A stretch of DNA of 64,000 bases from a plasmid. Positions within the stretch are counted from its first letter, which is position 1. Every line of letters starts with the position of its first letter. The notes beneath the pieces were generated by a model that worked only from the letters and a program-made list of their open reading frames with translations, was not told where the DNA came from and did no database searches. The position numbers and the translations under genes are program-made. Positions 1 to 64,000 of this stretch are shown piece after piece. The stretch lies in sequence record NZ_CP014527.1. One strand, 5' to 3'.

Positions 1-23
1 AAATGTGTGTATATCTATTTGTT

Positions 24-647
24 ATGGATAGATATGTTTCCGTTGGCCGTGCGGCGGCCCTTCTTGGTGTCTCGGTCAGCACGCTCCGTCGCTGGGAGCG
101 GGAAGGCAAGCTTTTGCCGGAGCGGACGGCATCCGGCCACCGCCGTTATGCCCTGTCCCGGCTTCAATCCGGTCACGACGGCGAGGCAGCGGCGCAGAAG
201 CGTACCATTGCCTATGCGCGTGTTTCCAGTCATGACCAGAAAGCGGACCTTGAACGCCAGAAAAAGATACTGGAACTATACTGTGCCCGGCAAGGCTGGA
301 CCCATGAGGTTATAGCCGACCTTGGGTCCGGAATGAATTACCGCAAGAAAGGTCTCAAACGTCTTCTGGAAGATATCATGGCGGGCCGGGTCGGACGCCT
401 TGTCCTGACGCACAAGGACCGTCTTCTCCGCTTTGGTGCCGAGCTTGTGTTTGCGCTTTGTGAGGCCAGACAGGTGGAGGTTGTGATCCTCAACCAGGGT
501 GAGGACACCACCTTCGAGGAAGATCTGGCGAAAGATGTCCTTGAGATCATCACCGTGTTCAGCGCCCGTCTGTATGGGGCACGGTCCCGGAAGAACCAGA
601 GACTTCTGGAGGCTGTTGCAGAGGCGGTCAAGGATTCCCCGGCATGA
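24..647 (+). CDS. tnpA: IS607-family transposase TnpA (serine recombinase with N-terminal MerR-type HTH)
   Basis: N-terminal HTH 'VGRAAALLGVSVSTLRRWEREGKL'. Resolvase catalytic motif 'IAYARVSSHDQ' with active-site Ser. Likely start is the internal Met (MDRYVS) of ORF 3..647. Confidence 0.85.
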   Translation: MDRYVSVGRAAALLGVSVSTLRRWEREGKLLPERTASGHRRYALSRLQSGHDGEAAAQKRTIAYARVSSHDQKADLERQKKILELYCARQGWTHEVIADLGSGMNYRKKGLKRLLEDIMAGRVGRLVLTHKDRLLRFGAELVFALCEARQVEVVILNQGEDTTFEEDLAKDVLEIITVFSARLYGARSRKNQRLLEAVAEAVKDSPA

Positions 648-1846
648 TAACAGCCCATCGTATCGCGCTTGATCCCAACAATGTGCAGGCCACATATCTG
701 GCCCGCGCTGCCGGGACAGCCCGCTTTGCCTATAACTGGGCCCTGGCGGAGTGGGGGCGGCAGTATGCGGCATGGAAAGAGGACAACACCCTGCCAAAGC
801 CCTCGCAGTACGCCCTGCGCAAGCAGCTCAATGCCGTCAAGCGGGAGCAGTTTCCGTGGATGCTGGAGGTTACGAAGAATGCCCCCCAGATGGCCATCAT
901 CCAGCTTGGAGAGGCCTTCAGGAACTTCTTCGCGGGCCGTGCCCGTTATCCGAAGTTCCGCAAGAAAGGTGTACACGACCGCTTCACCCTGACCAACGAC
1001 CAGTTCACTATCGACGGTTCACACATCCGCATCCCCCATCTGGGCCGGGTGCGGATGCGCGAGGCGTTGCGCTTTACCGGCAAGATCATGTCAGCCACCG
1101 TGTCCCGTGTGGCCGACCGCTGGTTTGTCAGTCTTGCCGTGGAGACACCCGAGGAGCCATGCCTGCCCCACGCTGAAAACCAAGGTGCGGTGGGTGTGGA
1201 TCTCGGTGTCTCCGCACTGGCAACGCTCTCGACCGGGGACAGCCTTCCGGGACCCAAACCGCACAAGGCCGCGCTGAACCGTCTGCGCCGTTTGTCCCGG
1301 AGCCTGTCCCGGAAACAGAAAGGCTCCTCCAACCGCCGCAAGGCCCGGCAGAAGCTGGCCCGTCTTCACGCCCGGATCAGCAACATCCGCACCGATGCCC
1401 TGCACAAGCTCACCACAGCACTGGTCCGCAGATTTCACCTCATCGGCATCGAAGACCTGAATGTACGCGGCATGATGCGCAACCGGCATCTGGCCCGCGC
1501 CATTGCCGACATGAGCTTTCATGCTTTCAGGCGGCAACTGGAATACAAGATGGCACGGCGCGGGGGACGGGTTGTGGTTGCCGACAGGTGGTTTGCCAGC
1601 AGCAAGACCTGTTCGTGCTGTGGGCACAAACTCGAAAGCCTGCCTTTGGCAACACGGGCATGGGTGTGTCCCGTGTGCCGTACGCAGCATGATCGTGACG
1701 TGAATGCCGCGATCAACCTGAGACATCTGGCGGTGAGCTCCACCGTGTCAGCCTGTGGAGAGGAAAGCTCTGGCTTGGGTCGCAAGACCAAAGCGAAACT
1801 GGCCTCAGGGAAGCAGGAAGCAAGCAGCAGGTTTACTCATATATGA
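644..1846 (+). CDS. tnpB: TnpB (IS605/IS607 OrfB; RuvC-like RNA-guided nuclease family)
   Basis: 400 aa. C-terminal zinc ribbon 'CSCCGH...CPVCRTQHDRDVNAAINL' and a RuvC-III-like 'DVNAAINL' motif. ATGA overlap with tnpA. Confidence 0.85.
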   Translation: MITAHRIALDPNNVQATYLARAAGTARFAYNWALAEWGRQYAAWKEDNTLPKPSQYALRKQLNAVKREQFPWMLEVTKNAPQMAIIQLGEAFRNFFAGRARYPKFRKKGVHDRFTLTNDQFTIDGSHIRIPHLGRVRMREALRFTGKIMSATVSRVADRWFVSLAVETPEEPCLPHAENQGAVGVDLGVSALATLSTGDSLPGPKPHKAALNRLRRLSRSLSRKQKGSSNRRKARQKLARLHARISNIRTDALHKLTTALVRRFHLIGIEDLNVRGMMRNRHLARAIADMSFHAFRRQLEYKMARRGGRVVVADRWFASSKTCSCCGHKLESLPLATRAWVCPVCRTQHDRDVNAAINLRHLAVSSTVSACGEESSGLGRKTKAKLASGKQEASSRFTHI

Positions 1847-1902
1847 GTAGGTTTGCATAGGTATTGTAGAGCGGTTTCAGAAGGGCAGATTGTAACCGGA
1901 GG

Positions 1903-2592
1903 CTAGTCGGGGGGCTTGCGCTTGCGGGCTTCTTTCTGGTCCAGAATACGCCGATCCAGATCAGCATGCTTCCGTTCCGAGGCATTCCCGTAGCGCTCAA
2001 GGAGCGCAAGGCCCTCACGGACCTCACCCACCTCCCGCGCGGCCTTGTACATTTCACGCGCACTCGGCCACTCGAAGGGATAGCGGGCAAAGACCTTTGA
2101 ATCATCCATCTTCAGGTTCCACTGTGCCGAAGACAGAAAGGCATAGGCGTTGGATACTTGCTTCAGGAGGAACCGACCGTTATCAAAGGTCCGTTTGACG
2201 CAGCGGTTGACCACGAAGATAATGCCGTGTTCCCGAAGGAATTTCAGCGCCTTATAGACCGTTGTCCTGCCGTAGCCCGCCTTCTCTCCAAGCGTCTTGT
2301 AAGAGACTGCCAGCTCGCCGGTGTGCCAATTGATCGTTTCGAGGCAAGCCCGATAGACAGCGAGCACCGAACGGCCGCGTCCTTCATAACGCTGCACCTC
2401 TGGGCTTGCTGCGAGTTGCTCCTTCCAGCGCAAAACAGTCTTTCTCGGCGGCGGCTTGCCGAACTTGACAAGATGCTTCTCGAAGGCACCTCGGCGGCAC
2501 TGCCACTTCGGACCGTCCGGCAAGCCGAACGGGGGCGTGAGCCGGAAGCCTGTGAGGTGGTTTGTTAAAGACGATGTAGACACAAACGGCAT
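1903..2592 (-). CDS. Winged-helix HTH protein, possibly a plasmid replication/regulatory protein
   Basis: 229-aa ORF with 'GYGRTTVYKALKFLREHGII' winged-helix-like segment. No catalytic motif recognised. N-terminal extent uncertain. Confidence 0.3.
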   Translation of the reverse strand: MPFVSTSSLTNHLTGFRLTPPFGLPDGPKWQCRRGAFEKHLVKFGKPPPRKTVLRWKEQLAASPEVQRYEGRGRSVLAVYRACLETINWHTGELAVSYKTLGEKAGYGRTTVYKALKFLREHGIIFVVNRCVKRTFDNGRFLLKQVSNAYAFLSSAQWNLKMDDSKVFARYPFEWPSAREMYKAAREVGEVREGLALLERYGNASERKHADLDRRILDQKEARKRKPPD

Positions 2593-2927
2593 CCCGATTT
2601 TCGGGGCCGGTTCAACTTGTTTTGCTGGTGCTTCAAGAGTGATTGACTTGGCTGAAGCCGCGCCCTATCTTGGGCTTTGCGGTAACGCCTGCATTCACTG
2701 GCACCAGCAGCGCAAGTTGTTCCAGCCAAGTATTTCACAGTGGATGTGCCGCAAACCGTTGGCGCGGTAGGCAACACAGCCCGGGGATGACCCCGGGCTT
2801 TTTCTTTGTCCGTCATTTTGGCTGGCGTGTAAAGCGTTGTATGTAAAGTGGCGGATCCACATCCCGGTTTACCCCTTCCCCCACGGGCGGCTCGAGCAAG
2901 CCAATCCCTGTTGTCTGCTGTACATTC

Positions 2928-3176
2928 CTACGAGGTGGCCCGCGTTCCGACCGGATCCGGCACAGCGTTGTTTGCCGCTTCAACAGGACCGGGTTCCCGG
3001 CTGTCGGCACGTGAATCGAGCAGAATCATCTCACCGGATCCGGCGGTCAGGATAATTTCTGTGGCATACCGGTCCCGGCCGTCAGCATCCGTCCATTTCC
3101 GGGTCTGCAACTGGCCTTCGATATACACACGTGATCCGCTTGCGCAGATACTTCCCGGCCACGACACGGCGCCCAC
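2928..3176 (-). pseudogene. ssb: ssb (single-stranded DNA-binding protein) remnant
   Basis: '[29 protein letters not shown]' matches the conserved OB-fold core of bacterial SSB. No N-terminal half and no acidic DDDIPF tail. GTG-initiated ORF preceded by an in-frame stop. Confidence 0.4.
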
Positions 3177-3189
3177 CGGACTTCACAGT

Positions 3190-3490
3190 CAATGACAACA
3201 CAATGGAATGTCAAAGCGCGTGAAACAGGGACCCATCTCGCAAGACGGGACAGGAGACATGTATAACCACGAACAGGGATGCAAACGAGTTTGGCGAGTG
3301 TTTATGCGCCAGTCTCAAAGAATCTCGAAGTTTCTCAGAGAATCTCCAAGAATCTCAAAGTTTCTACGTCGTACCCACCGGCAGGATAGAGGAGGTGGGC
3401 CCACCTCCTGTCCTCATTCGATGAGGATGCTTGTTCGCACGGTCCGGCCGTGCTCAACGCAAGCGTGAGAAAGAGGGAGCTTTTTAACCG
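3190..3490. repeat. ~300-bp noncoding repeat element, copy 1 (second copy 9060-9366)
   Basis: ~75% identity over the first half and ~95% over 3355-3490 vs 9231-9366. Contains an 11-bp-periodic direct repeat array (3301-3365). Contains a perfect 20-bp palindrome aggaggtgggcccacctcct (3390-3409). Contains a second hairpin gcacggccgggccgtgc. Confidence 0.7.
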
Positions 3491-3615
3491 GACGACAGGC
3501 TGTTTTTTGGACGACGGACTCTTGCACAAAACATGTTATTATAGTAACGACTTTTATTTAGCGCGTTTAAGTAGAAAGTATCGCGCATCCTACCGGGAAA
3601 CTTAGGAGAAAACCC

Positions 3616-4626
3616 ATGGCAAACCTAGTATCGGCCTTAGGCCAAACCAAGGCAAATCATGATGCTACAAATGACACTCTGTACGGCGTAGGCGGAGACG
3701 GAGATGACAGGCTCGAGGGAGGTAGGGGAAATGACTTCCTGTATGGTGGTGCAGGAGACGACGCCCTGCACGGCGGAGACGGAGACGACCGTCTGTCCGG
3801 CGGATATGGAGACGACACCCTGAATGGTGGGGAGGGAGATGACAAGCTCGAGGGAGGTGAGGGGAATGATACCCTCTATGGAGGGTTTGGCAGTGATGTC
3901 TTGGATGGCGGTAGGGGAAATGATCACCTGTATGGTGGCGCAGGAGACGACACCCTGTACGGCGGAGACGGAGACGACATCCTGAATGGTGGGGAGGGAG
4001 ATGACAGGCTCGAGGGAGGTAGGGGAAATGACTTCCTGTATGGTGGTGCAGGAGACGACGCCCTGCACGGCGGAGACGGAGACGACCGCCTGTACGGCGG
4101 AGACGGAGACGACCGCCTGCACGGTGGAGGCGGAGACGACATCCTGAATGGTGGGGAGGGAGATGACAGGCTCGAGGGAGGCGAGGGGAATGATATCCTC
4201 TATGGAGGGTTTGACAATGATGTCCTGGATGGCGGTAGGGGGAATGACTTCCTGTATGGTGGCGCAGGAGACGACACCCTGTACGGCGGAGACGGAGATG
4301 ACATCCTGTATAGCGGGTCCGGTAATGATACCTTGTATGGTGGGGCAGGTGCCGACCAATTTATCTACACGTCGACATCATTGGGCAGCGATGTTGTACT
4401 GGATTTCAATGCTGCAGAAGGAGATCGTATCCGTCTTGATATTGAAACCTCATCTGGCACGCGTCTGACATGGAGCGACAGTGGGCCGCAAAAACTGTCA
4501 ATGTGGGCCGAGCCATCTGATGGAGGTATGGTTCTGCGCGCTGATATTGACTGCAATACTGATGCAGATATCAGTATCAACCTGCAAGGCGTTTCTGATC
4601 TGGGGCCAGATGCCTTGATTCTCTAA
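3616..4626 (+). CDS. RTX (repeats-in-toxin) calcium-binding protein, hemolysin-type GGxGxDxUx nonapeptide repeats
   Basis: ~35 tandem 'GGxGNDxLxGGxGDD' nonapeptides. ~300-bp internal duplication at DNA level (3715 vs 4015). Non-repeat C-terminal ~90 aa consistent with a type I secretion signal. Confidence 0.85.
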
Positions 4627-4749
4627 GGGCGCGGGCTGCCCCAATTCTTTCTGCTACGCTTGGTGAAGTTCGACAAATAGGCCATTTCCAACCGGAATGG
4701 GGTCTGATTTCGTTTGTTTCGTTTACAATGACCTTCACCTCTCTTTCCC

Positions 4750-4890
4750 TTAACCCCGGCGCGAAAATCTTCAGTCACCAGAGCCAGGGAGGGGGGCGAA
4801 TATTCGCTGAGCTGTCCGGCATAGCCGCGCCCGTCAACGAACAGGTTGATATTTTTCAGAACGTCGCGCGCGGCCATCAGTGAAAGGCCT
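4750..4890 (-). pseudogene. P2-like phage major tail tube protein (FII family) N-terminal fragment
   Basis: 'LKNINLFVDGRGYAGQLSEYSPPSLALVTEDFRAGV' matches the FII tail-tube N-terminus pattern (LNLFxDGxxYxG...TEDYRAGG). The ORF then continues into unrelated sequence. Confidence 0.4.
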
Positions 4891-5047
4891 CCTTGATCGG
4901 GGGCGAGGTTTGCCGCGCCCCCGATCAATTTATTTTTCCCCGTCGTAAAAACGGCCGTTTATGCAGATGGTAGAACACGCTGGCGCGAAAGAATTGCGTA
5001 TTTTTAACTGGAATATGGGAGAAGCCTGATTGCAGGCTACACCGATC

Positions 5048-5323
5048 TTATTCGTCGAAAAGATCGGTGTGCCGTCCAGTTCGTTCAAAGCGGACAACAT
5101 TGCCATTGATTTTGTAGATCAGAAGCCAGTCCGACTCAATGTGGGCATCCCGGTAGCTACGCCACCGCCCTTTAAGCGGGTGGTCGAGATACGTGGCAGG
5201 CAACGGCGTACCTGCTATCAGCAGCTCTATCAGAACCTTGAGCTTGCTCATGTCCTTGCCACGCCTTCCAGAAGCCTTGACGTCACGCTTGAACTGGCCA
5301 GAATACTCCGGGTGCCGCATCAA
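5048..5323 (-). CDS. yafQ: Type II toxin YafQ (RelE/ParE superfamily mRNA interferase)
   Basis: 91 aa. 'EYSGQFKRDVK...DHPLKGRWRSYRDAHIESDWLLIYKI...RFERTGRHTDLF' is collinear with E. coli YafQ. 4-nt overlap with the upstream antitoxin gene. Confidence 0.85.
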   Translation of the reverse strand: MMRHPEYSGQFKRDVKASGRRGKDMSKLKVLIELLIAGTPLPATYLDHPLKGRWRSYRDAHIESDWLLIYKINGNVVRFERTGRHTDLFDE

Positions 5324-5580
5324 ATACCCAGCTGGGCAAACAGATCATCCGCATCGTTGGCATGGTGAACATCTTCACCATGCTCACTTTTCGCCAGCGT
5401 TTCCGCCGTCAGTGCGTTAGGAACGCGCATGTCGAATGGCAGCGTCTTTTCTTTGGCGATTTTGGTGAGGGCAATGCGCACTACATCGGACACAGTAAGC
5501 CCCATACCCGCCAGTACGGCAGCGGCTTCGTTTTTTAGCGTCTCGTCGATCCGGGCGCGGACAAATGCATTTGCTTTCAT
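5320..5580 (-). CDS. dinJ: Type II antitoxin DinJ (RelB/DinJ family)
   Basis: From internal Met: 'MKANAFVRARIDETLKNEAAAVLAGMGLTVSDVVRIALTKIAKEKTLPFDMRVPN...DADDLFAQLGI', collinear with E. coli DinJ. Confidence 0.85.
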   Translation of the reverse strand: MKANAFVRARIDETLKNEAAAVLAGMGLTVSDVVRIALTKIAKEKTLPFDMRVPNALTAETLAKSEHGEDVHHANDADDLFAQLGI

Positions 5581-5804
5581 GGGACGCCTTGGTTCCATTG
5601 GGAGCCTCGCATTCAGGGTGAGATAACACTGTAGCTCAAATGAACCACTTTTGCAAGGCACCTCTTTTTAACCATCTCTTTCTTTTTTTCAGCCACTTGA
5701 CGCACAGCTTTCAGCATATATACGAAAGAACAACGTCCTTGACGTTCAGATTATTTTAACTGATATAAGATGTCATCTTAATATTAAAAAAGGATCTGAA
5801 TGAG

Positions 5805-6446
5805 ATGATAATAACGGTTGGTAATACAAAAGGTGGCGTGGGCAAAACTACGATATCGGTTAATTTGGCGGTCGCCCGCGCATTGTCCGGTCGCGATGTA
5901 TGGTTGATTGATGGTGACCGACAGGGTACGGCGCAAACTGCAATCAGTATCCGGGCTGAAGCGGGGTACGCTCCGGGGATTGCTTGTGCCACTTATCCGG
6001 ATGGCCCGACATTGCGGTCACAGGTTCAGCAACAGGCATCCAGATTTAATGATGTGATTATCGATGCTGGCGGACGTGACTCAACTGCATTGCGTGCTGC
6101 CCTTGTACTGTCTGATGTGCTTCTGGTTCCATTCCAGCCTCGGAGTTATGACGTGTGGGCACTCAACGATATTGCGGCACTGGTTGATGAGGCCAGAAGT
6201 GTGCGTGATGGTCTGCGGTGCTTTGCCGTTCTTAATTGCGCCGATCCGGGCGAGCATTCAACAGACAACATAGAAGCTGCCGCTGCGGTCGCTGAAGTTC
6301 CCCAATTTGAATACCTCCCAACTCCTTTGCGTCGTCGCAAAGCTTTTGCTAATGCCGCAGGTTCGGGGCAAAGCGTTCTTGAATTGAGGCCGCAGGATCA
6401 CAAGGCGACAGCCGAGGTAAATAACCTTATTAACGCATTGTTTTAA
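5805..6446 (+). CDS. parA: Plasmid partition ATPase ParA (Walker-type, type Ib)
   Basis: Deviant Walker A 'GNTKGGVGKTTISVNLA'. 213 aa, typical of small ParA/ParF-like proteins. Confidence 0.85.
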   Translation: MIITVGNTKGGVGKTTISVNLAVARALSGRDVWLIDGDRQGTAQTAISIRAEAGYAPGIACATYPDGPTLRSQVQQQASRFNDVIIDAGGRDSTALRAALVLSDVLLVPFQPRSYDVWALNDIAALVDEARSVRDGLRCFAVLNCADPGEHSTDNIEAAAAVAEVPQFEYLPTPLRRRKAFANAAGSGQSVLELRPQDHKATAEVNNLINALF

Positions 6447-6485
6447 TATTAAAAAGATATCTAAATAGAGTTGTAAGGGGTTTAA

Positions 6486-6752
6486 ATGGCTATTACGAAG
6501 AAACCAGTCAAGCCTGTTGCAGGTTCATCCTTTGCCCCTGTCGATGCCTTTATCTCAGGTGCTCCGGATGCTGATCAGGGGCCGCGTCGTGTCCGCAAGG
6601 GACGCAAGGTCCAGATTACACTAACAATCACAGAACCCTTGTTGGCTCGCGTGGATGAGCTGGCCGGACATCTTGGGCAAAGCAGGGCCGCTGTGATTAA
6701 TCTGGCTGTTATGCAGATGCTTCAAACAGGCTTGCGTATTGATGGCGAATAA
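6486..6752 (+). CDS. ParG-like ribbon-helix-helix partition protein (centromere-binding partner of ParA)
   Basis: 88 aa, immediately downstream of parA. Disordered basic N-terminus followed by a CopG/RHH-like C-terminus 'VQITLTITEPLLARVDELAGHLGQSRAAVINLAV'. Confidence 0.5.
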   Translation: MAITKKPVKPVAGSSFAPVDAFISGAPDADQGPRRVRKGRKVQITLTITEPLLARVDELAGHLGQSRAAVINLAVMQMLQTGLRIDGE

Positions 6753-6869
6753 TCTGCCTTCGCGTGTTGCCTTGTCTTCCTTGAAGAAGCAGAAAAAAAT
6801 AACGTTTCTGCGCTGAATGCATTTCTGACGCCATGCCAATACCACCCGGCATGGCGTTCTGATTCAGAT

Positions 6870-8576
6870 TCAGACCGTTTTCTTTTTCTGTTTTGCCTTT
6901 GCCTTTGCCGGTTTTGGTATGTCTTTCAGCTCGACCGTGGCGGCCCTCGACCATGGCTCGGGGATCAGGTCCCATGGCATGATGGCGGTGTTGAGCTTCA
7001 GCAGTTCAGGCACGTTGATATCAGCCGTGCACCAGAGGCGGACCGGCTCGTCATCGGCATTGCGTTCCACATGAACAAGCAGCCGGTTGATACAGGTGCG
7101 CACAAGAACGGTGGACAGGCCGTCGGACGGATCGTGCTTCAGGCGGGCCAGAAGGCGTTTCCAGCGGTTCAGGCTTTCGTTGGCAAGGTCGGTGCGGAAA
7201 ATCAGCTTGTCCAGTTCCCGCTGGTGCGTATAGAGCTGAAGGCGTGCGTTGGTGATCTGCTTTTCCTTGTCGTCCAGAAAGGACCGGATGACGGGGCGGT
7301 TGGTCCGGTTTCCGAGATCGGACAGCAGTGCCTTGACCTCATCTGTTGCCTGGTCGATCTGTTGTTGCAGCCGTTCAATGGCGCTTTCGTGGCGTTGCCG
7401 GTCCGGTGAAAGCGTCTCCTGAAAGGTGCGGATGGTGTCCAGATCAACCGTATTCAGCGCCTCCAGACCTTGGACAATGATGGTTTCGCGCGGGATCATC
7501 CACAAGGCGGTCCGGCGTGATCCATAATAACCCGGCGGGGCGGCGGTCAACGGGTGGCCGGTTTCGGCGCACCGCAAGCGGCGCGTGAAGAACCAGCTTC
7601 CGGTCTGGCCGGTCTTCATCTGGAGCGAGCGGGCCTTGCGCTGGCGTTCCATCGCCCGTTCCCGGCTGCGGGCCTTGGCATCGGCGGCGCGGATATGACG
7701 CATGGAAGACCGGTCTTCAATCATGCGCTGGACCGCATCGAACAGGTCCTCGTCCACAATCGCGAGCTCCGGAACCGGTATCCGCAGCCATTCACTTTGA
7801 GGCCGCACAACACAGTTCCGTTTTCCGGTTTCGGGATTGACCCGGTATTCCTGCCGGTTCCAGGTGATCCAGCCTTTGTACAACGTATGGCGCAGGACGC
7901 CGGTTTGCCGGGACGCCGTTCCGACCAGAGCGGATATGGACCACGTTCCGCCACGCGGCGATGCAATGCCGTCGTCGTTCAGGCCTTCACAGATTTCACT
8001 CAAGATCGCGCCGTCATGGTACTCGCTGTAGATACGCCGGATGACCTCCGCCTCCCCCGGATGAATCTCGCGCTCGCCACGGACCAGTTCGCCTTTTTCA
8101 TCCAGGCGGTGTTTGGTGCGATAGCCATAGCACAAGCCGCCGGGGATCTTCCCGCGCAGCGTGATGGCCCGCAACCCGCGCCGGGTCTTGTCGGCAAGGT
8201 CCCGCAGGTACAGCGCGTTCATCGTGCCTTTCAGACCGATATGCAGCTCGTTGATGGTGCCGTCCGCGATGGTTTCAATATCGATCCCCATGAAGCGCAG
8301 TTTCTCGTACAGCGCGGCGATATCGGACTGGCTGCGGGACAGGCGTGACAAGTCCTCGCTCAACACTTTCTCGAATTCACCGGCCAGGGCGGCGGCAACC
8401 AGCGCCTTGGCATTCTCGCGGTGGGACATGGTGGCTCCTGACAACGCCTCGTCGGCGAAAATGTGGGATACCGTCCACCCCCGGTCTGCGCAAAACTGGA
8501 TACACCGGGCCACCTGATCGGCGCTGGATGTGTCCTGTTTGTCGGTGCTGTGGCGCGCGTAAATGGCGACCAGCAT
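6870..8576 (-). CDS. Large serine recombinase (resolvase catalytic domain + recombinase domain + C-terminal coiled-coil)
   Basis: 'MLVAIYARHSTDKQD' catalytic Ser motif. ~570 aa with a long C-terminal extension. Start taken at the internal Met of ORF 6870..8615. Confidence 0.8.
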   Translation of the reverse strand: MLVAIYARHSTDKQDTSSADQVARCIQFCADRGWTVSHIFADEALSGATMSHRENAKALVAAALAGEFEKVLSEDLSRLSRSQSDIAALYEKLRFMGIDIETIADGTINELHIGLKGTMNALYLRDLADKTRRGLRAITLRGKIPGGLCYGYRTKHRLDEKGELVRGEREIHPGEAEVIRRIYSEYHDGAILSEICEGLNDDGIASPRGGTWSISALVGTASRQTGVLRHTLYKGWITWNRQEYRVNPETGKRNCVVRPQSEWLRIPVPELAIVDEDLFDAVQRMIEDRSSMRHIRAADAKARSRERAMERQRKARSLQMKTGQTGSWFFTRRLRCAETGHPLTAAPPGYYGSRRTALWMIPRETIIVQGLEALNTVDLDTIRTFQETLSPDRQRHESAIERLQQQIDQATDEVKALLSDLGNRTNRPVIRSFLDDKEKQITNARLQLYTHQRELDKLIFRTDLANESLNRWKRLLARLKHDPSDGLSTVLVRTCINRLLVHVERNADDEPVRLWCTADINVPELLKLNTAIMPWDLIPEPWSRAATVELKDIPKPAKAKAKQKKKTV

Positions 8577-8655
8577 GACGTTTCCTCCGGTCTGTGTCGT
8601 ATGTATACACGACATTTAACCGGTTGACGGGCAACGGGGAAAGGGCGGATGACGA

Positions 8656-8988
8656 TCAGGGGGTGTTGGCAGCCTGTGCAGCGGCTTCGGCTTCACGGCG
8701 GCGCTTGACCCGGATAATCTTGCGGGCGATGCGGTAAACATCTCCCCAGATCTCGTCGACAGAAACCGCAGGATCGGTGTCACGACCGTCCCAGCCCATG
8801 GCAACCGCCGTCCCGACATCAACGCGGGGCGGCAGAAGTTCAGGCGGAATATGGGCGATGATCTCATCCATGCTTGGCACAATGTCGTCATAGTCATCGG
8901 CGTCTTCCGGTGAAACGGTCAGCCAGTCCACACCATGAAAGATACCGTTGCCTATGAAAGGCAGGCCTTCGTTGTCCTGTACGCTGCT
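8656..8988 (-). CDS. Hypothetical protein (acidic, upstream of and co-oriented with the large serine recombinase)
   Basis: ORF 8656..9069 from internal Met 'MSSVQDNEGLPFIGN'. No recognisable domain. Confidence 0.35.
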   Translation of the reverse strand, partial: SSVQDNEGLPFIGNGIFHGVDWLTVSPEDADDYDDIVPSMDEIIAHIPPELLPPRVDVGTAVAMGWDGRDTDPAVSVDEIWGDVYRIARKIIRVKRRREAEAAAQAANTP

Positions 8989-9059
8989 CATTGCTGTTGT
9001 CCTTTCCTGGATACAGTGCGGGGGTGCGCAACCAGATACCCCAGCCTTCACAGCTAGCG

Positions 9060-9366
9060 ACAACATCATGAAATGTCAATGCAGGTATGGAGAGTAAAAG
9101 CCATGTAAAGGGGAAATAGACGGTATGTATAACTGCGAACAGTGGTGCAAATGAAATTGGCAAGTATCTAAGTGGTATTCTACGAGTTTCTACGAGTTTC
9201 CAAAAGTTTCTACGAGTTTCTACGAGTTTCCAAAAGTTTCTACGTCGTACCCACCGGCAGGATAGAGGAGGTGGGCCCACCTCCTGTCCTCATTCCATGA
9301 GGATGCTTATTCGCACGGCCGGGCCGTGCTCAACGCAAGCGTGAGAAAGGGGGAATTTTTTAACCG
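9060..9366. repeat. ~300-bp noncoding repeat element, copy 2 (see 3190-3490)
   Basis: 11-bp periodic array 'gtttctacgag'/'gtttccaaaag' x7 (9171-9245). Perfect palindrome aggaggtgggcccacctcct (9266-9285). Ends exactly at the Tn3-family repeat at 9366. Confidence 0.7.
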
Positions 9367-9403
9367 TTTCCGTCTCAGAAAACGGAAAATAAAGCACGCC
9401 AAG
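9366..9403 (+). repeat. Tn21-subgroup (Tn3-family) 38-bp terminal inverted repeat, IR-1 (outer 5 bp divergent)
   Basis: 'gtttccGTCTCAGAAAACGGAAAATAAAGCACGCcAAG' vs Tn21 IR GGGGTCGTCTCAGAAAACGGAAAATAAAGCACGCTAAG. Inner 33 bp match almost perfectly. Outer GGGGT replaced. Confidence 0.7.
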
Positions 9404-9569
9404 CCGACGTCGGTAACCACGGCGACGGTACCCGGAGACGACAGGGTTCGGGTTCGGGCGTGGGCTGAAAGGCAGGCTTCAACAGGTTTTGCGAAAAACA
9501 TGCTCACTTGGTTGCGTGGACATGATTTCTGCCTAAAAGGTCCGTCTCTGGATGCGGTTTTTCTTCCTG

Positions 9570-9597
9570 TGGAAAGGAAACTTTGCTATTCTTTCCA
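9570..9597 (+). promoter_or_regulatory. Palindromic putative operator upstream of the Xre-RES toxin-antitoxin operon
   Basis: tggaaag-N14-ctttcca inverted repeat 28 bp upstream of the antitoxin start. TA operons are typically autoregulated through such sites. Confidence 0.25.
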
Positions 9598-9624
9598 TAG
9601 GCAGACAAGAGAGGCCCTACCATC

Positions 9625-10008
9625 ATGACGCGGGCACCCAAGTCAGAAACACACCAGCCTGATGCAAGTGCTGTTCTGACCAAAGCTGTGATCCGGGCGG
9701 CGGATTATCTGGATATTCCGGCAACCGTGCTGGCAAGAATTCTGGGGCTCAGCGAGCCCACCATATCCCGCATGCGCAAGGGATCCTTTTTTCTTTCAAC
9801 AAAAAAGAAAGAATCCGAGATCGGCGTACTGTTTGTGCGTCTTTTCCGGTCTCTGGACGCGCTGGTCGGAGGAGACCAGGCCAGTGCACGGGCGTGGTTG
9901 ACCAATGTGAATACGGTCCTGCTGGATCGTCCGCTCAACCAGATACAAACCATAAACGGACTGTACAATGTCATTGCATACTTGGACGCCCGCCGCGCTG
10001 TCATCTGA
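9625..10008 (+). CDS. Xre-like HTH antitoxin of RES-Xre (ParS/MbcA-like, DUF2384-type) toxin-antitoxin pair
   Basis: 127 aa. 'AVLTKAVIRAADYLDIPATVLARILGLSEPTISRMRKG' HTH. Upstream of and overlapping a RES-domain gene. Confidence 0.75.
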   Translation: MTRAPKSETHQPDASAVLTKAVIRAADYLDIPATVLARILGLSEPTISRMRKGSFFLSTKKKESEIGVLFVRLFRSLDALVGGDQASARAWLTNVNTVLLDRPLNQIQTINGLYNVIAYLDARRAVI

Positions 10009-10744
10009 GTTCCGGTCTTTTACGGGGTTGTGCTGGCGTCTGGTGGAGTGCCAGCACTACGTTTCGACGCTGAAAATAGTCGACAGCCTTGAAGAGCAGC
10101 GCATTCTGGAAATGTTGGTAGAAGAAACAAAGCCACCGCTGCCCCCGGAATGTCAAAGCCTGCATTTCCTTCTGTCCACGCCTTTCCGGTATGACCCGGC
10201 GTATCCAAAGGGTTCCCGGTTCCGGCGGGCCGGACGCACGCCGGGTGTCTATTACGCCGCCATGGAGCCTGAAACCGCCGTTGCCGAGATCGCTTTCTAC
10301 CGGGTCCTGTTTTTTGCGGAATCCCCGGGTACACCATGGCCGGTCAACCCGGCTGAATACACCGCCTTTGCGGTCGACGTGGAAAGCCGAAGCGTTGTTG
10401 ACCTGACATCCCTGCCGTTGTCACAGGGGCGGGCGGTCTGGACGGACCCGGTGAACTACGAACCGTGTCAGGCGCTGGCAGAAACGGCCAAGCAGGCGGG
10501 GGCCGGGATGATCCGGTATGAATCGGTGCGTGACCCGCGTGGCCGGCATAATCTCGCCCTTATGACCTGTCAGGCGTTCAGGGGCGGACAACCGGCACAT
10601 TGCCAGACATGGCGGATCCTGCTCAGTCACGTCGGGGCCCAAGCTCTGTGTGAGTTTCCACAGGTGTATTTAGCTTTTGATCGGGATGAATTCTCGTCAG
10701 ACCCGCGCCTGAACGGGATGGACTGGAAACGGCCTTCCCGGTAA
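9968..10744 (+). CDS. RES-domain toxin (ParT/MbcT-like NAD+-targeting toxin); true start probably downstream of 9968
   Basis: Downstream partner of the Xre antitoxin. Conserved Arg/Glu/Ser-containing segments (e.g. 'RFRRAGRTPGVYYAAMEPETAVAEIAFYRV', 'IRYESVRD'). The 41-nt overlap with the antitoxin suggests an internal GTG/TTG start near 10030-10046. Confidence 0.7.
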   Translation: MSLHTWTPAALSSEFRSFTGLCWRLVECQHYVSTLKIVDSLEEQRILEMLVEETKPPLPPECQSLHFLLSTPFRYDPAYPKGSRFRRAGRTPGVYYAAMEPETAVAEIAFYRVLFFAESPGTPWPVNPAEYTAFAVDVESRSVVDLTSLPLSQGRAVWTDPVNYEPCQALAETAKQAGAGMIRYESVRDPRGRHNLALMTCQAFRGGQPAHCQTWRILLSHVGAQALCEFPQVYLAFDRDEFSSDPRLNGMDWKRPSR

Positions 10745-11194
10745 ACCAAAGAGAAACCCTAGATTGTGTTGGTGACCTACCACCCACGGCCCTTTCCCAG
10801 CACTTTTCCCATCGCGTCAACCACATTCATGCCCATCGGCCCGGTTGCGGCCTGTCCGGTGAGGTAGAGCCGCCAGTTCCTGGCCTGTGACGGAAGAAGC
10901 TGGTTCTGGCGGATGGCAAGGTAGCGACGCCAGCGATGATCGGACAGGAGGCCGCGTCCGGCCAGCGGACGCAGGCGATAACGACGGACGGGCTGGCCCG
11001 TCCGGATCTTGTTCCTGGCGATATGGGCAGGATCACGGTAGGAACCAAGGCGTTTCTCCAGCGCACCACGGCTGCACGTACGGTCAAGCGCACTGGCTTT
11101 CATGTGGGGTGGCTTGCTGGTGTCGGAATCAAGCGGACGGAACACCAGGCCACGGCCGCGCTGGACAAGAACAACGCCGAACCGGTCTGCCAGC

Positions 11195-11263
11195 CTCTGG
11201 CGCAGCCGCGTCAAGATCGGCACTGGCAAGTTCAGGCCGCTACGACCACTGAAACCGTCTTAG
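11195..11263 (+). pseudogene. tnpA: Tn21-like tnpA 3'-terminal relic (last ~22 codons)
   Basis: Translates to 'LWRSRVKIGTGKFRPLRPLKPS*', matching the TnpA C-terminus pattern ...LWRSSAKIGAGKFRPLRPLQPA*. Stop codon lies inside IR-2. Confidence 0.5.
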
Positions 11264-11296
11264 CGTGCTTTATTTTCCCTTTTCTGAGACGACCCC
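11259..11296 (-). repeat. Tn21-subgroup (Tn3-family) 38-bp terminal inverted repeat, IR-2
   Basis: Reverse complement ggggtcgtctcagaaaagggaaaataaagcacgctaag has 37/38 identity to the Tn21 IR. Inverted relative to IR-1, so IR-1/IR-2 bracket 1.93 kb carrying the RES-Xre pair. Confidence 0.85.
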
Positions 11297-11297
11297 T

Positions 11298-11386
11298 ATC
11301 AACCTGACCGGAGATTACCTGTGGCGCAGCAGCGCCAAGATCGGCGCAGGCAAATTCAGGCCACTACGACCGCTACAGCCGGCTTA
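11298..11386 (+). pseudogene. tnpA: Tn21-like tnpA 3'-terminal relic (last 29 codons)
   Basis: Translates to 'INLTGDYLWRSSAKIGAGKFRPLRPLQPA*', the C-terminal peptide of Tn21-subgroup TnpA (recalled from memory). Begins immediately outside IR-2. Stop codon TAG inside IR-3. Confidence 0.8.
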
Positions 11387-11420
11387 GCGTACGATTTTTT
11401 CCGTTTTCTGAGACGACCCC
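11383..11420 (-). repeat. Tn21-subgroup (Tn3-family) 38-bp terminal inverted repeat, IR-3 (IRtnp-type end)
   Basis: Reverse complement ggggtcgtctcagaaaacggaaaaaatcgtacgctaag. Preceded by the tnpA 3' relic exactly as at a Tn21 IRtnp end. Confidence 0.8.
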
Positions 11421-11547
11421 AAGTTGTCGCATTGTTCCGTTTTGTGGTTAAAAAACAATGCTTGGCGGGATAAACACACGAAACCCCGCTTGCAATTTAT
11501 CGGCGATGCCTCATAATGCTGCAGATTGCATTATTTCAGGGGCTAGA

Positions 11548-11742
11548 ATGACCGCCAAACACCGTATAACCATCAACATGACTGAGGCGGAATATACCGC
11601 CCTTGCGGCTCTGGCTGAACGGTTTCAAGTTTCAATGGCATGGCTTGGCCGCCGTGCTTTGGGTGAGATGGTAGAAAAATACAAACACGCAGGGCAACTC
11701 ACCATGCCCTTTGACGCAACACCGCCAAAGGAAAAATCATGA
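11548..11742 (+). CDS. Ribbon-helix-helix (CopG/Arc-like) DNA-binding protein, candidate controller of the downstream R-M operon
   Basis: 'MTAKHRITINMTEAEYTALAALAERFQVSMAWLGRRALGEMV' shows a beta-strand-helix-helix pattern. Stop codon overlaps the methyltransferase ATG (ATGA). Confidence 0.55.
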   Translation: MTAKHRITINMTEAEYTALAALAERFQVSMAWLGRRALGEMVEKYKHAGQLTMPFDATPPKEKS

Positions 11743-13382
11743 GAGCCAGCGCACTTGCCCCCGTTGTTCACCCACAATCAACCCGCCGGATAAATCTGCC
11801 GCTCAAAAAACCTACGCTTGAAACACCAACGCAGCTGGCCGACCGCATCGGCCAAAACTACACCAACCAAAAAAACGCCGAACACCGCAAAAGCCACGGG
11901 CTTTATTTAACCCCGCCGCCAGTGGCTGCCTTTATGGCAGATATGATCTGCCCCCGTGATACGCTACGCCTGCTTGATCCCGCCGCCGGTGCTGGCATTT
12001 TACTTTGCGCGGCCATCGAGCGGCTGGCCGCCTGCCCCAACCCGCCGCGTTTGGTTGAGATTGTCGCTTATGAAATTGATCCACCGTTAGCGGCCATGCT
12101 GGCCGAGGTTCTCGACCATCTAACCGCTTGGGCCGCTGGCAAGGGCATGACGATCAAAACCACAATCCGCTGCACTGATTTTATTTTGGCCGAGGCCGCC
12201 GCCCTGCATCATCGCCCCGCTAATCGCTTCGATGCCGTCATTGCTAACCCGCCTTATTTTAAGATCAACAAAGATGACCCCCGCGCCGTTGCGGCTTGTG
12301 ATGTTGTGCATGGTCAGCCCAATATCTATGGCCTGTTCATGGCTGTTGCCGCCGCGATGCTGAGTCAAGGCGGCGATCTGGTATTTATCACCCCGCGTAG
12401 CTTTGCATCAGGCCCTTATTTTAAGCGATTCCGCGAACGGTTTTTTTCAATGGTGCGACCGCTTAGAACTCATGTTTTTGCTTCCCGCCGCGATGCCTTT
12501 AGCCGCGATGCAGTGCTGCAAGAAAATGTTATCCTACATGCAATCCGCGCCGATGGATGGACAACCAAGCCCAACGGCCTGCCCTTCACAATTTCCAGCA
12601 GCACCGGCATGGGCGATCTTGACCAAGCCACCGAATACCCAGCCGCCTTAGCCGATGTAATCGACCCTAAAAATTTGGCTGGTGCTTTCCGTTTACCCTC
12701 AGGCCCCGAAGATGAAGACATTTTGCGCCGTGTGGACAGTTGGACAGGCTCACTTCATGCTTATGGGTTGGATATTTCCACCGGCCCCGTGGTGCCATTC
12801 CGCGCCACAGAACATCTAGCCGAGCAAGCTAATGGCGTAACCGTTCCCTTGTTGTGGTTAAACCATGTCAAGGCGATGGAGATTCAATGGCCGACCGCTA
12901 GCCGTAAACCGCAATACATTAAAAACAAAACCAATTCCCAACGCCTGCTTGTGCCAAACAGCACTTACATTCTGTTGCGCCGATTCAGTGCCAAGGAAGA
13001 GCACCGCCGCATGACCGCAGCCCCCTTGCTGGCCGGTCAGATTCCAGCCGCCATGATCGGTATTGAAAACCATCTAAACTATATTCACCGACCAGGCGGC
13101 AACATCAGCGATGATGAAGCCTTTGGCTTGGCCGCTTTGCTCAACAGCGCATTGATGGATGGGTATTTTCGTTGCACCAACGGCAATACCCAAGTCAGTG
13201 CCACCGAATTACGCGCCATGCCTTTGCCGCCCTTAGCCGCTATCGCCCAGCTTGGCCGCCGCGTCAGAAAAAAACCCGACAACATGGCTTTAATTGATGA
13301 TTTGGTTGAGGCGTTGACGCACAACCCCGATCAAATCAAGGTTAAAACGACCGAAAAACAAAAAGGAGAAGCCTTTGCCTGA
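11739..13382 (+). CDS. N6-adenine DNA methyltransferase, gamma-class (M.PstI/M.BsuBI / Eco57I-type family)
   Basis: AdoMet motif I 'LLDPAAGAGILLCAAIERL' precedes motif IV 'VIANPPYFKINKDD' (NPPY). 547 aa, close to M.PstI/M.BsuBI (~500 aa). Followed by a BsuBI/PstI-family REase gene. Confidence 0.85.
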   Translation: MRASALAPVVHPQSTRRINLPLKKPTLETPTQLADRIGQNYTNQKNAEHRKSHGLYLTPPPVAAFMADMICPRDTLRLLDPAAGAGILLCAAIERLAACPNPPRLVEIVAYEIDPPLAAMLAEVLDHLTAWAAGKGMTIKTTIRCTDFILAEAAALHHRPANRFDAVIANPPYFKINKDDPRAVAACDVVHGQPNIYGLFMAVAAAMLSQGGDLVFITPRSFASGPYFKRFRERFFSMVRPLRTHVFASRRDAFSRDAVLQENVILHAIRADGWTTKPNGLPFTISSSTGMGDLDQATEYPAALADVIDPKNLAGAFRLPSGPEDEDILRRVDSWTGSLHAYGLDISTGPVVPFRATEHLAEQANGVTVPLLWLNHVKAMEIQWPTASRKPQYIKNKTNSQRLLVPNSTYILLRRFSAKEEHRRMTAAPLLAGQIPAAMIGIENHLNYIHRPGGNISDDEAFGLAALLNSALMDGYFRCTNGNTQVSATELRAMPLPPLAAIAQLGRRVRKKPDNMALIDDLVEALTHNPDQIKVKTTEKQKGEAFA

Positions 13383-14316
13383 TATTCACCAAGCCCAAGA
13401 TATTCTAAAAAGTCTTGGCCTACCAGCCGCACAGCAGAATGAAATTTCCGCGCTAACCTTGCTGGCTCTTGTCGGGCTAGGCCCAACTGATCCTTGGTCA
13501 GCGGCTACCCGCAGCCGCCGCAGCGTATCAAAAGACATCATGGCTTTTATCGCCGAGCGTTTCGGTAAACACTATGCGCCCAACACCCGTGAAACCGTGC
13601 GGCGGCAAGTGTTGCATCAATTCGTGCAAGCCCGTATCGCCGATTATAACCCGTTCGAGCAGGACTTGCCGACCAATAGCCCCCGCGCTCATTACGCCAT
13701 CACCGATGATGCGTTGAGCGCAATTAAAACCTATGGCACAAAAGCATGGGCCGATGCCGTGGCACAATTCATTGCTACACACGGTTCACTTTCCAACACC
13801 TATGCAAAACACCGATCCACCGGAAAGCTGGTTCCAATCACTTTGCCGGACGGCAGCACCATTGAACTATCGCCCGGCAAGCATAATGACGTACAGAAAG
13901 CCATTATCGAGCAATTCGCGCCGCGTTTTGCGCCTGATTCCAAGCTGCTTTATATCGGCGACACCGCTAAAAAGAATGTCATAATGGATGCCAAAACCTT
14001 GGCCGATTTTGGCCTTGGTGCCGATGACCACGATAAATTGCCGGATGTGGTATTACTCGACCAAAAGAAGAATTGGTTGTTTCTAATTGAAGCGGTAACA
14101 TCACATGGCCCTATGTCACCCAAGCGCGTATTCGAGCTTGAGGAACGGTTAAAGGGCAGCCAAGCTGGGCCAGTTTATGTTAGCGCATTCCCAGATATGG
14201 CCGAGTTTCGTAAACACATGAAAGATATTGCTTGGGAAAGCGAAGTCTGGATTGCTGAAACACCGGATCACATGATCCATTTCAATGGCGATAGGTTTTT
14301 AGGGCCGAGAAAATAG
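13375..14316 (+). CDS. Type II restriction endonuclease, BsuBI/PstI family
   Basis: 313 aa, the size and position expected for R.PstI/R.BsuBI. TTG start 4 nt after a strong SD 'aaaaggagaa'. Overlaps the MTase stop. Family call rests on synteny plus overall similarity recalled from memory, not a computed alignment. Confidence 0.7.
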   Translation: MPDIHQAQDILKSLGLPAAQQNEISALTLLALVGLGPTDPWSAATRSRRSVSKDIMAFIAERFGKHYAPNTRETVRRQVLHQFVQARIADYNPFEQDLPTNSPRAHYAITDDALSAIKTYGTKAWADAVAQFIATHGSLSNTYAKHRSTGKLVPITLPDGSTIELSPGKHNDVQKAIIEQFAPRFAPDSKLLYIGDTAKKNVIMDAKTLADFGLGADDHDKLPDVVLLDQKKNWLFLIEAVTSHGPMSPKRVFELEERLKGSQAGPVYVSAFPDMAEFRKHMKDIAWESEVWIAETPDHMIHFNGDRFLGPRK

Positions 14317-14349
14317 GCACCGACTATCAAAACGCGGAGAGGCTATATC

Positions 14350-15051
14350 ATGGCAAGATGTACAGCACCAGTATATGGCCACCGCACATCGAGCGGGGCA
14401 GCTGCCTGCCCCGCATGTAATGGACGCTATAGAAGCTATACCTCACACTCATATTCACCGCCGCCGCCTTACTTCACCACCACAACAGTGAGCAATTGGG
14501 GTGGCCGAAGCAGCGGAAGTAGTTCTGGCAGCAGCGGAAAGGTTCGCTGGTCTCGGCCAGGTTCGTCCGTGATGTACACGCCTGCCCAGATACGGACGCT
14601 CACGCCTGTCCGTGAAAACATCGAAAACAAAACGTCCGTTCTCGATCTTCGGGACGTTTTTCTTTGCCATGCGTGGGACGACAGGAAAGGGGCTGCCAAG
14701 GAACTGCATGATCTGCTCCAGTCGCTCGGGGTATCGGTCTGGTTCAGCGAGAAGGATGTAGCCCTCGGCACTTCGTTGCTCCGCGAAATCGACAAAGGAT
14801 TGGTGAAGTCCCGAGTCGGGATCGTACTAGTGACCCCAGCACTGTTGCGTCGCATTCAAGGAGAGGGAATCGCCGACAAAGAGCTTTCGGCACTACTAGC
14901 GCGTGACCTGCTTGTTCCTGTTGTGCATGAAACCACGTATGACGCCCTCCGAGAAGTTAGCCCACTGCTCGGTTCGCGAAGCGGCCTGAGCACCGCAGAA
15001 GAGCCGATGGCAGACATTGCGGCCAAGCTCGCTGAACTAGTCGCCCCCTAG
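14350..15051 (+). CDS. TIR-domain protein (bacterial Toll/interleukin-1 receptor-like, putative NADase effector) with N-terminal Cys-x2-Cys and Ser/Gly-rich linker
   Basis: TIR core 'DVFLCHAWDDRKGAAKELHDLLQSLGVSVWFSEKDVALGTSLLREIDKGLVKSRVGIVLVTPALL' with the conserved catalytic Glu context (WFSE). SD 'GGAGAGG' 7 nt upstream. Starts 33 bp after the REase stop. Confidence 0.8.
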   Translation: MARCTAPVYGHRTSSGAAACPACNGRYRSYTSHSYSPPPPYFTTTTVSNWGGRSSGSSSGSSGKVRWSRPGSSVMYTPAQIRTLTPVRENIENKTSVLDLRDVFLCHAWDDRKGAAKELHDLLQSLGVSVWFSEKDVALGTSLLREIDKGLVKSRVGIVLVTPALLRRIQGEGIADKELSALLARDLLVPVVHETTYDALREVSPLLGSRSGLSTAEEPMADIAAKLAELVAP

Positions 15052-15129
15052 ATTGAATGCCCCAACAGTATAATTAAACAAGACCCCCACGAGGCCACGG
15101 ATGCAAAATTCCAAACTTAGGATTCACGC

Positions 15130-15339
15130 ATGATTGTCGTTATGGACAAAGAAGGCACACTTCATATTGAAGACGAAAATGGTAATGCTATGGACGGTTG
15201 CCGCATTAGTGCCACGAGATTCGATGAAACTTATATTGATGGCCTTTATGGCCGAAAATATTTTCCGGCCACCATGTGGGCGACCGTGGTTCGCAAAGGT
15301 GGTAAATATCGTGAGGTAAAAGTTACGCAAAAGAAATAG
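15130..15339 (+). CDS. Small hypothetical protein (69 aa) in a locally AT-rich segment
   Basis: AGGA 8 nt upstream of ATG. Followed by a 9-bp-stem hairpin cctaaaaac-ccac-gtttttagg (15349-15370). ~42% GC vs ~59% around it. No known domain. Confidence 0.4.
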   Translation: MIVVMDKEGTLHIEDENGNAMDGCRISATRFDETYIDGLYGRKYFPATMWATVVRKGGKYREVKVTQKK

Positions 15340-15390
15340 CTATGACGTCCTAAAAACCCACGTTTTTAGGATATTGGCCACCCTGCCCCG

Positions 15391-15424
15391 CTGTGAGCTT
15401 GATCGCTAAATGGCTTTGAATTTT
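15391..15424 (+). repeat. 33-bp inverted repeat (partner copies at 16301-16333 and 20345-20377 in opposite orientation)
   Basis: gatcgctaaatggctttgaattttgattgctat is the exact reverse complement of atagcaatcaaaattcaaagccatttagcgatc found at 16301 and 20345. Confidence 0.75.
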
Positions 15425-15429
15425 GATTG

Positions 15430-16011
15430 CTATCTGGCGTGCTCGGTGCGTGTGAGGGTGCGGTACACGGTCGGCCTGGAGACGGAGAACAGCTCGGCCA
15501 GATCGCTGATGCTGTAGTCACCGGTATCGTACATCCGCCGCAACTCGCATTGCTGCCGTTCGGAGAGCTTGGGCTTCTTGCCGCGTAGTTTGCCCTTGGC
15601 GCGGGCTACCGCCATGCCCTCGCGGGTTCGTAGCCGGATGATGTCCGACTCAAACTCCGCAAAGGTAGCGAGGATATTGAAGAACATCTTCCCCATGGGG
15701 TCGGTCGGGTCATAGATGGACGCGCCCAAGGCCAGTCGTACCTTGCGCTCCGTCAAGGTGTCGGCGATCTCCCGTGCATCGAGGACCGAGCGTGCGAGGC
15801 GGTCGAGCTTCGTGATGACCAGCGTGTCACCCGCCCTCACGGCCGCAAGCGCCTGGTCGAGACCGGGCCGTGTGCGTGTGCGCCCGGTCAGCCCCTGATC
15901 CGTATAGATGCGATCCGGAGCAACACCGAGTTCGACGAGGGCATGACGCTGCGCAGCAAGGTCTTGCTTGTCAGTAGAGCAGCGCGCGTAACCAATCGTA
16001 ATATTCTTCAT
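15430..16011 (-). CDS. Small serine recombinase (resolvase/DNA-invertase family, Tn3 TnpR/Hin-like)
   Basis: 193 aa. 'IGYARCSTDKQDLAAQ' catalytic Ser motif. C-terminal HTH 'YSISDLAELFSVSRPTVYRTL'. Confidence 0.85.
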   Translation of the reverse strand: MKNITIGYARCSTDKQDLAAQRHALVELGVAPDRIYTDQGLTGRTRTRPGLDQALAAVRAGDTLVITKLDRLARSVLDAREIADTLTERKVRLALGASIYDPTDPMGKMFFNILATFAEFESDIIRLRTREGMAVARAKGKLRGKKPKLSERQQCELRRMYDTGDYSISDLAELFSVSRPTVYRTLTRTEHAR

Positions 16012-16014
16012 GTC

Positions 16015-16100
16015 ATAAGATGTACGTTAGACGTACCGTTACTGCAATTTTTATCGTACCATTCAATTGATAAAGAAAACCTCCCGTTATTTACCGATAT
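16015..16100. promoter_or_regulatory. Putative recombinase binding/res-like region upstream of the resolvase gene
   Basis: Palindrome gtacgttagacgtac and additional 'cgtacc' half-site repeats within 90 bp of the recombinase start codon. Serine resolvases typically autoregulate from res. Confidence 0.3.
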
Positions 16101-16127
16101 GTGTACTGAGTGGGTTTATGATGATGA

Positions 16128-16345
16128 ACCGTCCGCACAACGATCCTCTTACGGACAATCTCACAGACTTCTCTGAAGAACAGCGCAGCCAGGCAATGCG
16201 CCGGTTTGCGCTTCTCCGGCCGCATCAATGAACTCGCCATGATCACTGAAGATGTCGTCGATGCCGCAGGACAGGCCCTCGTCATCGGGAACGCCAAATA
16301 GCAATCAAAATTCAAAGCCATTTAGCGATCAAGGTCACAGGTATC
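16128..16345 (+). repeat. ~215-bp repeated module, copy 1 (copy 2 at 20175-20390), ending in the 33-bp IR
   Basis: Near-identical to 20175-20390 from 'acaatctcacagacttctctgaag...' through '...gccatttagcgatcaaggtcaca'. In copy 1 the left 15-bp hairpin arm is absent and the 16-bp central spacer is inverted relative to copy 2. Confidence 0.75.
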
Positions 16346-16377
16346 TCGAAACCGGACCGGCTTGTAAATGGCCGTTT

Positions 16378-17421
16378 TTACGGCCGGCCCTGCTTCTCAT
16401 AGCGCCGCCGGCAGAAGGCGAGGAAGGCCGCATTCGGATCACGCAACGGCGGTCGGCCGGAGTCATCCCAGAACGACAGCCATTCGCTCTTCAGGTGATA
16501 CACATCCCAGCCAGGCGCGGCCAAGCGCGCATCGTGATACACATCGTCATCGAGCTGAGGAATGTCACGGGAGGACAGGGCTTCAATCGCCTTAATCGTC
16601 GCGCGGTTAGTGAACAGGATCATATCGCCGTCTTCCAGGCTCACTGTGTAATCCGGCAGATGGTTTGTCCGCGCCAAATCCTTCAGCAGATAGCGAAACT
16701 GCTTCAGCAAGCTCTTGGAGCCTGTTTTCTTGTGCAAAAGCTCGATGCTGATCGACCAGCTCGGCTGGCGACCGCAATGCTTGCGGGCGATCTCATAGAT
16801 GCGCCGTTCAAGCGGTTTGCGCAGCCGGAAATAATCCCGATGCAGCGTCAGGCATTCATTCTGATTGACCGCATTGAAGACCCAATCTGATAGGGTGATC
16901 TCACACCAGAGCAATCTACCATCGAGGCCGAATTTACGCGCGACCGAGGCGGAATCAATCAAGCCGAAGGCGCTGAATTGCTCTTCATCGCCTCGCTTGA
17001 TATTTGTGCGAATGCGCGTCCCATCGAGGCGATCAAGGGCTTCACACATCGCCTCATAATCCTTTCCGGACGTGCCGCGATTGGTGAACATCAGCAATTC
17101 GCGCGCGGTGATCCGCACCCGCTTGGAAATGGCTTCGCCCTTGTTCTTTTTCGCAATAAGCTGCGAAATGCAATAGATCAAAATATCCTTGTCATAGATG
17201 GTTGCCAGGCCTTTAACGCTTGGCACAATCTCGATCCAGTTGCCGTTATGCTCATAGCGCCTGACCGTGGTTTCAGGCTTCTTGGACAGAGAATAGAATG
17301 GGTGTTCCATCTGCGCGACCAAATCCTTCAGAACGGCGTCGGCAATATCGCAGATGAACAAGTCTCCTTGCGGATACCTGTCGGGAAGAAGGCTATCAAG
17401 ATTAGTGGTATCAGAGATCAT
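16378..17421 (-). CDS. repA: Plasmid replication initiator RepA (RPA-type 'replication initiator protein A' family)
   Basis: 347 aa. Start codon abuts an iteron array. Family assignment recalled from plasmids of alphaproteobacteria, not computed. Confidence 0.7.
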   Translation of the reverse strand: MISDTTNLDSLLPDRYPQGDLFICDIADAVLKDLVAQMEHPFYSLSKKPETTVRRYEHNGNWIEIVPSVKGLATIYDKDILIYCISQLIAKKNKGEAISKRVRITARELLMFTNRGTSGKDYEAMCEALDRLDGTRIRTNIKRGDEEQFSAFGLIDSASVARKFGLDGRLLWCEITLSDWVFNAVNQNECLTLHRDYFRLRKPLERRIYEIARKHCGRQPSWSISIELLHKKTGSKSLLKQFRYLLKDLARTNHLPDYTVSLEDGDMILFTNRATIKAIEALSSRDIPQLDDDVYHDARLAAPGWDVYHLKSEWLSFWDDSGRPPLRDPNAAFLAFCRRRYEKQGRP

Positions 17422-17624
17422 GCCCGCATATTCGTGGTATCAAAGACCGTTGTCAAGTGATTCGTGGTATCAAAGACCGTTGTCAAGTGATTCGTGGTAT
17501 CAGAGACCATGTCCGTATATTCGTGGTATCAGAGACTGACGTCACCGGCGGCCTGTAGATAACTAGGATTTCAAAGACCGTAGCCAGGATTTCAAAGACC
17601 GAGATTCGGGGTTTTAGAGACCGG
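17405..17624. promoter_or_regulatory. oriV-type iteron array upstream of repA
   Basis: Five ~30-bp-spaced repeats 'ttcgtggtatca(a/g)agac...' (17405-17547). Three copies of 'ggatttcaaagaccg'-like repeats (17566-17624). Followed by an AT-rich stretch with 3x 'ttaacac' (17676-17710). Confidence 0.8.
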
Positions 17625-18913
17625 CTTGCAAATAATCTTCAATGATTCCATAATGTTGAGCGGTGTTCAGAGGTGCTTAACACTATATTTAACACATAAT
17701 TTTAACACATGCGCGCGAGGACTGTAGATAACTTCGTTCAGAATGAACTCAAAAAGCCATTTCAGAATCCAATTCCAAAGCCTTGCCTATGCGAACCTCT
17801 GAAAGAAAGACTGAGTGCAGCGCTTTGAGCCGCACAAACGCCATGATGCTGAAACAAATACAACAAAATCAACCATCTGTGCCAACGGATAGACCGTAAT
17901 TTGCTTGGCAGGGGTACTTAGGGCAACGACAGGATGTAATTTTCAAGACATCTGCATGTGGATAGGAAGGACAGGTAATGGGGTTAAGGGCTTTTCACCC
18001 ACCACCGCTTCCCCCTATTCAACGGGCTTCCTATGCGATTTTAGAGCTATCCGGCTTTTTAGCTCCTGGACGAAGCGGATTAAGCTTTATGACATCATGC
18101 CGCATCGATCGCGGGCCACGCTGCAAAAGCCGTTGCCGTGGCTTTCTTGCCGCCGTCGCCAGCATTGCCGACCTAGCGCAGGGCGTTTGCAATCGGCGCG
18201 GTGAAGCGTTGCCAACCCAAATGGGCCAGTTTTGAGCCTGGTATCGCCACAAATTCCCGCACGGTGGCCTGATAGCGACTGGCCGCGACCACGCCCGTGT
18301 TTGTATGGGCATCTATTTCCGTTCTGACCGGCAGACCTTCGACCGCCGGAATCGTCAACCACCATGCCGGTCGCGCGGGATCGGCCATAAAATCATCCGT
18401 TGAGGGTGAACGACCGTTCAGCGTTAGGGCTGAGCCGAAAATCATCAGCCACTTCCGCGCTGTGGCATCACCGAGTTGCTTGATAATGCGTTCGACCGTC
18501 TGCCTTGCAGCAACGACAGCCAAGCCGAGCGACCGACCGATTGCGAGCTTTGCCCGTGGCAATCTCTTGCGCCTTATCCATGATGAAAAGCACAGGTGTT
18601 TCGTTGCTTTGCAGCCTGCTGCGTTCTGCCCTAGCCTTAAGCGCCGCGAAAATACGCGCCTTCAGCAAGGCTGAAACAACTGCACCGGCGCGACCATAGC
18701 GATGAGCTGGACTTGGGCCGCTAACTCCACCCACCACCCTATCAGTCGTCAAGCGTTGTCGGATCAGGCTTGCGTGATGCTTTGCTCACGCACCTGCAGG
18801 GCGGCCGAAAGGCCGAGGGTGATACGAGAATGCTTGACGTATCCCCACCAAGTTAAAATACCAAAAGCCCTCACGGGGGCATGGATGCAAAGAAATATTA
18901 TGGCCGAATATAG

Positions 18914-20009
18914 GTGTATTTCTGGCTGGGCCTTTGGCCGAATATGGGTGTAAATATGGGTGACGAGGATAGCATTATGCTGAAAACTGACACAATTCAG
19001 ATCACACCAGAGCTGCTGGCGTTGATTGCCGAGGTTGACGAATTCAAGGGCGCATGGCGCGCCCTTGGAACCCTTGCGCCTCAGCGCTTGAGGGATCTGC
19101 GCCACGTCGCCACCATCGAAAGCATCGGCTCTTCAACCCGTATCGAGGGCAGCAAGCTAACCGACCGCGAGGTTGAGCGCCTGATGGAAAACCTGGAAAT
19201 CAAAAAATTCTCGACCCGCGACGAGCAGGAAGTCGTCGGCTATGCCGAGGTGATGGAGACCATCTTCCAAGCCTGGAAAGAGATTCCCATCACGGAAAAC
19301 TATATCAAACAGCTTCACCGTGACCTTTTACGCCACAGCGACAAGGACGAGCGGCACCGTGGCGAATACAAGACCTTGCGCAACGACGTGGGAGCCTTTG
19401 ACGCAGACGGCAAGATGATCGGCATCGTGTTCGAGACGGCCACGCCGCATGACCGAGCTGGTGCAATGGTTGAATGACGCCCGCGAGCTGAAGCGGATTC
19501 ACCCGCTCTTGATCGTCGCCGTGTTCGTCGTCACCTTTCTGGAAATTCACCCCTTCCAAGACGGCAATGGCCGCTTGAGCCGCGCCCTCACCACCCTGCT
19601 CTTGTTGCAGGCCGGCTATGCCTACGTGCCGTATTCATCGCTTGAATCCGTGATCGAGAACAGCAAAGAAGGATACTATCTGGCCTTGCGGCAGACGCAA
19701 GGAACCATTCGCACCGAGGCCCCAAATTGGCAGCCCTGGCTTACTTTTTTCATGCGCGCCTTGCAGCAGCAAATGCGCCGCCTAGCCGAAAAAGTGGAGC
19801 GCGAAAAGCTGATGATGGCAGCACTGCCAGAGCTGGCCGCGCAGATCATCGACGAGGCGCGCAAGCGCGGCCGTATCACAATCGGCGACATGATCCGCGC
19901 CACCGGCGCGAGCCGCAACACACTGAAAGAGCATTTCAAACGATTGCTGGAACAAGGCCACCTTGTCCGCCACGGCACTGGCAAAGCAACCTGGTATGCC
20001 CTGCCCTGA
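18914..20009 (+). pseudogene. fic: fic (Fic/Doc-family AMPylator) disrupted by a frameshift near 19447
   Basis: ORF 18914..19477 has a Fic-type N-terminal region. ORF 19449..20009 in a different frame carries the Fic motif 'HPFQDGNGRLSR' and a C-terminal winged helix. The two overlap by 29 nt, implying a 1-nt indel. Confidence 0.75.
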
Positions 20010-20055
20010 TATAGAACGAGAGGAAGTAACGCAGATAGTGCAATTGCAGAAAAAA

Positions 20056-20175
20056 ATGCCAAAGGCCCTCAAGGGCGGCAAACGTGAAGCTAGGCTGAAG
20101 GTCGTTGACCTTTTTGCCGGAGCAGGAGGGCTGTCGTGTGGGCTTGAAATGGCTGGGTTCGAGACACAATTTGTC
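20056..20175 (+). pseudogene. DNA cytosine-5 methyltransferase (dcm-like) N-terminal fragment truncated by the 215-bp repeat module
   Basis: 'RLKVVDLFAGAGGLSCGLEMAGFE' is C5-MTase motif I (FxGxGG). The reading frame then runs into the hairpin of the repeat module at 20176. Confidence 0.6.
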
Positions 20176-20390
20176 TGTGAGATTGTCCGTAAGAGGATCG
20201 TTGTGCGGACAATCTCACAGACTTCTCTGAAGAACAGCGCAGCCAGGCAATGCGCCGGTTTGCGCTTCTCCGGCCGCATCAATGAACTCGCCATGATCAC
20301 TGAAGATGTCGTCGATGCCGCAGGACAGGCCCTCGTCATCGGGAACGCCAAATAGCAATCAAAATTCAAAGCCATTTAGCGATCAAGGTC
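20175..20390 (+). repeat. ~215-bp repeated module, copy 2, with intact 15/16/15 hairpin at its left end and the 33-bp IR at its right end
   Basis: gtctgtgagattgtccg-taagaggatcgttgtg-cggacaatctcacagac hairpin (20176-20225), then sequence identical to 16164-16345. Confidence 0.75.
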
Positions 20391-20492
20391 ACAACCGGCC
20401 ACGACGACACGCGGCTTCCGCGCTCTCAAAAACCACGCTTGAAACCGTGTCGGTTCTTGGTGATGTTTGCGATGAGTTTTGAGGGAGCTTCC

Positions 20493-20669
20493 ATGCTGAT
20501 CGGCTATGCCCGCGTTTCGACGCGAGACCAGACCACAGAGCTACAGACAGAGGCGTTATTGGCAGCCGGCAAGCTTCTGGAGACTGGCACGCCCGCCCGC
20601 ACCGTCGCCGAGAGTCTGGGCGTGTCACCCGCTACACTGTACCGCTGGCTGCCTGCCCAGACGGATTAG
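20493..20669 (+). pseudogene. tnpR: Internally deleted resolvase (tnpR) remnant
   Basis: 'MLIGYARVSTRDQTTELQTEA' (catalytic N-terminus) joined directly to an HTH 'TVAESLGVSPATLYRWL'. Only 59 aa versus ~185 for an intact resolvase. Ends at Tn3-family IR-4. Confidence 0.55.
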
Positions 20670-20702
20670 CGTGTCTTATTTTCCGTTTTCTGAGACGACC
20701 TC
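20665..20702 (-). repeat. Tn21-subgroup (Tn3-family) terminal inverted repeat, IR-4 (outer GAGG instead of GGGG)
   Basis: Reverse complement gaggtcgtctcagaaaacggaaaataagacacgctaat has ~33/38 identity to the Tn21 IR. Same orientation as IR-2/IR-3. Confidence 0.7.
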
Positions 20703-20706
20703 TTCA

Positions 20707-21054
20707 GGCCCGTGGCATGCAATTCCGTGCCTTGGTTGACCGCATTGGCGCCGGAAGTCCCGCAGGCAAGGCGGGTACGGTCAGGCGACGCAACCGCTTC
20801 ATCAGGTTGGCTTTGTTCTGACGTGCCTGTGCCAGATCGTAAGCCGCCTGCAAGCGCAGCCACAGGTCCGCCTTCACACCTATCACCGCCTCAAGCCGCA
20901 GTGCCATTTCGGGGGATATGGCGCTCTGTTGGTTAAGGACGCGGTACAGTTGTTGACGGCTTATGCCAAGCGCTTCTGCGGCTTGTGCCGTTGTTAGGTT
21001 CAACGCTTCAAGATCATCTTTGAGACCTTCAGCGGGGTGGGGTGGGTTGTGCAT
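20707..21054 (-). CDS. higA: HigA antitoxin (Xre-family HTH)
   Basis: 'AEGLKDDLEALNLTTAQAAEALGISRQQLYRVLNQQSAISPEMALRLEAVIGVKADLWLRLQAAYDL' matches HigA. Start taken at internal Met (MHNPP). C-terminus runs into IR-4. Confidence 0.8.
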
Positions 21055-21076
21055 AGGCACGCTCTTTCTCCCTTTC

Positions 21077-21355
21077 TCAGTGATATTGTTCCAAGTCCAG
21101 CACGCTGAATTTTCCGTTTTCGTGCGTGAACGTGATGCGCCAGGGGCCATTTACGCTCATAGCCCACGTTCCTTTGCGGGCACCTGATAACTCGTGCAGG
21201 CGAAAGGACGGGCGGTTTAGATCGTCGAGGCTGTCAGCTTCATCGAGTATTGAAAGAATGATTGCGATGCGCCGAGACAAGTCGGGGCGGACGCCCTTTG
21301 CATTCCCTGTCTCGTAAAACGCGCGCAATCCCTTGTGCTTGAAACTTGCTATCAT
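21077..21355 (-). CDS. higB: HigB toxin (RelE/ParE superfamily; 'plasmid maintenance system killer')
   Basis: 92 aa. 'MIASFKHKGLRAFYETGNAKGVRPDLSRRIAIILSILDEA' matches HigB. Toxin-first gene order typical of higBA. Confidence 0.8.
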   Translation of the reverse strand: MIASFKHKGLRAFYETGNAKGVRPDLSRRIAIILSILDEADSLDDLNRPSFRLHELSGARKGTWAMSVNGPWRITFTHENGKFSVLDLEQYH

Positions 21356-21447
21356 GGGTGGATGATGACATGTAATGTTACACTTGACAATGGGTCTATT
21401 TCCCTAAGAACAGTCCCCTGTTAAGCCAGTTCCTGTAAAAAATAGCG

Positions 21448-21891
21448 TTATCCCTCCTCAACCCTTAATCCATACTGTCTTATATATCTATAATATCCAG
21501 AGTAATCATTGGTCAGAGAGTGTATCTGGCCCACATGACAGTCTAACCTAGAGACGGTTTCATTTTTCGGTACGGGGACATATGCACTACAACCATCAAC
21601 ACTTACCAACAGAAAACATTTAAGCAGTGTTGCCCCATAAAAGAGATAAAAATAGTGAGATGATGCACTGGGATTTTGACCTGCGCCAGGCCTTAGCCAC
21701 GGGGCCTCAAAATTTTCATTAACATCGAAATATTCTCCCTTACCTGATTCAAAACGAAGGTGAACATTATTTTTGAAATAAGTCGTTTTCTGATTTCCGA
21801 GGCAAACCTTTCCCCAATCTTTACTCGGATCTGATTCCAAAATGGCTTTTATAAGATCATCTTCCCTAACATGTTGCGGTAGGTGTGTCAT
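21448..21891 (-). CDS. Hypothetical protein in a low-GC island
   Basis: 147-aa ORF. Locally ~40% GC vs ~59% window average. No recognisable motif. Confidence 0.4.
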   Translation of the reverse strand: MTHLPQHVREDDLIKAILESDPSKDWGKVCLGNQKTTYFKNNVHLRFESGKGEYFDVNENFEAPWLRPGAGQNPSASSHYFYLFYGATLLKCFLLVSVDGCSAYVPVPKNETVSRLDCHVGQIHSLTNDYSGYYRYIRQYGLRVEEG

Positions 21892-22387
21892 CTCTCTCCC
21901 CTATTCTCGGTGCGTGTAATAAAGAAGAACAGTGGCAGCACTCATCAAAGCGACAAGCTGTTCTCGCTGAACAAGCCTGTCCTTTTCCCCGCTCACGCTG
22001 TGTAAACGAAACATGAGCGTTCCGAGCGGATTTTCCCGCCCTTCACAGTAGCATTGACCGTCGAAATCCTTATGTAGGGTTTCTGCTCAAACACCTTCCC
22101 GTCATCTGAGTCACGCACCATCTTCCGGAGCCAGCGTTATGGGTCGCGCTCCTCCAGATGGTGCAAACAAAAAACTCAACCATCCGTCCCTTGTTCGATC
22201 CGCGCCGGAGGCGAGGGCGAACAGGCACCGAAGGTGCGTGGACGTCCCTCGTCCCGACGCCTTCAGAAGACCAGCGCGCGCAACGGAGTGCAACAGGCCG
22301 AAGGCGCATCGCAGCCACGCGCAGCACGTAGTGCGAGCATGGCGAGAAGCCACCTGTTGCACGGAGAGAGCACGTTGGTATTAGGCT

Positions 22388-22409
22388 CCCTCCCCGATGA
22401 CGGGGAGGG
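22388..22409 (+). terminator. GC-rich hairpin immediately upstream of the IS607 copy 2 left end
   Basis: ccctcccc-gatgac-ggggaggg followed by cgggcttt. No long T-tract, so terminator function is uncertain. Confidence 0.25.
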
Positions 22410-22463
22410 CGGGCTTTAACAGTTCTCTTGAAATCTATCTAAATGTGTGTATATCTATTTGTT

Positions 22464-23087
22464 ATGGATAGATATGTTTCCGTTGGCCGTGCGGCGGCCC
22501 TTCTTGGTGTCTCGGTCAGCACGCTCCGTCGCTGGGAGCGGGAAGGCAAGCTTTTGCCGGAGCGGACGGCATCCGGCCACCGCCGTTATGCCCTGTCCCG
22601 GCTTCAATCCGGTCACGACGGCGAGGCAGCGGCGCAGAAGCGTACCATTGCCTATGCGCGTGTTTCCAGTCATGACCAGAAAGCGGACCTTGAACGCCAG
22701 AAAAAGATACTGGAACTATACTGTGCCCGGCAAGGCTGGACCCATGAGGTTATAGCCGACCTTGGGTCCGGAATGAATTACCGCAAGAAAGGTCTCAAAC
22801 GTCTTCTGGAAGATATCATGGCGGGCCGGGTCGGACGCCTTGTCCTGACGCACAAGGACCGTCTTCTCCGCTTTGGTGCCGAGCTTGTGTTTGCGCTTTG
22901 TGAGGCCAGACAGGTGGAGGTTGTGATCCTCAACCAGGGTGAGGACACCACCTTCGAGGAAGATCTGGCGAAAGATGTCCTTGAGATCATCACCGTGTTC
23001 AGCGCCCGTCTGTATGGGGCACGGTCCCGGAAGAACCAGAGACTTCTGGAGGCTGTTGCAGAGGCGGTCAAGGATTCCCCGGCATGA
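22464..23087 (+). CDS. tnpA: IS607-family transposase TnpA (MerR-HTH serine recombinase)
   Basis: Identical to 24..647. Confidence 0.85.
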   Translation: MDRYVSVGRAAALLGVSVSTLRRWEREGKLLPERTASGHRRYALSRLQSGHDGEAAAQKRTIAYARVSSHDQKADLERQKKILELYCARQGWTHEVIADLGSGMNYRKKGLKRLLEDIMAGRVGRLVLTHKDRLLRFGAELVFALCEARQVEVVILNQGEDTTFEEDLAKDVLEIITVFSARLYGARSRKNQRLLEAVAEAVKDSPA

Positions 23088-24286
23088 TAACAGCCCATCG
23101 TATCGCGCTTGATCCCAACAATGTGCAGGCCACATATCTGGCCCGCGCTGCCGGGACAGCCCGCTTTGCCTATAACTGGGCCCTGGCGGAGTGGGGGCGG
23201 CAGTATGCGGCATGGAAAGAGGACAACACCCTGCCAAAGCCCTCGCAGTACGCCCTGCGCAAGCAGCTCAATGCCGTCAAGCGGGAGCAGTTTCCGTGGA
23301 TGCTGGAGGTTACGAAGAATGCCCCCCAGATGGCCATCATCCAGCTTGGAGAGGCCTTCAGGAACTTCTTCGCGGGCCGTGCCCGTTATCCGAAGTTCCG
23401 CAAGAAAGGTGTACACGACCGCTTCACCCTGACCAACGACCAGTTCACTATCGACGGTTCACACATCCGCATCCCCCATCTGGGCCGGGTGCGGATGCGC
23501 GAGGCGTTGCGCTTTACCGGCAAGATCATGTCAGCCACCGTGTCCCGTGTGGCCGACCGCTGGTTTGTCAGTCTTGCCGTGGAGACACCCGAGGAGCCAT
23601 GCCTGCCCCACGCTGAAAACCAAGGTGCGGTGGGTGTGGATCTCGGTGTCTCCGCACTGGCAACGCTCTCGACCGGGGACAGCCTTCCGGGACCCAAACC
23701 GCACAAGGCCGCGCTGAACCGTCTGCGCCGTTTGTCCCGGAGCCTGTCCCGGAAACAGAAAGGCTCCTCCAACCGCCGCAAGGCCCGGCAGAAGCTGGCC
23801 CGTCTTCACGCCCGGATCAGCAACATCCGCACCGATGCCCTGCACAAGCTCACCACAGCACTGGTCCGCAGATTTCACCTCATCGGCATCGAAGACCTGA
23901 ATGTACGCGGCATGATGCGCAACCGGCATCTGGCCCGCGCCATTGCCGACATGAGCTTTCATGCTTTCAGGCGGCAACTGGAATACAAGATGGCACGGCG
24001 CGGGGGACGGGTTGTGGTTGCCGACAGGTGGTTTGCCAGCAGCAAGACCTGTTCGTGCTGTGGGCACAAACTCGAAAGCCTGCCTTTGGCAACACGGGCA
24101 TGGGTGTGTCCCGTGTGCCGTACGCAGCATGATCGTGACGTGAATGCCGCGATCAACCTGAGACATCTGGCGGTGAGCTCCACCGTGTCAGCCTGTGGAG
24201 AGGAAAGCTCTGGCTTGGGTCGCAAGACCAAAGCGAAACTGGCCTCAGGGAAGCAGGAAGCAAGCAGCAGGTTTACTCATATATGA
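23084..24286 (+). CDS. tnpB: TnpB (IS605/IS607 OrfB)
   Basis: Identical to 644..1846. Confidence 0.85.
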   Translation: MITAHRIALDPNNVQATYLARAAGTARFAYNWALAEWGRQYAAWKEDNTLPKPSQYALRKQLNAVKREQFPWMLEVTKNAPQMAIIQLGEAFRNFFAGRARYPKFRKKGVHDRFTLTNDQFTIDGSHIRIPHLGRVRMREALRFTGKIMSATVSRVADRWFVSLAVETPEEPCLPHAENQGAVGVDLGVSALATLSTGDSLPGPKPHKAALNRLRRLSRSLSRKQKGSSNRRKARQKLARLHARISNIRTDALHKLTTALVRRFHLIGIEDLNVRGMMRNRHLARAIADMSFHAFRRQLEYKMARRGGRVVVADRWFASSKTCSCCGHKLESLPLATRAWVCPVCRTQHDRDVNAAINLRHLAVSSTVSACGEESSGLGRKTKAKLASGKQEASSRFTHI

Positions 24287-24702
24287 GTAGGTTTGCATAG
24301 GTATTGTAGAGCGGTGAATACAGTAACAACATTCGCCCCATACGCACAGGAAGATCCTACAGCCATGAAGGCTGCAAAAACAAATCTTGCCCTGAACACA
24401 CACGCCCCCTTTGTGTCTTATTTTCAGCATCAGACGGGCCGCTCACACCGTGGCTACCCACCACCCCCGAGCAGCACTCTAGGGTAGATATGTCTGAAAT
24501 GAAACACTTAATAGGGGAATTTTGCTCGGCAAGAATACGAAAATAGATGCACAAGAATGATACGAACAGCGATTGCTCTCACAAAAAATAAGTAGCTACC
24601 CCGCAAAATATAGACTGTGTTTTGGCCAGCTACCGGACAGCAAAAAGGCGCCCCCATCCCTCCTAGATATAGAGGGTGGGGGCACAAAACTTGGAGAGAC
24701 TG

Positions 24703-26139
24703 TTATTTCTCGACCATTGCACGTGTCATGGAATCACGCAGCGGCCTGATAAAATAATCAAGGACTGTACGTTCTCCGGTCTGGATCAAAACCTCGGCAG
24801 GCATACCGGCCTGAAGACGATTATCGCCCAGCTTGACCAACTCGGTCTCCGGGACCTCAACACGAACAGTGTAGTAAGGGATCCCCATGCGCTCATCAAT
24901 CAAACGATCAGCAGAAACAGTCAAAACAGTCCCTGTAATGGTCGGAATGGAACGTGACTGGAAGGATGAGAAGCGAACCTCAGCCTCCTGTCCTGCATGA
25001 ACAGAGTCAATGTCAACTGGAGAAACCTCCGCATCAATGACCAAGCGGTCTTTCTCCGGAACGATTTCCATTAGGGTCTCCCCCGGACGCACGACACCGG
25101 CAACTGTATGCACCTTCAGATTCTGGACAACGCCATCTTGGGACGCCTTGATCTCTGTACGCTCCAGAATATTAGTCGCTACGGTGCCACGTTCTCTCAG
25201 ATCAGCAAGCTGCTGCTGAATGTCCCGCAGCTGGGAGACCGCTTCTTCCTTGAATCGCTGCCGGGTTTGTATAATCTGTAGCTCGGCTTCCCCAATACCC
25301 TTCTCTGCACGCGCGACAGAGGCTACTTGGGCACCGATATCGCCCTGAAGCCGCGCAACTTCGCGCTCCATGGACAGAATACGAGTGCGCGGATACCACC
25401 CTTTCTCATACAGCTCACGCAGGCCGACAAGCTCATCCTTGTAAATAGCCACCTGCCGATCACCAGATTTCTTCTGTACTTTTAGACCCTCAATTTCCTG
25501 ATGGTACTGTTCAATACGAGCCTGAAGAATGGAAACCTGATTATCGAGAGAACGACGCCGCTCATCAAACTGGCGCACCTGACCATCAAGAATTCCCTGA
25601 ATAGCTGATTGTTTCCACGCGACTGACAAAAGGTCGGCCGGAAATTCGATCTGTTCATATCCTTCCAATTCAGCCTGCAAACGGGCCTCAACCGCACGAT
25701 GGTTGTAATACTGGTTCATCAGCATGTCTGCATTGGCTTTGGCTTGTGTTTGCTCCAGACGCAGAAGGACATCCCCCCCCTGCACCACATCGCCATCACG
25801 CACCAGAATTTCAGAGACAATGCCGCCTTCTAGGTGCTGAATTGCTTTACGATTGCTTTCAACCACAACCGTACCCGGAGCAACCACGGCGGAAGCCAAG
25901 GGAGCAACCGCACTCCACGTTCCCAAAACACCAAAAAACAGACCAACAACAATCCAGCCGATCCTAGCTGGTTGCATAGGCGTCTCAAATGCGTCCACCA
26001 CACCACCGGAACCACCCCCTCCCGGAGCAGCAACCACGGGCACAGAGGGAGGGGCCTCCAAGGCAGGAACAGGTGCCGGGCCAAGTTGATCTTTGGGTGG
26101 TACAGGACTAGGGTTATTCACGGCATTCATGTGTATCAA
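24703..26139 (-). CDS. Type I secretion periplasmic adaptor (HlyD/PrtE family membrane fusion protein)
   Basis: 478 aa. N-terminal TM 'IGWIVVGLFFGVLGTW'. Long coiled-coil region. C-terminal beta-barrel region typical of HlyD-family MFPs. 4-nt overlap with the upstream ABC gene. Confidence 0.85.
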   Translation of the reverse strand: MIHMNAVNNPSPVPPKDQLGPAPVPALEAPPSVPVVAAPGGGGSGGVVDAFETPMQPARIGWIVVGLFFGVLGTWSAVAPLASAVVAPGTVVVESNRKAIQHLEGGIVSEILVRDGDVVQGGDVLLRLEQTQAKANADMLMNQYYNHRAVEARLQAELEGYEQIEFPADLLSVAWKQSAIQGILDGQVRQFDERRRSLDNQVSILQARIEQYHQEIEGLKVQKKSGDRQVAIYKDELVGLRELYEKGWYPRTRILSMEREVARLQGDIGAQVASVARAEKGIGEAELQIIQTRQRFKEEAVSQLRDIQQQLADLRERGTVATNILERTEIKASQDGVVQNLKVHTVAGVVRPGETLMEIVPEKDRLVIDAEVSPVDIDSVHAGQEAEVRFSSFQSRSIPTITGTVLTVSADRLIDERMGIPYYTVRVEVPETELVKLGDNRLQAGMPAEVLIQTGERTVLDYFIRPLRDSMTRAMVEK

Positions 26140-27887
26140 GCCAAAGATGAAGCGGATGAAGCCGCATTGGGAGGAACAGCCGTCGGCCGCACAAAGCGCG
26201 CTAGGACTTCGGAACGGGGACCCATCATTTCAACAGTGCCACCTCGCAATACCAACACCTTGTCCACCACTTGGAGGACAGATGGCTTGTGCGTGATAAT
26301 AACCACAGTTTGGCCGGCCTGCTTCATAACCTGAATGGCAGCCATAAGAGCGGCCTCTCCATCATTATCCAAGCTGGCATTGGGTTCATCCATCACGACA
26401 AAAGAAGGATTGTTATACAGGGCGCGGGCCAAGGCAATTCTCTGCCGTTGCCCTCCAGAAAGAGCCATGCCACCGGTCCCGACAGGGGTGTCATACCCCT
26501 CCGGCAGTTTCTGGATCATTTCGTGAACACCCGCACGCGTTGCCGCCTCGATCACACGACCGGAATCAATCTCTCCAAAACGAGCAATATTCTCAGCTAC
26601 AGAGCCATCAAATAATTCAACGTCTTGCGGCAAATACCCCAGATGTGGCCCAAGCGCTTCTTGGTCCCACGTACGAATATCATTGCCATCCAGACGGACT
26701 GTTCCCTGCTGGGCCTGCCACACACCAACCAACACGCGGGCCAATGTTGACTTTCCAGCTGCCGATGGCCCAATCACCCCCAATACATCACCGGGATCAA
26801 GATCAAAGGAGACGCCACGGAGAACCGGCTGGCTTGCCCCCGGTGGCACCACAAATACTCCCTGCAGAGACACCCGGCCATCAGGACGAGGAAGAGCCAT
26901 ACGTTCCTTGTCTTCGGGGGTAGAGCGCAACAAGGTCTGAACACGGTCAAAGGCCGATCTTGCGTTCAGGAACCCTTTCCAGTTGGCTACCGCCAGCTCG
27001 ACGGGCGACAGGGCACGCCCCATAATAATCGAGGCCGCAATCATCATGCCGGGACTGATTTCATTCTGGATAGCCAACCATGCTCCAACGCCTAGGATCG
27101 CAGTCTGCAGCGCAAGACGAAAAGCCTTTGATACAGCAAGAAGAGCCGATGCAGCATCGGATGCACGGGCTTGGCAGGACAAGACACCACGGTGCTTGAC
27201 CAACCAACGATCCAGGAGCGGGCCAAGCATACCCATTGCCTGTAGCACTTCGGCGTTGCGTAACGACCCGGAGACAAAGCGACTAGCCGCAATCGACTGT
27301 GCAGAAGCATCCTTGAGAGGTGTTCTGGTAACCAGATTATTTGCCAGCGCCAACCCAAAAATAACGATGGCACCAACAAGGGCAACCAAGCCAATCATCG
27401 GGTGCATGACAAAGCAAAGCCCAAGAAACAGGGGCACCCAAGGTGCATCACAAAAGGCAAGCAGCCCGGGGCCTGTCAGGAATTCCCGCAAACTGTCAAT
27501 ATCACGCAAGGCCTGAGATTGGCTGCCTTCGGGATGACGCACGGTATGACGGAAAACAGCGGCAAAAACCCTGCGGTTCAGGGCGCGGTCAATTTGCAGA
27601 CCTGTACGAACAAGAACACGTGAGCGAATAGCTTCTAGAACAGCCATCACCACAAGTGCGAAAAGAGCAGCAAGCGTAATCATGACTAAGGTAGGCGTCG
27701 ACCGGCTGCTCAGAACGCGATCATAAACCTGAAGCATATAGATGGGTGAAACAAAGAGAAGCAAATTGATAAAAAAACTGAATCCCGCCGTGGCATAGAA
27801 CCCGCCACGAGCACTTCTCAAGGCCTTATCAAGATCTGTGGCCGGTGCCTTGCCGCCAGAAAAAGGTAACCGCGCTGAAAAATCCAC
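26136..27887 (-). CDS. Type I secretion ABC transporter ATPase/permease (PrtD/AprD/HasD family, no C39 peptidase domain)
   Basis: Walker A 'GPSAAGKST', ABC signature 'LSGGQRQRIALARAL', Walker B 'FVVMDEPNASLD'. N-terminal 6-TM domain beginning 'ALRSARGGFYATAGFSFFINLLLF'. Start probably a GTG near 27887 rather than the ORF-track start 28094. Confidence 0.8.
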   Translation of the reverse strand: MDFSARLPFSGGKAPATDLDKALRSARGGFYATAGFSFFINLLLFVSPIYMLQVYDRVLSSRSTPTLVMITLAALFALVVMAVLEAIRSRVLVRTGLQIDRALNRRVFAAVFRHTVRHPEGSQSQALRDIDSLREFLTGPGLLAFCDAPWVPLFLGLCFVMHPMIGLVALVGAIVIFGLALANNLVTRTPLKDASAQSIAASRFVSGSLRNAEVLQAMGMLGPLLDRWLVKHRGVLSCQARASDAASALLAVSKAFRLALQTAILGVGAWLAIQNEISPGMMIAASIIMGRALSPVELAVANWKGFLNARSAFDRVQTLLRSTPEDKERMALPRPDGRVSLQGVFVVPPGASQPVLRGVSFDLDPGDVLGVIGPSAAGKSTLARVLVGVWQAQQGTVRLDGNDIRTWDQEALGPHLGYLPQDVELFDGSVAENIARFGEIDSGRVIEAATRAGVHEMIQKLPEGYDTPVGTGGMALSGGQRQRIALARALYNNPSFVVMDEPNASLDNDGEAALMAAIQVMKQAGQTVVIITHKPSVLQVVDKVLVLRGGTVEMMGPRSEVLARFVRPTAVPPNAASSASSLA

Positions 27888-28098
27888 AGAACGACACTCC
27901 GCACACCAACAGTTGGAAGGGCGTCTCCCCCTAGGAACGACGCAAAGACGAACGCAACACCTGCCCCCGCCCAACAAAAAAGCGCGGCGTTGTATAAATA
28001 GAAGGCCCAACAATACCGAAAATTGCAAGAGAAAATAGCATGCAGGCATCTTTTGATTGTTATCGTTGCATGCACCTAGGATTAATAGATGCAATCAT

Positions 28099-28983
28099 TC
28101 AGGCATCTTTTGCGACAATATCCGCAAGATATTGCCCATAACTGCTACCCCCAAGCTCACGCGCCAGAAGATTGAGTTGCGCAGAGTCAATATAACCCAT
28201 ACGGAATGCAACTTCTTCCGGACAGGCAACCTTGAAGCCCTGACGTTTATCGATCGTATGAACATAGGAGCTGGCCTCCAACAGACTTTCATGAGTCCCG
28301 GTATCGAACCACGCGTATCCTCTCCCCATGGTTTCAACGGCCAAGGTCCCATCACGCAGATACCACGTATTGATATCTGTTATCTCAAGCTCACCACGTG
28401 GGCTTGGCTTGAGCGTTGAAGCCACATCAATCACCCGGCTGTCATAGAAATAGAGCCCCGTAACAGCCCAGTGAGACTTGGGCTTGGATGGCTTCTCTTC
28501 GATTGAAACAGCTTGGCCATTCCCGTCCATGGTAATCACGCCGTAACGAGACGGATCTGCAACGTGATACGCAAAGACCGTTGCCCCGTGAAGACCATTG
28601 AATGTTCTGTCAACGGCGCGACGCAGCATGTCACCCAGTCCATGACCATGAAAAATGTTATCGCCCAGAATCAGGGCGCAGTTGTTGTCGCCAATAAAAT
28701 CTGCCCCGATCAAGAAGGCTTGCGCCAGCCCACCAGGCTTTTCCTGCTCGGCATACTCTATCGTGATGCCCCACTTCTTTCCATCACCCAGAAGAGCACG
28801 GAACAACCCTGAGTCTCGCGGAGTTGTGATAACTAAGATCTCACGAAGTCCCGCCAGCATCAGTGTGCTGAGCGAATAATAAATCATCGGCTTGTCGTAG
28901 ACAGGCAATGCCTGTTTGGAGACAGCTTTCGTTGCCGGATAGAGTCTGGATCCTGTGCCCCCTGCCAGAATGATCCCTTTCAT
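28099..28983 (-). CDS. rfbA: Glucose-1-phosphate thymidylyltransferase
   Basis: '[55 protein letters not shown]' is collinear with RmlA/RfbA. Confidence 0.9.
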
Positions 28984-30545
28984 GATTCCCCCCGCGCCAC
29001 ACCATCCAGGTCGTTCTGCATCCACCGCATCAACCCGACAAGGAAAAGAAACAGTACACACGAAAACGGCAGGGCCGCCAAAACAACCGTCGCCTGCATA
29101 GCCACGAAATCACCGGCAAATAACAAACCCAAAGCTACCAATGTTACGACCAAAGACCAAAACAGACGAAGCCACATCGAAGCATCACGCCCTATTTGTC
29201 CACCCAAACGGGACAAGTCTGCCAACATGATGGCACCTGATTCGGCTGGTGTCAGAAAAAGGACAAAGCATGTAACAACAGCAAAGAAAACCATGGGCCC
29301 CGCAAAAGGATAATGCTGCAGAAAAACATACAAGGACATATCCGCCTGTTTTAGTGCAACAGAAGCCAGCTCATCAGCACCACCCACAACAAGATCCAAA
29401 GCCATGTTGCCGAGGACAGCATGAAAAGCAAAAGTACAAATCAGCGGAATGGACAGCACCCCCAGCACAACCTCACGAACCGTACGCCCCCTTGAAATAC
29501 GGGCAATAAACAAGCCGACAAAAGGAGTCCACGACATCCACCAGGCCCAGAAGAAAACCGTCCAGCGGCCAACCCATCCGTCATCCCCGTACCCTTCTAC
29601 AGGCGCTGCATAAGCATACAGATCAAACGTCTTGAGGAGGAGACCATCCAGATAATCACCCATATTTTGGACAAACCGCCCCAGAATCATAGCCACATCA
29701 CCGTGCAGAAGCACAAGACCAAGTAAGGCAAGAAACAGGACAACATTAAGGTTGGAAACCCGCGAGATACCCCTTCGCACGCCAACCACAGCAATAAAAG
29801 CTGCACAGCCACTCATAAGAAGAATGATGGCCGTCAACATAGTCCGGGAAGGATCCATCCCCAAAAGATAGCCAGATCCAGATGCAACTAACATCGCGCC
29901 AATAATCAGGTTGGTAACCAGACCCGGGATTGTGACTAGGATACCAAAAGCATCCAGCAAATGACCACCCCAGCCATTGGCGCGGGCCTCCCCAAGCATA
30001 GGGATCAAGGCCGTGCGCAAAGCCAGCGGGTAACGGTGACGCCAGACACCATAACCAACAGCAATACCAACCAGCGCATACATGGCCCAGCCATGCAGAC
30101 CCCAGTGCAGAAACGTCAGCTGCATGGCCTGTCGCGCAGCCTGTGGCGTTGATGGCATACCCTCGGGTGGTCTGAGGAAATGGTCAACAGGCTCGGAAAC
30201 GGCAAAGTAGAGTAGCGACACACCAATCCCTGATGAAAACAACATACCCGACCATGATAGAAAACCGAACTCGGGATCTTCGCCATCACGCCCTAGGCGA
30301 AGCCCCGCGAACCGGGAGCAGGCCAACCAGAGAACAAAGAAAAGGCACGTCGCTGTAACCAACATGTAATACCAGCCGAAGGTCTGACAGACCCAAAGGC
30401 GGATTTCCTCCATCAAAAGGCCAGAGCGCTCCGGGAACAACAGGAGGAAGAGAACAAAAACACCTGTCAGAACCGAAGCACCACCAAATACAGGTATATT
30501 GACACGGGTCGTCAGACGCGCTTCAGCGGGAAAGACACCGCTCAT
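28980..30545 (-). CDS. betT: BCCT-family transporter (choline/betaine transporter, BetT-like)
   Basis: BCCT signature '[31 protein letters not shown]'. N-terminal '[25 protein letters not shown]' collinear with E. coli BetT. Lacks the long BetT C-terminal tail. Confidence 0.8.
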
Positions 30546-30673
30546 CAAGTCCGTTCCCTCTTTTGCTGGCCCCGAAAGCAGGTACAACGACCCACACAAA
30601 ATTACGATTTATAGTTGTCAACGCTAATTGCGTTCTCGTAAATAATCAAGGACCTCCTTGGCTGGACATCTCG

Positions 30674-32176
30674 ATGACTGCCCTTAAACGCCACAACACG
30701 CCATCTGCTTTCCGCTTCGGAGAACAAGGCCTCTATATCAGCGGACGCAACTGCATAGAAGGGTCGGGACAACGGATCATCACGACATGCCCGGCTGATG
30801 GTGAACAGCTCTCTCTGGTTCATTGCGCTGACCGCCCTGACGTAGACCGAGCGGTACAATCCGCTGTGGAAGGGCAAAAGGTATGGGCTGAGAAGAGCAC
30901 AGCAGAGCGAACCCGTGTCCTGATGCGTGCAGCCAGCATTCTGCGTGACCGGAACGATGAGCTGGCCCTGATCGAGGCACTTGACACAGGACGCCCCCTC
31001 TCGGAAACGCGCTCGGTTGACATTACAAGCGGTGCTGAGGTTCTGGAGTACTATGCTGGGCTGATCCCCACCCTAGAAGGTTCCCAGATCCCCCTGCGAC
31101 GGGACAGTTTTGTCTATACACGACGGGAACCCTTGGGCGTCATTGCCGGCATTGGGGCATGGAATTACCCGCTCCAGATTGCCGTGTGGAAATCAGCACC
31201 AGCCTTGGCCGCAGGCAATGCCATGGTATTCAAGCCCAGCGAGCTGACACCGCTTGGTGCCCTTCAGCTTGCCACCATCTATACCGAAGCCGGCCTTCCC
31301 GATGGCGTCTTCAATGTCGCGAATGGAGCAGGACAAGATGTGGGGCAGTGGCTGGTGGAACATCCTGCCGTTGCCAAGGTATCCTTTACGGGCGGAACCC
31401 GGACCGGGCGGACTGTTATGGCTGCGGCTGCCGCAACCCTGAAAGACATCACCATGGAACTGGGCGGTAAATCGCCCTTGATTATTGCCTCCGATGCAGA
31501 CCCTGATCTGGCAGCCGCCATTGCTGTGACCGCAAATTTCTTCAGCAGCGGACAAGTCTGCACAAACGGAACCCGTGTATTTGTCCCTCGCTGCCTCAAG
31601 CAAGAAATTGAACACCGAATCCTTGACCGTATCCGGTCCATACGCCCCGGGCACCCACTGGCACCGGACGTAAACTTTGGCTCCATGATCAGCTTGAAGC
31701 ACATGGAGAAAGTTCTGGAGTTGATCGACAAGGGGCAAGGAGAGGGGGCACGACTCCTGTGTGGGGGCAACCGCATGACAACCCCTCCCTTCGACCGTGG
31801 CTTTTTTGTCGAACCAACCGTTTTCACGGATGTTGAGGATACAATGACCATAGCCCAAGAGGAAATCTTTGGCCCGGTCATGAGCATTCTGACCTACGAC
31901 ACCGAAGAGGAGGTGATAGGTCGCGCGAATGCAACGCCCTATGGTCTTGCTGCCGGTGTCTTGACACCAAATCTTGCACGTGCCCACCGCATGACCCATG
32001 CTCTGGAAGCCGGTATTTGCTGGATCAATACGTGGGGAGAATCCCCGGCAGCTATGCCCGCAGGTGGTTTCCATCAATCCGGCATTGGCTTCGAAAATGG
32101 ACTTGAAACACTGCTGCGGCACACACGTATCAAATCGATTCAGGTTGAGATGGGGCGCTTCAACCCGGCTTTCTGA
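30674..32176 (+). CDS. betB: Betaine-aldehyde dehydrogenase (aldehyde dehydrogenase superfamily)
   Basis: ALDH family with catalytic Cys context '[15 protein letters not shown]' and 'ELGGKSP'. Adjacent to betA. Start taken at internal Met (MTALKRHN). Confidence 0.8.
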
Positions 32177-32206
32177 AGTACGGTAATCATGCGGGGAAGG
32201 GGACAC

Positions 32207-33952
32207 ATGCTCGACGAGGTTGACGACATCATTATTGGCGCTGGTTCCGCCGGTGCCGTACTGGCAGCTCGCCTCAGCGAGGACTGCAACCGTCAGGTTC
32301 TTTTGGTTGAGGCAGGAGGACCAGACTGGCGCATGGACATCCGGACTCAGATGCCGGCAGCACTGGCGTGGCCCTTGCAGGGAGACCGCTACAACTGGGG
32401 CTATAGAACCGACCCGGAGCCATACATGGACGGCCGCCGCATGGATTGCAGTCGCGGCAAGGGCTTGGGGGGGTCATCCCTGATCAATGGTATGTGTTAT
32501 ATCCGCGGTAATCCAATGGATTTCAATACTTGGGCCAGCCAACCGGGACTTGCTGACTGGTCATACCAACACTGTCTGCCGTATTTTCGCAAGTCCGAGA
32601 CCCGCGATACAGGCGCCAATGACTACCACGGTGACACAGGCCCCCTGCATGTCACCACGCCCAAGCCTGACAACAATCCCCTGTTCGCCGCCATGGTAGA
32701 AGCTGCCGTACAGGCAGGGTATCCACGAACAGATGATCTGAACGGGTATCAGCAGGAAGGTTTCGGCCCAATGGACCGGACCGTCACCGCTCATGGCCGA
32801 CGCTGCAGCACATCCCGGGGGTGGCTGGATCAAGCACGCCATCGCCGGAACCTCCGCATCATGGCCGGAACGCTGGTCGACCGCATCCTGTTTTCCGATC
32901 AACGAGCTGTAGGCATTCAGCTGTTACACAAGACAAACCCCGCTCCCGTTACCATAAGGGCCCGTCGTGAAATTGTTGTGTGTGCAGGCGCCATTGGCTC
33001 CCCCCAGATCCTGCAGCGATCAGGTGTCGGCTCCTCTTCCCTGCTTGGTTCCATCGGCATCCCGGTTGTGGAGGACCTTCCCGGCGTGGGTGAGAACCTT
33101 CAGGACCATCTTGAGATATACATGCAATACAGCTGCACCCAACCCATCTCCCTGTACCCGGCCCTGCAATGGCGAAACTGGCCAAGCATCGGTGCGCGCT
33201 GGCTTTTCATGGGAGACGGGATTGGCGCAAGCAACCACTTTGAAGCCGGTGGATTCATACGCTCCGGTACCAAATTCCTGTGGCCAAACATACAGTACCA
33301 CTTTCTGCCCCTAGCTATCCGCTATGATGGCCGCAGTGCATTCAAGGCACACGGATTTCAGGCCCATGTCGGCTCCATGCGCTCTCCCAGCCGGGGCAGG
33401 GTATACATTACGTCCAAGGATCCAGCCGCACCACCCGGCATTGTTTTCAGCTACATGAGTTCAAGACAGGATTGGGAAGAGTTCCGCGACGCTATACGGA
33501 TTACCCGCCATATCATAAGCCAGCCGGCCCTTGATTTCTGCCGGGGCGAAGAAATAAGCCCCGGACCCGACGTTGACAACGACCGCTCCATGGATGATTT
33601 CGTGCGCAGAAATGCCGAAACAGCTTATCATCCGTGTGGGACCTGCCGTATGGGCAACGATGATCTCGCCGTGGTGGACGGGCAGGGCAGGGTGCATGGT
33701 CTGCAGGGCCTGCGGGTTGTCGATGCATCGATCATGCCACAGATCATCACCGGTAACCTGAACGCAACCACCATCATGATGGCGGAAAAGATCGCCGACA
33801 GCATGCGGGGAAGAACAGCTTTGCCCGCAAGCAAGGCCACATTCCACACCTGTCCCGAACTCAGAAAGGCAATGGATGGATCTGTAAAGTCCAGCGCTCC
33901 AGAGCCCGCCGGAACCGCTCAAACATCACATCCAAGTCATCCGGGGATATAA
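32207..33952 (+). CDS. betA: Choline dehydrogenase (GMC oxidoreductase)
   Basis: N-terminal FAD fold '[20 protein letters not shown]'. GMC signatures '[18 protein letters not shown]' and C-terminal '[10 protein letters not shown]'. Has an unusual ~35-aa C-terminal extension. Confidence 0.85.
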
Positions 33953-35237
33953 CCAGCGGCGGACAGAATGCAACGATATCACCCGCCAAAGCGCGCAGGA
34001 TCAACCCTTCCTCCTGACACGCATCAACCAGAGAGGCTGCCATCGCACGGGCGGGATCGAAAGGTGTGCGAGTTTCCTTGTCCGCAACCAGCTCAAGGGC
34101 ACCAATCAAACCAATGCCCCGGACGTTACCAATCAGGGGATGATCCGAGAAGGCGTGCAGATGGGCAAGAAAACGGCCTGAAAGAGAGCCAACACGCTCA
34201 AAAATACCGTCCTGCTCATAGATATCCAGTGCCTCAAGCGCAACGGCTGCTGCAACGGGGTGCCCCGAATATGTGAAACCGTGGCCAAAGGTGCCAATCT
34301 CTCCGGCACCGCGCTGCAGTGGCTCCCAAACTTTCTGGCTGACCATAACGGCCGCTATAGGCATCCACGCCGCCGACAACGCCTTGGCCGAGGTAATGAT
34401 GTCGGGCTTCAGATCAAAAGTTTGGCTGCCCCACGGGTTCCCGGTACGACCAAAACCACAGATAACCTCGTCAGCCACCAGCAAGATATCGTACTTGTCG
34501 AGAACAGCTTGAATTCTGGGGAAGTACCCAGCCGGCGGAATAATAACGCCGCCGGCTCCCATCACAGGCTCCGCAAAGAAGGCAGCAATGGTATCCGGCC
34601 CTTCAGACTGGATCATCTGCTCCAGCTCCATCGCCAGCCGCTCGACAAACCGGCCTTCATCCTCGTTAGCGGAAGCCTGGCGGTAAAAGTGCGGGCACGT
34701 GGCATGCAAAACACCGGGCATGGGCAGGTCAAAAGCCCGGTGATTGGCGGGCAAACCGGTCAGACTGGCGGATGCCAGCGTCACACCATGATAGGCGCGA
34801 TGGCGGGATATAATCTTCTTCTTGTGCGGACGCCCCATGACATGGTTGATGTAGCGAACAATCTTGACAACCGTATCGTTGGCCTCGGAGCCAGAATTGG
34901 CAAAGAAAACCCGCGCCATCGGCACCGGGGCCATGGCAACCAGGCGTTCAGCAAGCCGGATCCCCGGAGGATGGGACTTGGAGGCAAATTGATGGAAGAA
35001 GGGCAGGGTATCCATTTGGCGCACAGCTGCATCACGAAGCCGGGGCTGGGTAAACCCCAATGAGGCGCACCATAACCCCGACATTCCTTCAATATATTCC
35101 TTCCCCATCTCGTCAAACACGCGGACACCCTCGCCACGGACAATGACAAAGGGCCCCTTCTTTTCATGTGCAACCAGATTTGTATAGGGGTGCAGAACGT
35201 GACGCAGATCCGCATCACGCAAGGTATTGGAAATCAT
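33861..35237 (-). CDS. Class III (omega) aminotransferase, PLP-dependent
   Basis: 458 aa. '[15 protein letters not shown]' PLP-lysine region and overall class-III collinearity. 92-nt convergent overlap with the betA 3' end. Confidence 0.8.
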
Positions 35238-35248
35238 GGCAGGCCCCC

Positions 35249-36718
35249 CTATCCCTGTAAGCCACCAAGGCAGAGGTACTTGATCTCCATGAATTCATCC
35301 AGACCATAACGTGATCCCTCACGCCCGATACCAGACTCCTTCATGCCGCCAAAAGGTGCCACTTCGGTCGAGACAATCCCCTCGTTGATACCAATGATAC
35401 CGTACTCCAGAGCTTCGGACACACGCCAGATGCGCCCGATATCGCGAGTATAAAAATAGGCTGCAAGCCCAAAGGGCGTATCATTGGCTATACGAATGGC
35501 CTCCACCTCGTCCCGGAACCGGATCAGGGGGGCAACAGGCCCGAAAATCTCCTCGGATACAGCACGCATGGAAGGCTGGACATCACCCAGAACAGTAGGC
35601 TCGAAGAATGTCCCTCCCAAGGCATGGCGCGCACCACCAACAAGAACGCGGGCCCCTTGGGCCTTGGCTTCATTGACCAAGCCTTCAACCTTATGCAGGG
35701 CTTCCATCGTAATCAGAGGCCCTTGGGATACTCCCTCTGCCGTACCGGGTCCAACACGCAAACCCGCAACAGCCTTTGCAAAGCGTTCCGCGAAAGCTGG
35801 ATAGATCCCCTCCTGAACCAGGAAGCGGTTGGCACACACACAGGTTTGGCCTGTATTACGATACTTTGATGCCAAGGCACCTGCGACAGCCGCATCCAGA
35901 TCTGCATCATCAAACACAATGAACGGGGCATTCCCACCCAGCTCCAGCGATACCTTCTTCACCGTCTCTGCACACTGCTGCATCAGGATCTTTCCAACCC
36001 TGGTCGAACCAGTAAAAGACAGCTTTCGTACGCGAGGATCGCGGGTCAGCACGGCCCCGATCTCGGCACTGCATGAAGAGGGGAGAACATTCAGGACGCC
36101 GGGGGGAAAACCAGCTTGCTCAGCCAGCGCAGCCAACGCCAGTGCCGAAAGGGGTGTCTCACCGGCAGGCTTGATCACCACAGAACATCCGGCTGCCAAG
36201 GCTGGCGCACATTTACGGGTTATCATCGCAGCTGGAAAATTCCACGGTGTAATGGCGGCCACAACACCAACCGGTTCCTTTAGAACAAGAAGACGCCGAT
36301 CACGCAATGGGGAGGGAATAACATCGCCATAGGCCCGGCGCGCTTCCTCTGCAAACCATTGGACAAAACTGGCGGCATAGGTCACCTCACCCCGCGCCTC
36401 GGCCAAAGGCTTTCCCTGCTCTGCTGTCATCAACAGAGCCAAATCGTCCCGGGAACGGGTGATCAGCTCAAACCATAACCGCAACACGGCGGCACGCTCG
36501 GCAGCCGGATGCTGCTTCCAGGCCTCCTGCGCATCTTGGGCAGCGGTAATGGCGTCAAGCGCATCCCGAGCCCCCATATCCGCGACTTCAACCAGAACAG
36601 ACTGATCTGCCGGATCAACAACAGGGAACACACGGCCACTGATCGAAGGCTTCCAGGCACCACCAACAAAGCCATCACGGCGAAGCAGGCCTGGATTATG
36701 AAGAACTGGCACCGCCAT
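35249..36718 (-). CDS. gabD: NAD(P)-dependent succinate-semialdehyde dehydrogenase-like aldehyde dehydrogenase
   Basis: ALDH superfamily with 'LELGGNAPFIVFDDADLD' and catalytic Cys 'GQTCVCANRFLV'. Adjacent to a class-III transaminase, the gabT-gabD-like arrangement. Confidence 0.75.
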   Translation of the reverse strand: MAVPVLHNPGLLRRDGFVGGAWKPSISGRVFPVVDPADQSVLVEVADMGARDALDAITAAQDAQEAWKQHPAAERAAVLRLWFELITRSRDDLALLMTAEQGKPLAEARGEVTYAASFVQWFAEEARRAYGDVIPSPLRDRRLLVLKEPVGVVAAITPWNFPAAMITRKCAPALAAGCSVVIKPAGETPLSALALAALAEQAGFPPGVLNVLPSSCSAEIGAVLTRDPRVRKLSFTGSTRVGKILMQQCAETVKKVSLELGGNAPFIVFDDADLDAAVAGALASKYRNTGQTCVCANRFLVQEGIYPAFAERFAKAVAGLRVGPGTAEGVSQGPLITMEALHKVEGLVNEAKAQGARVLVGGARHALGGTFFEPTVLGDVQPSMRAVSEEIFGPVAPLIRFRDEVEAIRIANDTPFGLAAYFYTRDIGRIWRVSEALEYGIIGINEGIVSTEVAPFGGMKESGIGREGSRYGLDEFMEIKYLCLGGLQG

Positions 36719-36771
36719 GCGCTTTCTCGTCTACCGGAACAAATACTGCCCACACGAGGCACCGGGATTGG

Positions 36772-37734
36772 TTATACATCCAGAGAATGACGGAACCAGT
36801 CTATGGTCTCACGCAACCCATCCTCAAGAGATACCGTAGGTTCCCACCCCAAAATGTTGCGCGCCCGCGTAATATCAGGCTGACGGCGCGCAGGATCATC
36901 AGGGGGCAGGGGACGAGAAACCAAGCGCGAATGGGAACCGGTAAGCTGTAAAATACGCTCTGCCAGCTCAGCGACACTGATTTCTGATGGATTACCCAAA
37001 TTGAAGGGGCCCGTAACATCCACCGGCATTTCCATCATTCTCATAAAAGCCGTTATCATATCAGAGACGTAACAAAAGCTGCGGGTTTGCGATCCATCAC
37101 CAAACAGCGTCAGATCATCTCCCCGCAAGGCCTGAACAATAAAATTGGACACAACTCGACCATCATCCAGACACATACCCGGACCATACGTATTGAAAAT
37201 ACGCCCAACTTTTATGGGAAGGTTGTGCTGACGAAAGTAGTCAAAGAACAAGGTCTCTGCACAGCGCTTTCCCTCGTCATAGCAAGACCGGACGCCGGTT
37301 GGATTGACATGCCCCCAATACATTTCATCCTGGGGATGCTGCCGGGGATCACCATAGACTTCAGATGTTGAGGCCTGAAAAACACGGGCACCCGACTGGC
37401 GCGCCAGCTCCAGCATGTTCATTGCCCCCAGCACACAGGTCTTGATCGTGCGCACAGGATCGCGCTGGTAATGAACAGGCGAAGCAGGGCATGCAAGATT
37501 GTAGATCTCGTCAACATCAACAGATAGAGGCAACGTAATGTCATGGTGCATAACTGTGAAATGCGGATCACCTAGAAGATGATCAACAGCGGGGCGATGC
37601 CCGGTCAGAAAACTGTCCACACACAAAACCTCGTAGCCTTGTCGCAACAACTGTGTACACAGATGTACCCCTAGAAATCCGGCTCCTCCGGTTACCAGAA
37701 CCCGTTTTACTCCGACACGACGGATCACTCGCAT
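36772..37734 (-). CDS. UDP-glucuronate decarboxylase (UXS-type NAD-dependent epimerase/dehydratase)
   Basis: '[30 protein letters not shown]' Rossmann motif. YxxxK within 'SCYDEGKR'. UXS-like collinearity. Confidence 0.8.
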
Positions 37735-37900
37735 CTTTCCTTTTTTACCAGCATAACAACACAATCATAGTAACGCGAATAGACCAGTTAGTCTCTATCA
37801 TAGATCATACAGTTTGTCGTTCTTTGCAACCAGGTAACTCGTGTAGAATGTTGATACGGTACATCACCATCACCCCACCGCTTTTGCCGGAACCACCATC

Positions 37901-38725
37901 ATGCACCAATCCCTGATCCCGCTCAGCGTCGAGAACCACAAAAACTTGGGACTGATTACAAACAGAGGGTGGTCCTTTGCGTCCAGCAGCCCGATCCTGA
38001 CCATTGTCAGCGCCGAGGTACACCGCTGCGCCGCCTTTTTTCCTGTGGCCATTATGCAAATCTCGGCCAAGGATGCGCCCGAAGACCAACAAGAATTTGA
38101 ACTGGTGAGCATTCATTCCGTATCAGCAGGAGAGAACTGGTTTGTCGCCCCGGATGGGCGGTGGCTGGCTGGCTATGTCCCCGCGGTCTTGCGCGCCGTA
38201 CCCTTCCGGTTGATGCGCGCCCCGGATGCACAGGACCAGTTGGTTTTATGCATTGACGAGAACAGCCCGCTTCTGACGGACACCACTAAAGATCCCAAGG
38301 CTCGCCCTCTGTTCGAGAAAGACGGCAGCCTATCTGCTGACATGAAGACACGCCTTGACTTCCTGACAGCGGTTGCTAACGATCACGGCAACACACGGGC
38401 CAAGTTATCCGCCATTTCCAAAGCCGGACTCCTCAAGCCATGGAGTCTTACAATCAATAAAAATAACAAACCCCTACACATGAAGAACCTGTATCAGGTT
38501 GATGCAGAGGCCCTTGATGCCCTGTCAGATGAAGCATTCCTTGGTCTGCGCAGGGTTGGTGCACTACCCCTGATCTACAACCATCTGGCCAGTCTGGCGC
38601 AAACCGAGAACCTGCAACGCGCCGCGACTATTCAGGACCAGATGACACACCAGCAAGACAAAAAGCCAAAACTGGAAGACATGCTGGACATGGGACAGAA
38701 CCAAGATATCGAACTGAAGTTCTGA
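37901..38725 (+). CDS. SapC-family protein
   Basis: 274 aa. N-terminal 'LIPLSVENHKNLGL...FAS...VPIL' and 'FFPVAIM' segments resemble SapC-family proteins. Assignment from memory, moderate. Confidence 0.45.
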   Translation: MHQSLIPLSVENHKNLGLITNRGWSFASSSPILTIVSAEVHRCAAFFPVAIMQISAKDAPEDQQEFELVSIHSVSAGENWFVAPDGRWLAGYVPAVLRAVPFRLMRAPDAQDQLVLCIDENSPLLTDTTKDPKARPLFEKDGSLSADMKTRLDFLTAVANDHGNTRAKLSAISKAGLLKPWSLTINKNNKPLHMKNLYQVDAEALDALSDEAFLGLRRVGALPLIYNHLASLAQTENLQRAATIQDQMTHQQDKKPKLEDMLDMGQNQDIELKF

Positions 38726-38870
38726 GAAAGAGTCAGGGGAGACTTCTTGCTCGATATGACAAGCCTTACCCCTGCTCCATGCAGACAAGTTAGATTCTGC
38801 CAATCACACAGGAACGGATGTAAGCGTACCGGAGCCAAACCAAGGTGTCTGGCTCCGGATAACAGCGGCC

Positions 38871-40886
38871 TCAGGCGGCTCTGACATTGGCAAGAAAACG
38901 CTCGACAAGCGAGCGTAACTGTCGCGCGTCTTCTGTCAGTGTCTGCGATGCATTCAGAACCTTCCCGGAAGCGGCTCCGGTCTCTTGGGCTGCATCGCTA
39001 ACGCCGGAAATTGTCGATGTTACGGCTGTTGTCACCGTCGCAGCTTGGCTGACATTGGCCGAAATATCGCGGGTAGCAGCACTTTGTTCTTCTACAGCAC
39101 TGGCAATGGCTGATGCAGCATTGGTTGCCTCATCAACAGATGATACGATCATCTCGATGGCATCCGCAGCATTCTCGACAGCTGCCTGAATAGCATCGAT
39201 ACGTTGCCGTATTTCTTCCGTAGCTCTTGCTGTTTGTGAAGCTAAGTCCTTTACTTCACTGGCAACAACGGCAAAGCCCTTTCCATACTCGCCGGCACGC
39301 GCCGCTTCTATGGTGGCATTCAAGGCCAGCATGTTGGTTTGTCCGGCAATGTCAGTAATCAGGTTGACAACAGCCCCAATTTCCACGGCTGTGGATTTAA
39401 GCCCCAGCACAGCATGGGTTGCATCATGGGCACGCATCATGGCCGAACGCGAAAGCTCGGAAGACTCGTGGACCTGACGGCTGATTTCCTGAATTGAGGC
39501 CCCCAGCTGTTCAGAAGCACTGGCAACCATCTGAACATTGGCCGATACCTGCTCAGAGGATTGAGCAACCGACAAGGCTTGAGAGCTGGTTTCCTCGGCA
39601 ATAGCCGACATGGACTGTGCCGTTGCATTCAGTTCATCTGTCGCACTGGCCACCGTTTGCAGAAGAGTTCCAACATCACGGTCGAAAATCTGCATCAGCT
39701 CGCCCAAGCGAACACCTCTGGCGGCCCTAGCTTCAGCATCGGCCTGGCGTTCAGCCTGCAGGGCCTCATTCTGGATCATATTGTGCCGGAACACTTCAAG
39801 AGCCGCTGCAATTTCCCCAATTTCATCCTTGTAATCCAACGCTGGAATAGCAACCGTCACATCACGCTCAGCCAGTCTGCGAATGGCTGCGGTAATGGAC
39901 TTGAGGGGGTGACTGATGCCAAGCGCTACCATAGACGCAAACAAGATGCCGGCCAGCAAAACAAAAACAGCGATAATGCTGGCTGTTGTCCGGGTACTGG
40001 AAAGAACATCAAGCGCTGCCGTGGATTGCTCGTGGAAACCACGAACCCCGGCAATACGAATATCTTCTGCCATACGTACCAAGGCCGCACCGCGCTCCGC
40101 CATCTGAGGTTGAATAACATCCCTGTTATACAGGGAGATCTCGGCGACACGACTGAAAGAAGCCCTGTATCCCGTAATCAAACCAACAAGGCGAGCACCC
40201 ACATCAGCTTTCCCAACACGCGCCAATTGCTGACGCAAGGAAGCTGCACCAGCAAGAGCTTCATCCAGTGCCGGAATAACGGTCGTAGCAGGATCTTGTC
40301 GGTCATCAACCAGGAAACCGCGAGCAGCAAAACGCGCCGCCGTAAATTTCTCGGAAATCTCTGCTGCGCGAAGAGCCACAGAAGCCTGCCCCGCAGCCTC
40401 TGCGTCTGCACGTATCTTGTTAAGCAAGGACAGGGTATCCGGCCCGAAGCGATCAATGGTCTCTTGGACCATCTTGTTGCGCTCCTCGGTCAGCGCTGCA
40501 CGCTTCTCGAAACTTTCCAGATAAGACGCAATCTGCTTTACAGCCTGCCGAAGCTGGTCTTGCACATAGGGGTCTTGGGTATCCAAAATCAGGTTGTCGA
40601 AATGTTGCCGGACAACAGCCGCCTGTCGCCGCACAGGATCAACATGAGACAAGTCATTGGTATAGAAAAACGCTGTTACCAGGCGCCTCATGGTCTGCAA
40701 ATCGGCATCCGCTGCAGTACTTCTGACGGTCAGCTCAGCCCCAAGCGTAATGGCACTCAGGGAACGCGCCGATTCCCGCCCGCTCCACCACAATGCTGAG
40801 GCAAAACCAGCTGTTACAAGCAACAAAACAGAGAAACCCGTAAAAATGCGCGTTGAAACCCGAAACTGCGACATCGCCTTGAACAT
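38871..40886 (-). CDS. Methyl-accepting chemotaxis protein (TM sensor + HAMP + MA signalling domain)
   Basis: N-terminal TM '[21 protein letters not shown]'. Conserved MCP signalling hairpin '[36 protein letters not shown]'. Confidence 0.85.
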
Positions 40887-41679
40887 GACAGAGTCTCTCC
40901 CCCAAGAGCAACAGTCACTCTGGCAGATCTGGAATCTGCGGAACGTGACTGAAACACAGAATATATTCTGCTACCAGGGGCTTCAATAATAACAAAATAA
41001 AACCATTGGAATTTGGGAGTGGAAATAAAAGAGCAATATTAATTGTAAGTTGAATATTTGAGTTACATCAGTTGACCTATGCTTATGATTTCATAAGATA
41101 TATCAATCTAAACAATATATAAATGAACATCTAAAGAAATTAAACACATAGAGAAATATAACTAAAAATATGCAAAGGATATGCGAAAGGGGTGTCCGAC
41201 AAGAAAAGTGTACACCCAGCCTAGATGGCATGATCCATGCCCATACGTGCTATGGCAGCCCTTAGAAAGCGATAGGATCCATGGCATACATACATATCAG
41301 CGCAAGGCAACGTACCAGAAAAATTACGGAAATCCCTCTGGGTCTGGACAAACGACACGCGAGCCCAGAATCCAAGACGGTTCTCCTTGAAGTATTCCTG
41401 CGTCGCATTCTGCAAACAGGTGTCTTAGAGTGCGAAGATATAAAAGCCATAGAGCACGCGCTCTACCTCACAGAGATAAAAACAAGAGAGCGGAGTCGTA
41501 TAACAAAACGGCCTGAATATGACACGTAACGTCCCACACATAGATGGTTTTGGTGGTCTCGCGCCATAAAGTCGCATAATATTCGTTATGACTATGCAGA
41601 AGACAGCATGCCTTGAAGACAAAGCGGAACGGAATAATATAGCAAAGGCTTTGGGTATTATTGAAACGGCGGCTACAGG

Positions 41680-42588
41680 ATGGCAAACAGCGACAACGCG
41701 CCACAGAACAACGCACAAAGCAAGAAAAGAGGCCTTTGGGGCAGCCTACGCGGATTTTTCTCACAGGTAGCGACGCCTTCATCTACATCAACGGACTCTG
41801 CCCCCCTCCACATAGAGCCCATGACGAGCGACGAAGATCACTGGGTAGACCTTACACTGGAAGAAATACTGCAACGCAAACCAGAACTGGAGGTTCATCT
41901 CGTCAGCCTGACCCAGTTTCGCCAAGCTATTGGAGACACCTGGGACCGGGTTGGCGCAAAGGCTATTATGCTTGCAGAAGCAACCCTGCGTAAAGTTGCA
42001 GGACACGGGAATCCTGTACGCGTTTTTGGCGAAGAGGGCGTTTTTCTCTTGGCATTCCCACGCCTTTCAGAACTGGAAGGACGCCGGCGCGCAACTGAAG
42101 CTGCGATTGCCGTTGGACAGAAGCTGGTTGGGGCCCGATTCCGCATTGTAGGAAATGGCATGTCTGCTCCGCTCGTTTGCCTTGCATCCAGCAAGGGAAA
42201 CAACCTTCTTGATCCACAAGGAGATTTCAAAGAGCAGACGATCCTTGCCATGGAAACAGAAGCAACGCCACTGGCAGAATCTGCGGCTGTTAACGATGCC
42301 GATCCTACCGCGCAAGCAGGACACGACAGCACAGACCTCTTCATTTCGATGGCTTCATCCGACAGCAATGACCCTGAATGGTCCCCCATAGACCATGAAA
42401 CAGACAGGCATGATAATGAGATCAGCACGATCGATACAAATAGTAAGCTAAGTCACTATAACCCTAAGTGGCGAACCATGAAACATAAGAGCCGCAAGGA
42501 AAGCATACAACTGATACCCATAGACCATAAAACAAATAAAAAGGAATATTTTAATGAGTGGGTTCCTATAAAAAAGGACAATATTTAA
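41680..42588 (+). CDS. Hypothetical protein (low-GC region upstream of a two-component system)
   Basis: 302-aa ORF in a 1.8-kb AT-rich stretch (40900-42700). No recognisable motif. Confidence 0.4.
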   Translation: MANSDNAPQNNAQSKKRGLWGSLRGFFSQVATPSSTSTDSAPLHIEPMTSDEDHWVDLTLEEILQRKPELEVHLVSLTQFRQAIGDTWDRVGAKAIMLAEATLRKVAGHGNPVRVFGEEGVFLLAFPRLSELEGRRRATEAAIAVGQKLVGARFRIVGNGMSAPLVCLASSKGNNLLDPQGDFKEQTILAMETEATPLAESAAVNDADPTAQAGHDSTDLFISMASSDSNDPEWSPIDHETDRHDNEISTIDTNSKLSHYNPKWRTMKHKSRKESIQLIPIDHKTNKKEYFNEWVPIKKDNI

Positions 42589-42792
42589 TATAATAAATAA
42601 CAACGAAAGATAATCTCACTTACATAAATATCCATTTTAAATAGAATACAGCAAATCTACCCACACATTTCACTTGTCAAATAATATCCCGCACCATATA
42701 TAGGGTCTTCGGGAAAGATCACCGTACTTCAGTGCATACCGTCGGAATTGCCCCACGTATACACCCTGAACCTTGACCATCGGAAAAACCAC

Positions 42793-43410
42793 ATGGTTTC
42801 GCGAGTTCTGTTTGTTGATGACGAACAAAACGTTCTGTCTGCCCTTCGCCGTACATTCCACGGAGAGTTCGAGCTGGAGACAGCGGGGAACGCCGTGGAA
42901 GCCATGCGCCTTTTCCTAGATGGGGAACGCTTCGCGGTTATGGTAACAGATATGGATATGCCAGCTGTCAACGGCTTGCAGCTTCTTGAACAGGTCCGGA
43001 AACATTCTCCGCGTACCTGCCGTATTGTCCTGACAGGAAAACCGAACGCCGATGCCGCAACACAGCTTCTGTCAGACGGCTTGGTTTTCCGCTACCTCCT
43101 CAAACCCTGCACACCTGCAAAACTGCGTGACATTATTCGCGAGGGCATTGTTTGCTATGAACAAGCCAGCCTGCGCAGCAACAATGCACGGCATTTTGAT
43201 ACACCCGCGGCGGAATCACGCCATGTACGACAAACCCAAGTTTATCGCTTGCGTAATGGGGATGAGGTGGCAGCCAGCGTCCTAGATCGGGATGGACGGG
43301 TTCTTGTTTCCAGCGGTACTGTCCTTGACCAAGATCTCCTGAGCAAACTCAGAAAGCTGCTGGAAGAAGGCCGTATAGGAGAAAACCTGACCATTTACAG
43401 CACCCACTGA
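42793..43410 (+). CDS. Response regulator (REC domain + ~85-aa uncharacterised C-terminal domain)
   Basis: 'VLFVDDEQNVLSALRR...VMVTDMDMPAVNGLQLLEQVRKHSP...RIVLTGKP' CheY-like receiver with phospho-acceptor Asp context. Confidence 0.75.
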   Translation: MVSRVLFVDDEQNVLSALRRTFHGEFELETAGNAVEAMRLFLDGERFAVMVTDMDMPAVNGLQLLEQVRKHSPRTCRIVLTGKPNADAATQLLSDGLVFRYLLKPCTPAKLRDIIREGIVCYEQASLRSNNARHFDTPAAESRHVRQTQVYRLRNGDEVAASVLDRDGRVLVSSGTVLDQDLLSKLRKLLEEGRIGENLTIYSTH

Positions 43411-43427
43411 GAAATGGAACCAGTCCT

Positions 43428-45137
43428 ATGGTGGAGCTGACAGGTTTTTATCTTGCTCTTGGTATTTCAACGGCCATAGTTCTTGCCCTTCTACGCCGGA
43501 ATGCACAGCTCTATACCGAGCATCAGAAGGGTGCGGCCGAACAGAAGCGCATGGCCAGCGTGATTGATATTGCTGCAGACTGGGTTTGGGAAACAGATCG
43601 CCGGGGACGCATCACAACCATCACACCATCTTTCACGGATATAACCGGAATCCCCGTATCTGATGTGATCGGAAGAACGCGAAGGGAAATTCTCGGACGA
43701 CCCAGCAAAAGCTCCCCTCCCGGTTTGGAAAAAGCATTCCGCACACGTGCACCATTTTCAAGCTTGGTCTTTACAATCCCCACATCAGAACAACAGATGA
43801 TGCACATCAGCATCAGCGGTGCGCCCATTCTGGATCGTCACGGTCACTGGAAAGGCTACCGTGGTATCGGGAAAAACATCACCGCCGACGTAGCAGCACG
43901 GGAAGCTGTTCAGTCTGCTGAAGCACGCCTTCATATCGCAATAGAGGGAATTGCCGAGGGCTTTGCCCTTTGCCAGACCGACGGTACCATCACGTTGCGC
44001 AACAGACGATTGCGGCAGATGATTGAAAAGGCAGGGGGGAGCTTCAGCAGTAAGTTCACCTTGCATGATGCGCTCTCATCATGTGCGGAAAACCCTGCCG
44101 ACGTGCGGGATCTGCTGGACAACTGGTTTACACGCATCATGAGACCGGTAACATTCCGCTGCCTGAACGGACAATACTACCTTGTCCGTTTGCAGATCAC
44201 GCCGGACAACAACCTGCTGGTCACTGTGGGCGACGTCACGGAACAGCAACGGGCCCAAGATGCAGAAAAGCGTCTGGAGGAAGAGCGACGGCAGGCCCAG
44301 AAACTCGAAGCAATCGGAACACTTGCCGGCGGCATAGCCCATGAAATCAATACACCGATTCAATACATAGGCGACAATGTTCGTTTTGTGGCCGGCGTGC
44401 TGCCGGAACTCATTGCCATCGCTATAGATGTGGCAGACGGCACGAACAATGATACGTCCGTACAAGCGGCAATAGAAAGGTGCAGGAAGCTAGATCTTGG
44501 CTTTATTGGGCCGGAAGCCCCCTTGGCTCTTGAGCAGGCATTGGAGGGCATAGAGGCGGTCAGCCGGATCGTCATGGCAATGAAGGAATTCTCACATCCA
44601 AGCTTGAAAGATCCCGTCCCCTTCGACCTGAATCATAATCTGCAAAGTACCATCACCATATCACGCAATGAATGGAAACTCGTTGCCGAAGTGGAAACAG
44701 ATTTTGAGAACAACCTGCCCCCTGTAACCGGTTTGCCCGGCGATCTCAATCAGGTTTTCCTGAACCTGATCGTCAACGCCGCACATGCCATTACGGATCA
44801 TAATGATACCCAAATGGGGAAGATCACGGTTTCAACCCGTCAGGACGGTGATTTTGTCGAGGTTAGAATTGCAGATACCGGGTGCGGTATTCCCAATGAT
44901 ATACGCGACAAAATTTTTGAGCCTTTCTTCACAACAAAGGATGTAGGTCGAGGAACCGGACAAGGGCTGGCAATTGCTCATGACATTGTCGTGCGTAAGC
45001 ACAAAGGCCGGATTGATATCGAAAACCGTGAGGGAGGTGGTACAATCTTCGTCGTGCGGATTCCCTTTGACCCTCCCTTGTCGCAAAATTATGGGGAGTC
45101 TGTTGAGACCTTCTCGGAAGAAGGACACTGGCGATGA
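43428..45137 (+). CDS. Sensor histidine kinase (TM + PAS domains + HisKA + HATPase_c)
   Basis: H-box '[15 protein letters not shown]'. N/G boxes '[10 protein letters not shown]' ... 'IADTGCGIP' ... '[13 protein letters not shown]'. Confidence 0.85.
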
Positions 45138-46246
45138 GTCGCATCCTGTTTGTTGATGATGACCCAAGACTCCTGCAAGGGCTGAAGCGCCTGACCATAA
45201 GCCGGGGCAGCACATGGCACTGTGACTTTGCGCTTTCGGGGGCAGAAGGCCTAAGCTTTCTGCGTCAGGGGGCCTACGATATTGTTATCAGCGACATGCA
45301 AATGCCGCGCATGAATGGCGCAGAGTTCCTAGAGCAGGTACGTATCCTGTCCCCGCAAGCTGTCCGCATTGTACTATCAGGCTATTCACACATAGAGAGC
45401 ATTGTTTCAGTCGCGGGGTCAGCGCATCAATACTTGGCCAAGCCCTGTTCTTTTGAACAGCTCATGGGGGTTATCGTCCGGGCTCTGGCCCTGCGACAGT
45501 CGTTTTCAAGAACAGCTCTGCACAGCATTGTCGGCAAACTGCACGCCCTGCCGTCTCCATCAGAACGATATACGCGGCTTCTCGCACTTCTGGAGTCACC
45601 GCTTACATCAACCGATGCACTTGCAACCGTCATGAAAGACGACATAGCCATGGTTGCCGAGGTTCTGAAGCTAACAAACAGCCAGTACTTTGCCCTGACA
45701 AACACAGCAACAAGCATTGAGCAGGCAATCCGGCTTCTCGGCACAGACATCATACGTATGCTTGTTTTTAATGTCGGCATATTCAGCAGCTTCAAACTAA
45801 CTGGGCCTGCGGCAATTCTTATGGGTGCCCTGCAAGCACGAGCCATGCGGCTATCAACAGAGTGTGCAGGACGTGCAGCCGATGCGGGATTACCCAGCAC
45901 AACTGTACAGATGGCACGTATTGCCGGCATGTTATGTGAAATCGGCGTTCTTGTTCTGTTGAATGACGTGCCTCAGTCCTACACAAAACTGGCCTGTGAT
46001 ACAGCAGACACCGGGCTCCGTCTTCTGGAAGCAGAGCAGGAAAGCATGGGCATCAACCACGCTGAACTCGGGGCCTATCTCTTGGGGTTGTGGGGCTTTC
46101 AGGATGACATTGTGTGGGCTTTAACCGCACTATCACCCTGCGCACCGGCCGGGCACGATCCCGGCCCGATTGCCCCTATCCTGCAGAATCTGCTTGCCGA
46201 AGATCCGCTTGAATACACCACGCAGTCATTGGCCGCACCAGCCTGA
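45134..46246 (+). CDS. REC-HDOD signal transduction protein
   Basis: N-terminal receiver 'ILFVDDDPRLLQGLKRL...IVISDMQMPRMNGAEFLEQVR'. C-terminal ~200 aa with HDOD-like pattern. ATGA overlap with the kinase gene. Confidence 0.7.
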   Translation: MSRILFVDDDPRLLQGLKRLTISRGSTWHCDFALSGAEGLSFLRQGAYDIVISDMQMPRMNGAEFLEQVRILSPQAVRIVLSGYSHIESIVSVAGSAHQYLAKPCSFEQLMGVIVRALALRQSFSRTALHSIVGKLHALPSPSERYTRLLALLESPLTSTDALATVMKDDIAMVAEVLKLTNSQYFALTNTATSIEQAIRLLGTDIIRMLVFNVGIFSSFKLTGPAAILMGALQARAMRLSTECAGRAADAGLPSTTVQMARIAGMLCEIGVLVLLNDVPQSYTKLACDTADTGLRLLEAEQESMGINHAELGAYLLGLWGFQDDIVWALTALSPCAPAGHDPGPIAPILQNLLAEDPLEYTTQSLAAPA

Positions 46247-46248
46247 CA

Positions 46249-47004
46249 TCAGGCACCGGTCCTCAACCATTCAGACAACACTGCCTGACTATAGAGGCTT
46301 GCTACTTCACGAATAAAACGACTGAAGTCAGCGGGGGCATTATCATCAGCACAATCTGATATGGTACGAAGCGCTGCGAACGGAATCTCGTAATCCACAC
46401 AGACCTGTGCCACAGCAGCGCCTTCCATTTCAACAGCAAGAGCATCAGGAAGATCTTGTCTCAGGCCGTGACTCCTTGATGCATCAGCAACAAATTGGTC
46501 ACCACTGGCAATCAGTCCTTCATGCAAGCGAGGAGCCTGCAAGGCAAACGTGTCGACAGCATCGGCACCGACATGCCTGTCAACATCGGCAAGAATGGTT
46601 TGGGCCGCACTCCCCAGACGCGCAGATAGCGCCTTGTCAGTCTCAAAATGACTAAGACCATACAGAGGCACTTCATGCCGTGGGAATAGAGGCGAGGCAT
46701 CCATGTCATGCTGCACAAAACTATGTGCCAGCACAACATCACCAACTTTCAGTCCTGTCCCTATACCACCTGCAACACCCGTAAAGACAATCTGCTTCAC
46801 GCCAAAATGTTCGATAAGGACGGTTGCCGTCGTTGCTGCAGCCACCTTACCAATGCGCGAAAGAACAACAACCAGAGAGTGGCCATGCCAGTTTCCAAGC
46901 CAGAAGTCTCGCCCGGCGACCCGCACACACTGCTTATCGGGCAAACCATCCAGAACAGCTACCAACTCTTCGTGCATTGCACTCATAATGCCGATCGAGG
47001 TCAT
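46249..47004 (-). CDS. mtnN: 5'-methylthioadenosine/S-adenosylhomocysteine nucleosidase
   Basis: 'IGIMSAMHEELVAV' (cf. IGIIGAMEEE). PNP_UDP_1-fold collinearity. Conserved 'VEMEGAAVAQVC'. Confidence 0.8.
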   Translation of the reverse strand: MTSIGIMSAMHEELVAVLDGLPDKQCVRVAGRDFWLGNWHGHSLVVVLSRIGKVAAATTATVLIEHFGVKQIVFTGVAGGIGTGLKVGDVVLAHSFVQHDMDASPLFPRHEVPLYGLSHFETDKALSARLGSAAQTILADVDRHVGADAVDTFALQAPRLHEGLIASGDQFVADASRSHGLRQDLPDALAVEMEGAAVAQVCVDYEIPFAALRTISDCADDNAPADFSRFIREVASLYSQAVLSEWLRTGA

Positions 47005-47301
47005 GTATACTCCCAAACCCTATCTAGAAAAGATAGGGACTCAGATACGTAAATCTACATTTATTATCAAGAAAATAAGTACATTATAGGTAAAATCTAT
47101 AGTGTAACTGCATCATCACCCATGCCATACACGCCAATATCCTAAGCCGCAAGGGGTACGATATCCAGCGAGACATATTCCGACTCTCCCATCTGCAAAA
47201 CAAAAACACCCCGCAATCACTAATGATTATCTGGCCAGATGTAACGCAAGCAGTATAATTGAGGCTGGAAACACTTTCCCTCTATTTGACCGGACCCATA
47301 C

Positions 47302-48195
47302 ATGGTCACACGCCGCGTTGTTTGTTTTCTTCAGCTTATCCTTGGCACATTCTATCTGTGGAGCCTGTCGGCAGGACACGTAATAGCACAGGATCGCGCT
47401 ACCTTGGAACGCTATCTGCACGAAGTCCGTGCGCTCTTGCAAACTGACCTCTGCACGCATGAGGATGACGCACGCAGTCTTCTTGCCAGAAGCCCTGTAT
47501 CACAACTGAGCAATCCCGTGTCCATGCCCGAAGGTAGCTTGGCGCAACGCCTGAAACAGGCTGTTGTCATGGTGGTAACTCCAACGGACAGCGGCTCCGG
47601 CTTCTTCGTAGACAAACATCACATTGTGACCAACTATCACGTCGTCTCCTCTTCCAGTTCCGAGGGAGTCTTTGTAGCCGGTCCGGGGTCGGCTGGCATA
47701 CAGCGGGCCGAGATTATTGCCACCCTTTCCGGAAAAGGGGAGACCGCTTCCGACTTCGCCTTGCTGAAAGTAAACGGACCACCCTCCCCCGGCTTTCTGC
47801 CACTTGCCGAGAGTGCTGCAGAACTGGAGCACGTTATTGCAGCAGGTTTTCCTGCGCTTGTCCTTGGCAACGACGTTGGGTTTCGTCGTTTTATGAAAGG
47901 CGATCTGTCCACACTGCCCGACGTCATCCTGTCCCGTGGCTCTATCATGGCTATCCAGAACCGCAAGACAGCAGCACCCAGCATAGCCCATTCCGCTTCC
48001 ATCTCAGGGGGAAGCAGCGGCGGCCCCCTTGTTGATGCCTGCGGACGAGCCATAGGCATCAACACGTTTATTCGTGTTGATGTCAAACAGGCCAGCAATA
48101 CCGGGTACGCCATACCGGCCGGGCCCCTGATTCAGTTCCTGAAAAAGCAGGGCATCCAACCAACAATCCAGACAACACCCTGCACCAGTAGCTGA
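47302..48195 (+). CDS. Secreted trypsin-like serine protease (S1 family)
   Basis: N-terminal signal-like 'VVCFLQLILGTFYLWSLSA'. Catalytic Ser motif 'ISGGSSGGPLVD'. His context 'HIVTNYHVV'. Confidence 0.75.
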   Translation: MVTRRVVCFLQLILGTFYLWSLSAGHVIAQDRATLERYLHEVRALLQTDLCTHEDDARSLLARSPVSQLSNPVSMPEGSLAQRLKQAVVMVVTPTDSGSGFFVDKHHIVTNYHVVSSSSSEGVFVAGPGSAGIQRAEIIATLSGKGETASDFALLKVNGPPSPGFLPLAESAAELEHVIAAGFPALVLGNDVGFRRFMKGDLSTLPDVILSRGSIMAIQNRKTAAPSIAHSASISGGSSGGPLVDACGRAIGINTFIRVDVKQASNTGYAIPAGPLIQFLKKQGIQPTIQTTPCTSS

Positions 48196-48202
48196 TCAAA
48201 CC

Positions 48203-48694
48203 TCATCGCCCCAAAGCACGGTCTACCTGTCGGCTCAAGTCGTCTTTTTGACGCTGCAGGGCATCAAGACGCCGTTTCTTTTCCGGGGCTGGTGTTACCG
48301 GATCGCTCCGCAACTGGGCAATCTTTGCTTCTAAGGACGCTATTTCTGCCTTCAGATCATTGTTACGCCCCTTGGCTTTCTCAAGCCTACCCTTTAACGC
48401 ACGCAGCTCTTTCTCAAGCTGGGCATAGCGCTTCTCTGCAGCAGCACGATCTTCTGTAACAGACGCTTGTTCCTGCTGATTCCGGTCGTATTCACGTTTC
48501 TTCTGCGTGTTGAGGTCCTGCTCATTCTCTAGGGCTTCCTGCCTCTCCTTGACCCGTTCCTCATAGCCCCCGGACGCCAGATGACGAACACCGGACAAGA
48601 AGCCACCCTGGGCAGGATCCGTGTTCGATGCGCACCCCGCCAACAGAACACCAAAGGACACAACCAATCCACGACATACCAACCGGGAAAACAC
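48203..48694 (-). CDS. Coiled-coil lipoprotein
   Basis: GTG start at 48694 preceded by SD GGAGAG. Lipobox 'MFSRLVCRGLVVSFGVLLAGC'. Remainder Glu/Lys/Arg/Ala-rich coiled coil. Upstream ATG alternatives would overlap the preceding gene. Confidence 0.5.
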   Translation of the reverse strand: MFSRLVCRGLVVSFGVLLAGCASNTDPAQGGFLSGVRHLASGGYEERVKERQEALENEQDLNTQKKREYDRNQQEQASVTEDRAAAEKRYAQLEKELRALKGRLEKAKGRNNDLKAEIASLEAKIAQLRSDPVTPAPEKKRRLDALQRQKDDLSRQVDRALGR

Positions 48695-48710
48695 TGTCTT
48701 CTCTCCTGCC

Positions 48711-49418
48711 CTAACCAATGCGGGATACCTTGCGACGCTGGACAAGACCATCCAGGTCTTTCTCAAGAACAGAGATCTGCTGTTCCAGACGCGATATTTC
48801 GGCATCCATTGTCGCAAGTTTCTGTTTTGATCCCTGCGTCTTCCCACGCGCAATGGCATATTCCTCGTGTCTCTTCTTAAGGTTTGCGACCGTCTGTTCC
48901 AGATACTTGGTATTGTCATCAACATCAGCAAGCTGGGTACGGGCCTTCTCGCGACTGATCTGCCCGGCTGCAATCTGTTTCTCCAGACGCTCGATTGTTT
49001 TTGTATCTGTTGCAATAACCTGGCGACTGGCATCAATCAAATCAGCAAGCCGCTGGTTGTCAGCACGAACATCGGTGGTCATAGCTTCCAGACGCTCTTC
49101 TGTCGAAGCATACTCTTCCTGCTTGTCTGCAACATAGTATCCTGCCGCACCACCAACAGCCGCACCGGCCGCACAGCCCAAGGCAATGCCACGACCACGC
49201 TCACCACCCCCGCGCCCAGAAGCCAGCACACCAATCAGCATGCCCGCCACGCAGCCCAAGGCCGCACCTTCCGCAAGCGTTTGATTAAACGTTGCAGCCT
49301 GCTCACGCATACGCTTCTCAGCCGGCGTCATGGATGCCTCATCCCGCGTTGTCACACACCCGGACAACAACAGGCTGATCCCAAGAATAAAGGCCGTTAC
49401 CTTCCCCGCTACCCTCAT
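48711..49418 (-). CDS. Lipoprotein with glycine-zipper segment and coiled-coil C-terminus
   Basis: Lipobox 'MRVAGKVTAFILGISLLLSGC'. Gly-zipper 'AALGCVAGMLIGVLASGRGGG...GCAAGAAVGGAAGYY'. Then coiled coil. Confidence 0.6.
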   Translation of the reverse strand: MRVAGKVTAFILGISLLLSGCVTTRDEASMTPAEKRMREQAATFNQTLAEGAALGCVAGMLIGVLASGRGGGERGRGIALGCAAGAAVGGAAGYYVADKQEEYASTEERLEAMTTDVRADNQRLADLIDASRQVIATDTKTIERLEKQIAAGQISREKARTQLADVDDNTKYLEQTVANLKKRHEEYAIARGKTQGSKQKLATMDAEISRLEQQISVLEKDLDGLVQRRKVSRIG

Positions 49419-49438
49419 ACATAACCTCTTGCCGACTG

Positions 49439-50962
49439 CTACAGTTTAACAAAGTCCTCAAGCCAAGCCTTTCGGCGAATCTGCTGGTTCGTACGATATA
49501 CCAGAACGTGTGATAGATGGCGATCGATATACGGTAAAAGGTGAGACAAGCCCAGATTCTTCATCTCGACAACCAGAATACTCTTTTGCCGTACCAAAGT
49601 GGCCTCGTCATACTCTTCGGCCGTACGAACAACAGTATCAGCGTAATACCTCAGATTATCCTGCAAAGCCGCCGTATTTTCATCAAGCTGTTGACGGTAG
49701 CTTGATGCTCGCTCCCCATCGGGGTCGCTGTTGTGCTGGCTCTTCCAGATTGATTCAAGCTGGACAACCCACTTCCCATCATCGGACAGTTTCTGCCCAA
49801 GAAAGGCCCCCATCCTGAGCGTGGTGCGTACAGCCCGGTCGCGAGCCTCATCACGGGCGGCCAGATCCGCTTTCAGCGTATCACCTATCTCGCGCAAACG
49901 ACGTTCCAGAGCCGGGTCAGCAACCGTGTCAGCCAGAAGAGACAAATCCGCAGACGGTGTTTTAGCTCGTGGCCCCTCATCCCCGCCTGCTTCTGATCCC
50001 AAATGGTTCCACGCATCCTGTACCGACTTTGCGGTGGCCCGGGACGTCAGTGCCGGAACGGACATCACAACACGGAAACCTGTTGTTGCTGCCCGGCGTG
50101 GCCCCGACGCATCAAAGAAAGGAATCTCGGAGCGCAGGGACGTGCGTATGTCTGCTTCTGCAGTCATATAATGCCCCCCACGGACAACAAAACCGCCTGG
50201 CTGACCGTGATACCGTCCAAGTCGAACAAAATGAAAAGGATCCAGCACAATCTCGTCCAAGTTACCCAACATATCATGCAAGCCCATTGGACCAGGCTCG
50301 AGAAGGCCAACAAACTGTGGCTTACCATTGGCAGATTGCGTGCCGGCATACCAGACATGGCGCGACAATGATTCCTTGATGGGAAAAACAGGCTCGTTAA
50401 AATCAGCAGGGGATACGGATGCACCACCCCGGGCCGCATATTCCCACTCGGTCTCGGTAGGCAGACGGACAAAACCGGCCTCATCTCCCTGACGTGGAAG
50501 AGAGTCCGGCTGTGTTTGCCGAAGCCAAGTGGTCAACTTCTCGGTAAAAGACAGCGCATCGAACCAGCCAACAGCCCCCTGGGGCAACCGGCCCTGAGGT
50601 CCGGGAGCAGGACAGCCGGACCCCATGACAGACTGATATTGAAGAACATTGGTTTCATACCGCGCCATCAGGAAGTAGGTCTGAACCGGGCTGTCACGAA
50701 ATCCCCCCGCCAACCATTCGGTTCGTGTGCCCTCAAGATAGCCTGGACCGCCGGCGGGACTGCCAAGGACAAGCCGCCTGTCACCCAAGGGGCCATCAAC
50801 CGGTATCGCCACCTTCCGGAAGGCCATGGCCCCGTCACAGGGCAACGGAATGATGACATCATCCTGCATAGGCTTCGGATTATAGTACTTCTCATCCCAT
50901 CGTGCCCACGTTGCCGATGAGGAACACAAGAAGAGCAGGAAGACAAAAAAGAACCTAGACAT
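49439..50962 (-). CDS. FGE-sulfatase/SUMF1-domain protein (formylglycine-generating-enzyme fold) with ~180-aa C-terminal extension, secreted
   Basis: Signal peptide 'MSRFFFVFLLFLCSSSATWA'. FGE-fold hallmarks 'TETEWEYAARGG', 'GLHDMLGNLDEIV', 'VVRGGHYM'. Confidence 0.7.
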   Translation of the reverse strand: MSRFFFVFLLFLCSSSATWARWDEKYYNPKPMQDDVIIPLPCDGAMAFRKVAIPVDGPLGDRRLVLGSPAGGPGYLEGTRTEWLAGGFRDSPVQTYFLMARYETNVLQYQSVMGSGCPAPGPQGRLPQGAVGWFDALSFTEKLTTWLRQTQPDSLPRQGDEAGFVRLPTETEWEYAARGGASVSPADFNEPVFPIKESLSRHVWYAGTQSANGKPQFVGLLEPGPMGLHDMLGNLDEIVLDPFHFVRLGRYHGQPGGFVVRGGHYMTAEADIRTSLRSEIPFFDASGPRRAATTGFRVVMSVPALTSRATAKSVQDAWNHLGSEAGGDEGPRAKTPSADLSLLADTVADPALERRLREIGDTLKADLAARDEARDRAVRTTLRMGAFLGQKLSDDGKWVVQLESIWKSQHNSDPDGERASSYRQQLDENTAALQDNLRYYADTVVRTAEEYDEATLVRQKSILVVEMKNLGLSHLLPYIDRHLSHVLVYRTNQQIRRKAWLEDFVKL

Positions 50963-52169
50963 CACGCAGACTCTCCGCTGGCTCAAGCGCCAGAATCCGA
51001 AGCATCGCAACCGCCGCCGACAAGGCAGACAGAACCAAAGTCAGAAGGGTAGCGATCAAAACGGACCAAAGGTCAAGATCACACACAAACCCCTCTCCCG
51101 ACAGATTGGTCGTCAAGGTTCTGTTGAACAAAGCGGCCACAATGGCATACAGCACAAGTGACACAGCAATGCCGCATACCGCCACCAAAAGCGCACGCGT
51201 TACCGGGAACAGGGCTGCAGAACGACCACCAAAGCCGACAAGACGCAACAAGGCCAGATCACGCTTTCGTCGCTCGACATCAGCCCATAATCCTGCTGCC
51301 ATGGACAAGACAAACCCACCCGTTGCCAACAATGCGAGAACAGAAAAAATGTAGGTCAGAACCCGGTCCACAGCCAGCACCATCTCGATATCATCGGCAC
51401 GTGTTCTAACTTCCATCCCCTCCGCACGAAGACGGGCTGCCAAAGTAACAACACCATCAAGATCACGCGCAAAAAGCCGTGCACTGGCAAAAGAGCGTGT
51501 ATCCATATTCGCGGGGTCTGACAGTGTATCTGTACGTCCGTCACGCCAGTCCTCGGCGGCAACCAGCAAGGACAAGGCAACAAAGGCAGCAGGCCTTGGG
51601 AAACGATCTTCGGATAGGATAGCGGCAACAACCAACGGCAACTTTATGACTTGCCGTTCTCCAGATACCGTACGGGTCAAAAAACCTGTCAAGGCATCCT
51701 CTTCCTTGACCCCCAGCCGATCTGCTGCCGCCCGGCTCAGAACGATCCGGTCAAAGCCAGATGGAAAAAGCCCAACCGGCAAAAACAGTGGATCACCGGG
51801 GCCGGAAGGTACAAGTTCCATCCCTTCGACCGAGCGACCAGAAGCCGTACGCACATCCAGCGTTGCCGATAGGGAACGGGTCCGCGGCATCACAAATCCA
51901 ACCTCTGGCAACGCCTTCAAGTGGCCGAACCAGGCCGGACCCAGTCGATAGTTCCCGACAAGCAGAATTTCAAGATTCCGTGGATCTTGGAGAAGACGGG
52001 ATCGCAGGGTCTCGACAATACCGGTTTTCAGGCCTAGAAGGACAAGAAGCGGCGCCATAACCGCAGCAAGAGCCAAGATCTGGCACATCGCCACACGCCA
52101 GTCATGGCGGCAATCGGCCCACGATAACCAGATAATACGCCAGGCTATCACGGGGGAGCTCCTTTCCAT
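50955..52169 (-). CDS. ABC transporter permease (FtsX/MacB/LolC-like, 4-TM with periplasmic domain)
   Basis: 404 aa. N-terminal TM 'ILALAAVMAPLLVLLGL', large periplasmic segment, C-terminal 3 TM. Overlaps the ATPase gene by 22 nt. Confidence 0.75.
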   Translation of the reverse strand: MERSSPVIAWRIIWLSWADCRHDWRVAMCQILALAAVMAPLLVLLGLKTGIVETLRSRLLQDPRNLEILLVGNYRLGPAWFGHLKALPEVGFVMPRTRSLSATLDVRTASGRSVEGMELVPSGPGDPLFLPVGLFPSGFDRIVLSRAAADRLGVKEEDALTGFLTRTVSGERQVIKLPLVVAAILSEDRFPRPAAFVALSLLVAAEDWRDGRTDTLSDPANMDTRSFASARLFARDLDGVVTLAARLRAEGMEVRTRADDIEMVLAVDRVLTYIFSVLALLATGGFVLSMAAGLWADVERRKRDLALLRLVGFGGRSAALFPVTRALLVAVCGIAVSLVLYAIVAALFNRTLTTNLSGEGFVCDLDLWSVLIATLLTLVLSALSAAVAMLRILALEPAESLRDV

Positions 52170-52858
52170 GTAAAAAGGGTCCGGGAACCAGAAGTATCCT
52201 GAGCCGAAGATGCAACCAGTGTTGGCAGCTCCATACTGCCAACAAGGGACTGGTCGTGACTGACCAGAACCAGAGCCGATCCGGATGCTTTCACCAATTC
52301 CAGCAACAGGGCCATGACATCAGCAGAACGGGCCGGATCAAGCGCCGCCGTTGGCTCGTCAGCGAGCACAAGATCCGGGCGATACAAAAGGGCGCGGGCC
52401 ACGGCCACCCGTTGGCGCTCGCCAATGGACAGAGCCGAGGGCATCAGGGATACAAGGGGGCGCAAACCAAGCACATCAAGAAGATAGTCTTCCCATGCGG
52501 GGTCAAAGACAGTTAGCTCTCGCGCGGAAAGCCGTATGTTGGCCAAAACATCCACGAAAGGCAGCAATCCCCCGGTCTGGAGAATGTAACCAAGATGTTC
52601 GGCCCTGACCCGGGCCAAAACATCCTTCCGCCGCGACGCCCACAAAGCTGGAATATCAACACCCCGGACCTGAAAGATGCCTGCCGATCCCGGTTGCAGA
52701 ACCAAGCCAAGAATATCCAGCAAAGTGCTTTTGCCACAGCCACTGGGCCCCGTCACAATCATGGCCTGCCCGGAAGACAAGGTCAGGGACGGAAGGAAGA
52801 AACGGAACCCCCCGCGAGACCCTTCTAAGGACCGGATATCCAGAACACACGTGTTCAC
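52148..52858 (-). CDS. ABC transporter ATP-binding protein (LolD/MacB-like)
   Basis: Walker A 'GPSGCGKSTLLD', signature 'LSIGERQRVAVARAL', Walker B 'LVLADEPTAALD'. Confidence 0.9.
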   Translation of the reverse strand: MNTCVLDIRSLEGSRGGFRFFLPSLTLSSGQAMIVTGPSGCGKSTLLDILGLVLQPGSAGIFQVRGVDIPALWASRRKDVLARVRAEHLGYILQTGGLLPFVDVLANIRLSARELTVFDPAWEDYLLDVLGLRPLVSLMPSALSIGERQRVAVARALLYRPDLVLADEPTAALDPARSADVMALLLELVKASGSALVLVSHDQSLVGSMELPTLVASSAQDTSGSRTLFTWKGAPP

Positions 52859-54852
52859 GGCATGGCATCCAGAGGAACCGGGTACACCGCCTCTCCGGGA
52901 TCAAGACCGCCATCTAGGGAAACCCAGCGGCTGACATCATCATTATACACCTGGTACAGGCGCAGTTTGCGTTCTATCTCGTCAAGGAAAGCCTGCTGCT
53001 GGCTGATACTCCAGCTGGACCATGTCTGCTGGTCAAGGTCCAGAACCTTGGATCGATAAGGCAGGTCGTCCAGATATTCTCCAAGCAAACCCAAATCCGC
53101 CAACCGACGGGCTTGGTCACGTTTGACAATGTTAGGATCACGACCCAGCGTCGCCGCAACAGACCGCAGTTGGGCAAAGAAATCGCCCGGTGACAGTTGT
53201 GCCGCCTGCCCTGCCGTACTGATTGTCTGCAACACCTGCTGCAAATCCGAAAGCTGGTTCCGGGTCAGCAGAACGCGAACTTCAGTTGTTGGTATCTCAG
53301 GATGCTCAAGGTCACGGTCGGCAATCCATGCCGAAAAGAGAGGCGGAGCCTGTGTTCCCTCCTTACGACCAAGCCAGGCCAGCTGCATGGCATGCCCCAA
53401 CATGGCCGCGTCCTGACGAACACGCGACAGGCTGCCTCCTGATTGCACATAGCCGGGATCTGCTGTCCGGGCAGCACCCGGAACCGACTCACCGCGCCGG
53501 GCAGCACCAACCTGCTCAACAATCGCATCGCCCAAAGCATCCACCATTGACCCAAAAACATCCACAGCCCCTGATTCAACAGGATAATACAGTGGACGCT
53601 GCAAAAGGGGATGACGGGTCAGATCCTTGTACTGGGCCTCTGCTTCAGCATGATTAGCTTTTCCGGCCGGAGTTCTCAGGTGGAGGGCATAAACGGCAAG
53701 CCCACGGTGCTGGGCCTCAAGACGAACCTGGGCCGCATCCAGTCGAGTTGACGACAGGGGATCCTGACCCCGCAAGGCACCAGCATCGGTGATAAGGATC
53801 ACATACCGCCCACCGAAAGAAGACCATTGGATACGCTCCACTGCCGTCATGATGCCAGCATAGGCATCTTCGGAGAAACGCGCAGAAGACACAGTTGCCG
53901 CCTTCAGGTCAGCAACACGATCCAAGAATTCTTTACCGCTGCGCACCTCGGAAGGATCGGCAAACACCTTGGACACATAGTCCAGCTCAGGGGTGCGATC
54001 AACATTGGAACGAAAGGCAATCATGCCGAACCGTACCTGATCCAGAAGCCCCGCCTTCTCGATATGACCGTAAATCCGCCGCACTGCTTCACGGGTACGG
54101 TCGATGTAGGGCCCCATTGACACTGTGGAATCAATCACAAACACAACAGCCGCCGTAAAGTTCCGCAACGCACTGACCCCACCGGAAGAAGGGGTTGGTG
54201 CAGCAACAGCTTTGCCCTCATCACGACTAACGGAAGCAATTTCCAGCATCCGGACACGGTGCCCATGGCCGCTGAAGGTTTCCTCCGCCTGAAGGATGGG
54301 AAGAAGGTAAAAATGGCTGGCAAGATCAACGTAGTTTTCAGGCTCTACAGACACGACATGGGGATCATGCCCACCTGCCAGAACAGCCTTGCGCAAGGGA
54401 TCGATGCGCAGAGCCGGTTGGTCGGCTTCAACAACGGAGGCAAGGCTGTTCCTATCCCGGAACAACAACGCACGCTCGCGTCCGGACGGATTGGTGAAGG
54501 CCAATGTCAGCTGCTGCTTCCAAGGCAATGTAAATCCAGCCTCAACCCAACCATCAACATCGCCGTTTGCTGTCAGGCCAACCTCAAGCCAAGGGACAGC
54601 CCCTATTATCTTGCGGTCATAAACATAGAAACGGGTCAGGGCTGGCTGCTGCATACCCGGTCCATCACCCGGACTGCGCTTGAGGACAGCACCCGGACGT
54701 GTCAGCACCCTTTCATAAAGGGTTGCCTTACCCGGCATGATCAGGGGAGAGCGTGCGTATACGGTAGGTGCCTGACCAATGCACAGTATCACGGCAAAGG
54801 ACACCAGCATGCGAGCTAGCGCGCGATAAATGGCAACTTTGGCCCGCACCAT
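52855..54852 (-). CDS. Secreted von Willebrand factor A (vWA) domain protein
   Basis: Start taken at internal Met with signal peptide 'MVRAKVAIYRALARMLVSFAVILCIGQAPTVYA'. MIDAS 'VVFVIDSTVSMG' ... 'ILITDAG'. Confidence 0.75.
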   Translation of the reverse strand: MVRAKVAIYRALARMLVSFAVILCIGQAPTVYARSPLIMPGKATLYERVLTRPGAVLKRSPGDGPGMQQPALTRFYVYDRKIIGAVPWLEVGLTANGDVDGWVEAGFTLPWKQQLTLAFTNPSGRERALLFRDRNSLASVVEADQPALRIDPLRKAVLAGGHDPHVVSVEPENYVDLASHFYLLPILQAEETFSGHGHRVRMLEIASVSRDEGKAVAAPTPSSGGVSALRNFTAAVVFVIDSTVSMGPYIDRTREAVRRIYGHIEKAGLLDQVRFGMIAFRSNVDRTPELDYVSKVFADPSEVRSGKEFLDRVADLKAATVSSARFSEDAYAGIMTAVERIQWSSFGGRYVILITDAGALRGQDPLSSTRLDAAQVRLEAQHRGLAVYALHLRTPAGKANHAEAEAQYKDLTRHPLLQRPLYYPVESGAVDVFGSMVDALGDAIVEQVGAARRGESVPGAARTADPGYVQSGGSLSRVRQDAAMLGHAMQLAWLGRKEGTQAPPLFSAWIADRDLEHPEIPTTEVRVLLTRNQLSDLQQVLQTISTAGQAAQLSPGDFFAQLRSVAATLGRDPNIVKRDQARRLADLGLLGEYLDDLPYRSKVLDLDQQTWSSWSISQQQAFLDEIERKLRLYQVYNDDVSRWVSLDGGLDPGEAVYPVPLDAMP

Positions 54853-54853
54853 C

Positions 54854-55888
54854 CTACTCTCCCAGATCACGCAGAACAGACTTCGCCACGTCATCACCGG
54901 AGGCTGCAGCCTTGCGCAACCATTCCAAGCCCTTTGTGCGACCATAACCATTCGGATCAAGAGCAAGAAGAATCTGGCCCAGCCTTCTTTGGGCTTCTGC
55001 ATGACCGGACAGCGCAGCCGGCTCGTACCAATAAGCTGCTGTTTCCGCATCCGGCTTTTCAATCGGGCTAGAACTTGGATGATACGTTTCGGGATCATAA
55101 AACCGCCCCAAGGCCAGAGATGCACCGGGGTGCCCTGACCGTGCAGCATACCGGTAGGCCAACATAGCCAGATCAGCCTTTTCACGGCGCATCAGATCAT
55201 CAGCCAAAGCAACCGTTGCATCCGAAGAAGGTGAGCTACCAAGAAATGCAGCCAGATCCTCGCGCGTTTTTACGTCTTCTGGTGCTGCACGGTATTCTCC
55301 ATCCTGTACAGGCGGAGGAACAAAGGGATCAGACGGGGCATGAGAACCATTCCAGTACCAGAAACCACCAACCACAACACACAAGGCCAGAACAAGAATG
55401 GCGGGAAGCGGGAACTTTGCCCGAGAAGAACCCAAACCGGAAACCGGTGTCGATTCTTCGACAGGATCAGGCAGAACAACCGGCTCCACCACGATCGGTT
55501 CAGGTAATGGCTCCGCATGCGGAGCCGGAGCATCCGCAACAGCAGCATGTGATGGATACAGACCTGTCACGCCCTGCACACCACGGACCATAATCCCGGA
55601 GTTTTCGACCGTCAGCTGAATACGGGCATTTGGCGGCAAGACAGCAAGACAATCCGTAATAAGCGGACCAAGAAAGGCTCTTCCGGTGTTGTCAAAATGC
55701 ACATCGTGCCAGCACTGCTCGGCCTGCCAACCCCCACCGGAGTTCAGAAAATCCTGCCCTTGGTTACGCAGGATCTGCACACGCCCATTTCCTGCGGGAA
55801 TCCCGGACACCTTGAGAACAGAATACCCTGGCCCACGCTCAATATCAGGGACAAGTTCAGCTTTTGACACCATAAACAACGGTTCCAT
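54854..55888 (-). CDS. Membrane-anchored Sel1-like repeat protein
   Basis: TM helix 'LPAILVLALCVVVGGFWYW'. C-terminal Sel1/TPR-like repeats 'AYRYAARSGHPGASLALGRFY', 'AAYWYEPAALSGHAEAQRRLGQIL'. Confidence 0.6.
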   Translation of the reverse strand: MEPLFMVSKAELVPDIERGPGYSVLKVSGIPAGNGRVQILRNQGQDFLNSGGGWQAEQCWHDVHFDNTGRAFLGPLITDCLAVLPPNARIQLTVENSGIMVRGVQGVTGLYPSHAAVADAPAPHAEPLPEPIVVEPVVLPDPVEESTPVSGLGSSRAKFPLPAILVLALCVVVGGFWYWNGSHAPSDPFVPPPVQDGEYRAAPEDVKTREDLAAFLGSSPSSDATVALADDLMRREKADLAMLAYRYAARSGHPGASLALGRFYDPETYHPSSSPIEKPDAETAAYWYEPAALSGHAEAQRRLGQILLALDPNGYGRTKGLEWLRKAAASGDDVAKSVLRDLGE

Positions 55889-55891
55889 CTA

Positions 55892-58576
55892 TCAGGAGAC
55901 AGGCGCCCCCTTCATGCGATCCAGAAGGCGCCCCAAACGGCGATTATGCTCCGGCCCAATCTCATTGCCGGCAAGGTGACCAGCATTGGACACAGCCATT
56001 TCACGAAATGCATCTATCCAATCGACCAGATACAATGCTGGATAGTTGATCGGTGCATCTGGCAGATCGGGGGGATCAGCCACAGGAGCAGGGGCGGAGA
56101 ACAGGCGACGCCCCGCAATATGTGAGGAAACAGGCCGCTTGTCGGTAGGGATACTCCCGAAGCCAAGCCAGTCTACCCAAGATCCAAGACATGTTGCCGC
56201 AACCAATGTCTGCCGATCTGCCAGTTGCCCACGGGTTGTCGAAGCCCTTTCCTCGGCTTCCCGCAGGGCAGCGATCAGCTGAGCCTCCAAGCGACACCGA
56301 GTCATACCTGTTATCAGCTCATCGACCAGAATTTGCAGGGTGTCCCCGGTCATACCCAAGAAACGGTGCATCTGCATATTGGCAGGAATATCGCGTATAC
56401 TCCGCATCCAGTCAGACATAACAGCACGGGCATAGCGAGCTGCCCGCCCCCCCTTCCCGGGTGAAGAGGCAGGGGCAGAGTCCGTAACAACCTGGCCAAA
56501 ACCAGACAGATCAAGGCTGAACAGACTCCCCGTCTCGAGGTCAGCATGATCCTGCCCTTCGTCAGCACCTGTTTCCTCTAGGTCGTAATACAACGTACGC
56601 AGCCGTTCCTGTGTTGGCTGCAAGGCATGAACAAGCTCACCAAAGCGGTCGAGCCGCTGCTGCAAGGCAAGCTGCACCTGACGGGCCAGATCCTGTTTGT
56701 GGGCAACGGCACCCTCACCATCAACCTGATAGAAAGGACCAAGAACAGATGAGACCAGACGCACCCGGATATCGGACACCTGCTCGGCAATACGCCCCAG
56801 CTTTACATCCGGTTTTGCCACCGTGCCCAGATAGTCCGCCAAACGCGTCATGCCCCCGTCATCAAGTGTCAAAGCAGCATCCCATGCCACAGCAGGGTCA
56901 CGGACATGGCGCCTGACACTGGCATCCTCGACAAAAGTGCCACGCATGGCCACAAGACGTTGTTCCTGTCCTTTGGCAAGGGCAACTTCCTGCCGTCCCT
57001 CCATTTCAATAACACCCGGAGCCATTCCCGGTTTGCGTACCAGAAACACCGTGTCAAAGGGCTGGTTCGGGGCCCAGGTGTTGACCCACTCAAACTGTTC
57101 AAACTTCTCCAGCAACGTCAGGCGCATCATCCCGCCCCATCCCTCGCGGATCAAATCCATGGTTTCATCGGGACGGGGTTTCAGACGCTCGTCAAACATG
57201 GTGATTGTCCACACCAACCCGGACTCCCGGCGGGAACGCTCTTCCGGCGTTGCCCCCTGCGTTGACTCGATCCATGCCTGCAGCGCCGGCCCCAGATCAT
57301 TGACATCGGACTGCTTGTGGCAAGGCGTACATAGGACCAGGGCATTCATTTCTTGGTCTTCGGTATACCGTTCAAAAAGGTAGGCAACCTTGCCGCGCAG
57401 AACAAGTTCTGCAACCGGATCACGGCCTTCAAGGCGCTCTGCCACATCTGCCAAACGCCCCACATTCAGGCGACCGCGGTACCCGGGAAAATCAAGAAGA
57501 TCAACCTGTTCAAGCAGGGACGCCTGCGGTGGGTCCGCCAGGCAAAAAATCATCTCGCAGGCCAAGGCCGCCAGAACGGGACGAGCAACCGAAACAGCGC
57601 TTTCCTTCCCCAAATCCTGATGGGTTACAACCTGAACCATCCCCATGTCATCACGCCCGAGACCCGCCAGCATATCAACATTCATGATGCTGTTTTTCTG
57701 GCTGAATCCACCCGCCCCATCCGGCACAACTAAGGCATCCAGTGCGGCAAAGACCCGTGGAGCATGACCGATTGACCGTAACGTCTCTGCCAGATGGATC
57801 CAGACAGCTGTAAATTCCGGAATATCACCCCACAACAGAGAGAATAGCTCCGCCCGACCCCGTGTATCCAAGCGGGGGGCAAGATCTACAGCCCGCAACC
57901 AGAACCCAGCCTTGTACGGCTCCATGTCCCGTGGGAAGCGGCTGTTAAAATAATCCATCAGATCAACAACATCAGAAGCCCCCATCCCCCCTGTTGGACC
58001 AAGTGATACCTTGCGGGTAACAGCATCCAAGCGCAGGGCGATAACAGCCGGATCCGAACAGACGCTGACCTTCTGACGATCAAAGTCCATAAAGAAGCTG
58101 TTACCAATAATCCGGACCAGATCCGCTTCGCTGAAAAGACGCAAGGCAACAGGAAAACCCGCTGGTGTTGGCAGACGACGGCGCGTGAAGCGGGTGACGA
58201 TGCCGGTTGCTTCCTTGCCTCCTCCTGGTGGATTAATATGGGCAATGAAGTTCAGTCGCTGACCATCCATATCTGTTTCAAGGGCCCCGCCCTTTCCACG
58301 GGCCAAGGCCGATATCAGATAAGATTTCCCCGCTTGGGACAGACCGAAAAAACCAACAGCCACGGGCTGTGCCACAGCGGCAGCCAATCTTCTGGCACGA
58401 CCACCCTCGCGGTGCAGATGAATACTGATTCCATCTGCCTCCCGGTCAAGCCGCGCACTGTCAGGCCGTACGTCCCGAACCCAAGAAATTCCTTCGTCCA
58501 CGCCATCGGCAAGTGCCTTGCAGGCCTCAACCAGTCCCTCAGGAGTAGCCGTCACAACTGCGGGCCCTTTACTCAC
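55892..58576 (-). CDS. srfC: SrfC-like putative virulence-factor family protein
   Basis: 894 aa. P-loop-like 'GFFGLSQAGKSYLISAL'. Third gene of an srfA-srfB-srfC-ordered trio. Family call by size, order and motif, recalled not computed. Confidence 0.55.
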   Translation of the reverse strand: MSKGPAVVTATPEGLVEACKALADGVDEGISWVRDVRPDSARLDREADGISIHLHREGGRARRLAAAVAQPVAVGFFGLSQAGKSYLISALARGKGGALETDMDGQRLNFIAHINPPGGGKEATGIVTRFTRRRLPTPAGFPVALRLFSEADLVRIIGNSFFMDFDRQKVSVCSDPAVIALRLDAVTRKVSLGPTGGMGASDVVDLMDYFNSRFPRDMEPYKAGFWLRAVDLAPRLDTRGRAELFSLLWGDIPEFTAVWIHLAETLRSIGHAPRVFAALDALVVPDGAGGFSQKNSIMNVDMLAGLGRDDMGMVQVVTHQDLGKESAVSVARPVLAALACEMIFCLADPPQASLLEQVDLLDFPGYRGRLNVGRLADVAERLEGRDPVAELVLRGKVAYLFERYTEDQEMNALVLCTPCHKQSDVNDLGPALQAWIESTQGATPEERSRRESGLVWTITMFDERLKPRPDETMDLIREGWGGMMRLTLLEKFEQFEWVNTWAPNQPFDTVFLVRKPGMAPGVIEMEGRQEVALAKGQEQRLVAMRGTFVEDASVRRHVRDPAVAWDAALTLDDGGMTRLADYLGTVAKPDVKLGRIAEQVSDIRVRLVSSVLGPFYQVDGEGAVAHKQDLARQVQLALQQRLDRFGELVHALQPTQERLRTLYYDLEETGADEGQDHADLETGSLFSLDLSGFGQVVTDSAPASSPGKGGRAARYARAVMSDWMRSIRDIPANMQMHRFLGMTGDTLQILVDELITGMTRCRLEAQLIAALREAEERASTTRGQLADRQTLVAATCLGSWVDWLGFGSIPTDKRPVSSHIAGRRLFSAPAPVADPPDLPDAPINYPALYLVDWIDAFREMAVSNAGHLAGNEIGPEHNRRLGRLLDRMKGAPVS

Positions 58577-58588
58577 CGTCTGCCTCCA

Positions 58589-61500
58589 TCAACCAACAAC
58601 ACTGCCAGTATCCAGCCAATAGCTGTCTTCACCAATTCCCTGTGTCAACAAGGTGAAAAGGCGGATCTTCAGGGCATCCCGGCTGAATGTCTGCCCGTCG
58701 CGGTCACCTCCTCTCACTGAAATCCGGCTGATTTCCAGTTTTTCAGCCCGACCGCGACCGGGACGCAAGGTAACATCCAGCACCGTAGCATCGCCTTGGC
58801 CACCACCATATAAAGCCGTATCAGCCTTGCGATTATTTCTATTGAAATCAATCAGGTATAATGGACTTGCTCCCCAACGAGGAGCCGAAAGCTGGCGGAA
58901 ACCAAGAAGGGTCCGCCCCCGAATTTCAAAACTGACATCCTCGGGCAACTGATAGTCAGGATTATCCCAGTCAATATCGCGATAATAGATATCCTCGTCC
59001 TTGATAAGACGATTGCTGTCCATCAAGCCAACATGACGCACAGTGGAATACAAACGGAATACATTGGAACGGAAGAAGAAGCCGGGAATACGCCCCTGCC
59101 CCAGAACACAAAGCATAGCCCCGACAGCTGCCGTTGTCTTGGGATCATCGATGCGGGCATTACGGTGGAAGGGATACCACGTTCCCGTCCGATAACCATG
59201 CAGAACCACCAGACGATCCGGAGGCAATGCAAGCAGACTGCGGAACAGGGCTTGTACGCCCGGCAAACGGGATGGACGTCCGGACAGAAGCAGGATATCG
59301 CAGTCATATGCATAAACAAGTTCACACAAGGCCTGCACAGGCTTGCAGATCTCCATACCACCGCTCAGGAACAAACGGTGCAAGCGCCCCGGGTCGACAA
59401 CAAGACGAACGGCCAAGAAGTTGAAGGGTAGCCCTCCCCCCCCTTCTGCCCGTGCAACACCGGCAGCAAACCAGCCAAGCAAATCTTGAGGCACAGAAGG
59501 ATCACTCTTCCCGCCATCTGCCAACAGTTCTGCCACCGTCAGAGACTGTACATCCGCCCCGACAACGGGGTCATAGGCTTCACACCTTTTCAGAACCTGC
59601 AAGGCCAAAGGATAAAGAACCTGGAGTGTCAGCTGCTGGCGCTTGACCTGATCAGGAACCGGAACCGCCTCATTCCCAGCAAGACGCGACAGGACAACAG
59701 CCGGCGTTACAACACCGTGATCCTTCAGGGCCTGCTCAAAGGCAGGAAGGATCACCTTGCGAATCACATCAAGAACAATATCGTCCCCGGCGATTTTAAA
59801 GCCATCGCGGAACCGCTGTTCCGGCAGAATATAAACATTGCCCCCGCGGCCATCATCTAGGGTGTAATCTGTCACCACAAGATCAGTTGTACCGCCACCA
59901 ATATCAATTGTTGCAACCCGCAGGCGGCGTCCTGGGTCATCGGCACGGGGCTTGCGCATGACGTGGAAGAAGTCCTCCGGTCTACCACCGAAATTATTGA
60001 CCGTTTCCGAATACAGCCACACCGCCTGCGCACACGTGGCCTCATCCCACTGGATACGTTGCTCGGGCAAGGCCGGCCAGCATGCATCCTTCTGCTCCTG
60101 GGTATTGGTGTCCGGATCTCCCGGGAACCATCCCATAGAGCGCCAAACCAAGCCAACGGCCTGTTCCAGGGCATCGTGAAAAATCTGTTGTTCCGGACGG
60201 GGCATGGAGGGAGGAACCGTCAGAATAACAGAACGCAGACGGCGCGGCAGATTGGCATGGCTCATCTTCAGGCGCTGGCCGGTACTATTCATCTGTACCA
60301 GAGCCTGAACCAGCACCTCAGCCAACATGAATGTCATCAGCGCACTGCGACTGTAGTGCGGCACAAAAACCTGGATCTGTTCCTCTGGCAGCAGAGTAAA
60401 CAGCGCCTTTCCTTCTTCATTGATCAGGTTCCCGAAGGGAGCCGCCGTTGCCAAGGGTTCTGTTTCAGAGCGGTTGAAAGCATCGTTGAAACGCCAGCCA
60501 GACTCATAGCGTTCGTCATCCCACAGATAACGCTTGGGGCTTGAAAGACCGGTTGATCCCTCGCTCCCCTTGCGTCGCGCAGCCAAGCGTGCTGCCTCGG
60601 GCCCAACGCGCGCAAGGGTTGGCCACAGGAATGCATCATTGCGGCCCGAGAGAACAGACTGGTCAACCCGGCCAAAACTTGCCTCGGCAAACTCCAGACG
60701 GCTTTCAAAGGGGTCTGTATACACCTGATGGGCACGCCCCAGATCCCGCAGTTCAAGCGTATAGCTCAATTTCAAACCGTTTGCCTGCTGGGGATGATCC
60801 TCGATCAGAATGCCGCAGGTGCGTGAATTACCAACATCCAGAACCATATCAACCGGAATGGACGGCAAAACATCATCGGAACGATTGGAGAGGATCTTGA
60901 TGCGCGGAGGACGAACCAAGGACCCAATCAAACTTATGATATTCAGATAATGGGTATAGTGCAGACCGGCCTTGATGCCCGCCTCAATATCCTCACGCGA
61001 CAGACGCAGCCGGGGGGTCGCACCGTCCGAAAACTCCTGCTCCAGCCAGCCAGAAACCCACCTCTGGGCCATAAACCAAGCAGGATCCTCACCCTGCCAA
61101 GCCAGAGCAAAACGTACGCCCCCTTCGACATCACCCAGCGTCGGCGCCAGATAGGCCGTACCCAAACGTTCCTCTGTTACATTGGTATCAAAGGCCAGAA
61201 CAAGACGATGTGTATATCCATCGCGGTCCTGTCCAGGCTCAAGAGGAAAAAGGCGTGCACGGGCCCAATTAGCTGGCCCTTGAACAAATGTTGTGGCCTG
61301 CTGACGCAGGAACGGGACAGGAAGCCACGTATCAGACAGCAGAGCAAAACTGTCTCCGACAGATGTCTCAAGTTCCGGATGATCCTGCATCGGCAGACGT
61401 GACCGGGGATGCAGTGTTGTATCCCGAACAGGATCAGCCTCTAGCCGAACAGGTACCGGACTTTCCGCCACCCGGGCGAAACGACCAGGGGACTCACGGC

Positions 61501-61597
61501 GGGCATCAAGCGTCAAACCAAAATCCACAAACTGGATCCCGGTTCGCATGATCAGCGTGATTTCCTCTTCCGACCGCCGGGTAACATCCGCCAGCAT
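58589..61597 (-). CDS. srfB: SrfB-like putative virulence-factor family protein
   Basis: 1002 aa, the characteristic size of SrfB, between SrfA-like and SrfC-like genes. Confidence 0.55.
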   Translation of the reverse strand: MLADVTRRSEEEITLIMRTGIQFVDFGLTLDARRESPGRFARVAESPVPVRLEADPVRDTTLHPRSRLPMQDHPELETSVGDSFALLSDTWLPVPFLRQQATTFVQGPANWARARLFPLEPGQDRDGYTHRLVLAFDTNVTEERLGTAYLAPTLGDVEGGVRFALAWQGEDPAWFMAQRWVSGWLEQEFSDGATPRLRLSREDIEAGIKAGLHYTHYLNIISLIGSLVRPPRIKILSNRSDDVLPSIPVDMVLDVGNSRTCGILIEDHPQQANGLKLSYTLELRDLGRAHQVYTDPFESRLEFAEASFGRVDQSVLSGRNDAFLWPTLARVGPEAARLAARRKGSEGSTGLSSPKRYLWDDERYESGWRFNDAFNRSETEPLATAAPFGNLINEEGKALFTLLPEEQIQVFVPHYSRSALMTFMLAEVLVQALVQMNSTGQRLKMSHANLPRRLRSVILTVPPSMPRPEQQIFHDALEQAVGLVWRSMGWFPGDPDTNTQEQKDACWPALPEQRIQWDEATCAQAVWLYSETVNNFGGRPEDFFHVMRKPRADDPGRRLRVATIDIGGGTTDLVVTDYTLDDGRGGNVYILPEQRFRDGFKIAGDDIVLDVIRKVILPAFEQALKDHGVVTPAVVLSRLAGNEAVPVPDQVKRQQLTLQVLYPLALQVLKRCEAYDPVVGADVQSLTVAELLADGGKSDPSVPQDLLGWFAAGVARAEGGGGLPFNFLAVRLVVDPGRLHRLFLSGGMEICKPVQALCELVYAYDCDILLLSGRPSRLPGVQALFRSLLALPPDRLVVLHGYRTGTWYPFHRNARIDDPKTTAAVGAMLCVLGQGRIPGFFFRSNVFRLYSTVRHVGLMDSNRLIKDEDIYYRDIDWDNPDYQLPEDVSFEIRGRTLLGFRQLSAPRWGASPLYLIDFNRNNRKADTALYGGGQGDATVLDVTLRPGRGRAEKLEISRISVRGGDRDGQTFSRDALKIRLFTLLTQGIGEDSYWLDTGSVVG

Positions 61598-61654
61598 GAC
61601 TATCCTTTCTCAGAAACTCAGGGCTACATTTCTATAAACATTCGGGCAGCTTGC

Positions 61655-63016
61655 TCAGTGACCGGACTGACGCCCTATATCAACATGGTACCGTGCTCCA
61701 TCGGGATTAATACCCTGACACCGGGCTTCGCCGTTTATATCACGATCACACACAACCTGTGACGGCGCAAACTCGCGACCATCGGGACAGCGGACAGGTT
61801 CTGCCTGATCGATATGCAAACGTCCTTGGTCCATACGAGCATTTCCGGGACCTATGCACACTACGCCGTCTCCGCGACGAATGGTCATGGTTCCAGCGCC
61901 TTTGTCAAAAGAATATTCCACGTCTAGAGGCAAACTTGTAGCGCCATCAACCAGACCGGTATGGGAACGCCATGTTCCATTGAGGAAATCAGTCTGCCCG
62001 CTTTGCAGCGCCTCAGGTGGAATATGCAGGGCCTCTGCACCAGAGGAAGCCTTATCGGGCGAAACAGACGGCGGTAAGCTTCCCTCCTCTGGTGATGATC
62101 CGGATGTGTCAGTCTCATCCGCTCTGTCTGCAGACGAGGACTCAGAGAGAGAATCTTTATCCGGCTCCACAGGCTGTTCAGTGCCGCCGGGTGGGGACGT
62201 GGCTGTCATGTCACCTTGTCCCGGATCAAGGGCAACCGCTTTTCCACTGGCACCATCAACGACAACAGCCTGCCGGAATGGAAGAAACGGAATAATGGAG
62301 TGTTGCTCTTCAAGAACAGTCCCCGACAGCCAAGACGGCAACAAGCCCCTCTTCTCCTCAGGAAGGGACAACGCCCACCACCGCATAAACCAGATTAGAA
62401 GTAGCAGAAACAGCAGAGCAAGAGGAGCCGCAAGTAGAAACCACAACCACCACGGCCACCCCAATCCAGCTCTATCGGCCGTTGGCACAGACGCTGGCGT
62501 GGTCTGCGCAGGGGACAAGGACAAACAGACCAAGACATCCTTACCACCTGGTACAGCCAATAGCGAGAAACCCCAGAATGTCACCACAGGCTGCCCATCT
62601 ACCAAGTAAATATGTGTTTCATCCGGAATAAACAGGGCAAACGGCAATAAGCGGGCAAACAGCTCCAAGTCTCTGGACATAGCGGGCCGATCCGCCAAAA
62701 GGCCCACGTGAGATGAAACACGGTGACGTGCAGACTGAAGTCTAGGAAGAACTGCTTGCTGCTCCTGTAAGGTCGCAGCGGACCAAGGTATAACTCTTGA
62801 CCCTGCAGGCGCATACCAGTCGATTGTCACACCATCAGCCCTGATTTGTGGGATCGCCATCAGGGAAGCAACATCCTCTCCAATCTGGCGTCTGATGGTT
62901 GAGCGCATTTGCAAGGCCGTCGAGAACAAGGATGTTCCGGAAATACCCAGCATACAAAAATCACGCAAGGAGCCTGTTCGTAACAGCGGACCTGTACCAT
63001 TCTGATCATGTGCCAT
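61655..63016 (-). CDS. srfA: SrfA-like protein with central TM segment and acidic Ser/Pro-rich region; start uncertain (63016-63115)
   Basis: First gene of the trio. TM 'WWLWFLLAAPLALLFLLLLIWFMRWW'. Assignment mainly by synteny. Confidence 0.4.
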   Translation of the reverse strand: MAHDQNGTGPLLRTGSLRDFCMLGISGTSLFSTALQMRSTIRRQIGEDVASLMAIPQIRADGVTIDWYAPAGSRVIPWSAATLQEQQAVLPRLQSARHRVSSHVGLLADRPAMSRDLELFARLLPFALFIPDETHIYLVDGQPVVTFWGFSLLAVPGGKDVLVCLSLSPAQTTPASVPTADRAGLGWPWWLWFLLAAPLALLFLLLLIWFMRWWALSLPEEKRGLLPSWLSGTVLEEQHSIIPFLPFRQAVVVDGASGKAVALDPGQGDMTATSPPGGTEQPVEPDKDSLSESSSADRADETDTSGSSPEEGSLPPSVSPDKASSGAEALHIPPEALQSGQTDFLNGTWRSHTGLVDGATSLPLDVEYSFDKGAGTMTIRRGDGVVCIGPGNARMDQGRLHIDQAEPVRCPDGREFAPSQVVCDRDINGEARCQGINPDGARYHVDIGRQSGH

Positions 63017-63059
63017 CGTATCCCTGCCCCGGGCTCTATCAGCTCTCAATATCGTCATC

Positions 63060-63926
63060 TCATTCACACCCCTGCGGTACAGGTGCATGGCCACTTGCGG
63101 CGCGGAACAAATCATCCCAGCTTTGGCCGTCCTTTGGAAGGATCAGCTTTCCCCCCGTTGTTTCGGCCATACATCGCCCATCACCAGAACCATCAACACT
63201 AATCACATTAATACGGATGTTGGGCTTCCGTGCTTTCAGGGCACGGGCAACAGCGCAAGGATCACCCCCGCAACTGTCTTCACCGTCAGTAACGACAACA
63301 ATAGTCCCGGGGACCCTGACCCCATCAAGCATGGTTCCGGCGCGCTCCAGACCACGGGCCAAGGGCGTACCCTGACGGGGTGTGATCGAACGCAGCTGTT
63401 CCAACAAGCGCATTCTCTCATCAGCTTTGAAGAACTTGTAATTATCTGTTCCCTCGCAACGCCCGAAAACCAGAAGACCAAGATCAATATGACGTGGTAG
63501 TGTCTTGGTCAGATCTGCCACGGCATCCTTGGCTGCATCAAGTCGAGATCTCCCACCCTGTAACTTCGAAAGCGCAAAGCTGTTCCCACCTATAACCTGC
63601 CGCATGAGCATCTGAACCTGCGATGGTTTCAAGTCTGCTGACAAGCCCATACTGCCTGAAGCATCAAGCAAAACAGCTACTTCTGGGTTCTCCCACGCTT
63701 TTGCTTTGGGGGGACAAGAGGCAGGCCGCGTATCCTTGCTTGCCTGTTTTTGTGGGGTATCATCGGGCTTGAATGGCAATATAGGTGGCTTCACAGGTGG
63801 AACCGGCGGTTCTACAACATCTTCAACCGAATTCAGATCACCGGAAGGAGGAGGCCCGGGAACCGGGGCAGGCAAATCCAACATCGCATTTTGACTTGGT
63901 ACACGACACTCAGCCAAACGGCGCAT
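63060..63926 (-). CDS. vWA-domain protein (N-terminus may extend beyond the listed start / window)
   Basis: MIDAS 'VAVLLDASGSMG' ... 'GTPLARGL' ... 'IVVVTDGEDS'. Pro-rich N-terminal region. Confidence 0.7.
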   Translation of the reverse strand: MRRLAECRVPSQNAMLDLPAPVPGPPPSGDLNSVEDVVEPPVPPVKPPILPFKPDDTPQKQASKDTRPASCPPKAKAWENPEVAVLLDASGSMGLSADLKPSQVQMLMRQVIGGNSFALSKLQGGRSRLDAAKDAVADLTKTLPRHIDLGLLVFGRCEGTDNYKFFKADERMRLLEQLRSITPRQGTPLARGLERAGTMLDGVRVPGTIVVVTDGEDSCGGDPCAVARALKARKPNIRINVISVDGSGDGRCMAETTGGKLILPKDGQSWDDLFRAASGHAPVPQGCE

Positions 63927-64000
63927 AACCTCGCGCTCAGCATCAAGAATATCCGCAATTAATGCGTTTTGATCATCATCTGATACAGGTGTCTGCGCTA

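Follow-up and report, generated by a model that had tools for sequence, protein, structure and literature searches.

Two divergent copies of a noncoding plasmid element are probable orphan transfer origins of the IncP-1/RP4 type

Plasmid NZ_CP014527.1 carries, within the 64,000-nt stretch of DNA that we analysed (the window), a noncoding element of about 330 to 340 bp in two copies that share one orientation and lie 5,876 bp apart. Our results suggest that each copy is a divergent origin of transfer (oriT) of the IncP-1/RP4 (MOBP) type, an orphan of which the minus strand would be transferred, and we put the probability of this reading at roughly 0.8. The homology to IncP origins, the geometry of the site, its strand and its gene context are all directly observed, and this DNA can probably be moved between bacteria only via a helper plasmid. 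The kind of element is well known; what is unusual about this duplicated, divergent orphan is its tandem 10-bp array. A first-pass annotation of the same DNA had proposed an origin-like site or phased protein-binding repeats, which was the right direction, except that the origin appears to be one of transfer and not of replication and to lie on the opposite strand.

The same annotation had described two copies in one orientation, and both blastn and our alignments agree. Copy 1 spans 3181-3523 and copy 2 spans 9046-9366, both assigned to the minus strand as the transferred strand; the extent of copy 1 was set by alignment with copy 2 and with a further copy in Haematospirillum sp. H1815, and by homology to RP4-type oriTs. 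Limits of 3190-3490 had been given for copy 1, and while the element is real, it reaches from 3181 to about 3523. The left boundary of both copies is the sequence CTTCACAG, at 3181 and 9046. An identity of about 95% between the 3' halves is borne out by blastn, which pairs 3357-3490 with 9233-9366 at 94.8%; in a 124-bp core (3367-3490 versus 9243-9366) the identity is 94%. The figure of about 75% for the 5' halves was too high, as outside the core the identity of the copies drops to about 57% (repeat array) and about 62% (left part). No ORF is common to both copies, as had been stated. Copy 2 was said to end at a truncated Tn3-family repeat, and indeed it stops at 9366, next to an inverted repeat at 9371-9403 (plus strand, 33 of 38 nt) that lacks its outer 5 nt. 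We take this to be a terminal repeat of the Tn21/Tn1721 type, partly from recall and partly from the Tn3-family matches of its partner repeats. It truncates copy 2 and marks the point at which the trailing side was removed; two GGACGAC-containing direct repeats on that side (3490-3523) are present in copy 1 and in the H1815 copy and have been lost from copy 2.

Read along the minus strand, the element consists of a block of the form CGTTGAGCAC-hairpin-GTGCGAATAAG, an inverted repeat, 8 nt, the nick motif CTATCCTG/CC (here and below a slash within a site marks the predicted nick) and the 10-bp array. Its core is CGTTGAGCAC-GGCCCGGCC-GTGCGAATAAG-CA-TCCTCATGGAATGAGGA-C-AGGAGGTGGGCCCACCTCCT-CTATCCTG/CC-GGTGGGTACGACG-(TAGAAACTCG)n. 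The inverted repeat, AGGAGGTGGGCCCACCTCCT, is the perfect 20-bp palindrome recorded in the first-pass annotation (3390-3409 in copy 1 and 9266-9285 in copy 2), and its 18-nt core has two sites in the window against 0.02 expected by chance. A hairpin that had been missed, TCCTCAT-TCN-ATGAGGA, stands where the RP4 inverted repeat has its distal arm, as TCCTCAT-TCG-ATGAGGA at 3411-3427 and as TCCTCAT-TCC-ATGAGGA at 9287-9303. The GC hairpin and the T-run after it had been seen correctly; this third hairpin (GCACGGY-CNG-GCCGTGC, at 3437-3453 and 9313-9329) is included in the conserved minus-strand block, which extends over 3430-3459 in copy 1 (CGTTGAGCAC-hairpin-GTGCGAACAAG) and over 9306-9335 in copy 2 (CGTTGAGCAC...GTGCGAATAAG). 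An imperfect repeat of CTCAACGC and GCGTGAG also follows the palindrome. At the far leading-side end of copy 1 there is a conserved, -35-like TTGACA (3209-3214, minus strand) with a poor -10, and the corresponding TTGACA of copy 2 (9074-9079, minus strand) is about 80 bp upstream of a gene for a 111-aa protein. A simple consensus scan of the element copies gave no sigma-70 promoters, divergent ones included.

The nick region resembles that of RP4. The 10-mer CTATCCTGCC occurs in the window only at 3380-3389 and 9256-9265, on the minus strand at both sites, and the CTATCCTG/CC core within it places the predicted nick at 3382/3381 in copy 1 and at 9258/9257 in copy 2. This core is identical to that of RP4 over 10 nt. 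Both copies also have TATCCTGC on the minus strand, in agreement with the MOBP nick consensus (C/T)ATCCTG(C/T) (PMC3772185). With its flanking letters the predicted nick can be written as CCTCCTCTATCCTG/CCGG or as CCACCTCCTCTATCCTG/CCGGTGGG. The 20-bp inverted repeat stops exactly 8 nt before (5' of) this nick, the same spacing as in RP4, where a 19-bp inverted repeat bound by TraJ is separated from the nick by 8 bp (PMC7314908). The nick-side arm of the palindrome is homologous to the proximal arm of the RP4 repeat, and the proximal arm together with the nick region is identical to RP4 at 22 of 27 positions in an ungapped alignment. The order in RP4 is CGTTGAGCAC-CGCCAG-GTGCGAATAAG-GGACAGTGAAGAAGGAACACCCGC-TC-GCGGGTGGGCCTACTTCAC-CTATCCTG/CC-CGGCTGACG. 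The block CGTTGAGCAC..GTGCGAATAAG is common to RP4 and the element and is collinear in the two, with 78 nt from its start to the nick in the Haematospirillum copies compared with 80 nt in RP4.

The RP4 oriT sequence used here matches IncP-1alpha plasmids in PLSDB at 100% identity, at a site between traJ and traK; the traJ-traK interval of pBS228 was used as the RP4-type reference. Chained local alignment to this reference gave scores of 42 for copy 2, 31.5 for copy 1 and 39.5 for the H1815 copy. Dinucleotide shuffles had a mean score of 16.4 (sd 2.6) and none of 2,000 reached the observed scores (z = 6-10), while the opposite orientation scored 12.5-19. Six further IncP-type regions were taken from beside annotated traJ, traI or traK genes, and those of IncP-1beta, Sphingobium, Xylella and E. 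coli p14EC001a share these blocks, which there begin 80 nt 5' of the nick. The Sphingobium plasmid is an alphaproteobacterial carrier of an IncP-type oriT with this nick motif. An nhmmer profile was built from these four regions and pBS228, with the Haematospirillum sequences excluded; also excluded were an IncP-1gamma region, in which the nick motif was unmatched, and a Klebsiella region, which has a different site. This five-oriT profile ranked copy 2 first in the window (9335-9243, minus strand, E = 7.5e-4) and copy 1 second (3459-3366, minus strand, E = 0.011), the next match having an E-value of 0.22. The E-values are modest.

The IncP oriT and traJ leader are modelled in Rfam as traJ-II (RF01760), which scored 85-113 bits on 7 of 7 IncP-type loci. 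On the element it gave 16 bits for copy 1, against a gathering threshold of 40, and copy 2 was not listed. A scan of the whole window with Rfam, which had been suggested in the first-pass annotation, gave no match at gathering thresholds, and the matches at relaxed thresholds were not significant. The nick region, the inverted repeat and the CUUAUUCGC...UCAACG hairpin are covered alike in traJ-II and in the element. We ascribe the low score to the absence of the nick-pairing block (AUCCUGCUC), which is the partner in the outer helix, and to the reorganisation of the long inverted repeat, which leaves the inner helices rearranged. The element is a homologue of the IncP oriT and not a member of the traJ-II RNA family at threshold.

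An explanation by a structured RNA, whether as a small RNA of some 220 nt or as a leader resembling the 5' UTR of traJ, has in our view hardly any chance of being right. Three consecutive hairpins followed by a T-run and the weak traJ-II match of copy 1 are what such an RNA might show, and in RP4 the traJ mRNA starts 24 nt from the nick, so that the oriT is transcribed there (PMC7314908). However, traJ or another conserved ORF is absent downstream, the outer-helix partner sequence of traJ-II is absent, and simple consensus scans for a promoter or terminator of an RNA were blank. RNA folds of the whole element were not better than shuffles (z = -1.5 and -1.8), and no compensatory changes were seen among the copies, in which the differences fall in loops, form G-U pairs or break pairs. 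Folding and covariation had been put forward as tests of a structured small RNA, and that suggestion finds no support in them, in the Rfam threshold or in the promoter and terminator scans.

On the other side of the predicted nick lies the direct-repeat array, at 3309-3368 in copy 1 (about 5 units, AGAATCTC or AGTTTCTC) and at 9175-9244 in copy 2 (about 7 units, AGTTTCTACG or AGTTTCCAAA). The first-pass annotation had given it an 11-bp period and about seven repeats in each copy. The count holds for copy 2 and is too high for copy 1, and the period has to be revised to 10 bp, as Tandem Repeats Finder reports 4.8 copies of a 10-bp period at 3313-3360 and 6.7 copies at 9178-9244, the latter with a perfect 30-bp super-repeat. 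The unit common to both arrays is AGWWTCY plus 3 nt; across the copies the array has 5, 7 or 8 units and is also variable in composition. Along the transferred strand its start lies 13 nt beyond the predicted nick in the 3' direction, on the side that would enter the recipient first. Curvature was predicted with a dinucleotide wedge model of which only the relative values are to be trusted; on this scale both arrays rank at the 99.9th percentile within the window, with 31-32 degrees versus a median of 9.7. In the same model the peak lies 47-95 bp 3' of the nick, the H1815 array is the maximum of an 8-kb H1815 locus, and the RP4 locus has its maximum on the TraK side, at 75 bp 3' of the nick, in agreement with the published curved TraK-binding region (PMC7314908). 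In RP4 the traJ promoter lies on this side, together with a stretch of some 200 bp that is intrinsically curved and is wrapped by TraK (PMC7314908). By this analogy in position and curvature, the array is most likely phased, curved DNA that may act as a platform for wrapping or binding by an accessory protein of the TraK/StbA type.

The array also had to be considered as a partition site, a centromere having been among the first suggestions. Genes for ParA (5805-6446) and for an 88-aa ParG-like ribbon-helix-helix protein (6486-6752) are situated between the copies, and ribbon-helix-helix centromere-binding proteins bind arrays of short direct repeats. The two copies could then be a centromere or operator bound by this protein pair and flanking the par genes, as parC1 and parC2 do in par2 of pB171. 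Partition proteins are able to bind oriT regions (PMC12421886). We regard this reading as very improbable. The motif that flanks parA, TTAATATTAA at 5778 and 6443, is unrelated to AGWWTCY and probably serves the ParG-like protein as its own site; a distance of 2.3 kb separates the arrays from parA; the two copies have unlike unit sequences; and other strains have one copy. A centromere would, in addition, leave the homology to the RP4 oriT unexplained.

Vanishingly small, in our estimate, is the probability of an iteron-based replication origin or of a single-strand initiation or promoter signal (Frpo/ssi-like), for which one could cite the direct repeats adjoining hairpins and the presence of ssb and ardC as neighbours. 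The RepA gene of the window (RPA family, 16378-17421) has separate 30-bp iterons of its own at 17430-17536, and 10 bp is far below the known length of iterons. Single-stranded DNA folds of the whole element were not better than shuffles (z = -0.6 and -1.1), and the fold results lead us to reject a long Frpo-like hairpin as well as a stable small RNA. We also set aside three other candidates. An attP or res site for the neighbouring serine recombinase does not suit three palindromes that are mutually unrelated, the main one having a centre that is palindromic in turn; a unit of 10 nt falls short of type III antitoxin repeats; and for a rolling-circle replication origin a Rep gene is absent.

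A BLASTN search for further copies, as first proposed, found no plasmid homologue: blastn of PLSDB with three queries and E-values up to 10 returned chance matches only. The element is too far diverged from the IncP oriTs for blastn against PLSDB to detect them. Matches in Sulfitobacter were inspected and dismissed. A palindrome scan with one genome per species was more productive and added one true copy, that of Haematospirillum sp. H1815, along with two chance matches. Haematospirillum is a genus isolated from human blood. The H1815 copy has the same core and 8 repeat units in a different mix. Contigs of H. jordaniae contain copy 2 in an unchanged context and match the window solely over 4890-18951, which indicates that the region of copy 1 is specific to the present strain; strains other than this one have a single copy of the element. 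Two metagenome scans gave 0 matches to the element and a viral scan with the hairpin pattern gave 0 matches. A viral scan with the array pattern gave 49 matches, which, as judged from the locus table alone, are probably generic tandem repeats. Across the copies the functional landmarks (nick core, 8-nt spacing, palindrome and conserved block) are 94-97% identical. Only four Haematospirillum copies are known, so that comparative support for selection on the element is absent.

The surroundings of the copies are those of a rearranged plasmid. Over its left 24 kb the window is a mosaic of plasmid type, in which RepA and its iterons are accompanied by a PstI-like restriction-modification system, toxin-antitoxin pairs, remnants of the Tn3 family and two IS607-family copies identical to each other. 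On the leading side of copy 1 lies an ssb pseudogene (2928-3178, minus strand; Pfam SSB, profile positions 66-98 of 104, and translations) that lacks about 50 N-terminal codons and has a frameshift, and the point of its truncation coincides with the left (leading-side) boundary of copy 1. The first leading-side gene of copy 2 encodes an orphan acidic protein of 111 aa (8656-8991, minus strand) and is followed by a large serine recombinase gene (6870-8615, minus strand), beyond which come the ribbon-helix-helix protein and then ParA. The H1815 copy also has the 111-aa gene and the serine recombinase on its left, on the minus strand, with the ribbon-helix-helix protein and ParA further out. The right-hand neighbour of copy 1 is an RTX gene and that of the H1815 copy is ardC. 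Both ssb and ardC are typical of conjugative plasmids, and their presence beside copies of the element, like that of the relaxase remnant described below, speaks for a transfer origin. Homologues of the 111-aa protein were found only in Haematospirillum and in one metagenome contig. A BLASTP comparison of this protein with RP4 TraK gave no match, and its single-sequence AlphaFold model (pLDDT 50) was unusable.

Transfer genes are represented by a single fragment. A remnant of a MOBP relaxase lies at 10777-11229 on the minus strand (NCBIfam NF041893, TraI/MobA(P), positions 215-308 of 502, E = 1.1e-13; Pfam TraI_middle, 29.6 bits versus a cut-off of 27.6), 1.4 kb from copy 2 and pointing toward the oriT. 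The stretch that contains it is bounded by Tn21-type repeats and has been rearranged by transposons, so the fragment need not derive from a former partner of the element. A search for homologues of the fragment recovered only the same protein. Neither Pfam nor tblastn searches of the window and the related loci revealed a relaxase N-terminal domain, TraJ, TraK or a coupling protein. With no relaxase, TraJ or TraK nearby, both copies are orphan oriTs that would require a helper in trans. Adjacent relaxase, TraJ and TraK genes are typical of the IncP oriT family and are not needed for function in trans.

It is also conceivable, and in our judgement unlikely, that the element is a dead relic, a descendant of an IncP-type oriT that has lost transfer and is kept as an intergenic or promoter region for the minus-strand genes. 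Every known copy is without traJ, traK and traI, the sole relaxase is a fragment, the traJ-II threshold is missed, and the region has been heavily rearranged, with a Tn21-type element, IS607-family copies and a truncated ssb. Against decay, no copy has lost the nick core, the 8-nt spacing, the perfect palindrome or the conserved block, and these landmarks keep their 94-97% identity while the neighbouring noncoding DNA falls to about 60%. Moreover, mobilisation of orphan oriTs in trans is well documented, as is the presence of more than one oriT on a replicon (PMC7755788).

Nicking, the binding of accessory proteins and mobilisation would, on the reading as orphan transfer origins and by analogy with RP4, proceed as follows. 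A TraJ-like accessory protein would bind the inverted repeat, and a MOBP relaxase would cut 8 nt beyond this repeat on the minus strand, just past CTATCCTG, at 3382/3381 or at 9258/9257. The relaxase would then pilot the strand 5' to 3' into the recipient with the repeat array first, so that transfer would run toward lower coordinates; after the array, transfer from copy 1 would bring in the truncated ssb, and transfer from copy 2 the 111-aa gene together with the serine recombinase. A bolder proposal, which we hold to be quite doubtful, is that the two directly oriented oriTs bound a transferable module of 5,876 bp and that the variable array docks an accessory protein which sets helper specificity. 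As the copies are direct repeats at this distance, a start at one and an end at the other could, speculatively, release the segment between them. A helper relaxase would start at copy 2 and stop at copy 1, delivering as a circle a segment that contains the 111-aa gene, the serine recombinase, the ribbon-helix-helix protein, ParA, RelB/YafQ and the RTX gene. Integration of the delivered circle could then be carried out by the serine recombinase. If this were true, the two oriTs would delimit a minimal mobilisable cassette.

The assignment turns an anonymous repeat into a testable prediction, that of a pair of transfer origins that depend on a helper and have a defined nick site and direction. 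It also suggests that IncP-type oriTs can diverge past recognition by BLAST and by Rfam traJ-II and still keep the nick core, the 8-nt spacing and one block; hence, orphan oriTs are probably under-counted. A tandem 10-bp array at the position of the TraK/StbA site would further provide a clean substrate for studying how accessory proteins read phased repeats.

Among known systems, the T-DNA borders of Ti plasmids (VirD2, MOBP2) have the GGCAGGATA / TATCCTGCC nick core in common with the element, but have neither the proximal inverted repeat nor the CGTTGAG..GCGAATAAG block of the element. The oriTs of IncP-1 plasmids (RP4/RK2 and R751-type) and other IncP-type MOBP oriTs beside traJ-traI or traK are closer, as both they and the element have the block CGTTGAGC..GCGAATAAG about 80 nt 5' of the nick and a curved region on the 3' (leading) side. 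The element differs from them in the lack of flanking traJ, traI and traK, in a perfect 10+10 palindrome and a separate 7-bp hairpin where RP4 has an imperfect 19-bp inverted repeat, in the absence of the CCTCGCAGAGCAGGAT block that is conserved in the IncP-type regions, and in a tandem 10-bp array on the leading side in place of the unique curved DNA of RP4. Because the CCTCGCAGAGCAGGAT block is missing and the inverted repeat is split into short hairpins, the RP4 proteins may not recognise the element. In comparison with documented orphan or secondary oriTs, the present case consists of two diverged copies of the same type, in direct orientation and 5.9 kb apart. [quoted passage not shown] Both are arrays of short direct repeats of about one helical turn, placed between the nick and the first leading-side gene. 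The R388 repeats are 9+2 bp (TTGCATCAT) in a 2x5 arrangement and belong to a MOBF system, whereas the arrays described here belong to probable MOBP origins, for which no StbA or TraK gene was found, and consist of a single run of 5 to 8 units of the 10-bp AGWWTCY+3 repeat.

The whole plasmid-like segment carrying both predicted oriT copies is flanked by two copies of an IS607-family element, which lie in direct orientation at 1-1875 and 22441-24315, are 100% identical and each encode a serine recombinase with a MerR-type helix-turn-helix domain together with TnpB/OrfB. The start of the window falls inside or at the first of these copies. Just past the second lies an HlyD/ABC type I secretion pair (24703-28094), some 20 kb from the gene for a 336-amino-acid RTX-repeat protein (3616-4626) that adjoins oriT copy 1. 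The end of this oriT copy is also the point at which an ssb pseudogene (2928-3178, minus strand) breaks off; the pseudogene has lost approximately 50 N-terminal codons, is frameshifted near 3140 and ends in an atypical C-terminus.

Candidate sites for plasmid partition and replication occur within the same segment. The sequence TTAATATTAA is found at 5778-5787 and 6443-6452, a short distance upstream of parA and likewise of a gene for an 88-amino-acid ribbon-helix-helix protein, and probably serves this type Ib partition pair as its operator or centromere motif. A 30-bp iteron, ATTCGTGGTATCAAAGACCGTTGTCAAGTG, is present in 3.6 copies at 17430-17536, directly upstream of a repA gene of the RPA family (16378-17421, minus strand), and these iterons probably constitute the replication origin. 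A separate direct repeat of 188 bp, with 100% identity between its copies, occurs at 16152-16339, near repA, and at 20206-20393.

Terminal repeats of 38 bp and of the Tn21 type were detected at 9371-9403, 11259-11296 and 11383-11420. The left repeat (9371-9403) lacks its outer 5 nt, while the right repeat and the 3' end of tnpA are present as a tandem duplication with a 124-bp unit (11194-11420). No transposase is encoded between the Tn21-type repeats of the window; the intervening DNA contains an Xre/RES toxin-antitoxin pair and a relaxase fragment. This fragment, a 150-amino-acid open reading frame on the minus strand (10777-11229), matches the TraI/MobA(P) (MOBP) relaxases (NCBIfam, E value of 1.1e-13) and scores slightly over the cut-off for the Pfam TraI_middle domain. 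Its only database relative is this same protein in H. jordaniae.

In Haematospirillum sp. H1815, an imperfect inverted repeat of approximately 470 nt (3347-3816 of the 8-kb locus) lies immediately on the trailing side of the oriT copy. The initial ~100 nt of ardC fall within this repeat and recur there in inverted form; as single-stranded DNA the repeat folds with a predicted energy of -176.5 kcal/mol (z = -14.5 relative to shuffled sequences). It could be a Frpo-like single-strand promoter for ardC, or else a mere inverted duplication. This inverted repeat is absent from the window.

The traJ-traK intergenic regions of a 40.6-kb Klebsiella plasmid and of E. coli p14EC001a contain a second nick-like site, TTATCCTG|C, which in p14EC001a lies alongside an IncP-1-like site. 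This second site has its own inverted repeat (GGAAAACC..GGTTTTCC) and is followed on its 3' side by four AAATACAC direct repeats with a spacing of 10-12 bp; these four repeats suggest that the presence of short phased repeats on the 3' side of the nick extends to other MOBP oriTs.

Follow-up and report, generated by a model that had tools for sequence, protein, structure and literature searches.

Positions 9366-11420 of the 64,000-nt window analysed here (the whole stretch taken from plasmid record NZ_CP014527.1) are probably occupied by a decayed, immobile Tn21-type scar of an ordinary kind and not by a working mobile cassette. At least three transposons of the Tn21 subgroup (Tn3 family) have likely left scars of their ends in this patch of a Haematospirillum jordaniae-type plasmid, around a toxin-antitoxin (TA) pair of the RES-Xre class. 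The initial annotation had described the same segment as a transposase-less Tn21-type element carrying this pair, either decayed or mobilisable in trans.

Four copies of a Tn21-type terminal repeat are present in the window, 38-bp comparisons being scored against the Tn21 IRtnp sequence taken from plasmid R100. IR-2 (11259-11296, minus strand, outer tip to the right) and IR-3 (11383-11420, minus strand) are intact and match this reference at 37/38 and 34/38 positions, respectively, the former exactly as had been claimed and the latter close to the earlier estimate of ~33/38; a Tn3-family transposon of K. oxytoca pKOX100_2 ends in a repeat identical to IR-3 (38/38). IR-1 (9366-9403, plus strand, interior to the right) matches at 33/38 positions, with four of the five mismatches clustered within the outer 5 bp (Fisher p = 3e-4), where GTTTC stands in place of the GGGGT of Tn21. 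The replacement of this outer GGGGT had been noticed in the initial annotation, together with a perfect inner 33 bp which turned out to match Tn21 at 32/33. The real homology of IR-1 spans 9371-9406, and a distant search of PLSDB aligned 36 bp of it at 97% identity with thousands of Tn21/TnAs3 ends. Two of the PLSDB sequences (H60 and H61) seemed to match a little beyond the outer side of IR-1 as well, but these additional matches are chance T-runs. By chance, 0.00 matches to the 38-mer are expected, and the 17-bp core of the repeat was found five times against 0.12 expected, four of the five being IR-1 to IR-4. IR-1 and IR-2 constitute an inverted pair (36 nt at 92% identity, 1849 nt apart). 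Judged by their sequence, IR-1, IR-2 and IR-3 are genuine terminal inverted repeats of the Tn21 subgroup.

The fourth repeat, IR-4 (20665-20702, minus strand, 34/38 to Tn21, tip GAGGT), was missed by the initial annotation and lies outside the interval. It closes a scar (20439-20702) in which an internally deleted resolvase gene precedes the repeat and has its stop codon within it, the intact resolvase-plus-repeat form being present in H. jordaniae H5569 and Haematospirillum sp. H1815. This scar is of the same family as those of the interval, though not part of it.

In the Tn3 family the terminal GGGG is needed for cleavage and strand transfer. The only repeat oriented oppositely to IR-2 and IR-3 is IR-1, which starts with GTTTC, so that a pair of ends starting with GGGG is lacking. 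The IS1111-family elements IS4321 and IS5075 target Tn21 repeats, and an insertion of this type is proposed here only as a candidate cause of the loss of the IR-1 tip.

Two remnants of tnpA accompany the right-hand repeats. The shorter, tnpA relic 2 (11194-11263, plus strand; peptide 11195-11263), retains the last 22 codons and the stop of a Tn21-subgroup transposase; it corresponds to TnpA residues 967-988 at 17/22 positions (tblastn) and its DNA is 91-92% identical to tnpA 3' ends of the ISPa38/TnAs3 type, the match beginning at 11194, as expected from the proposal of a shorter relic running into IR-2. In tnpA relic 3 (11297-11387, plus strand) the last 29 codons and the stop of a second Tn21-subgroup transposase are preserved. 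Its peptide INLTGDYLWRSSAKIGAGKFRPLRPLQPA, ending at the stop codon (11298-11387), had been taken for the C-terminus of Tn21-subgroup TnpA proteins with the stop inside the repeat, and the alignment supported this in full: it is identical at 29/29 residues to the TnpA C-termini of Tn21/R100 and of pKOX100_2, the region shows 95.2% DNA identity over 124 bp and the stop codon falls inside IR-3. About 65-70 bp (relic 2) and 91 bp (relic 3) of tnpA remain, and when a 988-aa TnpA was compared with the 64 kb by tblastn, residues 960-988 and 967-988 were the sole parts that aligned.

The terminal base of IR-2 directly abuts tnpA sequence at 11296/11297; the tnpA stop lies 91 bp and the transposon tip 124 bp from this point. 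Because the IR-2 tip abuts tnpA exactly, one transposon end did land inside the tnpA of another; the insertion of one transposon into the end of another had been recognized before, at a distance of 94 bp that agrees with neither of these values.

The interior of the interval contains more than the TA pair. A relaxase pseudogene (10777-~11193, minus strand) is joined directly to tnpA relic 2 at 11193/11194; it is 5'-truncated and keeps a TraI-like middle domain (Pfam TraI_middle; 29.6 bits, cut-off 27.6) and the C-terminal part, without the MobA/VirD2 nuclease domain. The stump aligns to residues ~213-350 of proteins of 370-1130 aa (HMMER, 1.84 billion representatives), and these proteins bear Relaxase and TraI_middle domains, while tblastn against PLSDB and a word-indexed protein search returned only the query's own protein. 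It had been stated that the 1.9 kb between IR-1 and IR-2 encode only an Xre antitoxin and a RES toxin; both are confirmed by Pfam, but the truncated relaxase gene also lies inside and its fusion to the tnpA stump is at odds with a TA-only element. The interval is a mosaic left by deletions and not a clean TA cassette. No transposase, resolvase ORF or res site was detected in 9366-11420; in short-word BLAST the leader of the TA pair shared only chance 7-8-mers with the res/tnpR upstream region of Tn21 and with the sequences that precede the three recombinase genes of the window, a comparison at BLAST level without a res motif model.

The xre antitoxin gene (9625-10008, plus strand, 127 aa) and the RES toxin gene (9968-10744, plus strand, 258 aa) are intact, xre lying upstream of res with a 41-bp overlap. 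The antitoxin contains the Xre-like-HTH (PF20432, 2e-13) and Xre_MbcA_ParS_C (PF09722, 2.5e-10) domains, both above cut-off, and aligns with PDB 8QNL chain A (E = 1e-15); the toxin contains the RES domain (PF08808, 5.7e-32, 111 bits), aligns with 8QNL chain C (E = 1.7e-34) and keeps the GSRF, ETA.AE and Y.S.R motifs. In the arrangement that characterizes the RES-Xre class, the gene of an HTH antitoxin with a toxin-binding domain at its C-terminus precedes and overlaps that of a RES toxin with Arg/Glu/Ser motifs; this layout is shared with MbcTA and with 8QNL, the nearest system of solved structure. In contrast to these, the closest relatives outside Haematospirillum are ~60% identical (Rhizobium) and occur in non-transposon contexts, and activity of the present pair is predicted. 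The 221-bp leader between IR-1 and xre (9404-9624, plus strand) resembled neither the Tn21 res region nor any PLSDB sequence and gave no match to a consensus sigma-70 promoter. An inverted repeat, GGAAAG...CTTTCC, can be seen by eye in this leader and is a candidate operator.

MbcT, a toxin of the RES-Xre class, is described as an NAD+ phosphorylase neutralised by its antitoxin (PMC6436930). Most likely, the Xre-RES pair is an autonomous module for plasmid addiction or defence, in which RES would deplete NAD+ and Xre would bind and neutralise it, leading to post-segregational killing and/or defence on the plasmid. Such a role may account for the survival of this segment through the deletions.

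On the left, IR-1 adjoins a plasmid module (9125-9366) with 10-bp periodic repeats and palindromes, which has a paralogue at 3259-3490 (81% over 242 bp by self-BLAST). The last ~120 bp of the left flank homology are ~95% identical and end with '...TTAACCG' at 9366, where the outer tip of IR-1 would be expected; IR-1 lies within 0-4 bp of the synteny breakpoint. On the right, the downstream RM-TIR module recurs at 99.7% identity beside another left neighbour in contigs L041 and L042, which come from samples SRR33541872 and SRR16940115; homology breaks at 11420/11421, and '...GAATGTGAC AAGTT GTCGCATTG...' runs uninterrupted there, without IR-3. The outer tip of IR-3 can thus be read as a true transposon-target junction, an empty-site-like comparison that applies to the outer flank of IR-3 and not to the interval. 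The 5-bp target duplications that had been suggested as a check were searched for and none was found: the flanks are TAACC (IR-1), TATCA (IR-2), AAGTT (IR-3) and TTCAG (IR-4), of which no pair matches, and the expected junctions of a target duplication with GGGG occur nowhere in the 64-kb window.

An identical RES protein is encoded on 11 public contigs, and the arrangement is the same in every recovered contig carrying the TA pair (Haematospirillum assemblies and public sequencing runs, one genus). When genomes and metagenomes were scanned with the RES protein, 24 further RES-Xre loci came up, and the Tn21 repeat core was absent from all of them. The distant search of PLSDB for an intact parent transposon yielded only repeat matches and TA matches of ~67%, and look-ups of the left-neighbour proteins for an empty site of the IR-1 left flank showed only the same context where contigs were long enough and their DNA available. 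Tiny orphan fragments occur elsewhere on such plasmids, for example a 144-bp RES 3' piece in strain H1815.

A first transposon, with IR-3 as its right end, inserted directly upstream of a PstI-like restriction-modification operon, and the right end of a second one (IR-2) then landed in the tnpA of the first, 124 bp from its tip. Since then every transposition gene has been lost, leaving only the tnpA stumps; inward of IR-2, tnpA codon -22 is joined to a relaxase gene midway along its length, and IR-1, in the opposite orientation, sits 1.85 kb leftward at another synteny breakpoint with its tip destroyed. The order and number of the deletions are a reconstruction. We infer that the IR-1 to IR-2 interval is incapable of transposing because it has no GGGG tip at IR-1, no target duplications and no second genomic context. 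Some Tn3-family transposases accept imperfect ends, and such tolerance, or one-ended transposition in some members of the family, may keep zero mobility short of proof.

Two observations run counter to the scar reading: the interiors of IR-1 and IR-2 face inward like the two ends of one transposon, and similarity to Tn21 ends stops at the inner edge of IR-1, where cargo would begin, as for a cargo-side repeat. They favour a history whose chances come close to even, in which IR-1 and IR-2 are the ends of a single ancestral Tn21-subgroup transposon whose cargo, beside the left repeat, was xre-res together with the relaxase fragment; res-tnpR and most of tnpA would then have disappeared in an internal deletion, and the IR-1 tip in a second event. 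The synteny breakpoint at IR-1, like that of a real transposon end, and the existence of non-autonomous Tn3-derived elements of 0.26-3.9 kb with assorted modules (PMC4133298) point the same way. However, the flanks of IR-1 and IR-2 (TAACC and TATCA) differ, the left flank of IR-1 is a plasmid repeat module and not the tnpA that IR-2 entered, and the 3 bp on the inner side of IR-1 (CCG) match the tnpA-side flank of Tn21 ends, which hints at a worn-down tnpA-side repeat. Moreover, a relaxase stump would be an odd cargo, the 24 other RES-Xre loci are without a Tn21-type repeat, RES-Xre is missing from the catalogue of Tn3-family TAs, which adjoin res (PMC7157771), and these plasmids carry other orphan fragments such as the RES piece of H1815. 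That the TA pair is instead plasmid backbone beside a worn-down solo repeat is roughly an even call, and the view of xre-res as Tn21-subgroup cargo placed by a terminal repeat rather than by res can be held only tentatively, with doubt somewhat the stronger. The rule that TA modules of Tn3-family transposons are embedded beside res within the tnpR/tnpA module (Lima-Mendez et al., 2020, PMC7157771) had been invoked for this locus, which does share with those cases the physical association of a type II TA with Tn3-family sequence. It departs from them in its RES toxin, a type not catalogued there, in its position 221 bp from a terminal repeat and in having no res, tnpR or tnpA adjoining.

With transposons of the Tn21, TnAs3 and ISPa38 type the locus shares the repeats (33-38/38), the tnpA 3' ends (91-95% DNA), the identical 29-aa C-terminus and the stop within the repeat; it differs in having no transposase, resolvase or res, only stumps of 22 and 29 codons, one lost tip and no target duplications. 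The paired GGGG ends, the ~990-aa DDE TnpA, the resolvase with res and the 5-bp duplication of an autonomous member are all missing. A 1.9-kb transposase-less segment with a functional module between inverted 38-bp Tn3-family repeats also recalls the TIME, TIME-COMP and TIME-RES elements of 0.26-3.9 kb (Szuplewska et al., 2014, PMC4133298) and mobile insertion cassettes (MICs). In TIME elements, however, both repeats are intact, 5-6-bp direct repeats are present and movement was captured (PMC4133298), whereas here the enclosing inverted repeats come with a destroyed left tip, no direct repeats, a deletion mosaic as interior and, in the one genus sampled, no signs of mobility (copies, contexts or an empty site). 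That the interval is a TIME- or MIC-like element still mobilisable in trans by a Tn21-type transposase, as the initial annotation had allowed, is highly improbable: IR-2 and IR-3 are intact and transposase-less Tn3-derived elements were moved in trans experimentally in Pseudomonas (PMC4133298), but IR-1 is without GGGGT, no repeat pairing gives direct repeats, no transposase is encoded within the 64 kb and all copies share one genomic context. It is unlikely, too, that the junctions arose by transposase-mediated fusion of segments, with solo IR-2 and IR-3 as substrates of one-ended transposition or replicon fusion, and not by insertion followed by deletion. [quoted passage not shown]

The significance of the scarred locus is mostly practical. 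It shows that a repeat-flanked TA pair may resemble a mobile cassette without being one. H. jordaniae is an emerging human pathogen of the alphaproteobacteria. If xre-res were indeed transposon cargo, RES-Xre would be the sixth toxin family tied to Tn3-family transposons, a modest widening of the list, in a position unlike all catalogued cases and in an alphaproteobacterial human pathogen. As it stands, the locus shows H. jordaniae plasmids assembled from modules joined at Tn21-type ends, and, should a Tn21-type transposase enter the cell, IR-2 and IR-3, as intact solo repeats, could yet be substrates for rearrangement.

The interval between the 38-bp terminal inverted repeats IR-1 and IR-2 (9366-11296), which holds a RES-Xre toxin-antitoxin (TA) pair, is not a functional mobile unit, and the evidence robustly identifies the region as a dead scar field derived from at least three Tn21-subgroup transposon ends, or four if IR-4 is included. 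Scored against the IRtnp of Tn21 from plasmid R100 (GGGGTCGTCTCAGAAAACGGAAAATAAAGCACGCTAAG), the three Tn21-type copies of the initial annotation were confirmed, with 33/38 matching positions in IR-1 (9366-9403, plus strand), 37/38 in IR-2 (11259-11296, minus strand) and 34/38 in IR-3 (11383-11420, minus strand); a fourth, IR-4 (20665-20702, minus strand, 34/38, tip GAGGT), had been overlooked. IR-3 agrees at 38/38 positions with the terminal repeat found in a Tn3-family transposon of Klebsiella oxytoca pKOX100_2. By chance, 0.00 matches are expected for the 38-mer and 0.12 for a 17-bp core, which was found five times (four of these in IR-1 to IR-4).

Stumps of tnpA 3' ends precede IR-2 and IR-3, and no further TnpA fragments were found across the 64-kb window. 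The relic ahead of IR-3 (11298-11384, plus strand, 29 codons) translates into INLTGDYLWRSSAKIGAGKFRPLRPLQPA, previously taken for a Tn21-subgroup TnpA C-terminus and now found to be identical to those of Tn21 and pKOX100_2, with the stop codon inside the repeat; together with IR-3 it shows 95.2% DNA identity to the K. oxytoca tnpA end. The relic ahead of IR-2 (11194-11263, plus strand) corresponds to TnpA residues 967-988 (17/22) and shares 91-92% identity with tnpA ends of the ISPa38/TnAs3 type, the homology beginning exactly at 11194. Identity between the relic-plus-repeat units of IR-2 and IR-3 is no more than 83%, so they originated in two different transposons and not by recent duplication.

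The terminal base of IR-2 (11296) abuts exactly the tnpA sequence TATCAACCTGACC..., 124 bp from the tip of the recipient transposon, which is the product expected when the end of one transposon inserts in the tnpA of another, as had been proposed. Two public contigs (L041 and L042) contain the module downstream of IR-3 with 99.7% identity, next to other sequence on its left; in them, homology stops between 11420 and 11421, at the IR-3 tip, and the sequence reads '...GAATGTGAC AAGTT GTCGCATTG...' without interruption, evidencing that IR-3 is a true transposon-target junction. The insertion split an imperfect palindrome in the middle, ahead of the RHH gene of a restriction-modification (RM) operon (AAAAGAACGGAATGTGAC AAGTT GTCGCATTGTTCCGTTTT in L042, 895-975); only its right arm is retained in the window (11421-11446), so that the RM operon may be regulated differently.

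At IR-1, the 242 bp to the left (9125-9366) are paralogous to 3259-3490, and this homology runs out at 9366, the expected site of the tip, while Tn21-type similarity starts only at 9371, the intervening TTTC belonging to neither. Of the five mismatches to Tn21, four are concentrated in the outermost 5 bp (Fisher p = 3e-4), indicating that the tip was clipped or replaced and did not mutate slowly. The 4-bp filler is complementary to GAAA within the repeat and could derive from templated repair; the replaced tip forms a small hairpin (9364-9385: CCGTTTC, CGTCTCAG and a GAAAACGG stretch). A repeat copy in the Haematospirillum jordaniae H5569 plasmid (L002 6647-6684) also has a non-canonical tip, AGCGG followed by CGTCTCAG, and, like IR-1, diverges from Tn21 between positions 5 and 6; an IS1111-family element targeting the repeats would be one candidate reason for this shared boundary.

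The interval had been described as encoding the TA pair only; it also contains a truncated relaxase gene, within a minus-strand ORF (10777-11229) assigned to Pfam TraI_middle above cut-off. In an exhaustive HMMER search this ORF aligned with residues ~213-350 of proteins of 370-1130 aa in which TraI_middle comes after a MobA/VirD2 relaxase domain, indicating a relaxase gene from which the initial ~210 codons are missing. As it breaks off where the tnpA relic ahead of IR-2 begins (about 11194), both stumps must have been joined by an illegitimate deletion. In this reconstruction, the scar field formed by nested insertion first and deletions afterwards.

The initial annotation, accurate in its sequence observations and supported only in part in its interpretation, considered the interval decayed or mobilisable in trans. 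Mobilisability in trans is contradicted by the pentamers flanking the four repeats (TAACC, TATCA, AAGTT and TTCAG), no two of which match in any pairing as 5-bp target-site duplications would, by the lack in the 64-kb window of any junction that the lost left ends should have formed, and by the single arrangement in every public contig with this TA; it is most improbable that it persists today. No resolvase or res-like sequence was found in the interval. Among described kinds, the interval comes closest to common remnants of Tn21-subgroup transposons and to the non-autonomous Tn3-derived elements reported by Szuplewska et al. (PMC4133298). Such elements possess intact repeats and 5-6-bp direct repeats and were observed to transpose, defining features that the interval does not share. 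The scar field holds nothing that a specialist would find surprising.

Whether the TA pair was once cargo of a Tn21-type transposon is a separate question, for which we consider a positive answer plausible but slightly the less probable one. IR-1 coincides with a breakpoint in synteny, its interior faces the TA, and Tn21 similarity does not extend past its inner edge, as would be the case for a repeat on the cargo side; however, the trinucleotide just inside IR-1 (CCG) agrees with the flank on the tnpA side of Tn21 ends, the flank of IR-1 is unlike that of IR-2, a relaxase stump is odd cargo, and other tiny orphan fragments occur in these plasmids, such as a 144-bp RES 3' piece with a repA 5' piece in Haematospirillum sp. 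H1815. The locus also differs from the Tn3-family TA catalogue (PMC7157771), where the RES-Xre family is absent and TA modules lie next to res instead of beside a terminal repeat. Among 24 RES-Xre loci from Rhizobium, other genomes and metagenomes, the nearest relatives beyond Haematospirillum (~60% identical), no Tn21-type repeat was present in the flanks retrieved. The window itself is plasmid-type Haematospirillum DNA. Contigs of GCA_012102795.1, GCA_012102835.1 and several Logan runs encode RES and Xre proteins identical to those found here; the neighbouring ORF shares 99% identity with a protein assigned by NCBI to H. jordaniae, and parts of the window are 87-98% identical to the H5569 plasmid. 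The H1815 fragments form an 87-aa chimeric ORF (L019 5250-5513) whose N-terminus resembles that of the RepA encoded at 16378-17421 and which ends in the last ~50 RES codons (90% DNA identity to 10589-10732).

Other features were detected in the surroundings. IR-4 and the resolvase gene that precedes it occupy 20439-20702; the gene has an internal deletion of ~370 bp and its stop codon within the repeat. The resolvase-plus-repeat unit is found intact in the H5569 plasmid (L002 6100-6684) and in H1815 (L019 3407-3996). Directly outside IR-4 (20702-20767), part of another resolvase gene follows, which translates into QARGMQFRALVDRIGAGSPAGKA and has 79% identity to the inner portion of the H1815 resolvase, indicating that this end, too, inserted into a recombinase gene or became joined to one. 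The 242-bp module, 81% identical to its copy 5.9 kb upstream, includes about seven 10-bp-periodic repeats (9168-9257; TTTCTACGAG / TTTCCAAAAG) and a perfect 20-bp palindrome (9266-9285; AGGAGGTGGGCCCACCTCCT), and has the appearance of iterons or of a centromere site close to parA (5805-6446). A defence cluster immediately to the right of IR-3 (11548-15051) encodes a small RHH-like regulator, an Eco57I/N6-type methylase (547 aa), a BsuBI/PstI-family (PstI-like) endonuclease (313 aa) and a TIR-domain protein (233 aa), and recurs in other contexts as the 99.7% identical module of L041 and L042. Two direct, 100% identical copies of a 1875-bp IS607-type element (1-1875, possibly cut by the window edge, and 22441-24315), encoding a MerR-fused serine recombinase and a TnpB/OrfB_IS605 protein, bracket ~20.6 kb with the whole locus, a RepA gene and several defence genes, and may constitute a composite unit. 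A large minus-strand cluster (52855-61597) with Pfam SrfB (1002 aa) and a 'putative bacterial virulence factor' (894 aa), resembling srfABC-type operons, is unrelated to the scar or the TA.

Both TA genes are intact on the plus strand, with clear Pfam assignments and matches to chains of PDB 8QNL: Xre (9625-10008, E = 1e-15) and RES (9968-10744, E = 1.7e-34, RES motifs conserved). The operon has its own 221-bp upstream leader, where an inverted repeat spotted by eye is a putative operator. In RES-Xre systems described elsewhere, the toxin depletes NAD+ and is neutralised by its antitoxin (PMC6436930). By analogy, the RES toxin encoded here probably depletes NAD+, with Xre neutralising it, and the operon probably works autonomously like other RES-Xre systems, which on a plasmid would mean addiction or defence.

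Follow-up and report, generated by a model that had tools for sequence, protein, structure and literature searches.

The locus analyzed here, on a plasmid of Haematospirillum jordaniae, has a restriction-modification (R-M) gene pair followed closely by a gene for a TIR-domain protein, and the question it raises is whether these genes make up one defense system or two that have become neighbors. A previous reading of the DNA without database searches (here, the sequence-only reading) described four same-strand genes and proposed that they form a two-layer system. We analyzed the locus in a window of 64,000 nt (the whole stretch of DNA considered; all positions refer to it) and compared it with 80 other TIR loci and 14 other cassettes of the same R-M type. 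All four ORFs are present where the sequence-only reading had placed them (Table 1).

Table 1. Features of the R-M/TIR locus
Feature	Coordinates	Strand	Basis
R-M cassette promoter	11490..11531	+	Promoter-like match, six-cassette alignment
-35 element, TTGCAA	11490-11495	+	
-10 element, CATAAT	11512-11517	+	
CTGCAG after the -10 element	11519-11524	+	
TTGCAT, decayed second CTGCAG copy	11526-11531	+	
CopG/RHH-like small protein, 64 aa, presumed cassette controller	11548..11742	+	hhalign, conservation
N6-adenine DNA methyltransferase (MTase; Eco57I/N6_Mtase type), 547 aa	11739..13382	+	Pfam, PADLOC, NPPY motif
BsuBI/PstI-family Type II restriction endonuclease (REase), 313 aa, TTG start	13375..14316	+	Pfam, PADLOC
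33-nt junction of the two modules	14317..14349	+	Homology boundaries
Stand-alone TIR protein, 233 aa	14350..15051	+	Pfam, PADLOC, structure-database matches
69-aa AT-rich ORF, orphan, doubtful gene	15130..15339	+	ORF list, homology searches
Hairpin, 11-bp stem, between + genes and convergent resolvase gene	15347..15372	.	Folding z-score
Resolvase gene, convergent	15430-16011	-	

The first three genes are a Type II R-M cassette

The MTase matches the Pfam families Eco57I (7e-13) and N6_Mtase (2e-8) and contains an NPPY motif as part of IANPPYF, while the REase matches BsuBI_PstI_RE (PF06616; 5e-63) and BsuBI_PstI_RE_N (PF17728, an N-terminal HTH domain; 2e-45). Using PADLOC, the pair was recovered as MTase_II (6e-106) and REase_II (5e-113), and the NCBI annotation of the REase is an identical 313-aa product. 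With a REase carrying both the BsuBI_PstI catalytic and N-terminal HTH domains and an N6-adenine MTase encoded beside it, the pair belongs to Type II R-M. The packing of the genes described in the sequence-only reading was confirmed: the stop codon of the small-protein gene overlaps the MTase start codon in ATGA, the MTase and REase genes overlap by 8 nt, and the TTG start of the REase gene is preceded by GGAG.

The small leading protein had been called an RHH regulator. The gene is indeed present on the + strand; the RHH fold, on the other hand, is without a direct HMM or PDB match, as searches of Pfam and PDB returned nothing for this protein. Aligned with an annotated CopG-family regulator using hhalign, the small protein gave a probability of 94.9% (E 4.6e-8), and it shows a strand-helix-helix pattern. 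It is kept 5' of the MTase gene in related cassettes with 52-91% identity, and a gene of 64-75 aa precedes the MTase gene in the related cassettes compared. The small protein resembles a CopG/RHH regulator and is not the canonical HTH C-protein of controller-regulated R-M systems.

DNA homology to other cassettes begins at 11507-11511, and the promoter contains CATAATGCTGCAGnCTGCAG, which is conserved in an alignment of six cassettes. We note that tandem CTGCAG sites are a conserved feature of the cassette promoter in these six related cassettes. In the window, CTGCAG occurs at 24 sites versus 23 expected and is, therefore, not depleted. The recognition site of the cassette is probably CTGCAG.

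A 33-nt junction separates the cassette from the TIR gene

As claimed in the sequence-only reading, the TIR gene starts 33 nt past the REase stop codon and has the Shine-Dalgarno sequence GGAGAGG (14336-14342). BLASTN homology to related R-M cassettes extends from 11507 in the promoter to 14315 at the REase stop codon, and homology to the TIR relatives at the 80 loci covers only 14349-15051. These two limits mark the module boundaries. Within the 33-nt junction, we found no terminator-like or promoter-like site and no significant RNA structure (z -1.1). Because no such signal lies in the gap, co-transcription of the TIR gene with the R-M genes is plausible and, in our view, probable. A weak promoter-like site lies inside the REase gene (13958-13985), and because the TIR gene is apparently its own transcription unit in most other loci, an internal promoter in the 3' end of the REase gene may also contribute.

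The 69-aa ORF that follows had been suggested to encode a TIR partner or antitoxin-like factor. This suggestion did not hold up, since none of the other TIR loci has the ORF and it is an orphan; a search against 1.84 billion cluster representatives returned nothing except the ORF itself and weak repeat matches. A terminator-like site lies within this ORF (15240-15254). The hairpin noted after it is real (z -3.7; 0/200 shuffles fold as well), and with no U-tract after it on the + strand, it does not qualify as a canonical intrinsic terminator. Altogether, the TIR gene has the REase gene, the 69-aa orphan ORF, the resolvase gene, and RepA as neighbors.

The TIR protein is most likely an NAD+-consuming enzyme

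The TIR assignment is supported by a Pfam TIR_2 match (4e-14; 53.5 bits versus a cutoff of 28), and the N-terminal Cys/His residues and the Ser/Gly linker that had been described are present. The protein comprises a C4-H11-C20-C23 knuckle, a Ser/Tyr/Gly-rich linker (residues ~27-65), a conserved segment (66-100), and the TIR domain (~100-231). C4, H11, C20, and C23 are invariant across the family. E178 is invariant in 41 family members and aligns with the Glu of NYELDGL in AaTir, i.e., the catalytic-Glu position of the solved relatives in the alpha-C region. The best structure matches of the TIR domain (E ~1e-14) are AbTir, AaTir, BtTir, PdTIR, and TcpB (PDB 8g83, 7uwg, 7uxr, 3h16, and 4lqc), with which it has in common the ELxxLxAR segment around the catalytic Glu. 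The solved proteins differ in having an N-terminal coiled coil and WxxxE, whereas the protein described here has the Cys/His knuckle and the low-complexity linker. An aromatic residue at the AbTir W204 position has been reported to be needed for cyclic ADPR products; the family described here has no Trp or other aromatic residue at that position (I174, four positions before E178), in an alignment that is ambiguous and needs a 4-residue insertion. Purifying selection on the TIR domain is strong (median pN 0.09 versus pS 0.69). Based on these comparisons, the protein most likely consumes NAD+.

For residues 1-100, no relative was found in the PDB, and the AlphaFold model of the protein (pLDDT 46.5) is not usable, so that the proposed N-terminal sensor is without structural support. 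The TIR protein also matches a PADLOC ThsB1 model (PDLC00424; 3e-114) over residues 1-232 of 233.

The TIR family is widespread and has no conserved neighbor

At least 494 species representatives in ~13 phyla, including free-living soil, marine, and anaerobic bacteria, encode a member of the TIR family, and members were found on 209 plasmids and 27 viral contigs. Elsewhere, plasmids both small and large carry the TIR gene as a solitary gene, and it also occurs in prophage-like contigs at positions of prophage accessory genes. Clustering of the neighbors at the 80 TIR loci identified no shared neighbor cluster, and none of these loci has a homologue of the H. jordaniae plasmid MTase or REase within 8 kb. 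Scanned with Pfam and PADLOC, the neighbors proved to be mixed, with many different defense systems together with housekeeping genes; TIR homologues frequently lie near defense genes, and at none of the 80 loci beside this R-M type. A large co-oriented ORF lies within 100 bp 5' of the TIR gene in only 9/76 loci. A few relatives adjoin SIR2_2, SLATT, or other TIR genes; among ~240 neighbor proteins, SIR2_2 was found in 2 and SLATT in 2-3. A near-identical TIR sequence is present in genomes in which the neighbors are wholly different. Our literature search found no publication characterizing this family. These comparisons support that the family is large, strongly conserved, and stand-alone, with no obligate partner.

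The 3' end of the cassette is occupied by different genes in related cassettes

To describe the position occupied by the TIR gene, we compared 15 cassettes, including the one on the H. jordaniae plasmid, with REase identities of 62-100%; this sample is small and largely made up of metagenomic contigs. A co-oriented gene is present ≤141 bp past the REase stop codon in 12/15 cassettes, with at least nine different gene contents at that position. Most of these genes overlap the REase stop codon or start ≤12 bp from it. GmrSD_N together with RelA_SpoT was found in four cassettes, while SIR2_2, RosmerTA, PDC-S06, DUF6338, a weak ThsB-like protein with 8xMP, and the TIR gene (H. jordaniae plasmid) were each found in one; two cassettes have occupants without an assigned family, and in three the slot is empty. 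None of the 14 other cassettes has this TIR gene, and H. jordaniae contigs were the only ones found with the exact R-M plus TIR arrangement. The pairing is, therefore, not conserved, and the occupancy of the slot is variable. As far as comparison of these cassettes goes, their 3' end repeatedly serves as a docking site for unrelated defense genes.

Weighing explanations for the R-M plus TIR arrangement

We consider it fairly probable that two independently mobile defense modules were joined on the plasmid, with the TIR protein acting alone as a second-line effector. Module 1 would be a self-contained Type II R-M cassette with its own promoter, the CopG/RHH-like protein, the MTase, and the REase, and module 2 a stand-alone TIR gene docked at its 3' end. 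Most likely, read-through from the R-M promoter drives TIR expression, which would link the TIR gene and the R-M genes in expression and inheritance. The conserved N-terminal part of the TIR protein would sense infection or a conserved perturbation of the cell, upon which the TIR domains would assemble and hydrolyze NAD+, and the infection would be aborted. A role in defense is the most likely one for the TIR protein.

The tight spacing, the common orientation, and the gap without a terminator would fit a dedicated two-layer system, in which the TIR protein is wired to the R-M pair and acts as a guard that fires upon inhibition of restriction or loss of methylation, similarly to PrrC with EcoprrI. 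Moreover, the shared promoter holds the probable recognition site of the cassette, so that expression could follow the methylation state, and a related cassette has another NADase-type gene (SIR2_2) in this position. Nevertheless, we regard this explanation as very unlikely: this R-M type is near 0/80 TIR loci, this TIR gene is in 0/14 other cassettes, the arrangement is limited to one species, and the near-identical TIR protein amid unrelated neighborhoods cannot be adapted to this R-M pair. The two-layer system proposed in the sequence-only reading is thus not supported as a conserved pairing, and the comparison of genomes gives no support for methylation loss as the trigger and speaks against a specific PrrC-like dependence of the TIR protein on the R-M proteins.

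Two further explanations concern the TIR protein itself. It could be an orphan or trans-acting Thoeris sensor, i.e., a ThsB producing an ADPR-derived signal that acts on an effector from another locus of the genome. Its full-length match to the PADLOC ThsB model implies that some relatives sit in Thoeris systems and that a signaling role is possible; in addition, the few relatives beside SIR2_2, SLATT, or other TIR genes fit this idea, and many different effectors can be partners of one TIR cluster (10.64898/2025.12.03.692087). However, no effector adjoins the TIR gene, as none of the adjacent genes encodes SIR2, SLOG, or Macro; no ThsA model is among the 25 of 28 PADLOC families listed for the 47 other ORFs in the window; and the great majority of the 80 loci have no candidate effector. 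The lack of an aromatic residue at the W204 position is a weak point against this role, given the ambiguous alignment. Overall, such a sensor appears unlikely. Somewhat less likely still is that the protein is not anti-phage at all and merely adjoins the cassette as a Tcp-like factor directed at eukaryotic hosts or as a factor in competition between plasmids or mobile elements. Points in favor of this are the isolation of H. jordaniae from human blood, the presence among the closest solved structures of TcpB/BtpA and PdTIR, initially investigated as virulence factors, the frequency of the family on plasmids, and a sequence conservation well above what is usual in immune sensors. Against this stand its free-living hosts in many phyla, the absence of a secretion signal or linked secretion gene, the frequency of defense systems among its neighbors, and its occurrence at prophage accessory-gene positions.

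Relation to known systems and significance

The sequence-only reading regarded an effector linked to R-M as undescribed, but precedents exist in PrrC and in a survey of embedded defense. In that "guilt-by-embedding" survey, Payne et al. (bioRxiv 10.1101/2024.01.29.577857) covered Hma, BREX, DISARM, and Type I R-M as hosts; the classical embedded case is the anticodon nuclease PrrC within EcoprrI, a Type I R-M locus. As in those loci, accessory genes are co-oriented and tightly packed on the R-M operon, and the occupants, which include GmrSD-like proteins and ABC-ATPase candidates (PDC-S06), vary between homologous operons. The host described here differs in being a compact Type II BsuBI/PstI-type cassette, with the extra gene after the last gene rather than nested; also, PrrC depends functionally on EcoprrI, whereas a dependence of the TIR protein on the cassette would be hypothetical. 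The R-M plus TIR arrangement is an instance of defense-gene docking, a pattern known from Type I R-M, BREX, and Hma. The cassette resembles PstI/BsuBI Type II R-M systems in both BsuBI_PstI domains, the N6-adenine MTase, and the conserved tandem CTGCAG in the promoter, but all its genes are co-oriented and the RHH-like small gene comes first.

Single-protein TIR systems defend Escherichia coli and require the TIR active-site residues (PMC11350192). By description, they are similarly short TIR-domain proteins with no partner gene, while the family described here has a conserved Zn-knuckle-like N-terminus and the Ser/Tyr/Gly-rich linker. Thoeris comprises a ThsB TIR sensor and a ThsA-type effector, with ~29 predicted configurations and types I-XI named; stand-alone TIRs were explicitly set aside in that study (Yirmiya et al., bioRxiv 10.64898/2025.12.03.692087). 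The TIR protein resembles Thoeris in its ThsB match and differs in having no adjacent effector and, across the family, no conserved two-gene operon.

As a one-species juxtaposition of a recognized kind, an "R-M plus TIR system" carries little weight. Of more use is the swappable accessory slot of a compact Type II cassette, which widens guilt-by-embedding to include Type II operons and suggests as candidates a 187-aa protein, a 394-aa protein, DUF6338, and the pair of GmrSD_N and RelA/SpoT. BsuBI/PstI-type cassettes may be platforms for suicide or backup effectors (TIR, SIR2, GmrSD with RelA/SpoT, RosmerTA, and ATPases). The conserved promoter has tandem copies of CTGCAG, the probable site of the enzyme itself, directly behind the -10 element. 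If so, the methylation state and the RHH protein would set read-through into the docked effector, and the effector dose would be altered when methylation is lost or diluted or when a naive host is entered. Separately, the TIR protein may be a universal one-protein sensor, with a Ser/Tyr/Gly-rich linker that could drive the kind of assembly-dependent activation reported for plant TIR-only proteins (PMC10972746). The reading as a whole, in which the cassette is an expression platform for interchangeable effectors and the TIR protein a universal sensor, is speculative and, in our estimate, improbable. The TIR protein belongs to a very large family of stand-alone proteins that is carried by plasmids, prophages, and islands in ~13 phyla and has an unusually constrained TIR domain.

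Two modules joined between the endonuclease and TIR genes

The sequence-only reading described a small gene followed by the genes for a methyltransferase (MTase), a restriction endonuclease (REase), and a TIR-domain protein, and ORF positions in the window bore out all four genes with their overlaps and spacing (see the table). The family assignments held as well: the MTase matched the Pfam families Eco57I and N6_Mtase and PADLOC MTase_II (6e-106), both BsuBI/PstI domains were matched in the REase (5e-63 and 2e-45), and the last protein matched TIR_2 at 4e-14, which exceeds the Pfam cut-off. Both the TIR protein and the REase have 100% identical counterparts in Haematospirillum jordaniae. The 64-aa protein had no match in Pfam, NCBIfam, PADLOC, or PDB; a profile of this protein and its relatives aligned with an annotated CopG-family regulator (hhalign probability 94.9%, E 4.6e-8), which, on a Neorhizobium plasmid, likewise lies 5' of N6 methylase genes.

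Using BLASTN of positions 11000-15600 against all fetched loci, we obtained two separate sets of matches. Homology to R-M cassettes extended from 11507-11511 to 14314-14315, i.e., from the promoter -10 region to the REase stop codon, and homology to TIR genes in 80 loci extended from 14349-14350 to about 15051 and covered the TIR ORF alone; the rest of this region did not align to the R-M or TIR locus set. The locus is made up of two modules, and the seam is the 33-bp gap between the REase and TIR genes. In a search of a plasmid collection for near-identical DNA, the sole match was a short TIR stretch on a Bradyrhizobium plasmid. With homology confined to the ORF, we considered an integron-cassette origin of the TIR ORF, which was dropped because no attC-like element was seen; at 70-80% DNA identity, intergenic sequence is unalignable anyway.

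The 69-aa ORF 3' of the TIR gene had been put forward as a possible partner or antitoxin. This idea was not upheld, as the ORF has no family matches, is an orphan, and is missing at every other TIR locus. Among 1.84 billion representatives, we found only the ORF itself and weak matches to short stretches repeated within very long proteins (up to 19 stretches in a 1658-aa protein). A terminator-like site (15240-15254) lies inside the ORF, which may be a repeat-protein remnant rather than a gene.

Cassette promoter and expression of the TIR gene

The window cassette has a promoter with the elements TTGCAA and CATAAT separated by a 16-nt spacer, and this promoter is conserved among the cassettes. 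In five related cassettes (at loci L086, L087, L088, L090, and L092), the motif CATAAT-G-CTGCAG-N-CTGCAG is present at promoter -10/+1, 5' of the small genes; in the window promoter (11512-11531), one CTGCAG is retained and a decayed TTGCAT stands in place of the second. The location of CTGCAG beside the -10 box supports a predicted PstI-like specificity of the cassette, and suggests that the cassette could be autoregulated via the enzyme's own site by methylation state, the RHH protein, or both. Avoidance of CTGCAG provided no evidence on specificity in the window (24 sites versus 23 expected).

The 33-nt gap contains a good Shine-Dalgarno sequence 5' of the TIR gene. Because we found no significant RNA structure (z -1.1) and neither a terminator-like nor a promoter-like match in this gap, the simplest reading is that the TIR gene would be read through from the R-M promoter. 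An Rfam scan of the whole window gave zero matches.

The 3' end of the cassette is a recurrent docking site for defense genes

The small gene, MTase gene, and REase gene form a recurring unit in related cassettes, in which the small protein, MTase, and REase are 52-91%, 44-80%, and 62-90% identical, respectively, to the window copies. Since a metagenome scan for REase relatives yielded six loci, we widened the sample via exact-protein look-ups and examined the position directly 3' of the REase stop codon (the slot) in 15 distinct cassettes, window included. In 12 of these, a co-oriented gene starts at most 141 bp from the REase stop codon, mostly at a distance of ≤12 bp or overlapping the stop codon. 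Based on these varied co-oriented occupants, the 3' end of the cassette is a recurrent docking site for defense genes, of which the TIR gene is one occupant among many.

Features of the window and slot occupants in related cassettes (L, loci carrying these; L coordinates are positions within the locus)
Feature	Location	Coordinates	Strand	Remark
MerR-resolvase + OrfB_IS605/TnpB element (IS607-like)	window	3-1846 and 22443-24286		two direct copies
ParA ATPase	window	5805-6446		
Large serine recombinase	window	6870-8615	-	
Xre-like antitoxin + RES-domain toxin pair	window	9625-10744		3.6 kb 5' of TIR gene
Small gene (64 aa)	window	11548-11742	+	
MTase	window	11739-13382	+	
REase	window	13375-14316	+	
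TIR protein	window	14350-15051	+	slot of 1/15 cassettes
69-aa ORF	window	15130-15339	+	
Resolvase	window	15430-16011	-	
Replication initiator, RPA family	window	16378-17421	-	
GmrSD_N (DUF262; PADLOC NsnA-like) + RelA_SpoT (PDC-S33) pair	L088/L089; L094 (=L101); L095; L102	5955-8011; 5348-7415; 2897-4928; 4952-6989		slot of 4/15 cassettes
SIR2_2 protein, 586 aa	L132	4946-6706		slot of 1/15 cassettes; start 7 bp past REase stop
129-aa weak ThsB_TIR-like protein (E 7e-4, under Pfam cut-off) + 8xMP membrane protein	L092	7015-7934		slot of 1/15 cassettes
RosmerTA (RmrT 3e-57 + HTH-M78 protein)				slot of 1/15 cassettes
PDC-S06 ATPase, 866 aa (1e-193)				slot of 1/15 cassettes
DUF6338				slot of 1/15 cassettes
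Unknown proteins				slot of 2/15 cassettes
Nothing co-oriented				slot of 3/15 cassettes

The commonest occupant, the GmrSD_N and RelA_SpoT pair, is found in cassettes of 62% to 87% REase identity and resembles a recurring candidate system of two genes. The SIR2_2 protein would make a second docked effector of the NADase type for these R-M cassettes; its contig also carries phage head genes (HK97-gp10-like). In L092, the 129-aa protein, the 8xMP octameric membrane protein, and a resolvase follow one another in this order, and the first two may represent a minimal TIR-plus-membrane-effector pair.

The TIR family is widespread and has heterogeneous neighbors

The 233-aa TIR protein has >8000 database relatives, the best 120 of which are 70-100% identical over their full length, with a family member in at least 494 GTDB species representatives. 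Among the matches listed, the hosts, as named by record title or source, include Pseudomonadota, Myxococcota, Bacteroidota, Bacillota, Actinomycetota, Verrucomicrobiota, Planctomycetota, Acidobacteriota, Gemmatimonadota, Chloroflexota, Vampirovibrionales, Binatia, and Armatimonadota. The family is present on 209 plasmids, including Klebsiella IncF plasmids (with an adjoining ISNCY transposase), the 270-kb Bacillus cereus plasmid pNCcld (other large B. cereus-group plasmids also give close matches), and Acinetobacter plasmids of roughly 10 kb; on these examples, the TIR gene is alone. No full-length TIR protein was detected among 50,697 GenBank phage records, and 27 IMG/VR contigs have the gene adjoining integrases, terminases, and tape-measure genes.

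ORFs called in 80 TIR loci, with 8 kb of flanking sequence per side, were clustered by BLASTP. Apart from the TIR gene, every cluster was limited to at most 6 of the 80 loci, and none of these loci held a relative of the window MTase or REase. Scanning the two nearest large ORFs per side (239 proteins) with Pfam and PADLOC, we found overall heterogeneous neighbors. Among them were defense genes (XhoI and BglII endonucleases, Cas7f, BrxL, a pAgo, a CBASS cyclase, Lamassu, Gabija, CapP/CapH, RmrA, and SLATT, as well as two SIR2_2 proteins and a few further TIR proteins), together with transporters, amidases, and other housekeeping genes. Because a co-oriented ORF of ≥150 aa ends ≤100 bp 5' of the TIR gene in just 9 of 76 loci, the TIR gene is normally its own predicted transcription unit, and the tight docking in the window a minority arrangement. 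We also considered the resolvase as a co-traveler of the TIR gene; this association was judged inconsistent because only two other TIR plasmids and one R-M locus have a resolvase (38-40% identity).

Conserved anatomy and predicted catalysis of the TIR protein

In the family alignment, the N-terminus (MARCTAPVxGHRTASGAAxCPAC) contains invariant C4, H11, C20, and C23. Between this Cys/His knuckle and the TIR domain lies a Ser/Tyr/Gly-rich linker (residues 27-65) with [S/G]Y[S/G]-like repeats, which in all family members is variable in sequence and conserved in composition and may mediate self-association; it is followed by the conserved stretch PRWSxAGSxVxYTPAEVRTLTPVRENVEKR. A profile of residues 1-100 identified no relative among PDB sequences, the sole match being low-complexity noise, and an AlphaFold2 model from 41 close homologues was too poor for use (mean pLDDT 46.5).

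In 80 pairs with the window copy as the reference, the median synonymous difference was 0.67 (saturated in 37 pairs), and the median non-synonymous difference was 0.17 for the whole protein, with 0.09 for the TIR domain and 0.39 for the linker. The GC content of the TIR gene follows that of the host locus (r = 0.82) over a range of 36% to 67%. Together, these data argue that the similarity within the family is due to long-standing purifying selection, beyond recent spread alone. A sensor of variable phage proteins is not usually this strongly conserved, and we infer that the trigger itself would be highly conserved, i.e., a cellular state or a common molecule.

The closest solved structures to the TIR domain are AaTir, PdTIR, AbTIR, BtTir, and TcpB (E about 1e-14), and E178, which is invariant in the family, aligns to their catalytic Glu. 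The Trp of the WxxxE motif in solved TIRs has no aromatic counterpart in the window protein, in a region where the local alignment is ambiguous. Because this Trp position is reported to be needed for cyclic ADPR products (Manik et al., 10.1101/2022.05.07.491051), the missing aromatic residue is a hint, and only a hint, of plain NAD+ hydrolysis.

Plasmid surroundings

The window belongs to a plasmid, and the genes flanking the R-M/TIR locus (ParA ATPase, large serine recombinase, Xre-RES pair, resolvase, and replication initiator) are of the plasmid maintenance kind. The two IS607-like copies bracket about 20 kb with replication, partition, toxin-antitoxin, R-M, and TIR genes. RES toxins degrade NAD+, so that, with the Xre-RES pair and the TIR gene, the plasmid carries two candidate NAD+-consuming modules. 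Directly 5' of the R-M cassette is a 103-nt direct repeat (11194-11296 and 11318-11420; 83% identity, 124-nt spacing) with no Rfam match, the 35-nt core of which (TTAGCGTGCTTTATTTTCC.TTTTCTGAGACGACC) recurs at 20666-20700. Tandem 10-bp units (TTCTACGAGT and TTCCAAAAGT) at 9168-9257 resemble iterons or a partition site; they are flanked by the large serine recombinase gene and the Xre-RES pair. An RTX-repeat protein (3616-4626) and HlyD-type and ABC-type secretion genes (24703-28094) are cargo unrelated to the R-M/TIR locus.

Relation of the TIR protein to the cassette and to known systems

The sequence-only reading proposed a two-layer operon, which is supported only in part. The order of R-M genes followed by the TIR gene was confirmed; mechanistic coupling of the two was not, since the comparative data gave no evidence for it and no pairing with this R-M type was seen in the 80 TIR loci. 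The TIR protein is essentially identical in kind in genomes without this R-M type. In the best-supported model, the TIR protein would act autonomously as a second-line, NAD+-consuming effector and would share the expression and inheritance of the cassette.

We note that the arrangement, taken initially as undescribed, has precedents. Co-oriented embedding of defense genes is described for operons of the Hma, BREX, DISARM, and Type I R-M systems, as is the backup paradigm of PrrC with EcoprrI (10.1101/2024.01.29.577857). Single-protein TIR defense systems are present in E. coli (PMC11350192), and stand-alone TIRs were explicitly excluded from a systematic survey of Thoeris (10.64898/2025.12.03.692087). 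In contrast to the operons in the embedded-defense survey, the host operon in the window is a Type II cassette. Because embedding and single-protein TIR defense are already described, the locus adds a new example, on a Type II cassette, to a known pattern; the docked TIR belongs to a widespread, uncharacterized family of stand-alone TIR proteins.

Follow-up and report, generated by a model that had tools for sequence, protein, structure and literature searches.

A serine recombinase gene enclosed by inverted repeats, with a further copy of the repeat beside a truncated cytosine methyltransferase gene, raises the question of whether this plasmid locus (record NZ_CP014527.1; the window is the whole 64-kb stretch that was analysed) holds a genetic switch that flips its own recombinase gene, a pair of resolution sites that excise a neighbouring segment, or the remains of a mobile element. 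The unit at 15392-16339 is very probably a 948-bp non-autonomous deletion derivative of a Tn552-like replicative transposon, and the 33-bp repeats belong to the 49-bp terminal inverted repeats (IRs) of that transposon and are not recombinase crossover sites.

Terminal repeats and gene content

The 33-mer GATCGCTAAATGGCTTTGAATTTTGATTGCTAT has exact copies at 15401-15433 (+), 16298-16330 (-), and 20352-20384 (-), against 0.00 matches expected by chance (100 shuffles), and the original prediction of an inverted repeat with a third copy is borne out, with its positions (15391, 16301, and 20345) corrected by 3-10 nt. Outwards, the repeat extends as TGTGA(G/C)C to outer limits at 15392, 16339, and 20393, and inwards it reaches about 49-58 nt at 91%. 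The first two copies bound a mini-element of 948 bp, laid out as IR-L, serine resolvase, res/promoter region, a transposase 5' remnant fused to an ATPase 3' remnant, and IR-R, with the following features:

15392-15440, + strand: IR-L, left terminal inverted repeat of 49 bp, with the outer sequence common to complete elements with target duplications
15430-16011, - strand: intact serine resolvase gene, 193 aa; Pfam Resolvase 3.6e-41 and C-terminal HTH_7 3e-11; catalytic Ser in GYARCSTDKQ
16012-16117, no strand: divergent intergenic region of 106 bp with putative res and promoters; GTACGT-TAG-ACGTAC plus more GTAC half-site-like motifs
16118-16226, + strand: remnant of a DDE transposase gene (tniA/p480-like), codons 1-36, MMMNRPHNDPLTDNLTDFSEEQRSQAMRRFALLRPH; tblastn 57% identity to residues 1-35 of the L011 TniA
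16220-16226, + strand: internal deletion junction, with a 7-bp microhomology (CCGCATC) common to transposase codon ~35 and ATPase codon ~252
16221-16301, + strand: remnant of an AAA+ ATPase gene (tniB/p271-like), last 26 codons and stop, RINELAMITEDVVDAAGQALVIGNAK; tblastn 68% identity to residues 252-276 of the L011 TniB
16291-16339, - strand: IR-R copy 1, right terminal inverted repeat, whose outer end ...GGTCACA adjoins the GGT of the repA-side flank

The 193-aa serine recombinase noticed between the repeats is thus a complete Resolvase and HTH_7 protein. It matches an NCBI H. jordaniae protein at 100% identity and shares 93% identity with resolvases from intact elements; its stop codon (15430-15432) falls inside IR-L. 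In a comparison with PDB structures it scored 105 bits against the Gin invertase and 84 bits against the gamma-delta resolvase, and its sequence, taken by itself, does not exclude an invertase activity as well. The divergent region at 16012-16117 aligns closely with the relatives L011 and L007, including long identical blocks such as GTACGATAAAAATTGCAGTAACGGTACGTCTAACGTACAT; it has the same placement relative to the resolvase gene as a Tn3/gamma-delta-type res and, judged from its sequence, is the probable res site of the element resolvase.

The two remnants on the other side of this region identify the lost genes. The transposase remnant starts with MRRFALLRPH, as does the full-length Haematospirillum sp. 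H4485 protein P0148, and on contig L047 a full-length transposase gene runs on from the point where the remnant of the window breaks off. The deletion junction was placed by comparing full-length L047 (CCGCATCTAATCGAAGG) with ATPase 3' ends (CGCATCAACGAA in L002). The ATPase remnant matches, by blastn, the 3' ends of genes annotated as "AAA family ATPase" on plasmids of Dinoroseobacter, Pseudosulfitobacter, and Methylobacterium; this 3' end was found with the sensitive blastn mode, while a megablast search of the unit against PLSDB gave nothing useful. NCBIfam held no model specific to the transposase or the ATPase of the element, and no full-length gene for either protein is present within the 64-kb window.

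The arrangement is reminiscent of the Hin/Gin/Cin/Pin systems, in which inverted repeats about 1 kb from each other likewise enclose a small serine recombinase gene, the Hin segment being similar in size to the ~0.9 kb of this locus, and a Hin-like segment, flipped by its own resolvase/invertase through crossover at the 33-bp repeats, had been put forward as one explanation. The near-perfect repeats around the gene, the slightly higher score of the protein against Gin than against gamma-delta resolvase (it is about equally similar to Gin and to resolvases), and the JGI label of its relatives, "DNA invertase Pin-like", speak for such a switch, but the repeats are neither dyad-symmetric nor hix-like. 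Specifically, only 22 of 38 positions are self-complementary (58%), and the best match to the hix consensus has 12 mismatches in 24 positions, worse than random places of the window, where the best background match has nine. The end instead consists of two direct repeats of about 23 bp (TGTGAGCTTGATCGCTAAATGGC and TTTGAATTTTGATTGCTATCTGGC in IR-L), as in transposase-binding ends. Moreover, the GTACG palindromes at which a recombinase would be expected to bind sit upstream of the gene, outside the repeats, and the alignment of the window with assembly contig L004 gives the same orientation, with six further contigs grouped as having the same neighbours.

Intact relatives, mobility and family

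In the relatives L007/L008 and L011-L013, the same end sequences enclose an HTH_32+rve+Mu-transpos_C protein (493 aa), an AAA_22 protein (277 aa) encoded immediately behind it, and a resolvase. The terminal repeats of the relatives lie 4.6-7.4 kb apart around transposase, ATPase, resolvase, and cargo, with target duplications of 6-7 bp (AAGCTG, 6 bp, in L011), which marks them as transposon ends and makes a Hin-like segment at this locus extremely improbable; the reading as a Hin-type genetic switch, attractive but wrong, gives way to that of a documented transposon.

The mini-element itself has moved. Haematospirillum sp. H4485 has at least nine contig ends within the IR of the element, and its left and right ends pair via duplications of 6-7 bp (CCTGTT, GGTTGGC, CGCCTGT, CACATG). 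The H4485 pair L019/L031 is a deleted version at another site, with a 6-bp duplication, and is 100% identical to 15933-16339 of the window; in addition, the mini-element was assembled from IR to IR as stand-alone contigs of 910-942 nt in three sequencing runs, and strain H1815 also has it, with different flanks. Its presence at another site with a 6-bp duplication, together with the stand-alone contigs, therefore makes it a non-autonomous mobile unit. Of the earlier proposal of a small mobile unit borne by the serine recombinase, the discrete unit that has moved is confirmed, but its mover would be the DDE transposase and ATPase acting in trans, the recombinase serving as resolvase only. H4485 encodes a full-length transposase, P0148, whose gene an exact look-up placed on no contig. 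A full-length copy would supply transposase and ATPase, and the mini-element would move in trans, giving target duplications of 6-7 bp; its resolvase would then resolve cointegrates at res and, on a plasmid, could double as a multimer-resolution function. The roseobacter elements L002/L003, for which inverted-repeat and mismatch searches gave no clear left end, were left out of the duplication and boundary arguments. The copy of the window has no target duplication (flanks CCCCGC on the left and GGTATC on the right, with ACCGGC beside the second copy), which indicates later recombination.

The family of the element is given by its transposase. Full-length transposases of the L011, L047, and P0148 type share 42-44% identity over 97% of their length with the Tn552 p480 region of an S. 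aureus bla plasmid, versus 27% with the TniA of Tn402/Tn5053. Tn552 has two transposition genes plus bin, makes 6-bp duplications, uses res sites as hotspots, and commonly occurs as truncated derivatives (PMC3276174). Like the element described here, it combines a DDE transposase with rve and Mu-C domains, an AAA+ ATPase (p271-like), and a serine resolvase; its ends (L042) start with TGTCAC where the element has TGTGAC (TGTSAC) and contain two motifs 23 bp apart, as here; and it shares the target duplications of the relatives (6-7 bp), while its frequent insertion in the res regions of plasmid resolvases may have a counterpart here. In contrast, the IRs of Tn552 measure about 120 bp rather than 49 bp, its bin gene lies upstream of and co-directional with p480, whereas the resolvase gene here is divergent from the transposase gene, and Tn552 belongs to Staphylococcus plasmids and carries bla, whereas the host here is alphaproteobacterial and the element has no bla genes. 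DeltaTn552 resembles the mini-element in having kept the resolvase and lost the transposition genes, but it is, according to the literature, a product of resolvase-mediated deletion, whereas the mini-element keeps both ends and transposes as a 948-bp unit.

Tn5053/Tn402 also have a related transposase/ATPase pair, a serine resolvase, and the replicative logic, and their preference for res regions may be shared too, but they differ in their end sequences, in the low TniA identity given above, and in the presence of tniQ; neither a TniQ-type nor any other third transposition gene was found between the ends of the relatives L011 and L007. Target duplications are 5 bp in Tn5053/Tn402, against the 6-7 bp of the relatives. 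Lastly, IS101 of gamma-delta and the Tn3-derived TIMEs have lost internal sequence but neither of their ends, and they depend on mobilisation in trans; the mini-element is like them in the two ends kept and has, in addition, a complete resolvase gene and its probable res.

The second right end and the dcm junction

The second copy of the module, noted earlier as 215 bp long, is present as the direct repeat 16131-16339/20185-20393; it occupies 20173-20393 in all and retains the right end only. Its surroundings are as follows:

16340-20172, no strand: plasmid-type segment between the two right ends, with repA (RPA family) at 16378-17421 (-), iterons at 17401-17601, a frameshifted fic at 18914-20009, and the start of dcm
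20056-20185, + strand: N-terminus of a C5 cytosine methyltransferase (dcm), 40-43 codons, motif I DLFAGAGG; positions 1-34 of PF00145 DNA_methylase, 25.1 bits (cut-off 22)
20173-20205, - strand: inverted duplicate of transposase-gene nt 19-51, 33 nt, reverse complement of 16136-16168; left arm and loop of the hairpin
20206-20393, + strand: left-truncated second copy of the right part, from transposase-gene nt 35 through the deletion junction and ATPase remnant to IR-R (20345-20393); identical to 16152-16339
20394-20669, + strand: upstream/res region (20394-20493) of a different plasmid resolvase and its internally deleted 76-aa gene (20494-20669), with Pfam Resolvase N-terminus and HTH_7

The two right parts, 16152-16339 and 20206-20393, both match L031 at 100%. 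A direct repeat of about 190-209 bp on both sides of a 4-kb segment with its own repA and iterons, and the different arrangement of that segment on a 9-kb contig of strain 15-248, would fit a further proposal, namely that the repeats at 16298 and 20352 are res-like sites at which the resolvase cuts out the repA-fic segment in circular form. However, the repeated DNA is transposase/ATPase remnant plus transposon end, that is, right-end fragments of the transposon and not the conserved resolvase-proximal region; the candidate res, in the 106 bp between the resolvase and transposase genes, is single-copy in the window; and ordinary homologous recombination could delete between the repeats without any resolvase. 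Excision of this kind accordingly deserves hardly any credence.

The left end of the second copy is a hairpin (20173-20189/20206-20222; DNA fold -19.6 kcal/mol, z = -6.7) with the predicted 16-nt loop, although its arms measure 17 bp and not 15. In reverse complement, 16131-16168 equals 20173-20210 exactly, and copy 1 does have the loop in the opposite orientation and no left arm, an inverted spacer that the original prediction took as direct evidence of site-specific inversion. This interpretation finds no support: the orientation in copy 1 is that of the native transposase coding sequence, and the copy-1 sequence codes for the conserved NDPLTDNLTD, as in the relatives. It is copy 2 that contains a 33-nt inverted duplicate, joined at microhomologies of 5 and about 12 nt: on one side, 20206-20393 is joined to the inverted piece through CGGAC, and on the other, the dcm end (20173-20185) is identical at 12 of 13 positions both to native dcm and to the inverted transposase-gene sequence. 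The hairpin (20173-20222) is the scar of a rearrangement. It bears the signature of template switching or of repair through microhomology, with recombination among copies of the element afterwards or at the same time, and not that of a serine-recombinase crossover at the repeats.

The dcm gene is cut just after motif I, as had been noticed, with the PF00145 match ending at position 34, and the rest of the gene is absent from the 64-kb window. On the metagenome contig L044, dcm is intact for about 105 codons (..FACEIEPVYANTYKHN..GGPP), and the native gene contains GCCTGTGAGATTG. A chance resemblance of the VCEI codons at 20173-20184 to dcm was ruled out, since native dcm in L044 reads ACEI there. 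The 8 nt to the left of IR-L (15384-15391), considered as a remnant of an L044-type insertion in dcm, were judged to be a chance extension of the alignment.

Empty site, order of events and possible landing zone

The site is found empty elsewhere: both strain 15-248 and the H. jordaniae plasmid CP014526 have 16340-16377, in reverse complement, running directly into 20394 and the sequence that follows. Each right end abuts one half of the region (res) upstream of the plasmid resolvase gene, and the two junctions have only 3 bp (ACC/GGT) of the empty site in common, versus the 6-7 bp of canonical duplications. A single simple insertion, a replicative intramolecular inversion/deletion, a classical cointegrate, and an inside-end transposition each explain some of the junctions and none explains all of them; each single-step origin was rejected because the two right ends face the two halves of one site with 3 bp in common. 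Moreover, the repA-fic-dcm' segment of strain 15-248 is inverted relative to the resolvase when compared with the window, with breakpoints in the transposase-gene and dcm remnants and not in the repeats or res.

Two orders of events were weighed. In the first, which is possible although rather doubtful, two right halves of the element, meeting head to head in a palindrome at the short repeat GTCCG/CGGAC, would have been inserted into the plasmid res region or have formed there, and homologous recombination between the resulting 38-bp inverted repeats would then have flipped the 4-kb repA-fic-dcm' segment, leaving the two direct copies of today. In silico inversion of 16169-20172 indeed yields the dcm'-transposase'-res-resolvase junction seen in 15-248 and leaves a perfect palindrome exactly in the empty site of CP014526 and 15-248, so that two events suffice to match the DNA content. 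Several points count against this order: the site has a duplication of 3 bp, not 6-7; how the palindromic element arose is likewise hypothetical; RecA would have had to work on only 38 bp, a short substrate; and the junction details differ by strain (TTTGTCTGTGAGATTG versus TTTGCCTGTG-GATTG).

The second order, tentative but plausible, starts with two copies, an ordinary one in the res region and one in dcm as in L044. An inversion or a template switch at the 12/13-nt microhomology between dcm and the transposase gene, with recombination between the copies, would have left a truncated copy beside dcm'; a break in this truncated copy would then have been mended with the right end of the intact copy as template, via the 49-bp IR on one side and CGGAC on the other. 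In L044 and in an ENA/JGI contig of 2.1 kb, IR-L interrupts the same dcm at GGPP/CQ, which puts the microhomology partners at a distance of about 1 kb and inverted to each other; strain 15-248 has the truncated copy that this order predicts, with res-region DNA behind it, and its IR-L equals IR-R over 49 bp. However, the number of steps is larger, no intermediate was seen that combines all the predicted junctions, and the 3-bp discrepancy at the target site persists.

The outcome recalls the Bin-invertible segments of staphylococcal penicillinase plasmids (resL/resR from insertion of Tn552 beside a plasmid res), in which a transposon resolvase and res likewise lie inverted to the res region of a plasmid resolvase, with plasmid DNA between them and strain-to-strain inversion. 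The present locus differs in that the two resolvases share 38.7% identity, the plasmid one is internally deleted, and the breakpoints fall in transposase-gene and dcm sequence. Cross-reaction between the element resolvase and the resident one was judged unlikely from this identity and from their dissimilar upstream motifs.

Insertion beside resolvase genes is seen more than once. Five junctions are located in sequence upstream of resolvase genes or beside it: 20393/4 of the window, L005, both sides of L023, L047, and L002. Besides the target of the window, four junctions of the element lie within about 25 bp of a region of this type or adjoin other resolvase genes. The outer flanks of the H4485 insertions examined contain no resolvase gene. 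The res regions of plasmid resolvases thus appear to be a recurrent landing zone of the element, and would be a preference at most.

The Tn552-like family is already known, and the interest of the locus is modest: the element is a new member, the locus is ordinary mobile-element wreckage, and the knowledge of how such transposons work is left unchanged. It does document a Tn552-family element in Alphaproteobacteria, with a resolvase-carrying non-autonomous derivative that still transposes, and it offers a clean natural case of inverted-microhomology rearrangement around a transposon remnant. Haematospirillum is an emerging human pathogen in which this multi-copy element breaks assemblies and reshuffles the replication and defence regions of plasmids, so that recognising it helps with annotation and with the interpretation of structural differences among strains. 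An unlikely reading is that the mini-element is more than debris: as a mobile "res plus resolvase cassette", it would insert into the res region of a plasmid's own resolvase and assume the task of multimer resolution; the resident resolvase gene beside the second right end is the internally deleted one. The 948-bp form is 98-100% conserved in several Haematospirillum strains and metagenomes, and the cassette, if real, would account for this conservation.

The element and its family

The 33-bp repeat is found in exact form at 15401-15433 (+), 16298-16330 (-), and 20352-20384 (-), with no copy expected by chance; the original prediction had the sequences right and the positions 3-10 nt off. Outward extension reaches TGTGA(G/C)C and sets the outer ends at 15392, 16339, and 20393, and inward extension brings the repeat to a total of about 49 nt. 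The ORFs seen closing in all three copies do so because the stop codons (TAG) of a resolvase and of an ATPase gene fall inside the repeat. Features of the locus include:

15430-16011, (-) strand: resolvase ORF with Resolvase and HTH_7 domains
Between the two right-end copies: repA (RPA family), iterons, a frameshifted fic gene, and the start of dcm

A sensitive blastn search of plasmids with 16020-16345 as the query aligned 16217-16343 with the 3'-terminal part of genes annotated as 'AAA family ATPase' and with the DNA behind them on Dinoroseobacter, Pseudosulfitobacter, and Methylobacterium plasmids. There, a recombinase gene (-) is followed by genes for a 'Mu transposase C-terminal domain' protein (+) and an ATPase (+). 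The closest relatives of the window resolvase (93% identity) lie within the same three-gene unit on metagenomic plasmids, which encodes an AAA_22 protein (277 aa), an HTH_32+rve+Mu-transpos_C protein (493 aa), and, divergently, the resolvase. By tblastn, the short ORF 16118-16226 equals residues 1 to 35-36 of the 493-aa-type transposase, and 16221-16298 codes for the ATPase C-terminus (25-26 residues). P0148, the full-length transposase of Haematospirillum sp. H4485, starts with MRRFALLRPHL, identical to window 16196-16225, and contig L047, 98% identical to the window from the resolvase through res to the transposase start, runs on as ...RPHLIEGAPL... exactly where the window switches to the ATPase tail, while the deletion junction at 16220-16226 is a CCGCATC microhomology. 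Therefore, 15392-16339 is a 948-bp mini-element made of a left terminal repeat (IR-L), resolvase, intergenic region, transposase(1-36)::ATPase(252-277), and a right terminal repeat (IR-R); tblastn found no full-length transposase or ATPase gene within the 64-kb window.

The transposase of L011, a full-length metagenomic relative, shares 27% identity with Tn402/Tn5053-type TniA and 42-44% over 97% of its length with a Staphylococcus plasmid locus. In S. aureus NZ_CP062337, the matching locus sits between bin and an AAA ATPase gene, beside blaI-blaR1-blaZ, and is therefore p480 of Tn552, whose ends in this plasmid start with TGTCAC and hold two motifs 23 bp apart. Tn552 carries two transposition genes, the resolvase bin, IRs of ~120 bp, and 6-bp duplications, has res sites as insertion hotspots, commonly occurs in truncated forms without transposition genes, and, when inserted beside a plasmid res, gives rise to Bin-invertible segments (PMC3276174); arrays of transposase-binding repeats mark the ends of Tn552, Tn7, and Tn5053 (PMC8649781). 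The element described here departs from Tn552 in the length of its IRs (49 bp), the divergent orientation of its resolvase gene, the absence of bla cargo, and its host, an alphaproteobacterium. A non-exhaustive literature search found no published description of Tn552-like elements in Alphaproteobacteria or of mobile elements of Haematospirillum. Among Tn552-type elements, this one is new and undescribed, and a non-autonomous derivative that carries the resolvase accompanies it.

Transposon ends and mobility of the 948-bp form

The 33-bp repeats belong to transposon ends. L011 has this end sequence at positions 181 and 4765, where it is flanked by the 6-bp duplication AAGCTG and encloses ATPase, transposase, resolvase, and two cargo ORFs; in L007, another metagenomic relative, 7.4 kb separates the two ends. 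A scan of one genome per species with a degenerate end pattern yielded 26 stretches, among them 10 in Haematospirillum sp. H4485 and 6 in Seohaeicola sp. 4SK31, these mostly at contig ends. In H4485, left-type ends continue into the resolvase C-terminus and right-type ends into the ATPase C-terminus, and they pair via the identical flanks CCTGTT, GGTTGGC, CGCCTGT, and CACATG, which are 6-7-bp target duplications. Each end is made up of two ~23-bp direct repeats, TGTGACCTTGATCGCTAAATGGC and TTTGAATTTTGATTGCTATTTGGC. A Hin-like invertible segment, one of three readings put forward at first, is not supported: in relatives the ends bound transposition genes and have target duplications, their dyad symmetry is low (22/38), and their fit to the hix consensus (12 of 24 specified positions) is no closer than that of unrelated stretches elsewhere in the window. 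A pair of res-like direct repeats is not supported either, as the repeats are transposon ends and the probable res lies in the intergenic region of 106 bp. Alignment with L011 and L007 is close across this region, and GTACGT-N3-ACGTAC and additional GTAC motifs fall within its long identical blocks. Among PDB entries, the window resolvase is slightly nearer to Gin (105 bits) than to gamma-delta resolvase (84 bits); therefore, sequence alone does not decide between resolvase and invertase, and context does.

The third reading, a small recombinase-borne mobile unit, holds insofar as a discrete unit occurs at several sites, but the recombinase is not the mover, a role that would fall to transposase and ATPase acting in trans. 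The mini-element itself is mobile: the H4485 contig end L031 is 100% identical to 15933-16339, therefore has the same internal deletion, and lies at another genomic site with a partner left end (L019) sharing the flank CACATG, and strain H1815 carries the same mini-element with other flanks. Three unrelated sequencing runs yielded an IR-to-IR contig (910-942 nt, 98.6-98.8% identity to the mini-element), and such stand-alone assembly is the behaviour of a discrete repeat. Overall, the observation is confirmed and its interpretation partly supported, in favour of a mobile unit and against both an invertible switch and a pair of res sites. The parts, the family, and the boundaries are shown, as are the empty site and the movement of the 948-bp form, and the mechanism is proposed by analogy with Tn552, Mu, and Tn7-type elements: the transposase would bind both repeats of each end, the ATPase would help target capture, and replicative transposition would form cointegrates to be resolved by the resolvase at res in the 106-bp region; the deleted mini-element would need a full-length copy to move.

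At least nine contig ends of the H4485 draft genome (L015-L031) stop within the element, which has evidently multiplied in this strain and breaks up its assembly; two end-sequence variants are present there, TGTGAGC..TACATGG and TGTGACC..TAAATGG. In H1815 (L023 1060-1090), the left IR is short by 24 bp, that is, one of the two 23-bp repeats (TAGCAATCAAGGTCACA), and this copy is probably immobile. Cargo inside the ends consists of a PemK toxin-antitoxin pair and CBS/P-II/DUF1538 genes in L007 (3156-10618) and of two ORFs of unknown function in L011 (3472-4681).

The hairpin and the inversion between strains

The direct repeat (16131-16339 and 20185-20393), the hairpin at 20173-20222 (17-bp arms, 16-nt loop; -19.6 kcal/mol folded as DNA, z = -6.7), and the inverted relation of the copies (an exact 38-nt inverted match of 16131-16168 and 20173-20210) are all present. 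The inverted spacer had been taken as a scar of site-specific inversion, a view that the origin of each copy overturns. In copy 1, 16131-16168 encodes the conserved transposase stretch ..RPHNDPLTDNLTD.. in the same orientation as in L002, L011, L023, and L047; therefore, it is native and lacks no part, and the derived copy is copy 2. There, 20173-20205 is the reverse complement of transposase-gene nt 19-51, and is joined at CGGAC to the forward sequence that starts at nt 35. GTCCG...CGGAC is present in the native gene, and a strand switch at this point produces exactly the structure of copy 2. The ORF starting at 20056 matches the C5-methylase profile over its first 34 positions only. In the metagenome contig L044, the same dcm (97.8% identity) continues as ..FETQFACEIEPVYANTYKHN..LLAGGPP until cut by the element's left end, an order repeated in a 2.1-kb contig; therefore, native dcm contains GCCTGTGAGATTG. 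As first noted, dcm is cut just after motif I. GCCTGTGAGATTG is identical at 12/13 positions to the inverted transposase-gene sequence GTCTGTGAGATTG, and thus the dcm'/transposase' junction is a microhomology junction. In an L044-like ancestor, the two stretches would have lain ~1 kb apart in inverted orientation.

An inversion did happen, but not of the kind first proposed. In Haematospirillum sp. 15-248 (L005/L006), the order is fic, dcm', inverted transposase start, res, resolvase (on the strand of fic), and IR, whereas the window has the resolvase part on the far side of repA, 4 kb off and in the opposite orientation. The breakpoints are in transposase-gene and dcm sequence, outside the 33-bp repeats and both res regions, and the junction detail differs between the strains (TTTGTCTGTGAGATTG versus TTTGCCTGTG-GATTG). 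Two variants of the history are proposed. One starts from a palindromic right-right element, after which the 38-bp repeats would have recombined, in agreement with the in silico inversion of 16169-20172, which recreates the 15-248 junction and also brings two right halves together, head to head, precisely at the empty site; the other starts from a truncated copy repaired from the right end of an intact copy. The processes that both variants call on are limited to transposition, switching at microhomologies, and homologous recombination of one copy with another, but both leave unexplained that the two right-end junctions share only 3 bp, that the left-end flank CCCCGC has no partner, and that neither window copy has a canonical duplication.

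Target site and surroundings

In the H. jordaniae plasmid CP014526 and in strain 15-248, the reverse complement of 16340-16377 abuts 20394 onward, with ACC/GGT common to both, and is therefore the empty site. About 100 bp downstream of this site begins another plasmid resolvase gene, which shares 38.7% identity with the resolvase of the element. Other element ends fall within ~25 bp of the same position or adjoin other resolvase genes: the left end in 15-248 is 10 bp further in than the window junction, the right end in H1815 is at this +10 position and its opposite end stops 25 nt short of a third resolvase gene, the left end in L047 is ~90 bp before a similar resolvase gene, and the right end in L002, a roseobacter plasmid element, is 19 bp before a recombinase-like reading frame. 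This clustering looks like the res-site preference of Tn552 and Tn5053, but is not absolute, given the H4485 insertions whose outer flanks have no resolvase gene.

The resident resolvase gene of the window (20494-20669) is internally deleted, lacking ~369 bp relative to CP014526, with the N-terminal ~28 residues fused to the HTH and 76 aa left; the transposon's resolvase may have replaced its function. More speculatively, the conserved cassette of resolvase and res could serve replicons in which it has disrupted the resident res, by taking over their multimer resolution. The resident res region (20394-20450; L001 4340-4420; L005 8621-8650) contains the inverted repeat GGTTTCGAG ... CTTGAAACC, and the 15-248 sequence appears recombined exactly at TCGAAACC/TTGAAACC, a candidate site of crossover by the resident resolvase.

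The window is DNA of Haematospirillum jordaniae: its resolvase matches an NCBI protein of this species at 100% identity, and 13001-23000 has the same layout as a contig of GCA_012102795.1 (99.8-99.9% identity). Upstream of repA, 17401-17601 holds five ~30-bp iterons (ATTCGTGGTATCAAAGACC...) and two 21-bp repeats; together with repA, these repeats make up a minimal replicon that has a right-end copy on either side. A frameshift splits fic (18914-20009) into two overlapping ORFs of 187 and 186 aa, while in 15-248 it is a single ORF of 349 aa. Stretches of 41 nt at 15067-15107 and 18851-18891 (71% identity, ending ...GGATGCAAA), upstream of ORF 15130-15339 and of fic, may be a shared promoter or leader. 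Directly left of the element, 11739-15051 is a defence cluster that encodes a methylase of the N6_Mtase/Eco57I type (547 aa), an endonuclease of the BsuBI/PstI type (313 aa), and a protein with a TIR domain (233 aa). A ~135-bp fragment at 11299-11434 is 89-95% identical to Tn3-family transposase genes widespread on enterobacterial and Aeromonas plasmids, and 22443-24286 is an IS607-family element in which a MerR-type serine recombinase TnpA (214 aa) overlaps a 400-aa TnpB (OrfB/Cas12f-like).
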